From Schizochytrium sp. TIO01 (taxonomy: Eukaryota > Protista > Bigyra: Labyrinthulomycetes), in NCBI GenBank assembly GCA_004764695.1, contig SMSO01000036.1, positions 1,612,001 through 1,676,000 of the forward strand: DNA of 64,000 nucleotides. Direction: 5' to 3'. Shown piece after piece: positions 1-64,000 of this stretch; position 1 is the first letter of the stretch, and each line of letters starts with the position of its first letter. The position numbers and the translations under genes were made by a program. Under the pieces are notes generated by a model, which saw only the letters and a list, made by a program, of their open reading frames with translations, was not told the DNA's origin and did no database searches.

Positions 1-302
1 TTGAAGGTAACGCGGGGAACCCCTTTTGATCTGAGTCTCTATGACGGAGAGATGAAGGGAAAGAGTGAGTTTGTGAATGCTGTAAAGGGAGATAAGGAGG
101 AAAGAGCCTGGTAGGAGTGGGTAAGGTTTGTTAGGGGTTTGTGCGGTTTATTGGCTGGTTAGGAGTGTATTAAGGTTGGCTAGGGGAGAAAGCGGAGGCG
201 TATTTGCGGCAGAGAGCAGCTGGCAGGCAGACAGCAGAAGAGCGTGGAGCAGATCATCGATCGGTCGTGCGAGGGTGCGATTGATAGTGGAGGTTTGGCA
301 AG

Positions 303-680
303 ATGGTGGTCAAGACCAACGTGTGCGCGTACACTGAGTTCAAGATCTACCCTGGCCACGGCATCAAGTTCGTGCGCAAGGATGGTCAGCCGCTCGACTT
401 CATCAATTCCAAGGCCAAGTCCCTGTACCACCAGCGCATCAAGCCCAACAAGCTGACCTGGACCACCGGCTGGAGGCGGCTTAACAAGAAGGACAAGCGC
501 GACGACGGTAAGCGCATCCGCCGGCGGAAGATTGCCGCCAAGCAGAAGCCTTTTGAGGGCATGTCTCTTGACCTTCTCAAGAAGAAGCGTGACCCCAAGG
601 AGAAGTCCGCTGCCCGCGACGCCGCCGCCAAGGAGGTGCAGGCCCGCCAGAAGATGTCCAAGAAGACCATCAAGAAATAA
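303..680 (+). CDS. RPL24: 60S ribosomal protein eL24
   Basis: MVVKTNVCAYTEFKIYPGHGIKFVRKDG...SKAKSLYHQRIKPNKLTWTTGWRRLNKK matches the eL24 N-terminal signature; Lys/Arg-rich tail; GC-ending codons; aagATGg start context. Confidence 0.96.
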   Translation: MVVKTNVCAYTEFKIYPGHGIKFVRKDGQPLDFINSKAKSLYHQRIKPNKLTWTTGWRRLNKKDKRDDGKRIRRRKIAAKQKPFEGMSLDLLKKKRDPKEKSAARDAAAKEVQARQKMSKKTIKK

Positions 681-2952
681 GTAAGTGATCTTCTTTGATT
701 TACCTAGTTCGTTCCTTTCTTCGATCGTGATCAGAGCCTGATTCGGCTCGAGACATCTCGCGAGGACAGCTTGTCCGGGTGCATTTAATCATGATTGCGT
801 GCATCCATTTTTTCTTTCATATGGAGTGAGTTTGTGGCGTACATCATCACTGGCGTACTCACACTGGCGGAATATCGTCGGTGCAAAATATGGAGGAATA
901 GATGGATGAATGTCTTCATACAGGCACCTATCTTCAACCTCGTGGGCGATCTCGCTCAGATGAGTGTGAGTGAATAAGGTGTTAAGGAGTTACATGAATG
1001 AATGAACGAATGATGCGTGAGCTCCTGCTTGTCTGTATGTCATGGAGACGGCCGCGCTCATCGTCGCTCGTGCTGCCTACTTTATTACTCTTGGATGCCG
1101 CTGCAGATGCATTTTGGCACCCTCTATACCCACATGCTTCATCTATATTCTAAGGTCAGCCTTTAACCCCATCCCCCACCTCATATACTTTTTCTTGTTT
1201 CTTTCGTTGACGCGATGCGACTAGTACACCTGTCGCTGATTCTCACAAAATCGAATGCGCTACTATTTTCTTGTGCCTTGAACTTGATACTTAGATTTCT
1301 TTCTCTGATTGCGGGTGTAATTTCCTTCTCGCTTTCCTCAGAGGAGAACTTGACTTGTTTCTTTTATTTGTACAAGGTTTTGTCTTTCTACTTCGAGCAT
1401 ACGTTGTCCTGCTGCTCTGTTATTCCTCTGTCCATTAAACTCATTAGTACATAATAGAGGTACTATATGGCGTCATCAAGTCCTTGCTCGTAAAACAAGT
1501 TTGGGTAGCCAGCACTTGATCCTTTTACATGAAGTAGTACGAGGTACTCTACAATGGAAGGCCTGTACAAGGACAAGTAGGTAGTAAATTGTAAACTAAA
1601 TACATGAAGTATCCATAAACAAAAACCAAACAGAGCTCATCATAGGAAGCTTTTTAATTTGAAGTATTCCATTACATTTACAATAGTTGTATTATATCAA
1701 ATTTTGTAAATCATTCAGGTTAGTGCCTCATTTTATTTCGGACGTTCTTTGAAGCAAGGAAAATCCCCCCAACGAATGCTCCGACCTACTTGCCGTCGTT
1801 GGCGAATGAAATCGTAAGTGATGGACTAGTGCTATCCTCGCCATACTCTTTGAGCTTTAGGTTCACGTTGTTTAGTACATACACGAGTTATCAGAGTGTC
1901 ATCCAGCGCGGAGCTGCCTCTTCAGCTGATAAGAACAAGAAAAACGATATAACAGATTATTAAACGAAATTCTGTATTTGAGACTTTGCTTAAGTATGTA
2001 TCATGATAAATGACTGTAAAGATGATACTGAAGAGTACTTGGGTAAATGTCCTCCTTTCGAGAGGAGTCCCAATGGTAGACTGGCAGACATGGTGGTTTA
2101 CGAACATATTCTAGACGTTCAATCATTCCAAATAAAGTCTGCCGAATTGGAGAGACAGCTTCGTTTCGCAAAAACATCGAGTGTTCTATTCAACAGAAGA
2201 GGAAATTACTATAAATTGCTAAGATCTATTCCAAAGCTTTCCACGAATTCAGAAGAACAGATTATGATTGTTATATGTGATAGCTCATATGTTAAGTTAA
2301 TATATTTAGCATTTCGTGCTTACTTGCTGAAATTATAAAAAAACACCATCCTAGTTTTTGCGTTTGAAATCTCTTTTTTGGTGCTGTGAATTGTAGATTG
2401 TGCTTCCTTTGATTTTATAGTACAGTTCATTGGTGCACTTAGTCAAAATTGGAGTTCGGCTGTCTCGCACGAAATCTTATAGGCTTATTTCAAATGAATA
2501 TGTAATGCATGAATTAGCGAAATATAACGGTTAGCAGTGAGGTGTTTTGTAAGTGCTTGGTTGGGAGGCTACTATGTGTCTTTTCAAATAACGTATTGAT
2601 TGAGACAGTTTTAACACCAAGCTTATGCACCAAAAGGCAATTATCCAACCTACAAGAGGAGAATTTCCTTGCAAGTGGTAGAGCGAAGAAAATAGTCAGA
2701 TAGTCTAATTGAAGGAAAACTGTACTAAGCTATTCCGGCGCTTTGAGATTATCCTGGGTGATAGTAATGCGTTTCTTTAACACACAAAGTGCAGTTTAAC
2801 ATGTCCATTCTAGGATATCGAATTAGGCTGAAGATCACGCAGAGGTTTTAATACATATTTAAATGCCCACACTTGAGGAAAAGATATTAAATAAAAAGTT
2901 TTGCATGTTGACAAGGATGTGACAAATGAAATAGAGGATAATGATGGGTGCT

Positions 2953-3967
2953 CTAAGCATCCTGGTTTCTGCGCCGCTCACGTTCGCGTTCTCGTCTTTC
3001 CCGTTGTTCTTGGACGCCTGGATTGTTCCAAGGTGATAATGAGACAAAGAAAAGCCAGACCATCATCACCATCTCACGGAAAGTTGCCCACACTGTTTCG
3101 GGATTTGGAATCCACTGTAAAACCTGATTTGCAAACGAGGTCTCCCAGTTTGCTCTTTCTGCATCGGGGTCATGCCGGGGCGTAGCCATCATTTTATAAA
3201 CTCTATGGTGTGATGTTTGCTGCTTAGTAGGAAGTGACGGATACTTTACGACGAGCTCATTCCAGTCTTTGAGAAGAACACCTCCTTTCCCCATAACTTT
3301 TGCTTTTTGAGGTGAAATATCGAAAACATGATCAATTAGATGCTGGTAAGGTAAACCTCAAGCAGGTATCGTTAGTAGATCAAGGTGACGTCAAAGCTCA
3401 GATTCTAATTATCTCCACTTACCTGAACAGATTCTTTGGGTTGCAAAGCTAGACACCAGCGTACTCCAGCGAAATCAAGTTCGACATAGCGATCAAAAGG
3501 TTGAGTGTTATGCTCAGGCTGTGGAGTAGATTGGAGTCTACGAATACGTTGGCGACACAGAGGACAGCGAGCAAGACCTGCTAATCTAAGTTTCCAGACA
3601 TTCTGAACAGCGCAATTGGCTGCATAAAGTTTGATCATTGGGAATTCATTATTCATCAAAGATGGTGAGAATGTCAGTAAGGGTGTGACTATAGTTGTAT
3701 TAAAATTATGCCATACGTACCGCACATGGGGTGATTACAACTGCCCAAGGACGCCACCGGGCGTTGTAAGTCTAACAAGCAAATGCAACATACTTCATGA
3801 TCGTCAGAAGCATCGGACTTGTAAGTACTGGTGAAGTCTGTCCTCGTGTCTGACAACAATATCTTTCTTTGCTCGTTATTGAAAGTGTCACATTCATCTT
3901 CTGGTACCGCTTGGTCCTCATGAATATCCTCTTCTTCCCCAGACGTTGCAACGATGCGCCTTCGCAT
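2953..3967 (-). CDS. RING-HC (C3HC4) finger protein, 277 aa, 3 exons (3967-3721, 3619-3423, 3342-2953), with possible ubiquitin-like region and C-terminal hydrophobic segment
   Basis: Splicing GTACGT...TACTGAC...TGCAG (3720-3620) and GTAAGT...TACTAAC...CCAG (3422-3343) gives 834 nt in frame. It rebuilds CCICLLDLQRPVASLGSCNHPMC|ANC...CPLCR, a complete RING motif. A possible 5'UTR intron lies at 4146-4023. Confidence 0.85.
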
Positions 3968-6900
3968 GATAGCAAGCAACAAGTTACAGCTATTCGAGCA
4001 GCTGCAACGTTTGTAAAGTGGCCTGCACAGTATGAAGCTTTAGGCCGATACCGAGGTTTGCCAGGTTCAGGTCCTCGCGTAACTTCTGACAGTGGTCTTG
4101 CTGGATCCGCTTCGTGGAATAGTTGATGAAAAGAAGCGTTACTTACCTAGCTAATAGTAGATGCCTAGTACTCTCCCACTCTCAGCTACTTGCTCGTTCT
4201 GTTCTATTTGTTCTTCTAGAGTGTGCATAAAAGGTAAGAGAAGGGACAGGCATACATGGGTCTTGGTGGTGCTCGGCAAAGTCCTTTGATACCGCAAATG
4301 AGACCGTAAGCGTGCGTTGAGTTGTATTTTAAGGTTCATCCAAGAGCAATTAATTGAAGCGATAAACAAACAAGTGTATAACGTAGAATATTTGTAAGTG
4401 AGCGAGTGAAGGGCTAAGTGGTCGCACGCACGATCACAAAACGTTTATGTTGCGTTCAAGCATCACTCTTGCTGCAAGCACCTGAAGCTGCGAAGGTGGG
4501 TAGTAAAGGAGGCAAAGTTAGCACGGTTGAGGACTGTGAGCGAGATGGGGCTGAGAAAGTGCAATTTCCTTTTCTTGCTTATGATTCTCGATTGTGTTTG
4601 ATGCGTTTTGAGACGTATGGGTGGCGGAGGTGGAAACAATTGATTGCTTTGAAAGGCCAAGCAGCCTCGTTTTCTTTTTTCTTTGCTCATTTTCTCTTTC
4701 AACTACTCTCCACTGATTTACCCCCACACCAAATTAAGCTCAAGATTCATTGTAAGCTTGGTGTATCGTGTCTCTGGGTTTTGCAAAATTGCGAGTGATA
4801 GGTCGTGACTATGAGTAACCACACTCGCTAGTTCGTTTCAAATTTTCTCGTCGTATACTCTCTCCATGAACAGATCGTCAGATAAGATTACGCACACCTT
4901 AGTGCTTTCTAGTCGCAGCATTTTGGGTTATGCAAGATAAAAGAATCCATTAGACTCCTCTGTACGACAAGCAAGTTAATGAGTGATCCTTTGTTCTCTC
5001 GAAAGATACATAAACTTATTGGTATAGTGACGTTACGATTCGACACTCGTCCTATAACTGTTGATAAAATACTGTTGTAGCAAATTTCTGGGCGCACATT
5101 CACAAAGCTTTATGTTATCATTTGACGAGCTTTCTCTCTGTTGCAGGCCTCAATAAGAGCTCAATCATGGAAATTTAGGGTTTTCTCTCTCATAGCATCA
5201 GCCCATCTATCACCTGCGAGGAAAGCATTTCATTTTCTCCCCGCACAGTTTAATTACATGCTTGCGGCTTTGTCTGCCCATAATATCTTTTCGATTTGCC
5301 CACATACCCAATAGTTTAAGAATCAATGCTGGGTTTGTGACAGAGGGCAAGTTTTCCTCTCATTTTTGGGTCCAAACAAGCAGAGCACAAAATGTAGCTA
5401 TGGGACCCCTTCATGACGCATTGAACTGACTCTTTATGCATACGCAGATTACCGTAGGGTCCAGTGGCGGGCGAGCGAGCGAATACCTGTTATGAAGGGA
5501 TAAGCGTGTGAAGCAAGCAGGGCTACCCTTGAGGGCGCAGAAATCGTGCGAAATGTGAAATTAATCTGCTGATCTTTCCTTTCATGCGCAGCTTTGCCCC
5601 AATGATTGTACACTACGGTTCGTTTACCGATAGTTCGGGTCTGGCAGTCGTTTACGACTCATCGTACATGTACCGTTCTTTTCCTACTAGCCCTAATAAG
5701 TAGGTAAGTACACCTTTGCCTCCCTACTAGTAGAGAATGTCAGGGACCAGAACAGCTGATCAGCAGGTCTCTGGCAAACTCTGCTCTAGCCATGCGCCAA
5801 AGGCGCCATGTGCAGTTTTGCCATGGCCCCGTCCTTCAGTATGCTTCGTCGCGCGTTTCTTCGCAGGTTCGCAAAACCCAATCCGGAGGGCTCGGTGGCG
5901 CTCCGTTTGGAGCTCTCTGTAGCGAAGGGGGGACAACTTGAGTCAGGGACACAGCAGAGACAGCTGCTGACCGTAGTCAATCAACTCCTAGAAGAACTGC
6001 TAAGGTTTGGGTTACAAGGGCGCGCCTTTCGAATTAGGCAGTCGAAGCAGGCGCTCGAGCAGCCACTTCCTCCCACAGACTTGCCCTTGTGGGTGGCCGA
6101 TCTCGGGAGAGCTGACTGAGGTGCGTTGCCCATCCATGCTTCAGGCCAGTGCGCCCACTGCACGTACACGCACGGCATCGCCTCGTCTCGTGCATCCTGA
6201 TCGGGAGAGGGAGGTCCAGCTTCGCGGGCCGTCGATGCCCCGGGCCGCGGGCGGACCCAAGTGCAATGTCCGCAGAGGCGGCGCATGGCATGCATGCATG
6301 CGCCGCGCTGTCTCCTCGCTCGCTCGACTCACATTTGGGTTTCTGTGGACAAAGCGCCGCGAATATTACAAAAACGTCGGCTTGAACCGTAATATAGAAA
6401 GAAAGCCATAGAAACGGCCGCCCGCTACCTGGCTAGCTACTGGTATAGCTAGCAGTGCAGCTCCTAGCGCCAGCTAGCTTCGCATACAGTGATCCTTCGA
6501 GCGCCACATTGGCTGGCCCCACGAGCGCACGGAGCGCCGCGAAAAGCACCGAAGACTGAGCACAAGGCGCCGATTGGGGCTTGTGGCGAGCTGCACTGCG
6601 CTGCGTGTTGTTTGGCTGGAGGCTGGCTGACTCTTCTGCACCTGGCTGGCTGGCTGGCTGCCGCCCTCTGTCGCGGGGATTGGGGTGCCGTGGAGGGCAG
6701 GCAAGCTTGCTTCTGCAGCTGTCCTGGGCAGCAGCAGCGATCGATGGCCTCGAGGTCGCTGGTCGCGGTTTCTTGTGACGAGGACTGGGGCCGGTTCGAA
6801 GAACGCGGAGGTGTGCGAAGCAGTGTGGACAGTCAGTCCTTCAGAGAGCTCGCTAGGGACCCGGGGCGATCGCACGGAGTCGGCGAGGAAAGGAACGCGC

Positions 6901-6979
6901 GAAGAAAAGTCTTTGGCGCCACGACTTGAGAGCGAACTTCGAGTTCGTTTGTGCCACAGTGAACGGTGGTACCCACGGC

Positions 6980-7026
6980 TTTTCAGGCAGGCGCTTTTCA
7001 GGCGCTTTTCAGGCGCGTTTCAGGCG
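6980..7026. repeat. Short tandem repeat, about 11-bp unit CAGGCGCTTTT, 3-4 imperfect copies
   Basis: ttttcaggcaggcgcttttcaggcgcttttcaggcgcgtttcaggcg read directly. Confidence 0.8.
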
Positions 7027-10000
7027 AGGGGCTCTTGCTTCAAGCCGGGGCAAGCACGCTAACCTGCAAAGGGCAGACGTGATGCGGCGGCAGGAGCCAC
7101 ACGTCGTGGCCACTCACTGTAATAACGAGCATGGACGAGGGCTCAACGAACGTGCTCCGGAGTCCGCCGGTTCTTCAGATACACAGGCCTCGGGCGTGGT
7201 TTTGGGCGGCTGATGCACGGTCGCTCAAACCGGCTCACTGACTCACACTCTCTCACTCTCTCAGCTCAGTCCTTGCTCAGTTATGACGTGGCGGTGTGAA
7301 AGACTTTCGGAGAACCCAAACTCGAACAACAGCCATTGGAAAAAGCAATTTCAAGCTCTCTCTCACTCTCTCTCTGTCAATCGATCAACTCCTAAACAAG
7401 AAGTCGCAGTTCTTTCAAGCAAGAGAAGAAGACGAGAGCCCATTGATGGTACGTAGAGATAGACAGAGTAGAGAGTGGAGAGAGAGAGAAAGAAAGAGTG
7501 TGTGCGCCTCCTCCAGCTAGGAGACACAGCGGCGGTCTTAGAGAGCAACAGAAAAAAGAAGTATTTCAACAGCAGAAGTGCCGAGTGATTGGGTGATTAG
7601 GAGGATATCCTGAAAGATGAGTCGTCAGCTTCGTCGTCCCCAGAGCCTCTCTGTTTCTCGCCAACGTAACGCACGCGCGCAATTCATTCCACTTCATTTC
7701 ATTTCCTCGTCTTTCTGAAATTATTGTTGCTCTCAATTTTTCTGCTTGATGCAGCGTATCTTTGTTCTTTCTTTTCCCCCCCCTGCTTTTTCAGGATAAA
7801 AATAAAACTCGTGTACATAGGGCTGTAGTAGGGCACTCAGTTGGTAGGTACCACCTTAAATCTATAGTAACTTGGGTAAAAACTTGAACTCAAGCCACAA
7901 CAAAGAGAAAAACTTACTACCTCTGACTAATGAGAGTGCTACCGTATATAGCTAGCTGCTCCAGGTTGAGATCTTGCTACGGCTGATGCACATGCTAATG
8001 CCTACGTAGTACGCGGTAGGTAGGTAATGCCGTGACTGGGAGCATGACGCTTATTCGGGTAAAATCACCTATGAAACTCTACGGAAAGTACTAATGAGGA
8101 GTTAAGCTAAAGAGCGGCTGACAATTGTAGCTGGAGCTAGGAAATACTCAATAACATAGTTTTGTGAGCTATTTCTGCGAAGTAGTTTGCTAGTTAGCAC
8201 CAACAATCCGTACTCGATACCCCCCACCCCTTTCCAGGAGAACCGAGTGTACCGTATCTTCTGCAATAAGCCTCACCCGCGAGAGGGTTAGATAGTGAGT
8301 GTTTCAGGGCTAGATCCACTGCTGACTGCCACATTTTATTTCTAAAGATACTGGCACACCTACGTAGCTAGCTAGCTAAGTACCTACCTTCAAAAACGGG
8401 AAGTTTGACAACCACAGGCCACAGGAACTCGAAGGGATGTCTCAAAAACCATAGTCATGATAACCACGATTGACAGCAGCACCATCAATTTGTTTCATGG
8501 GCCACTGGCGATCACGATGTTGAATGCATTTTGATGATGGTTATGGATCACGAAAACAAAGTGGAAGAAAGTATGAAAATATACGTATACTATCTGTATC
8601 TAGCTAGTCACTATCAAACACTACGTAGCTAGCAGGTAAGTAGCAATATAGGTTGCTTGCTAACGAATTCAAGGGTTCGCAGGAATGCGCGGTGTCCGGT
8701 ATGAACGGGCGAGTAGCGGAGGAAAATAATCTGAGCGGTTGTGGGCCTCGCTTTATGAGAGCAGATAAAGGAATGGTTTGTACCCCCCCCTTCCGCACTG
8801 TCGATGTATGGTTAAGAGGGTGGAGAGGGGAACACGAGGGAACTTTTTGGTGAGTGATATTTTCTTCATTATCATTTTCTCTCTCTAGCTAGCTATAGTC
8901 AGAGCAAAGCTGAGCCCTTGGAATATGGAAGAAGAGCTCTGCTACTTATCGGAAGTGTTTCATCATGAAGCACTTTAGAGGTTTGTTTGTTCATTTATTT
9001 GTTTAATTGTATGGCTCTTCCTTCTGTGCCCCCCTATTTTCGCTCTGGTCCGGGTTCCTAGCTTCCAACGACCTTTCTTCTCGAAGAACCGGACGATCGT
9101 CCAGAGGGCAAAAGAGCACTCCGAGGAGTCGTGGAAATGACAGACAGGCCAGGTACTACTAGATACTAGCTAATAGATACTATCAGCTGCCCTGAGCAGA
9201 GAAAACTCGGGGAATTCTCTTCCTTTAAGTTCTGAGGAGCCAAAGAACGGCCGTCTCTGATCCTAACTAGTCCTATCGCCATGGAAAAAGAAAGAAAGGA
9301 ATGCTCTCAACAAAATAATCCGAAATTTCGATGGCCGCCGCGAGGATAATGGAGCTTAGAACTCCCCAAAGATCCTGCAGTCCTACTGTTAACAATATCT
9401 GGCGCTGTAGTATAAAACCCGCTCTCTGTGGAACTCCAGTAGGTAGTAGCCAATACTAGTCATGGTGGTAGATTTGGCTGCCCACTGCAGGGGACTGTGG
9501 GGAGTAGTCCCCAGGTTTGAAAAGCTGTTGAGATTTCGAGTTTTCTGACTCTTTGGTAAAATTTGAAATTACGTGCCGCTCGGGCGACCTCGCAGACGGT
9601 AGCGAGGCAATCACTATCGTCGAGACGTCAGATGCCACTCGCGAGAGTCAGGTTCGTCTTATTTCTACTTTTTGCTTCGTCACTGGCGGGAGAGCAGCTT
9701 TGGCAGCAGCAGGGGTCAGCGGCGGGAAGTCTTAATTCCCTCGCAAATTCGAGCTCGCAAGCACGTGAAGGCGCATTTGCTTCATCCATCGCGATGCATT
9801 TCGGTTTGCATTGCATTCAAAGCTGGGACTTGCGAAGATAAGATGGAAAGGGCCATTTTGAACGGGCCGCGTCCAAAACCTTGCAAGGATAAGCAATTAA
9901 TTCTTCTCTTCTGCAACCTCGCAGCCAAATGCACTTGGGTTTATGCCTGCTCGGGAGCGTGTCTCTCTAGGTCTTCGAGCCTCTCTGCTGACGGGTCACG

Positions 10001-12886
10001 CGCAGAAAGCCCTCCCTGTCGGTTATGCGGCATGCCATAGTCCGGCTGGAAACACAAGAATCAAAGCCAGACTTTCCGGAGACAGTTTGTCTCTGGTAGA
10101 GCAAGGGCAATTAATGGCACGCACGACATTGGGTTGAGACCAAGCGGAGAGACAACGACTACTACTTGGCCATTGCAGCGTCAGAGGGTACAGAGCGTCG
10201 TGGGCGAGTTCTGCGGCAAATGTAACATCTGGAGAGAATCTAGAGACAAGGACTTAGAAGCGCACTGAGGAGGACTGCCCTCTCGCGGATCGGATCTTAC
10301 GCAGGAGCACAGGGAGAAGGGTTTGGATTTGCGAGTAGTTCTTACAGAGGAGGTCAATGCTTTGAGCTGCTTTGCGGTCAGCAGCAGAGATCTCTCTTCG
10401 ACGAACCACGAAGGACAGGGAAGAGAGTCCAACGCTGGAGAACTTAGCGGTTGGGAACACCGGGTCGAGCGCACGGGGCGTATGGGCAATGTAGGTTCTC
10501 TCGAAGGGCGTTTCTTTGCCTGGAATTTCAAGAAAGCTCTGCGCAGAGGTGCACAGTTAGCTCGACAAGAATCCTCCTGGAGATCCAGTACTTCTTCTTG
10601 CAAATTAGAGAGGGGGAAAGAGAGAAAGAGAGCAGGCTCGATCGAGTGAGGAGGAGTGCAGTGCAGTGATGGCCATTCTTTCTTGGGAGCGTGGTCTGCT
10701 TTTCGTGGCTTTCCCGTACGTATAATGAAGATGGACGGAGCGATCGGTGCAGATGGTATGGAGAGACCAATGTATTGGCTCGTGACGTGTTTGTCACCTG
10801 CTATTTCTATTTCTACCGCTGCCACCGCCGCTACTTGGACATTCGTTTGCAGTGCTACACTTGCATTGTTTGTGGTGAGCAAAGGCCCAGATCGTCAAGA
10901 ACTGGCGAAATGACTGACGTAGGCGTGTTCACTAAGGTCCCTACAGTTCATCTATCTGGTTAGCTTTTCAAGTAAGTGACCAGCTAGCTATAGCTTGGTA
11001 GTATGTAATCAAGCAAGGAAGTAAGAAAAGGCGAAGAGGTCGTTAGGTTGTGAGAGGGGGTATTTTAGAAGGGGGCTTGATCGAGAAGATGAGCTGCCAA
11101 AACTAGACTAAAGGTGCCTGTTTTTCTTCTAGCGTAGAGCTATTTAGGATCCTTCTTTTGTGCTCTAGTGAGCGCCTTTTCGTCCTTTGCTTCGTGGGTT
11201 TTGCCTGCGTTTCCACTACTGCATATATAATTTCCATTGATTCATGGATTTATTCATCATTTGTAGGTTAGCTACCTACAATTTGTTGGTTTTTTTCAAG
11301 TGTTTTATTTTATTTATTTACTGTACAAAGTATTAAAAAAATGGTGAAAATAAGAAGAAAAACCTGAACGTCAACAGCGAGCCGACAGCGATGAGAGCGG
11401 CCTTTAGCGAGGGTATAGATAGGTGCTAACAGAACACTTAGGTGGTGTACGTTCAAAGGACACGGTGGAAGATAATCCGTGGCAAAATGATATGGGGTGA
11501 AAAAGCCCGCGCTAGGAAAGGGCTATCAGAAGTTCTAGCAGTCAAACACTTCGTTTGGCTGTTAGGCAATTTCTGTTTTTTCAATATTATTTTTCTTTTT
11601 TAACAGGGTAGTTAAGATAGGGGGTAGACTAGACATATTGCTTGATCCCAACGAGGGTTGTGACTATGGATTTGATCAGTGTATGCTCACTTGGAAAGGG
11701 GTTATACAGGGAAGTAAGGAATGTCCAAAGTACCCCCCCCCCCTAACTTTTTTTCTTTTAATGCGACGGACGGAAAATGCTGTCTGCTGTTTCTAGCCAT
11801 TGCTCTAATTAGCGGAAACTATACTCTTTTGCTAACACCAGCTCATTATCTTTTGAAAAGTACAGATTGGAGCCTTTAAAGAGGTACCGTACTAACCAAG
11901 AGCAGGCGGAGCAAAGAAGAAGTTTTTTTTTTTATTTTTAAGTTTTTTTGTATTAATATAAAAAGAATAAAGACATCAGTGTGTGGAGAACAGGAAAGTT
12001 TAGGATAGAATGCTAGAAAGCAGTACTGCCCTAGCGAAGAGACACAGAAAAGAAACTAAGAAGAAAAGAGAAATAAATGATAAAAAAAAAAGGAGGAGAA
12101 AAAGAAAACGAGCGCAGAGGGGGGGGGGGGCAGGAAGAGAAAAGGCACATAAAAAGAAATTAAAAAGACAAACAAACAGACGGCGGACGCGCTCGCGCAG
12201 AGAAACAAACACCCATCGCTCCTCTCTCCTCCCTCTGCTGAAGCTGGCGGCGTTAGGAGAGGCACCATAGGAGTTCACTAGACGCAGCTCCTAGTCGGCG
12301 CGTAGGAGGTCCTAGGCCCTGCCGGTAGCTGGGATCGCATAGGCCACAACTGGTGACACGTGCGAAACGTGCACTGTGACCCCCTTGTGAAAGTTACTCG
12401 TATATTATACCCCCCCTGACTTAGTCGGCGAAGCAGCGAGGGAAGCCCAGATAAGGGGCATCGCAAGCATTTAGCGCAAGGTAAGTCCCGCACGAAAGGT
12501 GCGTACACCCCGTTCTGTTTCTTGAGACTAGCTGGCTAGGGCTTGCTTTCCTGCCTTTGGCGAGGTGCCCTCGACGTGGAGGCGACGCTGGGAAGCAGCT
12601 GGGCGGACGGGTAGACGCTGGAGGCAGGTGTGGCTGCGCGCGGCTGGCAGCAGTATCGAGCGGCCGCCGCCGACCCGCGGAGGGCAGAAAGAAAGACAGA
12701 GGGCGAGGCGACAGACGGAAAGCGGCGAAAGAAAGTGCCGCCATAGAGAAGAAAGAACGTTCCAGGCCTTGGCGTGTTCTTTTCATCCTTCCTTGTTCCC
12801 GTTCCTGTCTCCAAAGGCGTTCTCTTGAGGCGCCCCCCCTTAGGCGAGTGCTTAGCCAGCTGGTAGAGCTGCCGAGGTTCGTTCTT

Positions 12887-13322
12887 TCGATCGATCGTCG
12901 GTTCGTTCTTTCGTTCGATCGATCGAGTGAGTGCCAAACAAAGCAATCGACCGATCGATCGATCGTTCATTCAATCGATCGATCAATCAATCGATCAATC
13001 AATCAATATACAGACGTCATACGTGGATATACGTTCTTACAGCCAGCCATATAAAGAAGGGAAGAACGAGAAAAAAACTGACAAAGCGAGACAAACAGAC
13101 GGATCGACAGACGGATTGATTAAGCAGAAAGCAGCTGGCTCCGGAGCGGGCAGCAATATTCAATCGCCGCCGCCTGCCGAGCAAGCGAGCCGGCCATCGG
13201 GCACGCTGAGCAGAGCTGAGCAGAGCTGTGCTTGAGCTAGGAAGGTGCAGGCAGGGCGGCCCCGCCAATCGATCGATCGATCGGTTAATCAATCAATCAG
13301 CCAATCAATCAATCAATCAATC
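12887..13322. repeat. Two low-complexity (GATC)n/(AATC)n arrays (about 12887-13008 and 13268-13322)
   Basis: cgatcgatcgatcg and aatcaatcaatc runs read directly. Confidence 0.85.
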
Positions 13323-13573
13323 CATCGACTCTGAGTGAGTTAGTTCCCCCTCACATTCCTTCATTCATTCCTTCATTCATTCCGCATCACGTTCATCAGC
13401 CGTTCTCTCCGCGGTTCTTCCTCCCTCCCATCCGTTCTTTTTTCCGTTCTTTTACCCCACCACCAGTACCTAGCCGCGCGCTAGCGAGGGACTAGCGGCA
13501 GTAGCGGGGTCCTAGCGCGTCCCGCAAGATCAGTGCGCGGAAGCACCTTAAGCGAGGCACCTTAACTGAGTGC

Positions 13574-13607
<34 letters not shown>

Positions 13608-15336
13608 CTCTGAAGAGAGAGACAGAAAGAGAGAGAGAGTGAGTGGCGGCGAGGCGGAGCGGGTTTAGGGTAGGAGGCATTAGGGGTCCCGTAGGGGCTG
13701 CGGCGCGGGCTGGGAGAGGCAGGAAACAACTTCGCGGCGGCACCGCCTCGGCCAGGCAGGAGCGCGGTCGGCAGCAGCGGCAGCGGCAGCGGCAGCAGCG
13801 GCGGCAGGCAGTAAGTAAGTAAGTAAGTAAGGAGCAGCGACGGCGAGAGGCCGGGCCGCAGAGGGAGCGCCGGCCGGGAGGAAGGGCGACAGCCAGCCAG
13901 CCCCGGCGATTCGGCACGCGAGAAAAAACTCAAACTAAGAAAGAAGAAGAAGTACGTGTAAAAGAAGAAAGCGGAGCGCATCGATCGAGACCAGCCCACG
14001 CACGAGGGCGGGCCTCGGAGCAGCGAGAGAAGGACGGCGAGCGGCAGACAGGCAGGCAGGCAGGCAGGCAGGCAGACAGGCAGGGCCCTGAGCAGCGAGC
14101 CGCAGCGGAAGGCCGAGCAGAGCCAGGCAGGCAGGCAGAAACTTTCCTGGAAAAGGCAAAAAGAACAGAAAGAACAGCGAACTGTGCCAAGCAGGGAGAG
14201 TGCGCCTGCTTACGCCGACCCGTTCTTTCTCCTGGTTGGCCTCCTGATCAAGGGAACATCAACTCGTGGGTCTGAAGGCGGAATAGACTCGGATTCTTTC
14301 AGTCCCTGTTCTACAATATAACATAGAAGAAGGGCACGAGAGGGTTTTTCCTCTTATTCCCCTCTCCTCTGTTTGTTTGTTCCTTTCTTTCTTTCACGGG
14401 TTGTTCTCTCGTGTTATTCTGGGGACACGTGGTCCGGTTTCGCGGAGCACACTGGGAGTGAGTGCCTGAGTGCCTGAGTCTCTTGAATCAAAGTCGAGAG
14501 TAAGAAAGAAAGAAAGATAGAAAGATAGAAAGAAAGCCCGTTCTCTGTCTCGTTGTTCGCTTCTGTTTTTGTTTTTCTTTCTTTCATTCTGTTCTTTCCT
14601 TTCCTCTCCTTTCCCTCCGGTCTTTTGCCTTCCTTCTTTCCTTCTCTTTTGTTTGTTTGTTTTCTTTTTTTCTTTTTTTCCCTTCGGCGCAGTTGAGGAG
14701 GTGGTAACGAACTGACTGACTGACTGACTGACTGACTAACTATTACTAACTAACGAAGTACCTCAGCAATTAGTAAGGGAGAGGATCGACGGGAAGAAAG
14801 AGGGCAGCAAAAGCGGAAAAGGCGGTGGTTAGTGAGCCGCTTAGTCGCGTACTTAGTCAGGGAATCAGTTAGCGTAGCGTAGCGAGCGAGCGAGCGAGGA
14901 TCGTCGATCCCGTTTCAAATTCTAACGCAAGGCGGGCGGCTAGATCGATCATCCACGCTCCCTCCCGCTGCCTGGCTATCTCGTCCTGCCCGCTCCGGTG
15001 TCCTGGGCTTGCTTCTGTTTTCGTTATTGTTTCTGGTATTGTTGTTGTTTGTTTGTTTTTGTTGTTTTTTCCTCTCTCGAGAAGAAGCAGAGGTCATTTG
15101 TTTGTCTTTCTTAACAAGCGAGGTGGAGGGAAAAAAAAGGAGGAAAAACAGAGAGAAATACGAAAGGAGGTCGTAAGAAGCGGCTAGGAAAGACTACGGA
15201 AGAAGAAGAAGAAGCAGCAGCAGCGACGGGGTCGTGGAGAGGCAAGGGAGAGGAGGAGGAGGGCGAGCAGCAGCAGCAGCCGCGGCAAAAGCGAGGAGGG
15301 GGAAAAAACGGAGCACCCCTCGGTTCTTCCTCGCTC

Positions 15337-18300
15337 GTGTTCAGGTGGGTTCAACAGGCCAGCAAGGCCGTGCTCAAGGTTGTGAAGGGCGGCGAGAAGC
15401 AGCCGGGAGAACCAGCAACCGCGTCTGGCACGGACAGCCACGCGGGCTCTACCTGCAGCATCCGCGACGAGGTCTGCAGCAGCGAAGCAAAAGCTTCTTG
15501 TTCCTCTTGTTCCTCTTCTCCTTCTTCTCCATTTGCTGGGAACGTCTGCACGACGGACCGCGAGAATAAGAAGCCCAGCCAGCGCACGGTGCGCGGAAAG
15601 GGTTCAGCTACGATAGATCTTGAAGGACTTGAGGTGGTTGCGTCCAAGGAGGAAGTGGACAAGGAGGTGTCCGAGCAGACCTCCGGAGGCGTAGAACAAC
15701 AGATAGCGGTGGAGGCCTGCAGGGAGGCGCCTTCCCATGCGCGGGGCGCGCCAGGTGACAAGCTCGTTGACCCCGAAGAACAACAGCCCCAACCTCCGAG
15801 CCAGGCGAATTCTGGCAAGGATATGAGCGAGGGGCCCCAAGGTGCAGCTGCTCTAGATTTACCGACCAAGAAGGTAGCTTCTAACCAGAGTGCAGACGTG
15901 ACGCCCTCGCAGGCAGCAGCTTCGAAAGACTCGGAGCAGGAGCAGCCTGCTCCTGCATCGACCGCAGTGTTGAAAACCAGAAAGGCCGAGGACAGCCAAC
16001 AAAGCGGCGAGAATTTGAGCGGAGAACCAGGGCAGAATTGTCTCGAGTCTTCATCTAGCTCGCACGCAGATCTCACAAAAGCCAGAAAAGAGGGACCGGA
16101 AGCGGCCGTGTCAACTAGCACCACGACGCCGAAATCCACAACATCGCCATCGCAGCCAGCCCCGACGACTAGAACGACGGGCGTAGCCACGAGATCGTCG
16201 CCGCGGGCGGCGGCCGCGGCGGCGACGCAACAACAAGCCGTCGAGGGCAACAGCAAAACAAATTGCGCGCAACAGGTCACAACTGCAGAGGCAAGCAGCG
16301 AGGAAACCATGCTATCTGACCCACCTCCCGCAACCGCAGTTCCTGTGCGGGAGCCTGCTTCCGTCACAGAATCAAGCACAACAACTCCACAGCATCAACA
16401 AGCGGTCTCAAACGAAGTTAAGCAAGAGCCGGTATCAAATTCTGCTAATGCACCAACAGCAGGGACAACAGTTGACGCTGTTAGCGCACCGTCAGCACCC
16501 GATTCGCAGAAACAACAGTCCCAAGCAAGCAACCCGCAAAACTCCTCCGGAAATTCACAGGTTGCCGCCACTGCAACAATGCCAACAACAACAGCACCGC
16601 CAACAGCAAGTGCAGCAAACGCTAATGCGAAACCTGGACCAGGTCCTGCTGGGCACCCACAACAACAACAACAACAACAGCAACACACGCCACGATCAGG
16701 AGCAAATGCAGCATCGGCGCGGTCAACGCCTGCAAAATCACCTTCGACAGCGTCAGGTCCTAATACAAGTAATGGAACGGTTACTTCAAGTCCCGCACGA
16801 ACTATGAATAACCAGGTTCCATCACATGGTCACATGAAACAAGAATCTGTTGCACGGACTGCCTCTGCTGGATCAACGAATACAGCTAGCATGGCAAGGA
16901 CCCAGACGGCTCAACAGGCACCTGCTGCTGCAAATGGAACCATCTCTGGGGCCCAGGCAGCTGTATCACAAACGCAAGCCGCACGGACAACACCACCCGC
17001 ACAACATGCCCCACCCTCGGATGGGAAATGGCGAGTTGACGCACAGGCTGATGTGGAACCACGGAGAGTGGTCATTCAGCAAATTGTCAGCTTATTAGAG
17101 TCTTGCAAGCCCAAGGCTTTTGCGCGTCGCCATGAGAAGCTTGTGGATCTCGCACGAAGGCTTGAGGTTGCTCTCTATAAACAGTCCAAAACGAAGGAGG
17201 AGTACATGGATCAAAAAACGTTACGCCAGCGTGTGCGAGAACTCGCTAAGGCGAGCACAGCACAACAGCAGCAACAACAACAGAGGCAAGCGGGGCAACC
17301 CGCAGGTGGTGCAAGGGCTACACCTGCCGCTCGCCCTCAACAACCGTCAACAGCAGCGGCAGCACCCGCAGCACCCGCAGCTGCCTCTCATGTCAATACG
17401 AAACCGACTTCAAATGCACCAGCTGCCGCAGGTGTTACTGTTGCTAAACCACCATCGTCCCCTGCCGTGCAGGCTCCAGCAAATGCAGCCCATGAGATTA
17501 AGGCGCCCGTAGCTGCTGCATCGACTCATCCTGCTGTGAACTCAGCAGCTGCTGCAGCAGCCGCTCGCCAAGCTGCCTACACAAACCAGCAGCAACAGAG
17601 GGTTGCTGCTGCAGCCGCCGCCGCTTCAGCTGCGACGGCCAATGGTACACCTGCTGTTGCTATCCCCCCTAACGCTGCTGCGTATGAAGCAAAGGGTGCC
17701 GGTGATGTTCGTATTAAAGTGAAACCGCCTGCACCAGCGGGGGGCAGCCAGCAAGCAGCAGCCGTAGCGGCAATGCAGCAGCAGCAGCAACAACAACAAC
17801 AACAACAGGCTGCAGCTGCAGCTGCTGGTACCCGCCCAGCATCATCTTCAGCTCATGATAAGGAGCAAATTCTTAAACAAAGGCAACAACGTTTGTTGCT
17901 TTTGCGACATGCTAGTCGCTGTCAAAACCCCGAAGGCACTTGTAAAGTTACGGAGCTCTGTGGACGCATGAAACGTTTGTGGAAGCACATTTCCAAGTGT
18001 AAAGATCCTCGTTGTCCTGAACCTCATTGTGTATCATCTCGCTATGTATTGTCACATTACCATCGTTGCGAGAAAGAAGAATGCCCTGTTTGTAAACCTG
18101 TCCGCCTCATCTCAGCATCACAACGTAGTCAGGCTCTTGCTGCCCAGCGTAAGCAGCAACAACAATTACAGGGCCTTGGTCAGCCAAGTTCCGGTGGAGC
18201 TGTACAACCAGGAGTGGCAGTGGCGCCTAGTTCTTCTGCATCTTCAGCAGCTGCATCACAAACTGCTGTAACATCCCCAGCTGCTGCTGCTGCTGCTGCT

Positions 18301-21300
18301 CCGGTAGTCACAGGCGCAACCTCCACACCGAAGCTTGCAGCTGCAAGTACTGCTGTCCCTCCTGTTGTTTTGCGACGTCCCGATGGTAGTGTTGTCAATG
18401 ACCCGGCGGTTCTTGCAAGGTATAATAACCTCTCTAGGCAACAACAACAGGCCCTGGCATTGCGTCAACAACAACAGAGCAACCAGTTAGCATTGCAACG
18501 TCAGCGCGTTTTGCAGCAGCGGCAACAGCTGCTGGCAAAGGAACAACGTGCGCAGTTTCCAAATGCTATCGATCCAACTAAAGCTCGCCACTGTAAGTCT
18601 GGCACTGGGCCTTCTTTGCCGTTCAGTATGTCTCGTAGAAGCGTTGAAAAGCACATCGAATCTCTCCGTGTTGAACGATTGCAGCCAAACCTTCGCCCAC
18701 TCTTGCGAAAACTTATTGAACACAAATCCAACAAAGGCATTTACAATGCCCCTGTGGATTGGAAGGCCATGAATATTCCGGACTATCCACGAATTATCAA
18801 AACTCCAATGGATCTTGGCACAATTCGCAAGCGTCTTGATGCTTCCTATTACACAACCCTGGACCAATTTAAAAACGACATTGTGCTTACTTTCAAGAAT
18901 GCAATGACCTTTAACCCTCCTGAAAATGAGTACCATACACGTGCTGCAGACTTGCTCAAGGTAGCACATAAAGAGTTTCCGCTGATCCTAAACAAGATTG
19001 AGCGAAATGGCAGGCCCAAAAACCAAGACTGTCAGCTTTGTCGTCAATCTGTTTGTGAACAATGTCCTTTATGTGAGCGGGGCTGCATTCCTTTCCAGCC
19101 GAAACTCCTATTTTGCTCGGGAACCTGTGGCAAACGTATCCAGCCCAATAGCGTATACTATACGGGTGTTGGGTACAACTATTGCTGGTGCAGTGACTGT
19201 TATGACAAAGCTCGTACCGGTGTTCTTTCAGTTAATGGCCAGTCCTATAACAAAGACAGTTTGACAAAGAAAAAGAACAACGAACTTTACGGTGAGCCTT
19301 GGGTATCCTGTGATAAATGTGACCGCTGGGTGCATCAGATTTGTGCGCTATTCAACTCACGTAAGAACAGCCTCACATCCTCACAGGATTACATTTGCCC
19401 TCTCTGTCTCATCGAGGAATCAAAACTTGGTGAAATAGAACGAGCAAACGAGTCCAAGTCCAAGTCTGGTGGAGGCAAGAAGGCAGCAGCTGCAGCAACT
19501 GAGGAAACTAAACCCAAGCCTGAACAGGCTACTGTAGCGAAAGATGCCAAGGATGAAAAGCCAACTACAGGAGACGATGCTACACGTGCGAAGGGAAAGT
19601 ACAAGCATTTTGTCCTTCCTGCTGGCAAGCGGGTACCGAGTGCAAGAGAGCTTGATCAATCTCGCCTTGGCGTATTTCTGGAAAAATGGCTTCGTAACTG
19701 TATTACTGAATTCCGCACTAGGGAGATGGAGCGCAAACCTGACATTTCTGACTATGAGCTTGGACCTGATGCGGACAAACTGCATGTTCGCATCCTGTCC
19801 AATTTTGATGAAAAGTGCCAGGTGAAGCCTTTTGTGAAACGACTTATCCCGGAGTATCCTGATGCTTTTCCATTCCGTTCACGTTGTATTTTCTTGTTCC
19901 AAGAACTCAATGGTGTTGACGTTCTCTTCTTTGCAATGTTTGTCCAAGAATACGGATCTGAGTGCCCTGAACCGAACCGTCGCAAGATTTACATCGCTTA
20001 CCTTGATTCTGTGTATTATTTCCAACCCCGCAGAATGCGTACAACCGTGTATCATGAGCTTCTTCTCGGGTATCTTGAATACATGCGTCGCATGGGCATG
20101 ACATCAACGTACATTTGGGCATGTCCTCCTCCTAACAAACGTGATGATTACATTATCCACTGCCATCCTGAAGATCAGCGTGTGCAAACACCTGAACGTT
20201 TACGAAAATGGTATCATGATATGATCAAGGTTGGTGCTGATCGAAGGATTTTTATGGGTTCGTGTGCTATGTTTGAGGAGCACTTCGAAGGTTCTGCTCG
20301 TACAAACCAGAAGAAGAGCAAATCTAAATCTAAAAAGCGCTCGAGCAAGTCTAAGTCCAAGTCTAAGTCAAAGAGCAGCAAAAAGGGAAAGAAGAGTAGT
20401 GGTCGAAAGGGTACCTCAACACGCCGTGTGAGCGGAGCAGCTGCCGCGGCTGCTGCTGCTGCTGCTGCTGCTGCCGAAGCAAAAGCAGCTGCCGAGGCCG
20501 CAGAGGCAGAGACTGAAGCGAAGAACGGGGACGGCGAAAACGAGAATAACGAGGATGACAATAACGATGAGGCACTTGGACTTCTTGCTGATGTTCCCGA
20601 TATGGACGGTGATGATGATGAGGAAGACGATGATGCGAACACCGAAGCAAAGGCGACACCTGAAGATGGCGTTCCGCTGAGTGAAGCAGACAAAGCTAAA
20701 GCCATTGCTGAGGCTGCAGGTGTTACTTTTCTTACACCAGCCAATGGGGTTCGTGCTGGTGATGATCGCATGCTTGCAGAAGACTTGGAACGCCGAAAGC
20801 TTACGAAACTTGCTGCTTCCGGTAATTTGCCTTACTTTGAGGGCGATTACTGGCCTCAAGAAGCCGAAGAACTTGCGAAGGAGCGTGCTAGACAAAAGAA
20901 GAAGGATGAAGATGGAAAGGGTGGTCGTAGTAAGCGAAAGCGTCGTCGCGCTGGGGAAGAAGCTGAAGAAAAGACCGAAGAAGCTGAACCTGAGGAAAAA
21001 CCTGTTGCAGAACTTGCTGTTGAGCTTTCTGAAGAGGAGGCTGTAGAGGCTCGTGTTCAACTAATGCAGCGACTTGCCCAACAACTTGAGGTCATGAAGG
21101 ATGATTTCCTGGTTGTCAAAATGGCGCACGAGTGCTCCCGATGCGGAAAGTATCTGCTTCGGGGACGATGGGAATGCCGCCATCCTTCATGCCTTGAGGA
21201 GTTCGGCTTTAATAAATCTTGTCCATTCGCTCTGTGTAATAGTTGCTACATTCTCGAATCGAAACGCCCAAAGGAACAACAACACGGTGGAGGTTGTATT

Positions 21301-23229
21301 GCTGATGGTGAAGCTGGTAGGCCAAAATCTGTTTCAGAAGAAGCGGACAAGGACGCTGGTAAAGACCAGGAGGTGATCGACGTAAACGTTGAGTTCAAAC
21401 GCAAGGAGCGCGAGCGCGAAGAGAAGGATGCTAGAGAAAAGGCAAAACGCGATGCTGAGATTAAAAAGAAGAAGGAGGCCAGAGAAAAAGCAAACGGCAA
21501 CCCTGATCAGAAGAAGGTCAAAGTAGAGGCTTCTGCAGCCGATGCTAAAGAGGCTACAGCTGGAAACTCTTCCGCACCATCAGCATTAGGGGATACTTCA
21601 AAGAGCTTGGGTAGCGAGGTGGCAAACTTGGAGATGAAGAAAGAGCCTGGCGATAATACAAAATCTGTTAGTGCTTCCGGGTCTGTAAAACGCAGCGCTC
21701 CGGAGAGCACTTCGGTAGTCAAACCAATTTCTTCATCTTCCGTCTCTGAAACGAAGGTAGATCCACCAGCAAAGCCGAATGGATTGTCCCGAGCAAAAGA
21801 GGTGAATAATGAAGCTAAGAAGGCAGAATCGTCGCCGGCAGCTGCTGTGGAAGTTGATGAGCAGAGCCAGCAGGTAGTGAAGAAGCAAAAGGTCTCAGAA
21901 ACCTCGTCCAAGGTAATTGAAACCTCGGCTAACAGTTCTTCAACCACTCAGGCTGGGGACAAAACCAAGTCACAAGACGAGAAAGGAATAACAAACAAGG
22001 CCGAAGATGGTAAGAAGCACTCCGATGCGGAAGACGAGGATAAGAAAAAGGAACTTCTCGCTGAATGGGAGAAGCAAAGCATTGAGTGTACTCGTGCTCC
22101 TGTTCACAGCCCGTCTGAAGATCATATTCTTCACTACGTGGATGAAAATCTTCCTGTGCAGACTCCTGACTACGACAAGATTATTAAGAACCATTTGCTT
22201 GAATCTCGCCACGCTTTTCTATCTCTGTGTACGGGGAACCGTTACCAGTTTGACCAGCAACGTCGAGCCAAGCATTCAACAATGATGGTTCTCTATCATC
22301 TTCACAACCCAGATGCACCAGCTCATCTTTACACGTGCTTTGAGTGTCACAATGATATTCTTACAGGAAAGCGCTACCACTGTGATGTCTGTAACGGAGG
22401 TGATTACGATATCTGTATTCATTGTAAGAGACAGACGCGCCACGATCATACTCTCACACCCTTTGTTGTTACCCGTGGTGTTCAGGCAGAAACGTCAGAA
22501 TCGCAACGGATGCAACGTGTCCAGGAGATGCAGAGAGCTCGCCAACACTCCCTCACGCTATTCTTGGATGCATTGGTGCACTCTTCTCAGTGTGACGACC
22601 CTCAGTGCACAAAGGCTCCTTGCAAGAAGATGAAGGACTTGCTCAAACATCGTATGACTTGCGAAGTTCGAGTTCGTGGTGGCTGCGAAATATGTCGCCG
22701 TGTACTTTGCCTTGTGCAAATGCACGCTCGTAACTGTACCACTGTGAATTGTCGTGTACCACACTGCGAGGACCTCAAGGTCCACATCAACAAACACAAA
22801 CAGCAAATGCAGCTCGCTCGCCAACCGGCGGGTGATGCTGCTCCAGGTGCATCTGCTTCGACTGCAGCTCCGGCTGCACGTTCACAGCAGCAGCCGCAGC
22901 AGCAGCCGCAGCAACTTACTCAACAGCAGTTGCAACATCAACATCAACTGCTTCAACAGCGACAACGCCAGCTGCAGGCTCAGGCTCAAGCCCTTGCCCA
23001 AGCTCAGGCCCGTGGTGCGCGTGGCAACCGCGCACCCCGTACAGTAGGGGCTGCTGCCCAAGCCATCACTCAAGCCGGACAGCAAATCCAAGCTACTGTA
23101 GTAGAAGGAAGTGGAGGAACAAAAATCAAGATTCGTCCAACTAATTTGAAGCCTTCGAACACAACGGCACCTCCTGCTTCAGGATCTAACTCCCGTGCCC
23201 CGCGTGGCCAACGGAACGCGCGAAGATAA
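15337..23229 (+). CDS. CBP/p300-family (KAT3) histone acetyltransferase; start uncertain (frame open from 15115, first in-frame ATG 15823, next 16309)
   Basis: Ordered domains: KIX/Med15-like WR...LARRLEVALYKQSKTKEEYMD (about 17030-17245); TAZ (LLLLRHASRC...HC...HYHRC, about 17875-18105); bromodomain (PVD...IPDYPRIIKTPMDLGTI...NAMTFN, about 18690-18990); Cys-rich RING plus PHD (WVSCDKCDRWVHQIC); KAT11 HAT (YLDSV, YIWACPP, DDYIIHCHP, LRKWY, LPYFEGDYWP, RRAKHSTMM); two ZZ fingers; second TAZ; polyQ/polyA linkers. Confidence 0.96.
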   Translation: MFRWVQQASKAVLKVVKGGEKQPGEPATASGTDSHAGSTCSIRDEVCSSEAKASCSSCSSSPSSPFAGNVCTTDRENKKPSQRTVRGKGSATIDLEGLEVVASKEEVDKEVSEQTSGGVEQQIAVEACREAPSHARGAPGDKLVDPEEQQPQPPSQANSGKDMSEGPQGAAALDLPTKKVASNQSADVTPSQAAASKDSEQEQPAPASTAVLKTRKAEDSQQSGENLSGEPGQNCLESSSSSHADLTKARKEGPEAAVSTSTTTPKSTTSPSQPAPTTRTTGVATRSSPRAAAAAATQQQAVEGNSKTNCAQQVTTAEASSEETMLSDPPPATAVPVREPASVTESSTTTPQHQQAVSNEVKQEPVSNSANAPTAGTTVDAVSAPSAPDSQKQQSQASNPQNSSGNSQVAATATMPTTTAPPTASAANANAKPGPGPAGHPQQQQQQQQHTPRSGANAASARSTPAKSPSTASGPNTSNGTVTSSPARTMNNQVPSHGHMKQESVARTASAGSTNTASMARTQTAQQAPAAANGTISGAQAAVSQTQAARTTPPAQHAPPSDGKWRVDAQADVEPRRVVIQQIVSLLESCKPKAFARRHEKLVDLARRLEVALYKQSKTKEEYMDQKTLRQRVRELAKASTAQQQQQQQRQAGQPAGGARATPAARPQQPSTAAAAPAAPAAASHVNTKPTSNAPAAAGVTVAKPPSSPAVQAPANAAHEIKAPVAAASTHPAVNSAAAAAAARQAAYTNQQQQRVAAAAAAASAATANGTPAVAIPPNAAAYEAKGAGDVRIKVKPPAPAGGSQQAAAVAAMQQQQQQQQQQQAAAAAAGTRPASSSAHDKEQILKQRQQRLLLLRHASRCQNPEGTCKVTELCGRMKRLWKHISKCKDPRCPEPHCVSSRYVLSHYHRCEKEECPVCKPVRLISASQRSQALAAQRKQQQQLQGLGQPSSGGAVQPGVAVAPSSSASSAAASQTAVTSPAAAAAAAPVVTGATSTPKLAAASTAVPPVVLRRPDGSVVNDPAVLARYNNLSRQQQQALALRQQQQSNQLALQRQRVLQQRQQLLAKEQRAQFPNAIDPTKARHCKSGTGPSLPFSMSRRSVEKHIESLRVERLQPNLRPLLRKLIEHKSNKGIYNAPVDWKAMNIPDYPRIIKTPMDLGTIRKRLDASYYTTLDQFKNDIVLTFKNAMTFNPPENEYHTRAADLLKVAHKEFPLILNKIERNGRPKNQDCQLCRQSVCEQCPLCERGCIPFQPKLLFCSGTCGKRIQPNSVYYTGVGYNYCWCSDCYDKARTGVLSVNGQSYNKDSLTKKKNNELYGEPWVSCDKCDRWVHQICALFNSRKNSLTSSQDYICPLCLIEESKLGEIERANESKSKSGGGKKAAAAATEETKPKPEQATVAKDAKDEKPTTGDDATRAKGKYKHFVLPAGKRVPSARELDQSRLGVFLEKWLRNCITEFRTREMERKPDISDYELGPDADKLHVRILSNFDEKCQVKPFVKRLIPEYPDAFPFRSRCIFLFQELNGVDVLFFAMFVQEYGSECPEPNRRKIYIAYLDSVYYFQPRRMRTTVYHELLLGYLEYMRRMGMTSTYIWACPPPNKRDDYIIHCHPEDQRVQTPERLRKWYHDMIKVGADRRIFMGSCAMFEEHFEGSARTNQKKSKSKSKKRSSKSKSKSKSKSSKKGKKSSGRKGTSTRRVSGAAAAAAAAAAAAAEAKAAAEAAEAETEAKNGDGENENNEDDNNDEALGLLADVPDMDGDDDEEDDDANTEAKATPEDGVPLSEADKAKAIAEAAGVTFLTPANGVRAGDDRMLAEDLERRKLTKLAASGNLPYFEGDYWPQEAEELAKERARQKKKDEDGKGGRSKRKRRRAGEEAEEKTEEAEPEEKPVAELAVELSEEEAVEARVQLMQRLAQQLEVMKDDFLVVKMAHECSRCGKYLLRGRWECRHPSCLEEFGFNKSCPFALCNSCYILESKRPKEQQHGGGCIADGEAGRPKSVSEEADKDAGKDQEVIDVNVEFKRKEREREEKDAREKAKRDAEIKKKKEAREKANGNPDQKKVKVEASAADAKEATAGNSSAPSALGDTSKSLGSEVANLEMKKEPGDNTKSVSASGSVKRSAPESTSVVKPISSSSVSETKVDPPAKPNGLSRAKEVNNEAKKAESSPAAAVEVDEQSQQVVKKQKVSETSSKVIETSANSSSTTQAGDKTKSQDEKGITNKAEDGKKHSDAEDEDKKKELLAEWEKQSIECTRAPVHSPSEDHILHYVDENLPVQTPDYDKIIKNHLLESRHAFLSLCTGNRYQFDQQRRAKHSTMMVLYHLHNPDAPAHLYTCFECHNDILTGKRYHCDVCNGGDYDICIHCKRQTRHDHTLTPFVVTRGVQAETSESQRMQRVQEMQRARQHSLTLFLDALVHSSQCDDPQCTKAPCKKMKDLLKHRMTCEVRVRGGCEICRRVLCLVQMHARNCTTVNCRVPHCEDLKVHINKHKQQMQLARQPAGDAAPGASASTAAPAARSQQQPQQQPQQLTQQQLQHQHQLLQQRQRQLQAQAQALAQAQARGARGNRAPRTVGAAAQAITQAGQQIQATVVEGSGGTKIKIRPTNLKPSNTTAPPASGSNSRAPRGQRNARR

Positions 23230-24022
23230 TTGTTTTTATTGATTGATTGATAAGAAAAACAAACTTGCTCATGAATTTGATCAGAATATTTTTTGTGAAA
23301 ACGTTTCATTTCTAAAGCGGAACTTGCTCTTACTCTCTCATCTTGGCAAAGTAAATCCATCCGGTTAATGAGTGTATGTATGCTCTTCATCTTGTCGAGA
23401 TCCTGCACAGCTCGCGCGAAAGTTTTACCACTGTGTTTAATAAAAAACAAACGTCTGCTTTTCGTACAATATATCTCATGGAAAATATTCTGTTACTTTT
23501 TTTCTCCCCTGTTTTCTTTGGGATCCTATGACACACCAAAATGCCAAAAGAAAGAAGTAAAACTTTTAGACAATCTGAAATTGTGGTTATTTTTTCTTGA
23601 ACCGTATTTTGCATCTGCAGAATACCAAAAGAAACCTGTGTACCAGAAGTTATTGTACTTCAGTTGTGTTGATAAGGCACAATTAAGTATCTGATGAACT
23701 GATCAAAAGAAACTTTATTGATTCATTTCAAAGACTAGGAAAAGTATATGCTTCGTGGTCGAAATCCTTGCCGTCTAACAACAAATGTGGAGAGAAATAT
23801 CAAGTTCGAAAGAAAAAAGAAATATTTTGGCGATTCGGTTGTTTTGCTACATCTGAGACCATTTTGTACAGGCAATCACCAGCCTGAAGATAATTCCTGT
23901 TCTTGTTTTCTAAAATCTATAAATCCATTGAAACATTCGAGGTGATGAAGAAGTTGGTATTGCTCGTCAGCGTATTCATCTTATGAGCTTGGAAATGGAT
24001 ATTTGCTCTGAGCATGACATCT

Positions 24023-25054
24023 TTATGCAAGCTGGTCAGCACGCTTAGTTTTGTCAATAGCTTGTGAGATAAATGGTTCAAACTCTTTCATACAAACCTC
24101 AATACGGGTAATGATTTCTGAAAATGCCGGGCGCGCACCACTGTCTTCCTTCCAGCAATCGTTCATGAGCTGATTCAGTATTTCTGGACAATGTTTAAGA
24201 TACTCAGGACGAAGTCCCTTCTTCGCAACGAGGTATGGCAATTCAACGCAATCTTGGTCCTGGTATGGTTTTTCGAAACAAAACAACTCCCAAAGAACTA
24301 CACCATATGAATAAACGTCAACCGTTTCGGTGTATGGTTCGCCTCGGAAGATTTCAGGAGCGACCCAGCAAGGGGTACCACACACAGTCATGACCGCCTT
24401 TGTTTCGTAGCCACGAGATAACCCAAAGTCTGTGAGCTTGCAATTGAACTTGTCATCTAGGAGCAGGTTTTCTGCCTTCAGGTCTCGATGAATAATTTTG
24501 GGAGTGAGAGCATGCAAATATGCCACAGCTCGTGCACAGTCCAGTGCAATCTTTAAGCACATCCTCCAGGTGACATTGACTCGATGTTTACGGACCATGT
24601 TGAGCAAACTACCTACGCTGCCTTCACAAAGCTCAAACAGAAGGCAGTAGTTAGGGTCAGCACGGCAAGCACCTAAGAACTGGATGATACACTCGTGCTT
24701 CAGAATGCTGAGGATTTTAATCTCTTTGGCAAAGTCCTCGAGGATCTCAGCACGCTCATCAGGAACTACAGAGAGGAAAATTTTCTTAACCGCGATGTGT
24801 CTGTTGTTGTAATGCGCCTTGTACACTTTGCCGTAGGTACCTTGGCCAATCGTTTCGTGGATTTGGATATCATCATAGTCTACATCGAGTCCAAAGAATG
24901 TCTCCGCATCGATACTTTGTGAAGAACTCTTTTGCACCCCTTCTGCATGATTAAAGTATATGAGCGTCCCCGTAGGCTTGCTTGCAAGTCCGTTCGTCTC
25001 CGGGTCCAGCGTTTCTGTCTGTTGTTTATGCTTCGATGAAGCTGCGCCACCCAT
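24023..25054 (-). CDS. Tyrosine-kinase-like (TKL, RAF/MLK-type) protein kinase, probably N-myristoylated, 343 aa
   Basis: GQGTYG, IAVKK, HRDLKAEN, DFG, GTPCWVAPE, DVYSYGVVLWE and CW...RP motifs. The first ATG (accATGg, 25054) gives MGGAAS, a myristoylation-type N-terminus. Confidence 0.93.
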   Translation of the reverse strand: MGGAASSKHKQQTETLDPETNGLASKPTGTLIYFNHAEGVQKSSSQSIDAETFFGLDVDYDDIQIHETIGQGTYGKVYKAHYNNRHIAVKKIFLSVVPDERAEILEDFAKEIKILSILKHECIIQFLGACRADPNYCLLFELCEGSVGSLLNMVRKHRVNVTWRMCLKIALDCARAVAYLHALTPKIIHRDLKAENLLLDDKFNCKLTDFGLSRGYETKAVMTVCGTPCWVAPEIFRGEPYTETVDVYSYGVVLWELFCFEKPYQDQDCVELPYLVAKKGLRPEYLKHCPEILNQLMNDCWKEDSGARPAFSEIITRIEVCMKEFEPFISQAIDKTKRADQLA

Positions 25055-27915
25055 GGTAACAATGCCCTTACGCTTCAAGTAATTATTGTCTCGACTGAAT
25101 AGTGAATTGCCTTTCCGAAGACCAATCCAAAGAGCAAAACGCTACGCTTCTCCCGGCGCAACGATTCCTTTCCGAGTGCACCTGCGTCCACTCCGACGCT
25201 CCCTCGCAGCAAACCTCCTGCGACTGAATCTCTGCTTTGCCTTGCCCGACTTGCAGTCGTCGTTCTTGCTACTCCGTAAGCCACAATGGGTTTGGTTTTA
25301 AGCGGCTTTAAAGCCTTCTTTGCAGCGGCACCATGTACGGACAGGCCTTTAAAATAAAGTGAGTGAGTGAATCCTATTTTTCTTGTCTTTCTCTCTAACT
25401 CACTTTTACTTTCATTCTTTAAAAAAAGTTTTTTTTTTGTTTTTTTAATTCTTCGTGCTCTCTCTCTCTCTCTCTCTCTCTGCGCCTCTCTGCCCCTCTG
25501 AGTGTCTGCCTCTCAGATCAAAGTTTCCACTTCAAAATTGATTTTCTTCCAAAGCTCTTCTACCGAGTCTAAAGCACGTTGGAGGTGAATTCTATTGTGA
25601 ATGCTGGTTTCCCAAGTTAGGTCTCATTCTATACTTCTAAGGAGGAGAACATTTTTCCGAAGGCGATCTGCTCCTGTCTAACCCCTCTTTAGCCCTCAGT
25701 TGTCCGATTTGGAACGATCGAAGGGTGCGTATTCTGTGATGCGGGGTACGTGTTGATAGCTTGAATGTACTATCATTTGGTTGCGCAAATTGGATGTCTA
25801 AATTCTGCCTACTCCAAGGTTCTGTTGGCTTTCTCGTGCGTGTATTTGCTTCATGCTGACAAGGTTCGTATCACTGCGCCTAGGAGAGACTTCACTTTAA
25901 AGACTAATGAAGATGATAGCGCCAAAGTTAAAATTATAAAAGTATTTAGTTCACTCAACGACATGATTTTCGTTGAGCAGTAGGATTAGTAGGAGAGTGA
26001 GGGAGTTTTATCTGCTCCTCTATTGCGTATATGGGTATGAAGTCTGCGGAGGTGTCGCCAAAGAAGCTAGAGGAGATCGTCTGTGCAGCGTCCTGTTCCG
26101 GACATCGCCTAAATGCAGGTTTCTCGGCTCCAGTTAGTTCTTGGGTATGCCATTCAGCAGACTTTAAAAGAAATAAAGGTGTTGAGCACGTATACATTTC
26201 ATTTCTTAAAACCCACAAGTTGAAGGGATTTTTGAGAGATGAGAGAGCGTGAACAATTTCCGTTTCCCTCTGCCGCGCCGAAAGCTTGACAGTATCGCCA
26301 GGTTACTTTAGCCCCGCGCCATCTCTTCTTCTCAAGACAAGGAAAGGGGGTACTCTTGAATGCAGGTTCTCACGACTATAGTGCTTATTATTTCACTTTG
26401 TAGGATTGTAAACCACAATATCAGTTCATCGTTCGAGTCCTTATCACAATAATATAAGTGTTTATGTATTGATTGCTTTCAGGGGCTCAACCTCGCTCGG
26501 GAATGTGGTATCACTTGTAACCCTGCTTACTTTTCGATTCCTTGATCATAAGAGTCACTTGCTCGGCTAGACACATTATTTTAAGGACGAATGCAATCCA
26601 GTCGAGCTTCGACCTGAAACAATTTTTCGTCATTGTTGTACCTTCCTCCAAAGAAACTTGACACCTGCATGTATGCAAATTCTTTATTATGATATGTGGA
26701 AAAAGAAAAAGACCCCCAACGCATCTATTTCTCCCTGTTACTTTTTACAATTGTTCTTGATGTTTGATTTCATATTTGATTTGTCACGGTCTACCCCCTT
26801 TTTTTTTTAAGGCAAAAAAGTTTAAATATAATATTAAAAAAACAAACAGAAAAACTTTCGTTCCTTTTATGAAAATCCAGATCCAATAAATAGCTCATTA
26901 ATGCACATTCGATCTTCTTCCTTATCTCCAGCTGGTTGCATTATGTGGAGTAAAAGATTAATTAGATACCTGCTTCTGCGAGATGCAGCTGTTATTGTAG
27001 GGCTTGTATGCTGTTTGACTAGGAGAAACCATATTTGACTATTTGCTAGCTGCTACCAGCTGATGATCTCTGGACTGGATCACAGTGTTGACTTTATTGT
27101 ACTACTCCAAGTTCAGGCTACTGTAAATCGTAACCCGGAACCAAGTTCATCCTTAATAACTTCCTTTCCGGAGTTTGACTAAATGTCATGGCCTTCCCAT
27201 AGTGCTTTAATCAGTGAACACCAAACCCTTGAAACCAGCTTCAGCTGCAGGTTGGGTCGTTTTTCTCTATGTCTTCCTTCGTTTAATTTTATCATTAGCA
27301 TTAGTTATTTTTTTATTTTAAAAAAATGAAACATAAAAATATCACAATGTTGCTATCTGAAAGCGGCAACTTTACTCTAAACAAGTAGAACCATCAATAA
27401 CCTTGCCTTTTCTTGATAGTACTGTATCGGTAGTTCTACATGGAGATGTGGCTAACTTTTAAATATTTGATCCCCCCCAACCCCGATGAAGAGTATATAA
27501 GTAGGAAGTATACTAATACATTATAATTGTTACAATGGTAAGGTTACCGTTTCGTTTCTGGAGTTCTCAACCCTTACAAGAATATTGGCCAATGGTGCCT
27601 CCTAGCATCACAGCAGTATTGTACTCCTTCCCTAGACTCTTTGTAAAAATAATATCCACTGTCACCCAGGTCAACTTCGTATATTATACAATTTATTCAT
27701 AATTAAGCAGGAAGAATTTTTAGAAAGAAGCGACAGAGTGGAAGAATAGTTCGCAACGAACAAATATGCAGTGTACTTACAAAAGAGTGCGCTAGGCAGA
27801 AAACATGGGAATGAGAACAGGTTTATGACCTAGTGAAATCGACTACTGAAAAATCGTAGACAGAAGCAGCAAAGCAGATTCGGGCTTGCTTTGACAGAAC
27901 AAAGGTGCTCGTGCT

Positions 27916-27975
27916 CGCCCCGAGACTGAGCGCCCCGAGACTGAGCGCCCCGAGACTGAGCGCCCCGAGACTGAG
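27916..27975. repeat. Perfect minisatellite, 4 x CGCCCCGAGACTGAG
   Basis: Four exact 15-bp copies read directly. Confidence 0.97.
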
Positions 27976-28255
27976 TGACCGAGCGAGCTGGCTGTTTGCT
28001 CACACCGATTGGATAATTCCCAGTGCTTGTAGAGCTGGCCGAGTCCAAGAGGGGCTGGTGACAATTTAGCTTTTCCTGTTGTGTGAATTGCTGGAATCAA
28101 AGGTGTATCAGCGTTGTCACAACATTAACATATGCGAAAGCTCTAAAGTACTGCTGAGTACAGGTGATTGTCTTTGTGTATCATAGCCTACGAGGGGAGT
28201 CCTTCACGAAAGCTCCCATCGAGTTGCCACTGACGTTTTTATTCTCAACATTGCC

Positions 28256-31226
28256 ATGAGTCGCAAATACGAAGAGGATCCATATGCATTTGACTTTGAC
28301 TTTAGTAAAAACTCATCCAAAAGTAGACACGGTCCTGGCTCTTTGCCCAGTGAGAAGGCGAAGGATAGAACAGGTTTTAATAGATCAATAAGGCAAGATG
28401 GGGAGTCCACGCCCATGTCTGCCCTAGATCGAGCAGGATACTATCTGAAGAAATATAGCACCAAGGAAATATCCCAAAAGTCTAGGACAGAACAATATAA
28501 ACAGCACAGCACAGAGGAAGATGAGGACAGCGATCGATGGCTAGATCCTGAACATAATGCTTATAGTCAAGGAGATAGCGAGGATCTTGATCTCGCAGAT
28601 TCTCAGAGCGAATCTGCTTCAACATCTTTGGTGAATATTCCCAGAGGACTCACACGAACCGATGGAAAAATTGGAGGACTGCATTTGGACGGCCCAAAAT
28701 ATTTAGACACACAAAAGTCGGGCTTAGAATCAGATGCTTCATTTTCTGAACACGGTGGGTCTTTAGGCCTTGGGGAGCTTGAATCTATATCTTTTAATAG
28801 ATTTGGAGCTCCGTGGCAACCCTCGGAACCACTCTCTCCTGATTCAGCACAATCGCCATTATCCTCTCAACGAAAATCTCTCGTACGATCCCAAACAAAA
28901 GATGAGAGCATTCGCTGGCAACGAAAGATAGAAAACGATAGATATCAGTATAGATCATTCAGCAATGACAGCGATGAAATCAAATTTGATGAAGATGAAG
29001 ATGATCTTGAAGACGAGGTCGGGGAAGAAAATAGCGATCTTGACTCAGACTCTGATTACGAGGCGGCATTGAAAGAAATTCAAAGGGAAGAAGAGGCTCG
29101 ACGCCGCGAGGCTCTTCGCATGATGCAAGATGCTAAAAGCATGGCCGAGCACTTTGATGAGCCGAATCCTTTTGCGTCACAGCAATACAAGCCGTCGCGT
29201 TCTCAGGTCAAATTTGAGGACAATGAATTAGAATCAGATGCAACTGAGGAAGAGGAGAGTTATACCAGAGATTCAGAGCTTGCTCGAAGTGGTCGAAGTC
29301 CAGGTCAGATAAGGGAGGATGCTGAAGACAATGAAGACGACGAAGACGATGAGGATGAGGATTATGAACAAGCCATGCAACTTCTTGAGGAGGAGGAGGC
29401 ACAAAGACGTAAAGAAGCTTTGCGGATGTTGCAGGAAGCAAATGCTGCAGAAGGTGGTGCTTCTGGACTCAGTAATTCGGAGGAAACCTTACGAAATAAA
29501 CTGTCTTCGACTCTTGTAAAAGAACGCCGTTCGTCCAATCCATCATTTCTCTCAAAGGACACATCTGGGAATAAGGCGCATGATAATGGCAAAATGTCAG
29601 CCCATAAACAAGATAATGAGAGTTTGGAGGATGAAGGTGATGAATATTTACATGCAATGAAGGAGCTTAAAGAAGAAGAGGAGCGCCAGAAACAAGAAGC
29701 TCTTAGTATGCTTACATCAACATCACTAATGCCAAAAAATTATAATACTCATCCCACAGTGTCAGGAGGAGTATTAAGAGAGAGCAAGGCCAAGGGTCTA
29801 CACGTGGTCATCCAAGACAGCACATACCACGCCCAGCGGGTTCAAGTGAAAGGTGTAGAAGTTGACGAAGAGGATGAAGATGAAGAGTTCAATGGCATGG
29901 AGGATGAGGATACATTTGTTGAGGATGGATTTGTTCTTGACTCTGCTCGACAAACCTTGAGTGCACGAGATGGGAGCGCCGTACAGACTGTATATTCTTC
30001 TTTTGCAGAAGATGCTAGCGAGAGTATGGCAGACCTTATGTCTCCTCGTTCAGTCAAGAGTAGGGTTTCAGCACGATCACTCCGATCTACATTTAGTGCA
30101 AAATCTCCCAAATCAATTCGCTCTTTACGTTCACGTCGAACACATTTATCTCTTGGTAGGCAAAGTAGTGCAGAGTCCTTCTTTTGATGAATATAGTGCT
30201 GATGACTTTGAATCAGAAAATGGATCTCCTCGATCAGCTCGATCTGGGCGTTCGATACGTTCAAGTCGATCTCAGCTTTCTGTACGACACGACCACCATT
30301 CTCCACAAAAGCCTAGATCTAGTCGTAGTCACCCAGCATCGCCTCGGTCTCCACCTCTAAGCTCCATCACAAATCGAAGTCATCTTATTGCGCAGCATGC
30401 AAAAATTACATCAAGTCACCCTGAAAATAGTTCTGCTCCTACCGAGAACCATCCCGCGCAAAATCAAGAACATAAAGCAAGTCCTCAGTTGCCAATGCGT
30501 GATGCTTCGACACAATACATTGAAACAAAAGAAATCGAAGTTCAGGCTAATTTGGTGGTATCAGCATCAGGGCTCGTGTATGAAGTACCAGAAGCACCTA
30601 TGGGCGCTGTAGCACCAACACTCTTTCCCTCGAAGACTGAATCAAATATTGCTAATGCGGCACGGAATCCAACCTCCACTTGTTCATGTCACGCAAGTCG
30701 ATTTGAAGACCAGAATAATTTTGCTCGAAGCGCCCTTGAAGCGCTTCTAAACCCTTTGAATACAACATACACTAGTACACATGCACAGGCGCTGCGGGGA
30801 CCTTGGGCATCAAGTATTCCTGTTCAGTCGGCAAACACAAACTTTCGAAATGTTTACGCGGACGAAACTCCTGCCCCAACAGGTAAAATGCCGTTTCCTG
30901 CTAATCAAGCCACGCCGCCTCCAATGCCCCCGTCACCTCGACAGCAACCACCCGAAACAAGCTGTCAAGGTGTTTCGAGACTTGACGGACTTACGGCTTC
31001 ATTACTGGCAACGAACAATATGTTTAAGCGTAATCTCGAGATGATTCGATCCCATTTGCAAGAATGCAGGCTAGAGACTGATCGTGTCATGAGCGAGATG
31101 GGCGGAATTAATTCTGGGCATCGATACACGCGGTTCAGTGATGTTCGAGCATACATGAACGCTAATCGACCTAAAGTGCGCTCTTTTGAATATGTAATGC
31201 AAGAAGAGGAGAATACATTTCACTAA
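28256..31226 (+). CDS. Acidic/Ser-Arg-rich protein with C-terminal DUF4614 (C19orf44-like) region; reading frame changes near 30150-30216
   Basis: Frame 1 (28256-30187) and frame 2 (to 31226) share S/R-rich composition across the junction. Frame 2 has YSADDFE, KEIEVQ and NNMFKRNL...HRYTRFSDVRAYMNANRP...FEYVMQE, which resemble the DUF4614 C-terminus as I recall it; needs an HMM check. Confidence 0.65.
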
Positions 31227-31552
31227 TTACCTCATGTTTTGCGAAGTTTGACTAATATTTCACATAAGAAAAGATGTCAATGTTGTATCTTTGATAATAC
31301 ATACTTTCGTTCTAGTGACTCAACGAGAGATGATCCAAGATCTCATGTATGCTTTGTAGAGGCTCTAGAAAAAGAAATTTGACCTGCATACTCTGTGTGT
31401 GTTAATTCGCAGCACAATCTATACCTGTTAAAAAGGCATTATGGAAATTTGAAAGGGTCCGTTTTTGTAATTTCAAAGCAAGAACAAGTTTGAGCGTGCT
31501 ACCATTTTTCAATGTAAATACATAACGCTTATATAGGTTTCGCCATGGATTG

Positions 31553-31749
31553 ATGTATATATCACTCTCTACGACGCTTTCTCTGCATAGAGGAGTGTCT
31601 TTTCTCATATTTCATTCTATACAAAGCGGAAGGGGAGATTCTAATGTATTTATCACTCTCTGCGACGTTTTGTCGGGTAGTGGTGTAACTCCAGAGGGGA
31701 GTCTCTTTTCTCATATTTCACTCTATACAAAGCAGAAGGGAAGATTCTA
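31553..31749. repeat. Degenerate tandem duplication (about 91 and 106 bp units)
   Basis: atgtatwtatcactctctrcgacg...cttttctcatatttcaytctatacaaagcrgaagggragattcta occurs twice, head to tail. Confidence 0.9.
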
Positions 31750-32322
31750 AATCAATTAATGCCTTTCACAAACTTGAATATGTTGAATATTGATGCAATG
31801 GAAAAATAAAATTAGCAAAAACATGATTTAAACTTCGCGTTAGGGCTTAGCTTCAGTAGGGAAAAATTAACTTCTTAAATCTTCATACGAGGACGAGATC
31901 AGATCGACAAGTACTAAAACTGTATATACAATCACTTATAGAAAGGAGAAAGGAGAAAGGAGAAATACAATCACCTAATTTATTTACAGAGTCTGAGTCG
32001 GCCATCCAAAATTGAATTATTGTCACAATTCTTTTGTATACTTCAAAACAAGCTTAAGAAGCAGCTTCATGTTTGGTTGAGTAATAAGCCCAGAAATCTA
32101 TGAAAATTGAAGCTAATTTCACTAATTTTAGCAAATATGCAATATTTGTGAAACGGGGGAGGGGAGGGGGGGGGTGCTGTAAAATTTGGCCATTTTAAAA
32201 TTACTTGATGTTGTCTGATCACATAAACAAGGAACCTTTCTATTTGTTATGTATTAAAATTGCTCTTGTGCCTCGAAACTACATTTTCATGTTTTTATGT
32301 CGAAAAAAGCAGCCAACTCTAC

Positions 32323-33539
32323 TTATTTGGCATTGTACTCCTTTGCCAGCTCTCGACCTCTAGCAAGAACCTGCGCAGACTGTTTACGGTGTAGCGTCAT
32401 TGGCATAGCACGGCGAATCTCTTGCATACGATCTAAATCAATGTCTACAAGTCCAACCCCCTCCGGAATAGTCTCCAAATCGCATACAATGGCACCGTAG
32501 GGGTCAACTATGAGAGAGTGGCCATACGATTCTCGTTTTCGATCAATCTCAGTGTCCTGCATATTATGAATGCCAGACTGCGCAGCGGCTACGACATATG
32601 TCTGGGTTTCGATAGCTCTTGAACGTAAAAGAACATGCCAGTGGGCCTTTCCCGTAGTTGGCATAAATGCAGAAGGAACAAGAATGACTTCTGCACCAAG
32701 GTCCCGCAAGATTGAGAAAAGCTCAGGAAAACGCATGTCATAGCATGTAGTGACACCAATAGTTCCCACAGGGGTATTCCTGACGATGGCGATCTCCTCG
32801 CCAGCAACAGTAGAGTCCGACTCGCGATAGCCTCCATCAACATCAACATCAAAGAGATGGATTTTGCGATACGACTTAACAAGATTACCTTGTCCGTCAA
32901 TAATGCAGTGAGTATTAGCAATCTTGTTTGGCGCATTTGCTGCTTCTTCGCCTTGAAGTTTCTCATGGAAACCTCCAAGGGATAACCACATGGCTTCTTC
33001 GCGAGCAATGCTTTGAAGTGCGGACATAGTTGGGCCTGTCAGCGTTTCAGCTGCGTCCATACTATCCTTCGTACCTGGACGACCCATAAACTCAAAAGCT
33101 TCAGGGAAACATACAAACTGGGCTCCTTGGGCCTTGGCCTCTCTCGTAAGGCGTCGGACGGTGTCAAGGTTGGCCTTCTGTTCAGGTGTAAACATGTGCA
33201 CAGATCGATTTAGTTACAGTTCACATTCGGAGCATTGTACGACCGCAATCCCAGCAGACATATCAATAACAAAAACAACATTGTTTATCATGCCATTTAG
33301 ACGCCACGTTAGACGAAGCAAAGGAGCAAAAGACCGTCAACATAAAACGAAGTACTCACGTGTCAGTCCTAGAAATTTGAAAGCAACGACGACTAGACTC
33401 CTTCAGATCAATTTCAAATGATACCTTCTCCATTGAAAGATATACCAATATCACATACCTTGTCTAGAGATGAACACATCTGGGCCACAGCTAGCCTTTT
33501 GGCGCCTTCCTTTACAATCTTCGCTGCTGCAGAGCTCAT
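32323..33539 (-). CDS. NIT1: Nitrilase-superfamily amidase, Nit1 (deaminated-glutathione amidase)-like, 311 aa, 2 exons (33539-33459, 33177-32323)
   Basis: Catalytic Glu-Lys-Cys motifs FPEA, YRKIHLFD and CYDMRFPE, plus TGKAHWHVLLRSRAIETQ and RESYGHSLIVDPYG. Exon 1 (MSSAAAKIVKEGAKRLAVAQMCSSLDK) supplies the conserved AVAQM strand through a phase-0 GTATGT...ACAG intron (33458-33178). Confidence 0.9.
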
Positions 33540-34104
33540 CTTGCCCGGCCTTTATACACAACCAGTTCAACTCTTGTTACGGCGAGGTCTTAGCAACGAG
33601 ATGCTGTGAGTGTCTAGGTTCGAGCCAATGGATAGACGACTTGAGATCTATCTAGCCTGATCTGTTGTGTTGCTCGTTTCTGCAGAAAGTTGCTTCGCAC
33701 ACAAGATCTAATTAAGGTGGTCGAGAGATCACAATAAATGCAAAGAATCTGGTGAGGAAGAGCTACTAGTCACTAGCTAGGCGGTACTGGTAGAGTTTAG
33801 GAAAAGCTGTATTTTCTAAGTAGCTAAAAGGTAGGTAGCACCTACAATTACAAGTAAGAAGAGTTACGAGCAAAGCTTGTAAGACTAGCAAAGGAAGGGT
33901 TACATGCAAAAGGGTGAGGCAGCAAACCTTGAGGGCCAAGCATATATAGAACGTTTACTGATACGTAGTGAGTATAATTATATCTGATTACTTTGCTTTC
34001 TTGGTGGAAGGGGGCTCGTGAAAAAAGCCCCAAACTAAAATTCCAACGTGAGCGAAATAAGCTGCTAAATTTTGATGACTCATTAGAATCATCAGAATAA
34101 GAAT

Positions 34105-36169
34105 TTAGGAAGCCTGATGCAAATCGCGGGCGAGCTCAGCAATGTGCGGCGGCAGCTCCCAAGACTTTGAACGAAATGTTGAGCATGCTGGGTCAAAACA
34201 GCCTTGACGAAAACTAGCATTCTCAAGGTCGATCTCAAAATAAACGTTATTCGAGCGATGTTGACGACCTAGACGGTGACAAAAACGCTGACCACGCAGC
34301 ATTAGTCTGAGGTTACCTCCACGTATTTCCCAGGCCCTTAAAGATGCATTCCCCACGGGAATCCCTGCTACAACATCCGCGTGTTGTAAGATATGCGCAT
34401 CCAACAAAGGAATTGGCGAAGTGTCAAGTCCAGAGTCACGCAATCCGCTTTTAGCAGGCAAAAGCACGCCAGCTCTCTCATTGAACCCTTTGCTTTCAAC
34501 ATGCTTATTTTCTGCATTCTTCTGGTCGAAATTTTTCGCACCAATATTTTTGTTGCCTGCGGAAATAATGCGATTAACATCAAGGATTGTGGCCGACTCT
34601 GATGTACAACAAAGCATCGAGGCTTCGAGCAGTGTTGCGACATCCTTGGATGAGTTGTCATCGGCTGGGTGGGCATTTCGAGTAGTAGAAGGCAGCAACA
34701 CAGCTCGCTTGGCAAATTTTGAGCTTAAGTATAACCGAAAGCATCGGTTTCGTGTATATACTGCGAGATCTATGAAAGGTTGTGGTTCTCCGTCTTTAGA
34801 GAGTACGATGAGATCAGCACGTGCCATCTCAAAAACGCGTCGCGCAAAAGCTCCACATTCGCGATTGTCAGCAAAAAGAATGGGGCCACGCAGACGATGC
34901 TGCGATGACTTTGAACGGTAAGCCTCAGTATTAGTCCTATCGATATTGTTATCGCAGAGGTTAAGCACAAGATGCCGTGAAAATTTGGAGTCCGTGGAAG
35001 AGTCAAGCTCGATAAAATCCCGACGACGCAGCTCTAGGCCAAATAGCTCAAGTGCTAATGCCGTTGAGGCTGCCACCACAATATCTACGAGGTAATCCCC
35101 ATCTAACTCGCGATTTCGTGCCACGCAAAACTCAAGGTCAAAGTATAGCTTACACGGCGACTTTTCTCGTACAACTTCATAAACATGCCGTCGCAAGGGG
35201 GGCAGAGCTAGATACCAGCGCAGAAACTCTGCACGACCCCGCTACTACAAAACTTCGTCGGCCTGCACCACTCAACTCTACTGCAAAAACTTGCGGTGCG
35301 ACCCACCCTTGCCCTTGCTCTTGCAGGTCTTGGCTACTTAGATTATCTACGAAATCAAATGCTTGCTGTTGTCGCGAAAATGTACGTGGCTGGAGCAAAT
35401 CAACGTTGTGAAATTGTGCACTTTTGGTATAACTACTCATGGGCAAGCTAGGTTTAGGGTACAACTTTGCGTTCGCGATATTTATCGAGCCCCTGCCATA
35501 GAATCGAGTCTCGCGAGTGCTTGCACGAAGAAGTCTATCCCTGAATCTCTTTTCCCGTTTCTCATCTTCACTGCTTGAGCTAATTGTTTTCCTCTTCCGA
35601 TTACAAGCGTCATGGCCAACATGATCAATATTCGAATTCAAAATTTCAGTATTCCTAGCCCTCGCAGCATTGCTGATCCATGCTGCAGCACGCGCGGCGT
35701 CAAGTGCAGAAGAGAAACTCAGCCTTGCACACTCGCCCGAACAGAGGACAAGATCCACTTCACAAATGCCAAGAAGTGCTTGGTCTTTACTCCACGCTTT
35801 ATTGTTATCATTTTGCTTCCGAAGACCCCCTCCAGATACACTGCATGCAGGCACACTCAAGAATCTGTCGCTTCCAGCTCGTGAGAGAAGTAGTTTTTTG
35901 GGCTCGAGACAAACGAGGTCAACAAATGCTGTCATCAATTCATCGTCCACAGCTTTAGAGATCTCTTGTCGACTCCTTTTTCTGGCACTAAGGTTCCCTC
36001 CATCTGAGTATGACTTCAATGTTGGTTCTGAGAATGTGCGAGCTTTGTCGAGCTCGTTGCAGCTCTGGTGATAGACGTTCATTGCAAAGGTGCCCTGGTC
36101 GATGTCGGGAGCGCTTTTAGTGCTACCTCTTTGTCGTACGTGAAGTGCCCCTGATACTTGGCATACCAT
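34105..36169 (-). CDS. PRIMPOL: PrimPol (AEP primase-polymerase) with long N-terminal extension; one extra base at about 35237-35240
   Basis: FSRQQQAFDF...VFAVE...RRSFVV, then in the +1 frame AEFLRWY...HVYEVV...CKLYFDLEF (DxE), KFSRHLV (SxH), FIDLAVYTRNRCFRLYLSSK, and a C-terminal Zn finger CHRLGRQHRSNNVY...CFDPAC. Confidence 0.9.
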
Positions 36170-36406
36170 ATTTGGCGAGAGGCATAAGAGTTAGCAAAAC
36201 TCGATGCCCAGACAATATCTGATTTTGTTGTAATGTCTGAGAACATTGTCCTCCTAAACGAGCGGAATTTTTGTCGTCGTCGTTAGTTCTCCATAGAGTT
36301 GTACAAGTTACGCCTAGAAAGTAGTACTAAGCACTACAATTACTTTCATGTATAGGATACCAAAAACCAAGAGACATTATCCAAACTCAGCTGTGCAATC
36401 GCCATT
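36170..36406. promoter_or_regulatory. Probable bidirectional promoter between PrimPol and the SAC3-domain gene
   Basis: Divergent ATGs are separated by only 237 bp. Confidence 0.5.
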
Positions 36407-38218
36407 ATGCGCAACACTGGAGCTCGAGGGGGAAGTAGCAGCCACGGGTCTTGGCGCGCAGGACCTCCGAGGCAGCCTGGAGGAGACTCCACAGGTGCCT
36501 TTAGTGTGAGTGGCGGCGCACGGGGAAATGTAAATGGAGCTTGGCGATCAAGTGCGGCAACGGGCGGAACACTTGCGAGTTCGGAACCGCAAGCAAACAG
36601 AACCCAGCAGAATATAGGGCGTGGCAATGCATGGGAAAGGCCAAAAACAGTGGGAAAGAGCTCTGCTCAAAATAAGGATTCGGGAATGCAATACAAGTCC
36701 TCGGTGAAGGGAGCTGTTGCAGAAAAATCACCAATTTGGTGCACAGAGATGTGCCCCGATGCAGAGCGTGAAGAGCGCGAGTTCGAAGGGGATCTTCATG
36801 AACTTGAAGTTTGTGGAATTGCAAAACGAACTGTAGCCTCGAGGTCAGTACGAAGGCAAGGCCCAGGTGAAAGCAATATTCGCGAGGTTCCCGTCAGTTC
36901 TCGTGAGAAGGCTGTGAAGAAGTACCGTCGTAGTGCTGCTGGTAGAGATCTTGGCTCAGATAGTGGCCAAGTCCGCGATATTCAAACACTTCGTCGAACT
37001 ACAACATATCTTGTCCAAAACATTATGGTTCCTGAGACTCGAGGAGCCGCAGCGCTTGAGGTTAAGGGACTTTATGATGAAGCTCTCCTTAAGTTCACGC
37101 GAGCCTACGAGTTTGCCAGCGACAGGTTCCGCGCGGTGCGTCAAGATATGAGCGTTGTCCTTGGACACAAAGCTTTGCATAATGGCAAAGTTACAAGTCA
37201 GGGTGTTATGAGTGAATGTGGTGATGAAGAGTCCAATGTAATCACGGCAGCGACTCCTGAAGATCGGCTTATGGTTGTAGAGCTTCTTCAAGCCCAGATT
37301 GTTGTGCACATGTGTGCTTTGCTTTATTTGGACAATATTTCTAACAGGGCCACGAGCGGTGGAAATAGCTATTTGACCCTCCAACGAAATAAAGTGGAAA
37401 CTTCATCTCATTCAAATGTGGTCGTTTCTTTTGAGCGTAAATTGTGCTTGGAACAAATCTCTCAGTGTTTGGCACCTTTGTTGCAAGCATACGACGGTTT
37501 CCCTTCGCAAGAAGAACCATCTCGCGAGAATCTTTTTCGTGCATTGGCATTGATGATACACGGTGGTGACGGGGATCTTGCAGTTCGATTAACCGGTTCA
37601 TCTTGGTTAGCTTTACGCGAAGAAACTCGCAAATCTTCTGAGATGAGGTCTACGCTTGCATTAGTTCGCTGTTGGCGTTGCAGCAATGTTCAAGGCGTGA
37701 CAAAGGCGCTCCAAGCACTCCAAGCTTGGCCACTGCTTACATTGGCAGCCAGTGCAGTACTTGCTGATGCCTCAGCTCGCGCTTTGGAAACTATGAATTC
37801 AAGCTTTACTCACCGAGAGCCTATGCCTCTCCCGCGCCTAGCCAAACTTCTTGGGTTCTTGGATGCAGCCGAAGACGAATCCCTAGTGCTTAGTAATCCA
37901 CCATGCAATTCCAAGTTGGCATTTGTGGAGCATGTATGTCGTTCATGCGGATTGGAGATATCTGACATTGAATCGTCTTCGCCTCCAAGTGACGATGCGA
38001 CAGACACAGCTTCTGGTGTTGATGAATGGGAGACACTTGCTACTGATTCCAAACCAACCTTCATTAGGTGTGTCACCTTCAAGTCAGCTAATTTTTCTCG
38101 TACTAGTGCGCTTACGACAGCGTGGCAGGGCAACGTCCCAGGTGCTCCTGGTGGACTAGCGACTTTGGAGCGCGTAATGGAAATGATCCAAACTGAAGCA
38201 GGCAATCATTTGACTTGA
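36407..38218 (+). CDS. SAC3/GANP-domain protein (SAC3D1-like)
   Basis: CTEMCPDAERxER, AVKKYRRSAAG, VRDIQTLRRTTTYL and YEFASDRFRAVRQD are SAC3/GANP family motifs. Confidence 0.88.
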   Translation: MRNTGARGGSSSHGSWRAGPPRQPGGDSTGAFSVSGGARGNVNGAWRSSAATGGTLASSEPQANRTQQNIGRGNAWERPKTVGKSSAQNKDSGMQYKSSVKGAVAEKSPIWCTEMCPDAEREEREFEGDLHELEVCGIAKRTVASRSVRRQGPGESNIREVPVSSREKAVKKYRRSAAGRDLGSDSGQVRDIQTLRRTTTYLVQNIMVPETRGAAALEVKGLYDEALLKFTRAYEFASDRFRAVRQDMSVVLGHKALHNGKVTSQGVMSECGDEESNVITAATPEDRLMVVELLQAQIVVHMCALLYLDNISNRATSGGNSYLTLQRNKVETSSHSNVVVSFERKLCLEQISQCLAPLLQAYDGFPSQEEPSRENLFRALALMIHGGDGDLAVRLTGSSWLALREETRKSSEMRSTLALVRCWRCSNVQGVTKALQALQAWPLLTLAASAVLADASARALETMNSSFTHREPMPLPRLAKLLGFLDAAEDESLVLSNPPCNSKLAFVEHVCRSCGLEISDIESSSPPSDDATDTASGVDEWETLATDSKPTFIRCVTFKSANFSRTSALTTAWQGNVPGAPGGLATLERVMEMIQTEAGNHLT

Positions 38219-38539
38219 ACGATAATTGAAGACGCGGAAAATATACTTGGATGTCTATTATATTTATTTGCAACGAAGTTAGAGAAATTTAGCCCCCCAG
38301 GAGAGAATCCCGCTTGTTTCAGATACAAAATATGTTTTTAAAAATTATCAAAATTACTATGTCACAATGTTTGACCATACGAAACTTAAATAGAGATTTT
38401 GCACTTGCGTCACTATGGGTGAATAATAGCCTAATTTCAAACGAAAACCGAAAAGCTAATATAGGCATGCAAATAGGTTATTTTCGTATTTAGTTTTTTC
38501 TTTTTAATTATGTGTGGCATATTGAAAGACGATAGATGC

Positions 38540-40642
38540 TCAAGGGAGTGGGCGACAACCTTGAGTCTCCGGGTACAGAAAAGTGACATCTTGGATACGG
38601 GTAACAAACAACAGACTGCCCTCATCAGTGTACTCAGCCTTGGAGTGGCAGCGCAGAACAATCTGCTTACCGTTGACAGTGATAACACGGTGGAACCACT
38701 CGCGAGAGTTTCCGAAGCGCACGCGATAATAGCGAGCCATGACAGATGTGGCATCGGACAGGTCAAGGGTGCCAATGAAGTTGGTCATGCCAACTGGATT
38801 GCGCTTAAGAATCTGTCGGGCAGTCTCATCAGCAGATTCTACGAGATGCAGCCCAGGGCGAGCGGGGTCCTCCTTAGCAGAAACAGTGCCGACAGGGACA
38901 CCCTCCACAAAGCTGGTGAAGCGAGGGTAGAGAAAGTCGGGGTCAACGCGGCAGTCGTGCTGCAAGATTGCACGACGCAAGAAGCGCGGCACCTCAGTCT
39001 CAAAGAGAGTGTGACAGATGCGAGCATAATCGTTGGCGAACTGGAGAACCTCCATTCCGTTGCTAAGGGTTTGCAAGAGGTGCTTGGCAAGAGCACTGCC
39101 GTCGATGTCGTTTACGAGCTCCTGTTCGGAGAGCGATTTATGTGTTTCTTCGGCATCCGGTACAGGCGCGGCGAATGGCGCAGGCCCGGCAGGTGCAGCC
39201 ATGCAGTTCTCGTAGGAGTGTTTACTTTCGAACACAAAGCTTGAAGAATCGTTCAATGATGCAATTGCTGAAACGAGTGATGAACCCAACCCTCGCGAGT
39301 CGTCGTGGCTCAGAGTGCTGCGCATGTTATTTGTGGCCGATGATCTGGCGGGTGTATTTGACAAGCTCGCACTGAATCCCGGCAGGGAAATAGCGCTCCC
39401 ATTAAAGTCGTCTTGAGATTGATCGTCAAAACCTCCGTTGCCTAGTAAGAAGTCATACACATCGAGTTCTCCGTGATGGTTTCCGGTCGCTGAAGATGCT
39501 TCTGGCGCTGTTGTGATGTCATCATAGTTTGTGTTGCCTGCAGCACTGTAGCCTGCAGAAGAGCTTAGGGTGGCATCAAGACCGTGTTTGACCTCGTCCA
39601 GAGTGGGCGGCAGGTTAAGATGAGGTTGCGATACGAATGTGTGTTGATGGGGTTGTGGATGTTGCATCTGACGGCCTCTTTTTGCGAGATGAGCAGTATT
39701 GTAAAATGAAAGCTCTGGAATATCGTCGTTCATGTCGTGAAAGCTACGTTTTCCCGTTGATGACTCATCACCGTCGAGGCTCAAAGAGGAGCCGTGGAGT
39801 CCGAGGGACCTGCCCAAGGGGGGCAACGCCATTGGCAGGCTTGAAGAGCTCGGCTTGTGTACGAGAGAAGCGCCTGCACGGGCTCGGCTCAAGGGCCAGA
39901 TGTGAACGATCTTGGCGGCATCTTCAACAATGTACTTAGCAAGTGCGGCTTTGGGAATGTTAAGGTTGGGGTCGTCACGGCGGAGCAACACATACGAGAA
40001 ACCCTCAAAGACGTGAAAGAAAAGTGAAGATTTGGTGGCCATGTCTGCGTCAAGGCTTGCTTGCTTCTGTTTCATGCGGGCCTGGTGCTGCATACGGCGA
40101 GCTACGATACCCCAGTGCGGCATGCTTTCAGAGAACCACACGGTTGATTTGTTAAACCCTTGATAACGAACAGGGATGTCAACGCCGTTCTCTTCAAGCT
40201 TGGCGAGCTTGCGCTCTTTGGAGACGTAGAAGAGGGTCTCATAAGCCGAAGTTTTGGGGTTAAAAGGTACTGGAGAGCCGCACTTCTGACGATGAACTCC
40301 TGAAGCAAAGCGACCTTGGAGGGAAGCAAGGAGAAGACGAAGAACGTCATCGAAGTCAAGGCGGGCAAGAGCGTCGTGCTCGGCAGGAGGAAAACTGTTG
40401 CGGGTTGCAACATCTTCGATGCGCTGCATTAGAGTCTGCTCACGCTGTTTACCCTTGGGAAGGTCCTCGAGAACCTTGGCGCGTTCGAGCGCATTAAGCT
40501 TGCCGGTGGCTACTCGAGAGTGCTCGACCTGGACGCGGATGCTCTCCTCGAGTCCGAGATCTTCTGTACGGGGGTCTTTCAGAGGATTGTTTGGGCGCGT
40601 TGTCATGACCTGGCGGCCTACATCTACTCGTTGGAATCCCAT
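38540..40642 (-). CDS. Hypothetical 700-aa protein with C-terminal PAS/PAC-like domain, putative sensor or transcription regulator
   Basis: Long ORF with biased codon use. The C-terminus ADETARQILKRNPVGMTNFIGTLDLSD...HRVITVNGKQIVLRCHS...DEGSLLFVTRIQDVT follows the PAS-PAC pattern. The middle is Ser-rich and disordered; the N-terminal region looks globular but is unrecognised. Confidence 0.8.
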   Translation of the reverse strand: MGFQRVDVGRQVMTTRPNNPLKDPRTEDLGLEESIRVQVEHSRVATGKLNALERAKVLEDLPKGKQREQTLMQRIEDVATRNSFPPAEHDALARLDFDDVLRLLLASLQGRFASGVHRQKCGSPVPFNPKTSAYETLFYVSKERKLAKLEENGVDIPVRYQGFNKSTVWFSESMPHWGIVARRMQHQARMKQKQASLDADMATKSSLFFHVFEGFSYVLLRRDDPNLNIPKAALAKYIVEDAAKIVHIWPLSRARAGASLVHKPSSSSLPMALPPLGRSLGLHGSSLSLDGDESSTGKRSFHDMNDDIPELSFYNTAHLAKRGRQMQHPQPHQHTFVSQPHLNLPPTLDEVKHGLDATLSSSAGYSAAGNTNYDDITTAPEASSATGNHHGELDVYDFLLGNGGFDDQSQDDFNGSAISLPGFSASLSNTPARSSATNNMRSTLSHDDSRGLGSSLVSAIASLNDSSSFVFESKHSYENCMAAPAGPAPFAAPVPDAEETHKSLSEQELVNDIDGSALAKHLLQTLSNGMEVLQFANDYARICHTLFETEVPRFLRRAILQHDCRVDPDFLYPRFTSFVEGVPVGTVSAKEDPARPGLHLVESADETARQILKRNPVGMTNFIGTLDLSDATSVMARYYRVRFGNSREWFHRVITVNGKQIVLRCHSKAEYTDEGSLLFVTRIQDVTFLYPETQGCRPLP

Positions 40643-43600
40643 ATTGTCTTTCTTATGTGTGTGTTGTTTTTATAATCAAATTCTGGTACTCTTGATCACG
40701 CCTCGGAGCGAGGCTGATTCACTCGGAAGTCCTCCCTCGTCTGTATTCGCTCAAATAAAAGGGTGAGCTTGAGATCGGATCAACCGCTCGCAAATTCCTG
40801 CGAGATAAAGAAAGCAGCGGCGCAGATGTTCCCTTTGCACCTTTTGCTGTACTATGGTAGTAGCCTGCTGGCTCAGCTTCTGCACACTCTCGCACTTGTC
40901 CAATCTACGAGGAAATTAGAACCCGTTGTTGGCTAATTCTCCTGCTCAGATAGGACAACGTAAGCAGCGAGGTTTGCAGAGAGACTAGTACTTGAGCAGT
41001 CTAAGGTTCTCTTCAGAACCAGCCCCACTAATAATAATAATAATAATAACAATGATCGATAATTATCACAGCAACGAGAAAAGGTGGTCCACGCAGGAGA
41101 AGTTCAAGAAAAGCCCACGTCGAGAGGTTTCACACAACGCGGGATGGATGACTCACAAACTCAGATAACCAACTGGTCTGCAGCAAGCAAGCAAGCGCGC
41201 AAGCAAGCGCTAGCAGCCGACCCTCTGATAGGCAGTGAGTGAGTTTAGCGATGAGCAAGCCCTCGTCCTCCTTCTGCTTTCTCTCCCTTTGCCGCTCCGA
41301 TCGATTTCTTTCTCTTGCTCAGACAGCGCGTGCGATGCGGACGCTGTTTCTCCTCCTCAGATGGTCGCGCAGCGCGGCGAGCTTCCAGGTCTGCTTGCGG
41401 CGATTCGAGTCGTGTCGGGCAGCCTAGGGTTGGGTCGAGTTGTGTCGCGTCAAGTCGAGTCGAGTTGCTTCTTCGAGTCGAGTTGAGTCGAGTTGAGTTC
41501 GTTGTTTGTTTGTTTGTTTGTTTGTTTGTTTGAAAAATTGTTGGAGAGATCGATTCTTCGTCAGTTTCTTTTAATTCCCTTTCATTTCCCTTTCATTCTG
41601 TTCTTTCTATTCAAACTTGGTTGGAATATTTTCCCATCAATCGCTTCTTTTCAAACCTCCGCCCTCCTCACAAGGCCCTTAATTGGATGAGTTTCCCTAC
41701 TGTCATATATCTGACACCTACTGTCCGGAGACCCAGTGTGGCTCTGAGGAGGGTGTTTTTTTTTACATTGAAGAAAAGTCATCTGTCTGTCTATTTGTTT
41801 ATTTATTTCTTCATTTCTTCATTTATTCCTTCATTTACTCGGTCTGGAAGAAAAGAAAGTATTCTTATTCTTCAAAAGGCGGAGAAGCGCTATGGGAGTG
41901 CTACCCCTTTCAATAGAAGTGGTAGCCGACTGGCTGACTTCCAATACTAAATGCTTCAACTGACTTTCATTTAGACACGGTAGAAAATGTAAAGAAGGTA
42001 AACAAGCAAACAGACTCAAGTCGAAAAGGAAATAGCTTAAAGGAAAGCTCTTCATAGCAAGTCTCTCAATGAAACGATACGTTCAAGACGGTGCCATAGA
42101 CATGTGTAGATCCCTGTAACCAATCGAGCCTGACTCCTATGATGGTCTATCTTCTGACTCGTCGGTCAGCCAAGCAAGCAAGCGAGAGAAAGAAGAAAGA
42201 AAGAAAGAAAGAACGACTTCGAGGAGTGTATGATGTATGTATGTATGTATGTGAGGGAAAAGCGGGACCTGGAAGTTTTTCCCCACGTGTTTGGAACAGA
42301 GGTTGTTGGCTGATCTTTCTACAATTCATTTTAAATGTAAAGAAGTTATTAACCAACAAACAAACACTCATAAATCGCTGATAAAGTAAAAACAAAAACC
42401 CTGTTGGCTATTCTACAGTTTGCATTTTGGTCTTCCTCGCCTCACTTCCTTTCTTTGCTTGTTAGCTTGTTTGCATTCGCTCGTGGTTGATCACATCTCA
42501 ACAATGCATCCAAGCATTAAAGCAAAGACCTGCCCAGAGCCAAGGTTCTGAGTGAGTGCTCGGCTGAGAGAGCGTCTCACATCCTCAGGAGCTTTTATGT
42601 AAGAAAAGAAACAAAGACTTTGAAAGAAAGAAAGAAAGAAAGAAAAAGAAAGAAAGAAAGCATGCAGAGGAGGAAGCCTGTCCACAGATAAGATAGATGA
42701 CAGGGATAAGTTTAATTGCTTTTATTGACTGCCACGTAGCAATGGAAGTTGCTCGGTATCTGCTAAGATGATCAGAATATGATCCAGGGACTCACTCCCT
42801 GCCCCTCTCCTTCCCTCCTTCGCGCCTATTGCTTGTAAGGACTGGTGCAGAATGTAAATGTATATATAATGAATAAATATATATACTTCTTCAAAGTTTC
42901 TCTCTTTCTTTCTTTCCTTCTGAAAAAATAAAGTAAATAAGAACAGACTATCTGAAGATGTGTTCTATATCTCGAGCATCAGTGATGAAATCATAGTAGA
43001 TAGCAGTGACGCTGAGTTTCATGTGAATAAAGGCGCTTGAGCATGATCTGTTGGTGGCGTATGTCTGTACTAAGTACGTACCTAGCTAGGACTCTCTTGA
43101 TGGCTGGGCTTTCCAGAGGGTAGGTCTTACGTAATCTCCAAAGCTGCTCGTCACGATTGGAAAACTAACAATAGTATCATTATAGAGTCTGAGAGTATAC
43201 TCAGAGAACGCAAGTGTCCTGCTGAAGTTCATACAAGTTTGCTATACCTTCGCCAGCTTCTCTTAGTTTTTTTATTTAAAACAAAAGACTCTTTGAAGTG
43301 AAAATACGAAAAGACTTTGAAGAAACTGAGAAGAAAAACAGGTTAAAGTAATTCACGCAGGGGCGATCATGCAATTGTACCCTTCTGTGCTCTCCTCTCC
43401 ATAATTTTTTGCGCATTAGACTGCCTATCGCAGTGTTCGCAGAGCTCCCTCCAGAGGCATATATGTGTAAAGCGAATTTATCGCAGCAAATTGCTGATAT
43501 GAGGAAATGGTGCGGACTTGACGGACGAAGAGAACATCAAGATCATCGTTCTAAAATAGTTTCTTCAAATATATACAAGATAAAAATAAATAAACCAATT

Positions 43601-46600
43601 CAAATAAAAACTAATAAAATGCTCCTATTATTTGGTTTTTGGTTTTTAGTTTAGTCTTTTATTTTCAAATTTTTTATATTCAATACCTTCATAGGTATCT
43701 TCGTAGAAAACGAGAGAGGCGCCGTGTTTTTGCGCGGCTTTGTTCCTTCTTGAATTGTCTTTCTTCCTCTCTGGCGGTCTTTCTACTCTACGTCAATGTT
43801 TCGCTTCTTCCTGATTTCCTTCCATTCTTAGAGACGCGTCTTTTTTGCGCACACTGACGGCTTTCTCTTGCTCTCTTTCTTTCTTTCATGCATCCTCCTT
43901 CCATTCAATTTTTAGAACGAATTGAAAGTTCTTTCGAACAGCAGGTAGCTTAGCTTAGCTACCTATTCACGTAGTGCCTGCCTTCTAAGTAAAGGCACGG
44001 AAAACGGACGAAGGCACCAGAGCGGACACATAGAGTAAGTACTCGTGGAGTTGAACAGTCAGTGCTCTGTGGAGTTTAATCTAATTTGTTTTGTATTTTA
44101 AAATTAAAAAACAAAAATAAAGGGAAAAGGCGAGTAAGTAAGAAGTGGAGAAAGGGAAGTGTAATGGGGCTGATGAGCTAGATGGAGTTCTTACAACAAC
44201 ATTCCTTCCTCGGCTATAAACACACAACCGCTCTCGAAGTGTTTGGCTTGCGTAGTGTAGGAAATATGAACATCTCCAGTGGCTCGTAGGTTGTTTGGCT
44301 GGCTTGCTGGCTGGCAGTCAGGTTGGCTGGCAGGTTGGCTAAGGTTATTGGACAGCTTTTGCAATTCTTGCACCACGTATGCCGTGAAGATCGGCCTGGC
44401 AAAGATTGGGCCGTGTTTAGCTGGCTATTGCTTGCTTGCTTGCTTGGGAAATTTGCAAGAATTTCGTCATCTGCAACAAGCTAGGTTGAATTGTTTTATA
44501 CATGCACGAGCATGGTGACAACGCGAGCTTTCTAGGGAGAATGCCTGTCGCAAGTGTTCTGTATTTGCATTTCACCATTTTAAGCGTGATTCTGAGGCTC
44601 TTTGCTGTTACATCGACATGATTCTCTAAAGAAATTGAATGTACCTATCTTACGATGCTTCTTATTCTTTGCAGGTAGTATGAAGGGAACATACGTCAAA
44701 TTGCTGGTGCAGGATTTGAGATCTATTTACAAGCTGAGCATATGTAAATTTCTTGCAAGTCATTCTGTGAGTTCTCGACAGCCACCTGCCAGTGCTTTTG
44801 AGAACGTCTTTTTCAGAGAATAAGTGGATTCTTGGTATGCTCCACCAAAAGAGCATCATAATTTTTTATGGCAACACTCTATATGGGGAATCATTCCTAT
44901 GCGTCCAGAAGCAGGTGTATGAAAGCAGTTATACAAACTTAACATTAATTTGCAAAATTGAAAGTTCTCAAGGGAGCATTTCTAGTGGGAAATCTAACTT
45001 GATCGCCTGGGTGTTATGAGCATACATACACATGAACTCAGTAAAATGAGGTATTGATTGTTTGTCTGAAAGCGTGGATCACATCAACGCGTAGCAGGTC
45101 ATTGTGCTCGCGCAAGTGTGCGCATTGCAGCATCTGGAGGCTACAGTCTCCCTTATAATTTAATATATATGTTGAGCGTGGGTTTTAAGCCGCCACGAAT
45201 ATGGTGCAGGAAGTATAATGCACTCACTCACTATTCGTCATGCTAAATAATTGCACTAAAGTGGTTTGTAAGCGCGAATTTCTACATCAACATGAGACTG
45301 GATCCACAGATCTTGCACATTGCATCACATATCTTCAACTTCGACATTGTTTTCTGCGCTTGGCGAATGGAAACAGTTTTCGTTGCTGCTCGCCTGCAAT
45401 TCATACCAAGTTAGCATAAGGTACAAGAAGTATATATAAGGAGAGCCGCCAGACAAGCTGCCACAAAAATCAATGCGGACTTACAGACCTCCTTCTGCAC
45501 GAGGTAGTACCTACTGCTAGGAGGACTAGGTGTAGGCTTAGGAATAAACCGCTGTGCAAGTGGGGTGAATTCGACCCAGGAAGTACGTAGTATGTCGGTA
45601 GATAAATCGCATATATCTATATATATGCGAAGTGATTAGTAGTCTTAACGCATGAAAGGGAACTTATTTTCCAAGAGTAAAGCGGAGACATTCGTTGGGT
45701 GGGCTCAACATCCTCGTCGCAATTGTTATCGTTTATTCCAACCAAAACCCAGGCAGGGCGCCGCCCGTGTTGCAATGTTGTTCGAAGAAATGTAATTGAA
45801 ATGTAATTGTGGCAAGGCACGCCTTGTGGCGGCAAGAACAAGTGCCGGGGATATTCCAGTGGACACGTATCGTGGGGACGAGCGAGCATACACTAACTCT
45901 AGAGCTAGGTCCATATGGGAGCCGTCCTCGTGGTGAATCTTGCAAACTTGAATGATGATTCACGAGCAGCTCGAGCTGCAGTCATTTGCACAAAACTCAA
46001 TCTTTGCATGTGCACCATTTCGCCATGGCGTCTCTCCTCTTCTCGTCGAGGTTTTTCGTGAACACTGGCGCGGTCATTCGGACTGCTCGCCTGCCACACA
46101 CTCACAGAGTGCTCGCAGCGAGCAGAGAAGCGGGCGGGCACGCAAAACTCTCTCACTTCTTCTTCTTCTTCTTCTTCTCCTAGTTATTATTATCATTCTC
46201 GAATCATGGCAGCGCAAGCTCAAGTTCCACTCGAAGCTGCCTGAGTGAGTTGAGTGCAATTCGCACTGCGCGTGCGTTGTTTCTTTGCCACTCCAACATT
46301 GGCCATGCATGCTTTACAGCAGAATCACACTCCTTCTCATAAATTTAAAAGAAAAAGTAAAAAGGAGATTAATGAAAGCCTCGAAATAAAAATTCTCCTT
46401 CGACTAGAACTGGCCTCACTCCTATTGTTTTCCGTAAGAAGCTCCGCAGGCTCAGCATTCGATGGGAACTGCTGGGAAGTTAAGTCGAGAAAAGGGGGTA
46501 CATTCATCCCGCTGTTGCGATTATCGTAAGCAGAGTAATTTCTACGAATTATTGGAGGCTACTATAAATTAGGATAGACATGGGAAAACTTGTAGTCCGC

Positions 46601-49040
46601 CGTGAATCATCAGACGTGAGAATGAAGAAGTAAGATGGAGGATCGTGCTTGAACCAGAGCCCGAGCTCCCGCCTGAAACCTCTGCTGATTGATATGCTGC
46701 GTGCCCTGCAGCGACTGCCGGAGGCGTGCTGGACAGCACATCCGTGTATCCCATGCAGCGATACAGGGCTGTAGCTCAGTGCGCGGGTTTATCTCATCTG
46801 TGAAGGCCGAATGATGTTCATCTTCTTGAGGCTCCACTCTGATTCTTGTTTTCGAATGGCTCGCGAAAAACGATACTTTCGATATAATAGTTTCTCTTTT
46901 TAATACTTACTTTCTCTTGACATGATGAAATTCAACATCCTACCTATAAATATAAATAACATTATATTTGATTTTTAAAAACAAATGTTTTTAAAGCCAT
47001 AAATGAAAAAGAGTACTAGAAAGAATGTAGAATAAGAACAAAAAGAGAACAACTTGAATGCAAACCATTACGATGTCAGCAAAACAGAGCAATTTGAGGC
47101 CAGCATATCATTGGCACAGAAAGTTTTGCCCTATACCCACAGCCAATTGAAGTCTCTGTTTGCCTGCAGGGTTATGGTCGGATGCGGCCGCTTTGTCCGT
47201 GCGTCCTTGGCTGCTGTGGGAGTGGAGCAGGAGCAAGACAGGAAGGAGTCTTTAGTTTAGCCTTGACCTGCTCTTCAAGAGGTTTCCAAGCTCACTCCCT
47301 TCTTCTTTAAGTTTTTCTTCTTTAAGTTCTTGTTTTTCTTCTTCTTCAAGCTCTTCTCCCTCTGCTTAGGACCTCACTAGCTATAACGGTGAGTGTTGAG
47401 GGAGTCGACAAACCGAAAGGAAGAAAAAGAAAGACCGCGCTGCGTATCATAAAGTGCGCACCGCTCCCGGCACAGCGCCTCCAGAAAACTTTGACAAAAA
47501 CTATAGCTGTTGCTTGTGCTTTTATTTACTGAGAAGAGGGACTTTCTTTCTTTCATTCTTTTCTTTCGTTCTTTTCTTTCGTTATTTATCTTGTAATTGC
47601 TAATTGCTATCAATCTAATGGCTATGATGATGATAGTGCAAGCAATCTGATGTCGATTTAAAGGTTAGTTTTTGATAGTGATTTGGAAAATAATGAAAAT
47701 AAAATAAAGGTGATAGAAATAACTTTGCATTCTCGAGGATATGAATTGATGAAGATCTCGAGCTCACATGGCAACTATAAATTTGACAACTGACTTGGAC
47801 TGCTCGTCCGGCAGGCAGGTGTTCTCAGAGCAAGTTGGCATGCGGCATGCGGTGCTGGATACCCGTTTAAAGGAACTTTGACGTGTTAGACAAACAAGGT
47901 CTTACAGTGAGCGAGGAAGCGGTGGTGTATACCCACCTACCCTCGCTTCTCGTATCATGTATTTGCAACAAATGAGAGTTGTATTTTATGAATGTAAAGA
48001 ATTGCTGAAGAAAATTAGATTTGCTTTGGGAGGCAAAAAGATCAGCTGAGCAAACCCTGATATTATATATAATCTGCAACCCTTTCGCAGCCTTTCACCA
48101 GGATGATATTGTTAATCACATGCTCAATTGATTATCCTGGAAATCTGATCATGTATCTATCTAGATTTACAAAGTTGTCAGCTTCTAAACAGCTGCAGGA
48201 AGTTGGGTCAGAACCTGTCTGGCTCCGAGACCAAGCAACTGTCGTAACATAAAGTTATCATTTTGATCTCAAATGCCAATCGATCACAAGGTGCAGCGCG
48301 ACCTCCTTACAAGAAGGACTTGAAGGAATGATCCCCTGACCAATTAATTACAAGATCACCCACTATTATGAAAACAACAATCCATTCTGATGACTCCTTT
48401 AATTATTTAAAAAAAGAAAACTTTCTAACTAAGCTTCTCCGCTCTAGACAAGTACATAGGTAACCTGCAGCAGTCAAAATTTGCTTGAGCAAGAGAATCT
48501 TATTTCATTTATTTTGTTTAATATAAAAAATACAGAGAGAGAGACAAGCAAAAGCTTCAGTAAAATACTTCGACTAGCGCATATATGGAAAACCCTGCTG
48601 ATAAGCAATACCGCGGAGTATAGCGTGAGTGCTAGTGCAGGTAGGCCTCTAAGTACTTCCGTAGCTGAGAAAGCTTCGATAGCCTCGACTTATGCATTAC
48701 AGTAGCACCCGATGCGGGGCGGCTCCTCCTGTCCGCTCCACACGCTGCGTTCTGCTGTTCTCTGGGCCACGCCTTTCATGGTTTCACCCAACTACATACT
48801 TTCGACATTACATTTCATCGACCAAGTAAAACTGAAGAAGGGTTTGGATATGGTCACGTTAACTACCTCTGCGAGCAAGAGACCTCATCTCATCATGGTG
48901 TCCAATGTTTGTGGAGTGAGGCGAACGCGATGAGCCTTAAAGCGAACCTCGAGAGAAGCAGGAAGCACCTGCGATATTTTGCAGATTGGAGAACTTCTTG
49001 TTTGCAGTTTGGAGAACTTCTTGGTCCTGGAAAGATGTAC

Positions 49041-49084
49041 GCATTGCATTGCATTGCATTGCATTGCATTGCATTGCAATGCAT
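49041..49084. repeat. (GCATT)n microsatellite
   Basis: About 8-9 units read directly. Confidence 0.95.
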
Positions 49085-52000
49085 CATGAATTGCAAGCGT
49101 TGAATTTGAAGACGAGCGGCGAAGAAATCGGCGCGCGCAACACACCTCCAATGGCGGGAGTTCTAAGAATGTCAAGCAAGAACAGCAAAAAAGCGGTGCT
49201 CTGAGCTTTTGCTATGTCTGGGTCGGCAGATCAAATATTGAAGCCATCGTCGATCCTAATCGATCTGCTTTCTGGATCATTGGATTGAATGAATGGAGCA
49301 GCGCCAAGGTCAACGAAATTTAGCAACAACGTGAGCCTCCAGAGAAAGCGAGCTTCTCGCTCTCCACCACCGGAGCTTTGCAAGTGCTAGCCACTAGATT
49401 GAGTAAGCAGTCTTCAACCAGTGCCTTATCAAGCGGACGCAAGGAATGTGAGGCAAACCAAGCAAGCATGCAGGCAGAGCATTCATGTACGTGTATATGT
49501 ATAATTCGCATTCACCCATTGATCTCTTTTTGTTTTCTTTGACTTATGTGGTTAGTGCTATTATTCTTTAAATTCTTATAAAAATTATAATTTTTAAAAA
49601 GAACAGGTTCTTCTGAAGAATGAATGATTGGGTTGATGTTTCCCTTCCATTTATAGTACACGCTCTCGCAAGGAGAGGAGGCGCGCTCGAGAATTGCGAG
49701 GAAAAATTCAGTTCGAAACTACGATGAGGAGTCTGTCCGAGGCAGATAGATTCTTCATCTAAGGTTCTGGTAAAAGTAATGATGTATATCCATCACAAAG
49801 CAGTACGTAGGCACTTCATTAAAGAGAACAGAAAAAAGTATCGTCTCCTTTAGCAGTTGCTCTATTTCTTTCTTGTTTGCTCATTGTTGTATAATCGTTT
49901 TATCTATTTCTTTTTGTTAAAGGTTACAGTATTTTTTTTTAATGTAAAAAGTGAACGAAGGAGAAAAGTAGCAAAGGGTCATGATACAACGTTAGCAGGA
50001 TGGCTTGGGCTTTTGAGCATCACAAAGCCGAAAAGACCAGCTTGAAGGGATGAAGATGAAGGCCGTCTTTGAGATTTGCTAATTCGAAGGTTCGTCTATG
50101 GCAGTGCTGCAGGGTCTTGGGTGAGTTCTGTTTCGATGCAAGGGACGCAGAGGAAGGGCGTTCGTTCTACCTCTGGAATAAAGTACAATATACATGTAGG
50201 TACATTTATTTTTTACAATAATATTTTTAATTAAAATTTTAAAGAGATAGTAGATAAACTCTTCATTACTTAATGAATTGAAAAAGAAAAAGCATTTGCT
50301 AAAGTTACAGAAAAGGTGAACCAAGAATCGATCAACCATACTTACTATCTACTATCCAATTGACCCGCGCGAAGAAGCTCCAGATAGAGAGATACCTAAG
50401 ATACCTTTTCGAGTTTACGACTTACGAACAGGCTTCAATGTTCCTTTGCATGCCGAGTCAAGAGCTTGTGAGGTCCGACGATGATTCAGGTACCTACCTG
50501 CTTGCTCCTCGGCAGCAGGTATCTTACGTTTAAGTAGGTACCCATCTATACTGATACATCATACATACACGTATATACAGATTGTACTGCAGAGGATGTA
50601 ATTTCGCATTTACACCCAGCGAACCCAGCAGTTGCTTGCTTAGTGCATGCATGGCTGTGCGAAGAACAGAGAGAGTCCACACCGGCGCTAAGAAGTGAGA
50701 ACGGATGCAGTGAATGAATGCAGTGATTCTGGTCGTACTACCAGGACACACCCGCGGTGGAGCACCCTTCGTGAGATTGGTTCTCTGTTGCTGGCACGCG
50801 TGGCAGCCCATGCTGACTTGCAGGCGCCCTGGAAGCACGAGGTATTCAATTCATTGCTTTCATTCACAGCGAGCCGCTGCTCAAGCTTGTAAAGTTGGCT
50901 GCGAAGAACCGGAACTGAGCGAGCCCGAGGATAGCTTTACAGCAACCACGGCGAGGTTTAGAAGAGGTGATGGATTTGTGAATGCAGTTTCTGTCACTCT
51001 GGCCGGCAAGAATGGCCCTTGACAAGAACGGCGTGGGCCCTCGCTCGCCCCCTGTTCTCAGCTGCGAATACTCACGACGGAGGAGGTATCTTTGCAGATT
51101 GCTTCTCTGGTATCGCAATCAAAGATGACGATGACGGAGGCTGCTCGCGACTCTTAAAGCCAAGAAGGGGGTGACAGCCAACCTTGGAAAGAACCCAAAC
51201 TCACGGCCTCTTCACGCTAGATACCAGTAGGTCTAGAGCGTAAGGCTGAGCAGCAACGAAGTCCTGGCATCGTGGGCTTAGCCCAAGAGCGAGCAGACAA
51301 CCAAGCGCCTTAAGACCTGTGCACACCGTCATGAAAGAGCTAGGTAGGTAGAGATAGCTAGACCGCCATGCTGGCAAATAACAAATGTAAAGTAAATTTC
51401 CATAGCTTGAGAGGGATCTTTGACAAAACTAGGACCCACCCGACCTTCGTCGTGACAAGTTATACCCTGGGTTTACTACAGGGTTATTCTGAGTTTCACT
51501 CGCCAGACTGAGCGAATGCGATTGGTTTTCTTGAATTCTTGTAGGTGATATGTTCTCCTTGCTGTCAGTTTTTCATTCGTAAGTTCAATCGTAAAACGCC
51601 ACAAAGAATCACATCACCACATTCAAGAATCTAAATACGATCTTCCATTCGCCCAAAAGTCTTTCGTAAAATAAAGGACTCATCTGTTGCTCCTGGCGTT
51701 TGGATGGCTTTAAAGCTTGACCTTATTTAATTCCACCCCGCATCACTTCGCCCTTTATATAATTTCAAGCTTAAATCTATTTGGGCTTGTGCTGTCGTCT
51801 TTCTAAGAACCACAATTCGCAAGCAAACCATATGATTGACTTGACCGTCAAACTCTTCAGGTGAGACTCGAGCAGCGATCCTTCTTCCTTCGTTTCTGTC
51901 CAGGCTTCGCGGATAAAAATTGAGGATATGATGCAGGCCTAAAACTATTCGGAGTTCGCAAGCAATCTCATGTTCTGTTCTCTCCGCTGTTCACGTCCTC

Positions 52001-53562
52001 GTCCTTCTCGGGACCGCAACGGCTGCCTTAACTAGCGCTGACTTGGCAGCGCCATCAATGCGCGATCAAGCCTGGATGCGCAAGCATTATTGAAGATATT
52101 AAGTTAGCAACATCAAGTGAAGAATTGAAGCTCGGAATGACCAGATCCACCAACAACGCCACGAGTCCCACGACACGTGGTACAGTGTGGATCCATATGT
52201 CTCTTTGATTTGCAGATTTGCATGCGATGAGATGAGGGACCCTTCTTGCTGAGAAATGGCCTGATCTTCTGATTGCGGATGCCGAGATCATCAAGGTCGT
52301 GCCATTTGGGGCGAGAGAATTGGAGATCTTTGGAGGCCATGGCATCGAGGATACTTGAGAACAGAGTCACCGGTCACAGACGCTCCTATGACTTTCAGTA
52401 TACTTGCGTGGCAAAAACGTACCCTTAGCAGTAGATAGTGGCCTGCTAATCAAAGGTGTCCCAGTTGAGAGGCTCGTGCGTTCTTGTTTGCGCTCAGCGT
52501 TCTTTCCGAGTGCCACTTGAAATATGTGGCAGATGGCAAGGTAGGTCATAGTATTGGAACGGAACGGTTTCCTATCCTTCTTATAAATTTTACTTTAAAA
52601 TTAAATTATTATTGTTTTATAAATTAAAAAAAATATCGTTGGAATAATTCGCTGAGAAAAACAAGATCGCGCAATATAAACAGTAGCACTCGTAAATCGA
52701 AGATACCTCATTTAAAAAGTTGATCGATCCCTTCCATTTCCAGTGAGATCGGCTGAACCCTTTTTTTCTTCTAGCTTCAAGTTGTTCTTTCACCAACCGA
52801 AAGCACTTGTTCAATAGAAAATCCTATTACTGACTATGCAATAGTATGTTTAAAAAGTTAAAATACTCTATAGAGTAGACTAAGCATTTTATTTTCCCCA
52901 AAAGTAAATGCTTTTTTTTTTTTTCTTTCTTTCTTTTTTTTAATGAAAACGTTTTACTATGAACATTTCATAATTAAATATAAATATGTTTTTATAGTCA
53001 CAATTGTTCTTGATTTCAATAACATCTTTATCTAAATAAATAAAAAATTAAAGAGTATTCAGTTGCTCGTCTCCTCTGTTGTTGACATGATGCGAGCAGA
53101 GAATCTTCGAAACAAACAAGGGGGGCATAGTCGAAGTTTTCCAAATGTGCTGGACGGCGGAGCGAAGTGTATTGTCGCGAACTGTGCGCGGACCTTCAGT
53201 TTCTTTTACTCACTGACCCACTGCGACTCCGTCATTGGCAAGATAATAAATAATACTCTAGAGGTGATTAGCGCCCAGGTGGCGCTCAGCAATCGGTCCT
53301 CTCTTGTTGAGCTGCCTTGAAATGTTTGGTGCTCTGCTTTTACAAAGTAAAGTGCCGCCTCAGCCACCGAGCTCAGCAAAAGGTCACTCTGAGTACTCAC
53401 TTACTCACTCACTCACTCACTCATGTTTAAATGATTCATTCACTCACTCACTCGCTATGGCGATGATGCAGAGAATCGATTCGACATTAATTTTAAGACC
53501 AGAAGAGGTATCGATCGTTTGCTTCTTTGAGGCTCTGTGAAAGAAAGCAAACAAATAGACAG

Positions 53563-53742
53563 ACAAACAAACAAACAAACAAACAAACAAACAAATAAAC
53601 AAACAAACAAACAAACAAACAAACAAACAAACAAACAAACAAACAAACAAACAAACAAACAAACAAACAAACAAACAAACAAACAAACAAACAAACAAAC
53701 AAACAAACAAACAAACAAACAAACAAACAAACAAACAAACAA
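53563..53742. repeat. (AAAC)n microsatellite, about 45 units
   Basis: Nearly pure array with one AAAT variant. Confidence 0.98.
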
Positions 53743-56700
53743 GGTTCTGAGTTAGAACTTAGTTCGCAGCGACAAGCTGAACACGGGCTTGAAGATGATC
53801 AGGCACCAGTTGCGCTGGTGATCCGTGCAGACCTTGTGCCGCCACGCTCCTACGCTGCTCGCCTCACCAGCGGTTGTTTGTTCGAGGACGAGCGTTGTTT
53901 GGATGGTTTCGAAGATTGTCTGAATTGCAGTGCCTTCACTACAGGCTGGCAGAGGTATCGTCTGGCTGGCTGACAGGAGGCCAGGACTTGGTTGGCTGGC
54001 GATCACAATTCATGCCGATCAACGGCGAGATCACTGCAGCCAGGGCCGGCCTGAGGCGGGTTGAAGCAGGCAGGCAAGCAGGCAAGCAAGCAAACAAACA
54101 AACAAGCAAACAAACAAGCAATTCGAAGAGCTGCTCGCCGCTCTGCTCGTCGGCTTGCTCGCGATGGAATATGCGCGAGGCGGGCTTTTGCTTCATGGCA
54201 GTTCTTGCGGCAGCGCTGGTCCTCCCGCCCGTAGAGGAGGCCTATCGATAAGCGTAGGAGGGCTAGCGCCGGAGATCTTGGCGATTGGGGCCCCGCAGTA
54301 GTCTAGGCGCCACTGGTTTTCGAATTAAAAACTCTTGAAAGGGGTTGCTCTGTGGGAGCGGCATACGGCCTGGTAGGAAGAAGCGGCAATGCAAGCAAAT
54401 AGACAGACGGAGTCACCCGACTCGAGATCGTCATCTTACCCTAGAAGGTAGGCAGGGCGGCTAGGGACCCACTACCGGTGGCGGATTTGCCTATTCGCTT
54501 ATTTGATTGTCGATTTGTTTGTTTGTTTGTTTGTTTGTTTGTTTGTTTGTTTGCTAAGCAGAGGTATAATAGGTGCAGTAGATGTGCAAGCGTGGAATCT
54601 GAGGCAGCGCAGATTTGGGTTGTGTGCACACTGGTCACTAGGAAGGCTGGTCGCGTGAACATCGATGGATTTTGCACCGATGCTGCTGGGTTCATATAGG
54701 GGTTGCTTGCCGGTGAGCGAGAGCCCGGTACGAAATAGGATTGACACCGATCCAATGATGCGACAGGTGTATGTCTCCCTCCTCGAGGTGTCAGCAAATA
54801 TCTACGGTGAGAGAATTGAGATCTGTGACATTGGTGGGTTAGAAACAATTTCCTCGCCGCGGATGACGAAGACTTTAGGCCAGGTGTCTACCAAATATAA
54901 ACGGTACAGTGGGCAATGAAATTGGAGGGCTATTTTTTGATAGGCTCACTTTTAATTAAGTAAGTTCAAAGGAAGGTTATGGCTTCTTGATGCCAACCTC
55001 AAACTCCTCGCTGGTTCAATTAAACTTGAAAATTACCGGCATCGCCTTCCACATGTGTGATGGAAGTGGGAAACGAACAACGTATTCATTTGTATTTTGC
55101 AAAAATGCAAATTAGCCTGATTAGTTGAAAAAGTAGCAACGCGAGGGTTTCTTCTTGTTTGCAGACGCGGACGCACTTCAAAGTACCATAGCAGCTCTGG
55201 TGATAATCTGAGAAATTCAAAGCTTTGTTTATCCACCCATTGCAAGGAGAAAGTTGAATTTCATTTTACGAAGTGCTGTGGATGCATACACGCGCTCTTG
55301 GATACATTGCGCCAGATGTTGTCTTTACATATTCGAATTCAGACTGGAGTCCTTTCAAGATGAATGATAGATAAGATGTTCAGAGCCTGAGTAAGTTCGC
55401 AATCAATTTGGCAAAATGAACAGGTGGCGTCATTGTCAATTTAGCCGTCCACACCGACAAACACCCGCTCCGCGCTGTCTATCCCAGCCAGAACGGGTAT
55501 TTATAGATTTTCTTTTTCTACTTCTCAAAAGTTTTACACAGATTCCTTGAGGATATTTTTTTTTAAAGCAAAACAAAACTCTTAGATGGTACAACTTCCT
55601 CAGCAACCTTAGGCTATCTGATATATTTTTACTTCTCTTTTTTAAAATTAAAAACATTCCTGTTTGTTTTTTATTATCTGTGCTAAGTACTGCTAGGTTA
55701 ATTTGCTATTGAGAAACGAGCCTCATCTATTGAGAAAGACATGGGTGCTCGGTTCTCATCCTTTTACTTTTCTTGTCAATGTTGTACCTCATATTGACCC
55801 TAAAATTGATCGTGCGGACCCTTTAAGTTAGTGATAGTATCATAGTACCAAAGCGAGCTGCTCGCTGGGTTGCGGTACTTCGACGAACAGATTGTCTGGA
55901 CCCTCGTACTACTTGCGTCACAAATCATGTATTTATATCAACAAAAACGAAGGTTATGACACAAATAATCTCCGAGAGGAAAACGAACATAACAGGCCCG
56001 ACGAATTATAGCCCTTCCCATAAACGTATGATGTCGTTCTCCAAACCAGCTTTGTGATTTGGTCGCAATACATAATTGCAAAGCAACAAAGAAAATTTAT
56101 TTTGAGATTATGTGAATCTCTGTTTTGCAAGAACTTTATCAGCTCTCGTGAAAAGAGTGTTTGCTTTCTCGCGCTTGCAAGTCATCAAGACACGATAGAT
56201 GCCATCACGTAGTCTGGGTAGAGGAGATTTGAAAGCGTCCCAACACTAGACACAGTATAGACTAAGCGTATTCTAACATATTGTTGGGAAGATGGTGCAA
56301 GCATTAAATAGATTTGGGGATGGGCTTGTCATCCAGATATGAGTTCGCACTATACAAGTTTATCACGTGTTTTGGACAGGGTTATTTCAACTCTAAAGAG
56401 GTTACTTTGTAGAATGTCTTCTGGAATTGCTCGAATTCCTGCTCGTTCTTTATGTGATTTCCTCATCTCTTTCCAACTCTTGCCTTTTTGGAAATGAAAC
56501 AATATCAGGCCTCTTTCTTGTCGTTGTTTAGTATTATGAAGCAGGCTCTCTTCTGAGGTGAATGACCATCGAAGGAAAGTATTGTATCACTATGGATAGC
56601 TACGTCGAAAAGCTGTATTTTGAGAAAAGTAGAGGATATTTTCTCGTGAGCTTCATTTTTCAAATTTCTCACAAATGTTTCATATATTTTCTCCAGCTAC

Positions 56701-59700
56701 ACGAAGGTCTCGCTGGGCTTCCTGAACAATCTTGTGAAAAGGTACCCGCAAACTCGCATATTTTGGAGTGGATAGAGCTTTTTAAAACTACTAAGAGAAT
56801 TCCGCAATGCAAGAATATAGAGCTCCACTTTATCAGAATCCACTGAAAATTATCTTGGCTGAGTTTCACAAAGTATAATCTGCAAACAAAATCAAAATCA
56901 ACAAAGGAAAGGCGTTTCTTAAATATTTTATATATTTTTTAAAGTATAATTTTAATTTTAACTTCAACTTCAACTTTAATTAAAAAACATTCACTTTCTG
57001 TTTTTGGATAAACTTTAATTAGATCAGGATCTTTATTTAATACTATTCGGCGTAATAGATGGAGATCGATCAATCCATAGTATATTCGTTCTTTCTCCTG
57101 GCGTTTCAAAGATTTTTTGGGGAAGCCTTTGCCTCTTGCTAAACCAGCAAAGGAAATTGAGTCTCAAATCTGTTCTTCACTGTCACGCAAAGCGAAGCAA
57201 TACTTCAAAGTCAACCTCATTCACTGTGACTCAAACCTTCATAAATTCAATCGTCAGAACTGCTGCAGTCTCAATACTGTCAAATGTTCGCTAGCAATGA
57301 TGATGCGCTGCGTGTACCTACGTACATAAATATAGACAGCTTTCGTGCGACTTCCGCGGAATTGCAAAAACTCTCGCACATTTCATTAAAAGTCATGCGA
57401 ATGCAAACCATGAACGCATGCTTTGATATGGCTCAGCGAAGGCACGCGCGGCTCTCTTGCCGCATGCCTGCTTTCGATGAATCCCAATTCACCGCGATGT
57501 CAGTGAGAAACCACCGAAGATGTCACTTCGCATGTCAAGACTCGAGGCATGCGAGCATGCGTGCATGCATCCACCTGAATTCATTCACCTTCGTGCCTTC
57601 AATTTGCAGCCTGCATTTACCCTCCATCCACGCAGGTACCTGGTGAGATCTCCGCACGCTCGATAAGAGAAAGAACGCATCGCACGCGCTGTCTTCCTGG
57701 CTGCTTCAGGTGCATTTTCCAAGAAAGCAAGCCATCGCAACCTCCGGCAATTTCATGAGCGAGGCGCTCCAGCGGTCCCTGGAACGCTTCTCAAGAAAAC
57801 ATCGCCTCTCGAGGAGACCATGGCTCCAACTCGAGTTAAGTTCACCTCCCGAGTCCTGCTTGCTTGTCATGCACGTGTTGCAGACGGCTTGTTGTCGTCG
57901 AGCCTTAAAGTCCGCTTGGGCTTCGAAATGCCAAGCCTTGAGTCCACCTATTACCATTACCTGCTTCAAGATCACTCCTATTGGTTAGGACTTCTGACTA
58001 CTCTTGAATGCATTCCATTGGCAACTTAGACTAACTTTCAATTAAAAAATAAAGTTATCGCCTCGTGAGTTCAAGGATTAAGATCAAGATCAATCGACGT
58101 GGTAGCAGAAGGCCTAGAGCGGTCTTAGTTACGAATTACCTGCATCGTATCGGGGAACCAAACCAATACCACAGCAGTCGATCACCAGATCTGAGCTTGA
58201 AGCAAATTACTTACTATCTAGCCGTCAAGACTGCACTTGGATTGAATAAGAAGGCCAAGCGTATCAAACAATGCATGTTTACAACTCCACGGGGCAAAGC
58301 ATAAAGCAAGCAAGCAAGCAAGCTTCTGCCCTCTGCAAGTCTGGCCTCAGCTCTGCCTCAGATGAATCTCTGTAACAGAGCTTTTAAAGCCCTTGTTTGT
58401 AAAATTTTATTAAATCAATTCAATGAGCCTCTCTAGAGGGACAATCTTGAAGCGGCGGTATCATCATTTCAAGACAGCCAGCTAATTACGCAGCCACGCA
58501 GTCAGTCAGTTGGGTCTATAAAGATGCAGCTCACGATCTGTATTAAACTGCCACGACTTGGAGCTTTTAACTTCGGCGGGCCCTTCAAAGAACGGGACTG
58601 CAGCCTCTTCGGCGAATGACCCATTCATTCGCTTGCTTACAGCGACGACGCCAACAAAACCCTTTTCAGAAATCGCAGAACAGCGAGAACACTGAAGCAC
58701 CTCCTCTCTCCACTACTAACCAACACCTAATGAAGTGAGTAGGACTTCCGTGGAGAAGATGTCGGACTCTTTTCGGAGGTCAATGTCAGGGAATACAGGG
58801 AACATCCGGCGCGCGCGCGATCACACACATTTTATACGCACTATTTTCAGAGCCATCATCATCATCAGTTTTAGGGTGCAATCTTTGGGGCCAATGACGA
58901 GATTGACGAGGAGAAGAATGGCAGCTCTGGAGGCAGGCGGTAGGTTGGCATTTATAGAGTGATCACGGACCTTCGTGAAGGGATCGCGCAAAGGGTTCAA
59001 GACGTGTATATGGAGAATACTGAGATAGACGTTTCGTTCTTGAATGCCGACTGTTGAAGTTCCGAAATAAATCTTCAACTTCAGCAGAGGTTTTTAGTCA
59101 TTTTCATAAAGAAGTTGTTTCTCTGAATTTCACTATTATCAATATTGTTATTAGTTTCAATTTTCATTTTAAAAAATAAATAAAAATCTGGTTTTAATTG
59201 AATTTTAATCAACAAAGCTCGTGGTAAACAAACCTAAACTTTTTTACTATCTGCAATCAATCTTTTTTGCGAAAAACCAGGTAGTACGTAGTAGTATTTC
59301 TTCCTTTTCTTCAAGTTTTCTTTCTATTTTTTTTTAAACGATCGTAGTAGTTCGTAGAAGTTCGTGAACGTACTCGAAGAAGATCTTCAAGATCGTCACC
59401 ATCCAGCAGGCACACGTTCGCTAAGGCGGCCCTGGAGAGAAGGGCCGACGCTCTGAGGTTCTTGTCGAGCTGAAAGGGGGCGCGATCTCATTATCTTTGC
59501 TTCGCGTAAACTTGCACCTAGCTCTTGCCGTGCGACGTAACCCACTTGAGCGAATGCTCTCGTGCGCTCTTGCCCTCTTGCGCTCTTGTCCTCGTGCGCT
59601 CTTGCTCTCTTCTATCATGCCCAGCAAACCTTGCGAGGCCTAGTGCTCGCGAACAAACGCCCTGCAGAGGGAGTGTATCTATGTAGCGAGAGTGCCGGGC

Positions 59701-62612
59701 TTTGTCCAAGCCAACTCAGGCTTCAAGCTCGATCTGGGCTACATGATGCACTCGAGCCTTTCCTACCAGGCTGCTGGGACACGAAAAGGAGTTCAAGCTG
59801 CTGGTTCTGCACGCGATCCTGTACGCTCGCTGGGATAACTGTCCTCCAGCGTGGCAACAAGCAGCTGCAGAAGCTTCGCCTTGACGGCTTATGCTGGCCC
59901 ACGAGTCATCGGCCTCCGCCTGATTCACAGAAGAACTCGAAAGCCCATGGTTGTCTGAAAAACGCGGCTGATCGAAGACATTTCGCCAATAAGTCTTGGA
60001 CAAAGGTTACGCCCTTAGCAGTCATCATGATTGCAAATGTACCATGCATAGTAGGTCAAACCTCGAGAGCACAGGTACATCCGCGATGGTTGACCTCACG
60101 ATGCATGCGTCTTTTGGCAGGAGCTAGCTCCTACGTCTCTGCTACAAGTAAGCGGGCCTCAAAGTGCAGGCTGCTCGTCTGAACGCAGAGCTCGCGTGTG
60201 CGAATCTGAATTTCCTCAGGCGCGGACTCCGATGATCAGAGTTCGGATGGGCATAACGAAGAGCAAGCATTATTAGCGACGCGCCACAATAACCTACCTG
60301 GGTAGGCAGGAATTTACTTCAACGGTATGCGTGAAGACCTCAATAACCTTTGCATTCTTCGTAAACGACCCCGCATAAATAAATTGAGCAGGCAAGCTTT
60401 CCCAAGAAATCATTCGGCATGAAGCTGTGTTGAATGGGGGTGCTTACACGAGAGGAACCGCCGAAAACGTGTGGGATGAATGGCACTGCATAAAGTCAAC
60501 AAAGGCCACGTTTTCACTCGTTCATTCTGAGTACTACCAATGCAATTTTTGATTCGAGCGGTTTGACGCGCTCAATCGACTCTCGTTGCCTCAATCTTGC
60601 AAGGCGGCTTAAACTTGCACAGTGTACTATATATTTTATATTTTACTGTAAAGATTCTTCTTCGGCTTAGGTTATTCGTTCCATTTATTTTCCCCGTCCT
60701 CGTCTTGATCTTGCATCATCATCATAAGCTATCCTAGAAAGATCATAGCTAGCAGAACACTATGCTATCAACATGGTAGCTGGTGAATCATGATTCTTTG
60801 CCTTCGCTCCCGTACGTTTCTCATCACCATCGAGACACCACGTATTCCTTTCTAAAATTGCAGCACGTTGACGCGCATTTTGTTTGTCCTGCGCAGTGTG
60901 TATACTTTCAGTTTCGAGCTAGAATCAGCAAAAAAAACAACCAGCAACGACATCGAGTTGCTCGCACTGGCCCATCCTCAAGAACCCTCTTGGGCATAAT
61001 AGACAGGCAAGACAAATCTTCATCCTCGCTCGCTCAGTATTGAAATGAGGGTCTGTGTCTCTCTCCCCCTTTGAAGATAGGTACTGACGCACTTGTGTGC
61101 AATTGCCCACAGTGGTCCCCACAGCGCGGCCGTGGGAAGTCGCGCGTGGTCTGGCTCGCCGCGCTGCTTCCTGTTGCGTGACAGTTCAAAACTCGGTCAC
61201 TCCGCTACCCTTCGAGTTTAGGTCAACCAACAACTTGTTGCGCGAAGCCTTTAGACACCACCGTCTCGAGCACTGGCTGGACTAAGGAGGAGCTTCCAGG
61301 TCGATGCAGTTGGCTTTAGTGTACATATGTAATCATATCGCACTGCTTCTTTTATGGGAAAAATTAAAACTGCTGCCCAAATTCTCGACCAGTTTTAGAT
61401 TCCACAGTTTTCGTTTTCACTCATTCCCTTTTTTCCCTTCGAAACTATAATCTATTACTACCCTGCGAGTTGTATTTTTTTTTTAATTCTACTTAAATTT
61501 ATTTTTAAAAATGATACCTTTTTCAGTTTATAAAAAAAGGTTTTAGCCGTAACTGAGTTTACAGTAATGAAATTGTTACCACTACTACAATTTAAAACTT
61601 CAAGCTTCAAAAGCACCTAGGACCCCGCTATCTCATATATAGATACATCATTCAGGAAAACTGCTTGTCAATAAATAAGTAAATTAATTAATTAATTAAT
61701 TATTTTGGAAACCTGTTAACTACTTCAACGAAAGCCTAGAGTGTGAAATAAAGAGCGCTGAACTAACATTATGATTTGCCAATGTAAAAACTGTTCTTTT
61801 CCCACTGCTTCAGTAACAAGAGAGGGGCATAAAAGAACGGTTGCTGCTTTGCTCGCGTTGGCTTCGCCTTTCCTTCCTTCCTTCCTTCCTCTCTTCTGCT
61901 TCTTCCCTTATGCATGAGCACTACCCAAGTGCCTAGGTGGGTACTATTAGGCAGCATGGGAAGCGCTGTTTATTTTATTTTACTCAGGCGGCCTCCGCTT
62001 TGTCTTTTATTTATGCTCATATTAGTTTAGTAGACTTCTATTTTACCATACTTTATAATTAATATTTTTTTTTATAAAACTAAAAAAACATGTATACATA
62101 CATACATTTTTAGAATAAACTAAAATAAAACTAAAATATTAAAAACATATCAAATTGTACAGAGGATCGAAGGACCTTCGAATGAGCGATTGATCAATCA
62201 ATCAATGCCGTGGCCATTTATGCAAAGCTGCGGCTGCTGCTGAGCCGCTCGCCGGCGCAGGCGACCGGTGCGGAGGCATGGCAAGGAGCAAGAGTAAAGG
62301 AGCCAGGCTTAGGCGGGCGGGTGTTGAGTTGGTGGAGCTCGAATCGGGTGCGTCCGAGAGCGAGAGCTCTGTCTGCTTTCGCCCAGATCGTTCTTTTGCC
62401 GTTCTTTTGTTGTTGTTCTTTTTGTGTTCTTTTTGTTCTCCTGGAATCTGTAGTTAGAGAGCGATGATTGGATGAGAAGCGCGCTCCACTTTGGATTGGA
62501 TGGGACTGGAGACAGCGACGGCGTCGGCGAGAGCTCTGGAGAACCCCGAAGAAGCCGTCGCGAGCAGGCCGGATCCGTCTTTTGTGACGCTTCTTTCGTT
62601 CTTTGTTTCAAG

Positions 62613-62729
62613 TTGTTTGTTTGTTTGTTTGTTTGTTTGTTTGTTTGTTTGTTTGTTTGTTTGTTTGTTTGTTTGTTTGTTTGTTTGTTTGTTTGTTTGT
62701 TTGTTTGTTTGTTTGTTTGTTTGTTTGTT
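62613..62729. repeat. (GTTT)n microsatellite, about 29 units
   Basis: Pure array read directly. Confidence 0.98.
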
Positions 62730-63628
62730 GGCGATCTTTTCGAAGCTATTCGTAGTTCGCCAAATTCGTCGAAGAAGCGCTGCAAAAGACGTGTGGATTC
62801 GTGATTGCGTCGAGCTGCTTATAAAGATGCTACATGGAGTCGCCTCGAGTTCGGGCTGCGCTGCATTGCGATGCGACCGACGTATAGCCACCTCGACTGC
62901 GATGCGAACGGCAGCACATGCAAACGTTGTACGTATACGTACATGTGCTTTCGAGGGCATTTTCGCAAGTGAATGATGATGATCACTCATTTCATAAAAT
63001 TAGAAACCATCATTCGTCGCCGTCGTCGCTGCCTGTCCAGTAAGCAAACGGGACCTCGAAGGTGACTCCGTAGCAGCTGACTTTCTCGTGCGGAGAGAGC
63101 AGCAAAAGCTAAGTCTGAGGCTCAAAAGGCCAGAACAATACAATGTAATGGACCGTCCTCTCAATCTTGAAAATCGAGGATCCTTCGTCGTCACTCAGAA
63201 CTTTCGGAACATAGTTAGTTTTGCATTCTACTTTCTGTGTGGCGCCTTGCTAGAGGTAGGGTACGGAAAACAATAGGACAGACCTTCATAACAGTCGCGG
63301 TTTTCGTACCAGAAGAGAGGAAAACACAGCCTGGCTGTCTGTCTGTGTCTCGAGAACGAAGGTTGGTTTTATCTGGCTTCGGTGTACTTCTCAACAGACA
63401 GCTCTGAGGAACTCTCTGCGCAGGTCGTGGCTTCAATCTGATGCCCTGCTCAAGCCGCAGCGGAATGAGAGCTGCCCAAGCCGCGACTCAACGTCGCCCA
63501 CCGAGGAATGACCCTACTCGAGATGGAGATCGCCGTTCCAAGAGTTTTCCAACGCCCCAAAACTCGCTCGCCGTTCCTACGTTGAACATACTACACTGTA
63601 GATACATACGTATGATTGTTTGTTTGTG

Positions 63629-63702
63629 TGAATGAATGAATGAATGAATGAATGAATGAATGAATGAATAAATGAATGAAGGAATGAATGAATGAATGAA
63701 TG
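63629..63702. repeat. (GAAT)n microsatellite
   Basis: Imperfect array read directly. Confidence 0.95.
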
Positions 63703-64000
63703 CATCTCTATTTATCTACGCATTTTATGATTTCATGTCCATATTTGGGAATGAAGAACCTTTGAAGAGTCAGTCGTCCTTCGATAGATAGATAGATGGA
63801 TAGATAGATACATCCCGTCAAGATCGTTTCCGCAAAAGCCGACGCACGAAGGGGAAGAGAGGAAGCCAAGTCTGGACCACCTTGGTGGCTGTAGAGCCGT
63901 GAAGGATCTTGAGCGACTGTACCGGACGACCGTTGTGGAATAATACAGACCAACCTGAGTTCTGGACTCGCCGTATGGCACATTCTTCGCGTAATATATG

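What the first reader, a model, noticed from the sequence alone, without database searches (positions are those of the whole stretch)
12080..15736. 3.65-kb strand-specific ATG desert in front of the CBP/p300 gene
Seen: reading line by line, I found no ATG on the + strand between 12077 and 15737, while CAT occurs about 30 times in the same span. Base composition alone should not give this asymmetry. Established: scanning ribosomes select against upstream AUGs in 5' leaders. Inference: this is an extremely long, AUG-purged leader for a master co-activator. It contains splice-like signals (AAG|GTAAGT at 12481; pyrimidine tracts ending in AG at about 14692 and 15118), yet those putative introns are ATG-free too. 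That would fit retained introns or multiple TSSs and a dedicated translational-control system.
Basis: partly seen in the sequence, partly recalled or inferred. Interest (0 to 1): 0.8.

Follow-up and report, generated by a model that had tools for sequence, protein, structure and literature searches.

The report
Giant AUG-free leader of protist CBP
A marine protist's CBP/p300-type chromatin regulator gene is preceded by 3.66 kb without a single ATG; this stretch is spliced in public assemblies of likely RNA, is likely kept free of false starts so that ribosomes can scan it, and its last 0.6 kb likely encodes an extra protein front end that would begin at a non-AUG codon.

Summary
There is no + strand ATG between 12077 and 15737, against 31 CAT and 15-22 ATG expected. 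The gene is a thraustochytrid CBP/p300-type acetyltransferase. Contigs from 4 of 4 probable RNA runs splice out 12481-13098; 1 of 4 splices 13952-14766. Cover jumps at about 12.17-12.29 kb, just after the last ATG. Unspliced forms also occur, which would explain ATG-free introns. New: the CBP frame stays open for 236 codons upstream of 15823, with coding-type periodicity (z 3-4) and an ACG in A-3/G+4 context at 15196. This suggests a non-AUG N-terminal extension, as in Neurospora cpc-1. No homologue of the extension was found and translation is untested. The scan has found similar, shorter deserts in fungi, and a 0.94-kb one lies in this window. Verdict: an extreme variant of a known kind.

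The parts
12080..15736 (+). ATG-free stretch (3657 nt)
12171..12480 (+). Leader exon 1; 5' end approximate (contigs begin at 12171, 12219 and 12287 in three runs)
   Evidence: tables 2, 7, 8; contigs cannot fix a start site
12481..13098 (+). Intron 1 (618 nt, GTAAGT..ACAG), ATG-free, spliced and also seen unspliced
   Evidence: joint in 4 of 4 runs; contigs run from exon 1 into it in 4 of 4; boundaries
13099..13951 (+). Leader exon 2 (853 nt), rich in tetranucleotide repeats
13952..14766 (+). Intron 2 (815 nt, GTACGT..TCAG), ATG-free; a second acceptor 8 nt upstream (AG at 14757-14758) is inferred from contig ends
   Evidence: joint in 1 of 4 runs; contigs cross the donor unspliced in 2 of 4
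14767..15195 (+). Untranslated start of exon 3; last in-frame stop at 15112
15115..15822 (+). Stop-free, Met-free frame continuous with CBP (236 codons); coding-like from about 15196
15196..15198 (+). Candidate near-cognate start ACG with A at -3 and G at +4 (alternatives: GTG 15370, GTG 15382 and other in-frame near-cognate codons)
   Evidence: use as a start is inferred
15737..15826 (+). Out-of-frame uORF, 29 codons, poor context (C at -3 and +4); its TGA overlaps the in-frame ATG as ATGA
15823..23229 (+). CBP/p300-type ORF from the first in-frame ATG, 2468 aa, uninterrupted: weak KIX_2, TAZ, bromodomain, PHD, HAT_KAT11, ZZ, TAZ

Best explanation
The desert is the 5' part of the CBP/p300-type transcript, spliced in two places and also present unspliced, and it is likely purged of AUG because ribosomes would scan it from the cap, likely starting a long protein at a near-cognate codon (best candidate ACG 15196) and a shorter one at AUG 15823. 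Shown: no ATG; contig cover begins about 100-200 nt after the last ATG; two GT-AG joints; contigs that read through both donors; an open, coding-like frame upstream of the first in-frame ATG. Inferred: (1) selection against upstream AUGs acts on the introns too, because intron-containing or intron-starting RNAs reach ribosomes; (2) a scanned distance of about 1.6 kb (spliced) to 3.0 kb (unspliced) to 15196; (3) inefficient initiation at the near-cognate codon adds about 209 residues; (4) ribosomes that leak past meet the poor-context AUG 15737, whose uORF covers AUG 15823 and would divert some of them, while the rest start at 15823. CBP amount and isoform ratio would then depend on start-codon stringency.
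For: Depletion is triplet- and strand-specific. The desert's 5' edge matches the jump in contig cover. The intron 1 joint is in 4 of 4 runs from 4 studies. Intron 1 read-through contigs are in 4 of 4 runs, at 2-6 times the upstream background, a crude unspliced share of 0.10-0.38. Donor 2 is crossed unspliced in 2 of 4 runs. Extension: 0 in-frame stops against 5 and 6 in the other frames, and 15 of 5000 shuffles (0.003) are stop-free. Frame contrast for 15196-15822 is z 3.1-4.3 in 4 of 4 models, two trained without any CBP sequence; 15370-15822 exceeds the best of 42 equal-length leader windows in each model. Microsatellites are period 3 or 6 in 6 of 29 cases in 12171-15195, period 3 in 4 of 4 in 15196-15822 and in 25 of 25 in the coding region. 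One contig's length fits an intron-free path from 14759 to a poly-Q repeat at 17804. Precedent: cpc-1, where a conserved ACG with A-3/G+4 lies in frame upstream of an inhibitory uORF (PMC5487733).
Against: No homologue of the extension was found, and the six closest relatives printed are annotated with under about 100 residues before KIX. The periodic signal is strong only in 15586-15822 (z 2.7-3.5). It is weak in 15196-15369 (z 1.1-1.7) and 15346-15584 (z 1.5-2.0), so the ACG itself is poorly pinned. The runs are only guessed to be RNA, contig depth is a poor measure, and unspliced contigs may be nuclear precursors or DNA. Contigs were laid only up to 14990, so the extension's letters were not checked against other runs. 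A distant relative has only 347 ATG-free nt (L003). No ribosome or proteome data were available.
Confidence: 0.55

Rival explanations
1. The whole desert is an ordinary but very long untranslated leader. Translation starts only at AUG 15823 or further down, and the open frame upstream is a chance product or a recently abandoned coding relic.
For: No homologue of the extension; relatives have short N-termini; the region is T-poor, so long open frames arise easily (several of 100-215 codons); absence of AUG in all three frames is what a leader should show.
Against: In-frame stop-free length (0.003 of shuffles), codon periodicity at least equal to the first 450 nt after AUG 15823, and only triplet repeats in a region otherwise full of tetranucleotide repeats.
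Confidence: 0.27
2. The desert is mainly a dispersed-promoter feature: transcription starts at many sites along the 3.6 kb, including inside the introns, and ATG absence lets all transcripts encode one protein (the ATG-desert promoter class). Most mRNAs would have short leaders.
For: Contig depth is higher on exon 3 than on exons 1-2 in the 3 runs that cover it, and slightly higher at the 3' end of intron 1 in 2 runs (a weak hint only). The concept is described in PMC5580651 (passages).
Against: Spliced joints from exon 1 in 4 of 4 runs show that long forms exist; depth differences can come from 3' bias; dispersed starts in that review span 50-100 nt, not kilobases. Partly compatible with the best explanation.
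Confidence: 0.12
3. An assembly error or strain-specific change hides a normal ATG (for example at 15196), so the gene simply has a 3.0-kb pre-mRNA leader and an ordinary start.
For: The window differs from all four runs at 4 listed substitutions in 10000-11000 and from three runs at a homopolymer at 12410; ACG 15196 is one letter from ATG and has a strong context.
Against: A normal coding stretch would usually hold some ATG: 12 in the first 1178 nt after 15823, none in the 541 nt of 15196-15736. It would not remove the 3.1-kb desert upstream.
Confidence: 0.05
4. Base composition and simple repeats produce the gap by chance.
For: The region is T-poor and repeat-rich; masking repeats lowers the expectation from 22 to 15.
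Against: No shuffle approaches zero; CAT is at expectation; the edge coincides with the start of contig cover.
Confidence: 0.01

Closest known systems
Neurospora/Pezizomycotina cpc-1 near-cognate-initiated N-terminal extension (PMC5487733; abstract and first part of section 6 read)
   Same: Regulator gene; reading frame open for hundreds of nt upstream of the first in-frame AUG; in-frame near-cognate codons, including an ACG with A-3/G+4, upstream of an out-of-frame uORF.
   Different: cpc-1 has two uORFs in good context, a leader of about 700 nt and conservation in 100 species with experimental support. Here there is one poor-context uORF, a 1.6-3.0 kb AUG-free approach with two introns, and no conservation or translation evidence.
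General depletion of upstream AUGs from eukaryotic 5' UTRs (PMC7889888; passages; effect on translation in PMC7049704, passages)
   Same: Same direction and presumed cause: upstream AUGs lower translation of the main frame.
   Different: Here depletion is complete over 3.66 kb and extends through two spliceable introns. For scale, the median leader in Cryptococcus is 105 nt.
ATG-desert promoter class (Lee et al. 2005, paper not held; seen only as described in PMC5580651, passages)
   Same: ATG-free DNA at the 5' end of a gene lets different 5' isoforms encode one protein.
   Different: Defined for dispersed core promoters. Here the desert lies almost wholly downstream of the apparent start and is strand-specific; dispersed starts were not testable.
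CBP/p300 (KAT3) acetyltransferases; nearest named relative Hondaea fermentalgiana 'HAC5' (84% over the searched region)
   Same: TAZ, bromodomain, PHD, HAT_KAT11, ZZ, TAZ order; best solved matches are CBP and p300.
   Different: About 400 residues (600 with the extension) of low-complexity sequence before KIX, against under about 100 in relatives as annotated.

Membership tests
CBP/p300 (KAT3) acetyltransferases | HAT_KAT11 catalytic domain | tested here: met
   108.8 bits, cut-off 22.5; E 1.9e-105 to CBP
CBP/p300 (KAT3) acetyltransferases | Bromodomain and PHD before, ZZ and TAZ after the catalytic domain; a second TAZ upstream | tested here: met
   (all above cut-off; TAZ two stretches)
CBP/p300 (KAT3) acetyltransferases | KIX domain | tested here: inconclusive
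   KIX_2 20.5 bits, below the cut-off of 25.6; 86% identical to the Hondaea stretch
CBP/p300 (KAT3) acetyltransferases | Acetyltransferase and co-activator activity | not testable with these tools
   inferred from homology only
AUG-depleted scanned 5' leader | Region is transcribed on the gene's strand | tested here: met
   GT-AG joints on the + strand in 4 of 4 probable RNA runs, for 12.2-15.0 kb
AUG-depleted scanned 5' leader | AUG below a composition-aware null on the sense strand only | tested here: met
AUG-depleted scanned 5' leader | Ribosomes scan it from the cap | not testable with these tools
   needs 40S profiling or reporters
cpc-1-type near-cognate N-terminal extension | Long stop-free frame upstream of the first in-frame AUG | tested here: met
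   236 codons
cpc-1-type near-cognate N-terminal extension | In-frame near-cognate codon in good context upstream of a uORF | tested here: met
   ACG 15196, A-3/G+4; uORF at 15737
cpc-1-type near-cognate N-terminal extension | Conservation of the extension and its start codon in relatives | tested here: inconclusive
   no homologue found; no DNA of a close relative obtained
cpc-1-type near-cognate N-terminal extension | Two uORFs for re-initiation control | tested here: not met
   only one upstream ATG in the transcript region
cpc-1-type near-cognate N-terminal extension | Initiation at the near-cognate codon shown | not testable with these tools
   no ribosome or proteome data
ATG-desert promoter class | ATG deficiency at the 5' end of the gene | tested here: met
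ATG-desert promoter class | Multiple dispersed transcription starts | not testable with these tools
   contigs cannot show starts

The most novel reading that the evidence does not exclude
A stramenopile makes its CBP/p300 master co-activator from a non-AUG codon reached after 1.6-3.0 kb of AUG-free scanning. Intron retention sets the scanning distance without creating uORFs, and a single overlapping uORF guards the downstream AUG, so CBP dose and N-terminal isoform follow start-codon stringency.
Probability: 0.35. Interest if true: 0.72.

Novelty: new variant of a known kind. Interest (0 to 1): 0.5.

Why it matters
How far a ribosome can scan in a natural mRNA is an open question. A leader with no AUG over 1.6-3.6 kb, in a culturable protist group used in biotechnology (recalled), is a ready test substrate, and complete purging argues for linear scanning rather than internal entry (inference). 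ATG-free introns give a sequence-only marker for introns that are retained or contain starts. A non-AUG start on a CBP/p300 gene did not turn up in the searches run and would mean the protein's N-terminus is missed by gene models. If only the leader part holds, it is an extreme case of a well-known rule.

Tried and rejected
No whole genome is held, so no genome-wide desert scan was possible. No run is on record as RNA; 4 of the 24 listed runs were laid, all guessed to be RNA, and holes in their cover were not used as evidence. Searches for homologues of the extension found none: proteins of 30-1486 aa, about 8000 candidates each; of the 150 best hits listed, no best stretch begins before query residue 511. 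Searches for related loci gave 3 in metagenomes, none in viral contigs and none in prokaryote genomes; none is a close relative with a long upstream flank. The exact protein is not in the collection. Strain variants: 0 of the 17 listed substitutions in 12080-14990 create an ATG (3 table rows were not shown), but only about 0.8 would be expected, so there is no power. An ATG created by splicing was rejected: none at the four junctions tried, and the two YAG|TG acceptors lie upstream of in-frame stops. Structured RNA or IRES: 5 Rfam matches, all far below gathering score; folding z between -1.9 and +1.2 in 13 windows. The bacterial promoter scan was empty and does not apply. Literature searches (listings only unless stated) showed nothing on thraustochytrid leaders or on non-AUG starts of CBP/p300; PMC5961209 (passages) and PMC11057154 (abstract) are background only.
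Full report
Observation. The + strand has ATG at 12077 and next at 15737, a gap of 3660 nt; the next longest gap in the window is 510, and CAT occurs 31 times in the span. The region's own dinucleotides predict 22 ATG. Block-wise shuffles give 17.3 with a minimum of 5 in 1000, and masking tandem repeats leaves 15. Upstream DNA is normal (27 seen, 25.2 expected). The depletion is specific to this triplet and this strand.

The gene. A single open frame runs stop to stop from 15115 to 23229. Its first in-frame ATG is 15823, giving 2468 aa. Pfam finds TAZ (two stretches), bromodomain, PHD, HAT_KAT11 and ZZ above cut-off, and KIX_2 below it. The best solved matches are CBP and p300. The closest named protein is from Hondaea fermentalgiana at 84% over the searched region, then Mucochytrium at 64%, so the organism is a thraustochytrid (inference). 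ATG 15737, which ends the desert, is out of frame and in poor context. It opens a 29-codon uORF whose TGA overlaps ATG 15823 as ATGA.

Transcript structure. No run is on record as RNA; 17 holders are guessed to be. Four of them, from four studies, were laid on 10000-14990. Contig cover rises sharply at about 12.17-12.34 kb, with contigs starting at 12171, 12219 and 12287, which is 94-210 nt after the last ATG. A second joint removing 13952-14766 is present in 1 of 4. Contig ends at 14759 in two other runs suggest a second acceptor 8 nt upstream (inferred). Neither used acceptor has a long pyrimidine tract; both have a CTGAC or CTAAC motif shortly upstream (branch-point reading recalled). No joint used the tract ending near 14692.

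Unspliced forms. In 4 of 4 runs a contig runs from exon 1 into intron 1, at depths 11.1, 22.1, 95.3 and 69.5 against upstream background of 5.6, 7.55, 16.6 and 19.1 and spliced joints of 52, 57.9, 165 and 112.9. That is a crude unspliced share of 0.10-0.38. In 2 of 4 runs a contig crosses donor 2 unspliced; the other two have a contig end or no cover there. The tool warns that contig depth is a poor measure and that DNA may be present, and such contigs can be nuclear precursors. The introns are themselves significantly ATG-free (0 of 5000 shuffles; 5.5 expected after masking). That is expected if intron-containing or intron-starting RNAs are translated.

The last 0.6 kb looks coding. From 15115 to 15822 the CBP frame has no stop, against 5 and 6 in the other frames; 0.003 of 5000 shuffles are stop-free. 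Three-periodic models score 15196-15822 in the CBP frame with z 3.1-4.3 in 4 of 4 models, two trained without CBP. The 453 nt from 15370 exceed the best of 42 leader windows in every model, and score at least as well as the first 453 nt after ATG 15823 (z 0.0-2.3). The signal is uneven: z 2.7-3.5 in 15586-15822, 1.5-2.0 in 15346-15584 and 1.1-1.7 in 15196-15369. Microsatellites switch from mostly tetranucleotide (6 of 29 of period 3 or 6) to period 3 only (4 of 4) at 15199 (TRF agrees). Among 19 in-frame near-cognate codons listed, ACG 15196 has A at -3 and G at +4. Seven of the eight other ORF starts printed correctly in that call have a purine at -3; they are unvalidated first ATGs. One contig of run X1 contains 15153-15182, and its length ends at 17804 if colinear, one triplet short of the end of a poly-Q repeat, where an allele break is expected. 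This argues against a third intron but does not check individual letters.

Against the extension: no homologue in three searches or in the Hondaea protein, and relatives are annotated with short N-termini. Low-complexity N-termini diverge fast and gene models start at ATG, so this is weak, but conservation is unshown.

Relatives and controls. Three metagenome loci were found. L003, encoding P0005 (56% identical in alignment A1), has only 347 ATG-free nt and 14 ATG further upstream; it too has an out-of-frame uORF (7 codons) ending as ATGA on the main start, which may be chance. L001 has 575 ATG-free nt up to the contig end. L002 has a 416-nt gap and then a 3-codon uORF. So the giant desert is not shown outside this lineage. 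In the window, the gene starting at 40642 (-) has 943 ATG-free nt upstream (0 in the 938 nt shuffled against 11.0 expected, 0 of 1000 shuffles); the other eight starts tested have 5-280 nt. Long purged leaders may therefore be fairly common in this organism.

Mechanism. Most likely, the transcript starts near 12.2 kb and is scanned from the cap. Distances are 1600 nt spliced or 3025 nt unspliced to 15196, and 2227 or 3652 nt to 15823. Upstream AUGs lower main-frame translation (PMC7049704, passages) and are generally selected against (PMC7889888, passages), so every AUG in exons and in often-kept introns was lost. A near-cognate start would give a long isoform. Leaky ribosomes would meet the weak AUG 15737 and then AUG 15823. 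Complete purging fits linear scanning better than internal entry; no structured RNA was found. I put about 0.9 on the purged transcribed leader and about 0.6 on translation of the extension.

Comparison and novelty. It works like cpc-1 in layout (PMC5487733, abstract and part of section 6) but lacks the two-uORF system and has no tested conservation, so it is not filed as a member. It overlaps with the ATG-desert idea (PMC5580651, passages), whose defining dispersed starts could not be tested. Earlier notes of this scan report similar deserts of 1-2.9 kb before fungal regulators (unchecked) and none for CBP or thraustochytrids. The literature searches listed under Tried and rejected found no report of this locus. 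Interest 0.5.

Noticed in passing
window 40643-41580 (-): Second long ATG-free stretch (943 nt to the next ATG) directly upstream of a 700-aa ORF with no Pfam match; 11.0 ATG expected, 0 of 1000 shuffles reach zero; holds one GTGAGT donor-like site.
   Followed up: partly
L003 1039-1062: In a distant relative an out-of-frame 7-codon uORF also ends with its TGA overlapping the main ATG (ATGA), as in the window.
   Followed up: partly
window 13060-13098 and 14725-14766: The used acceptors lack pyrimidine tracts, while the long pyrimidine tract ending near 14692 gave no joint.
   Followed up: partly
window 13049-13056: TATAAAG motif near the 3' end of intron 1, with slightly higher contig depth there in two runs; possible internal start.
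   Followed up: no
window 16891-16893: In-frame ATG in strong context about 50 codons before KIX, where relatives' annotated proteins begin; it may be the ancestral start, with about 1-1.7 kb of coding sequence gained upstream.
   Followed up: no
window 28256-31226 (+): Two long ORFs (643 and 418 aa) overlap by about 220 nt in different frames, neither with a Pfam match; possible intron, frameshift or assembly error.
   Followed up: no
window 34105-34827 (-): 240-aa ORF with a short match to the Herpes_UL52 primase family (31.3 bits).
   Followed up: no
window 24023-25054 (-), 32323-33195 (-), 36407-38218 (+): Protein kinase, carbon-nitrogen hydrolase and SAC3/GANP genes. The short ORF starting at 303 looks like ribosomal protein L24 (recalled, not from a call).
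   Followed up: no
window 42000-64000: Almost no long ORFs, with long (CAAA)n and (TTTG)n arrays near 53560-53740 and 62610-62730.
   Followed up: no
window 10000-11600: Low contig cover in all four runs upstream of the leader; DNA background or a separate transcript. Four substitutions here are shared by all runs against the window.
   Followed up: no
P0008: A protein labelled as from a chytrid fungus ranks among the thraustochytrid-like hits; possible mislabelled sequence.
   Followed up: no
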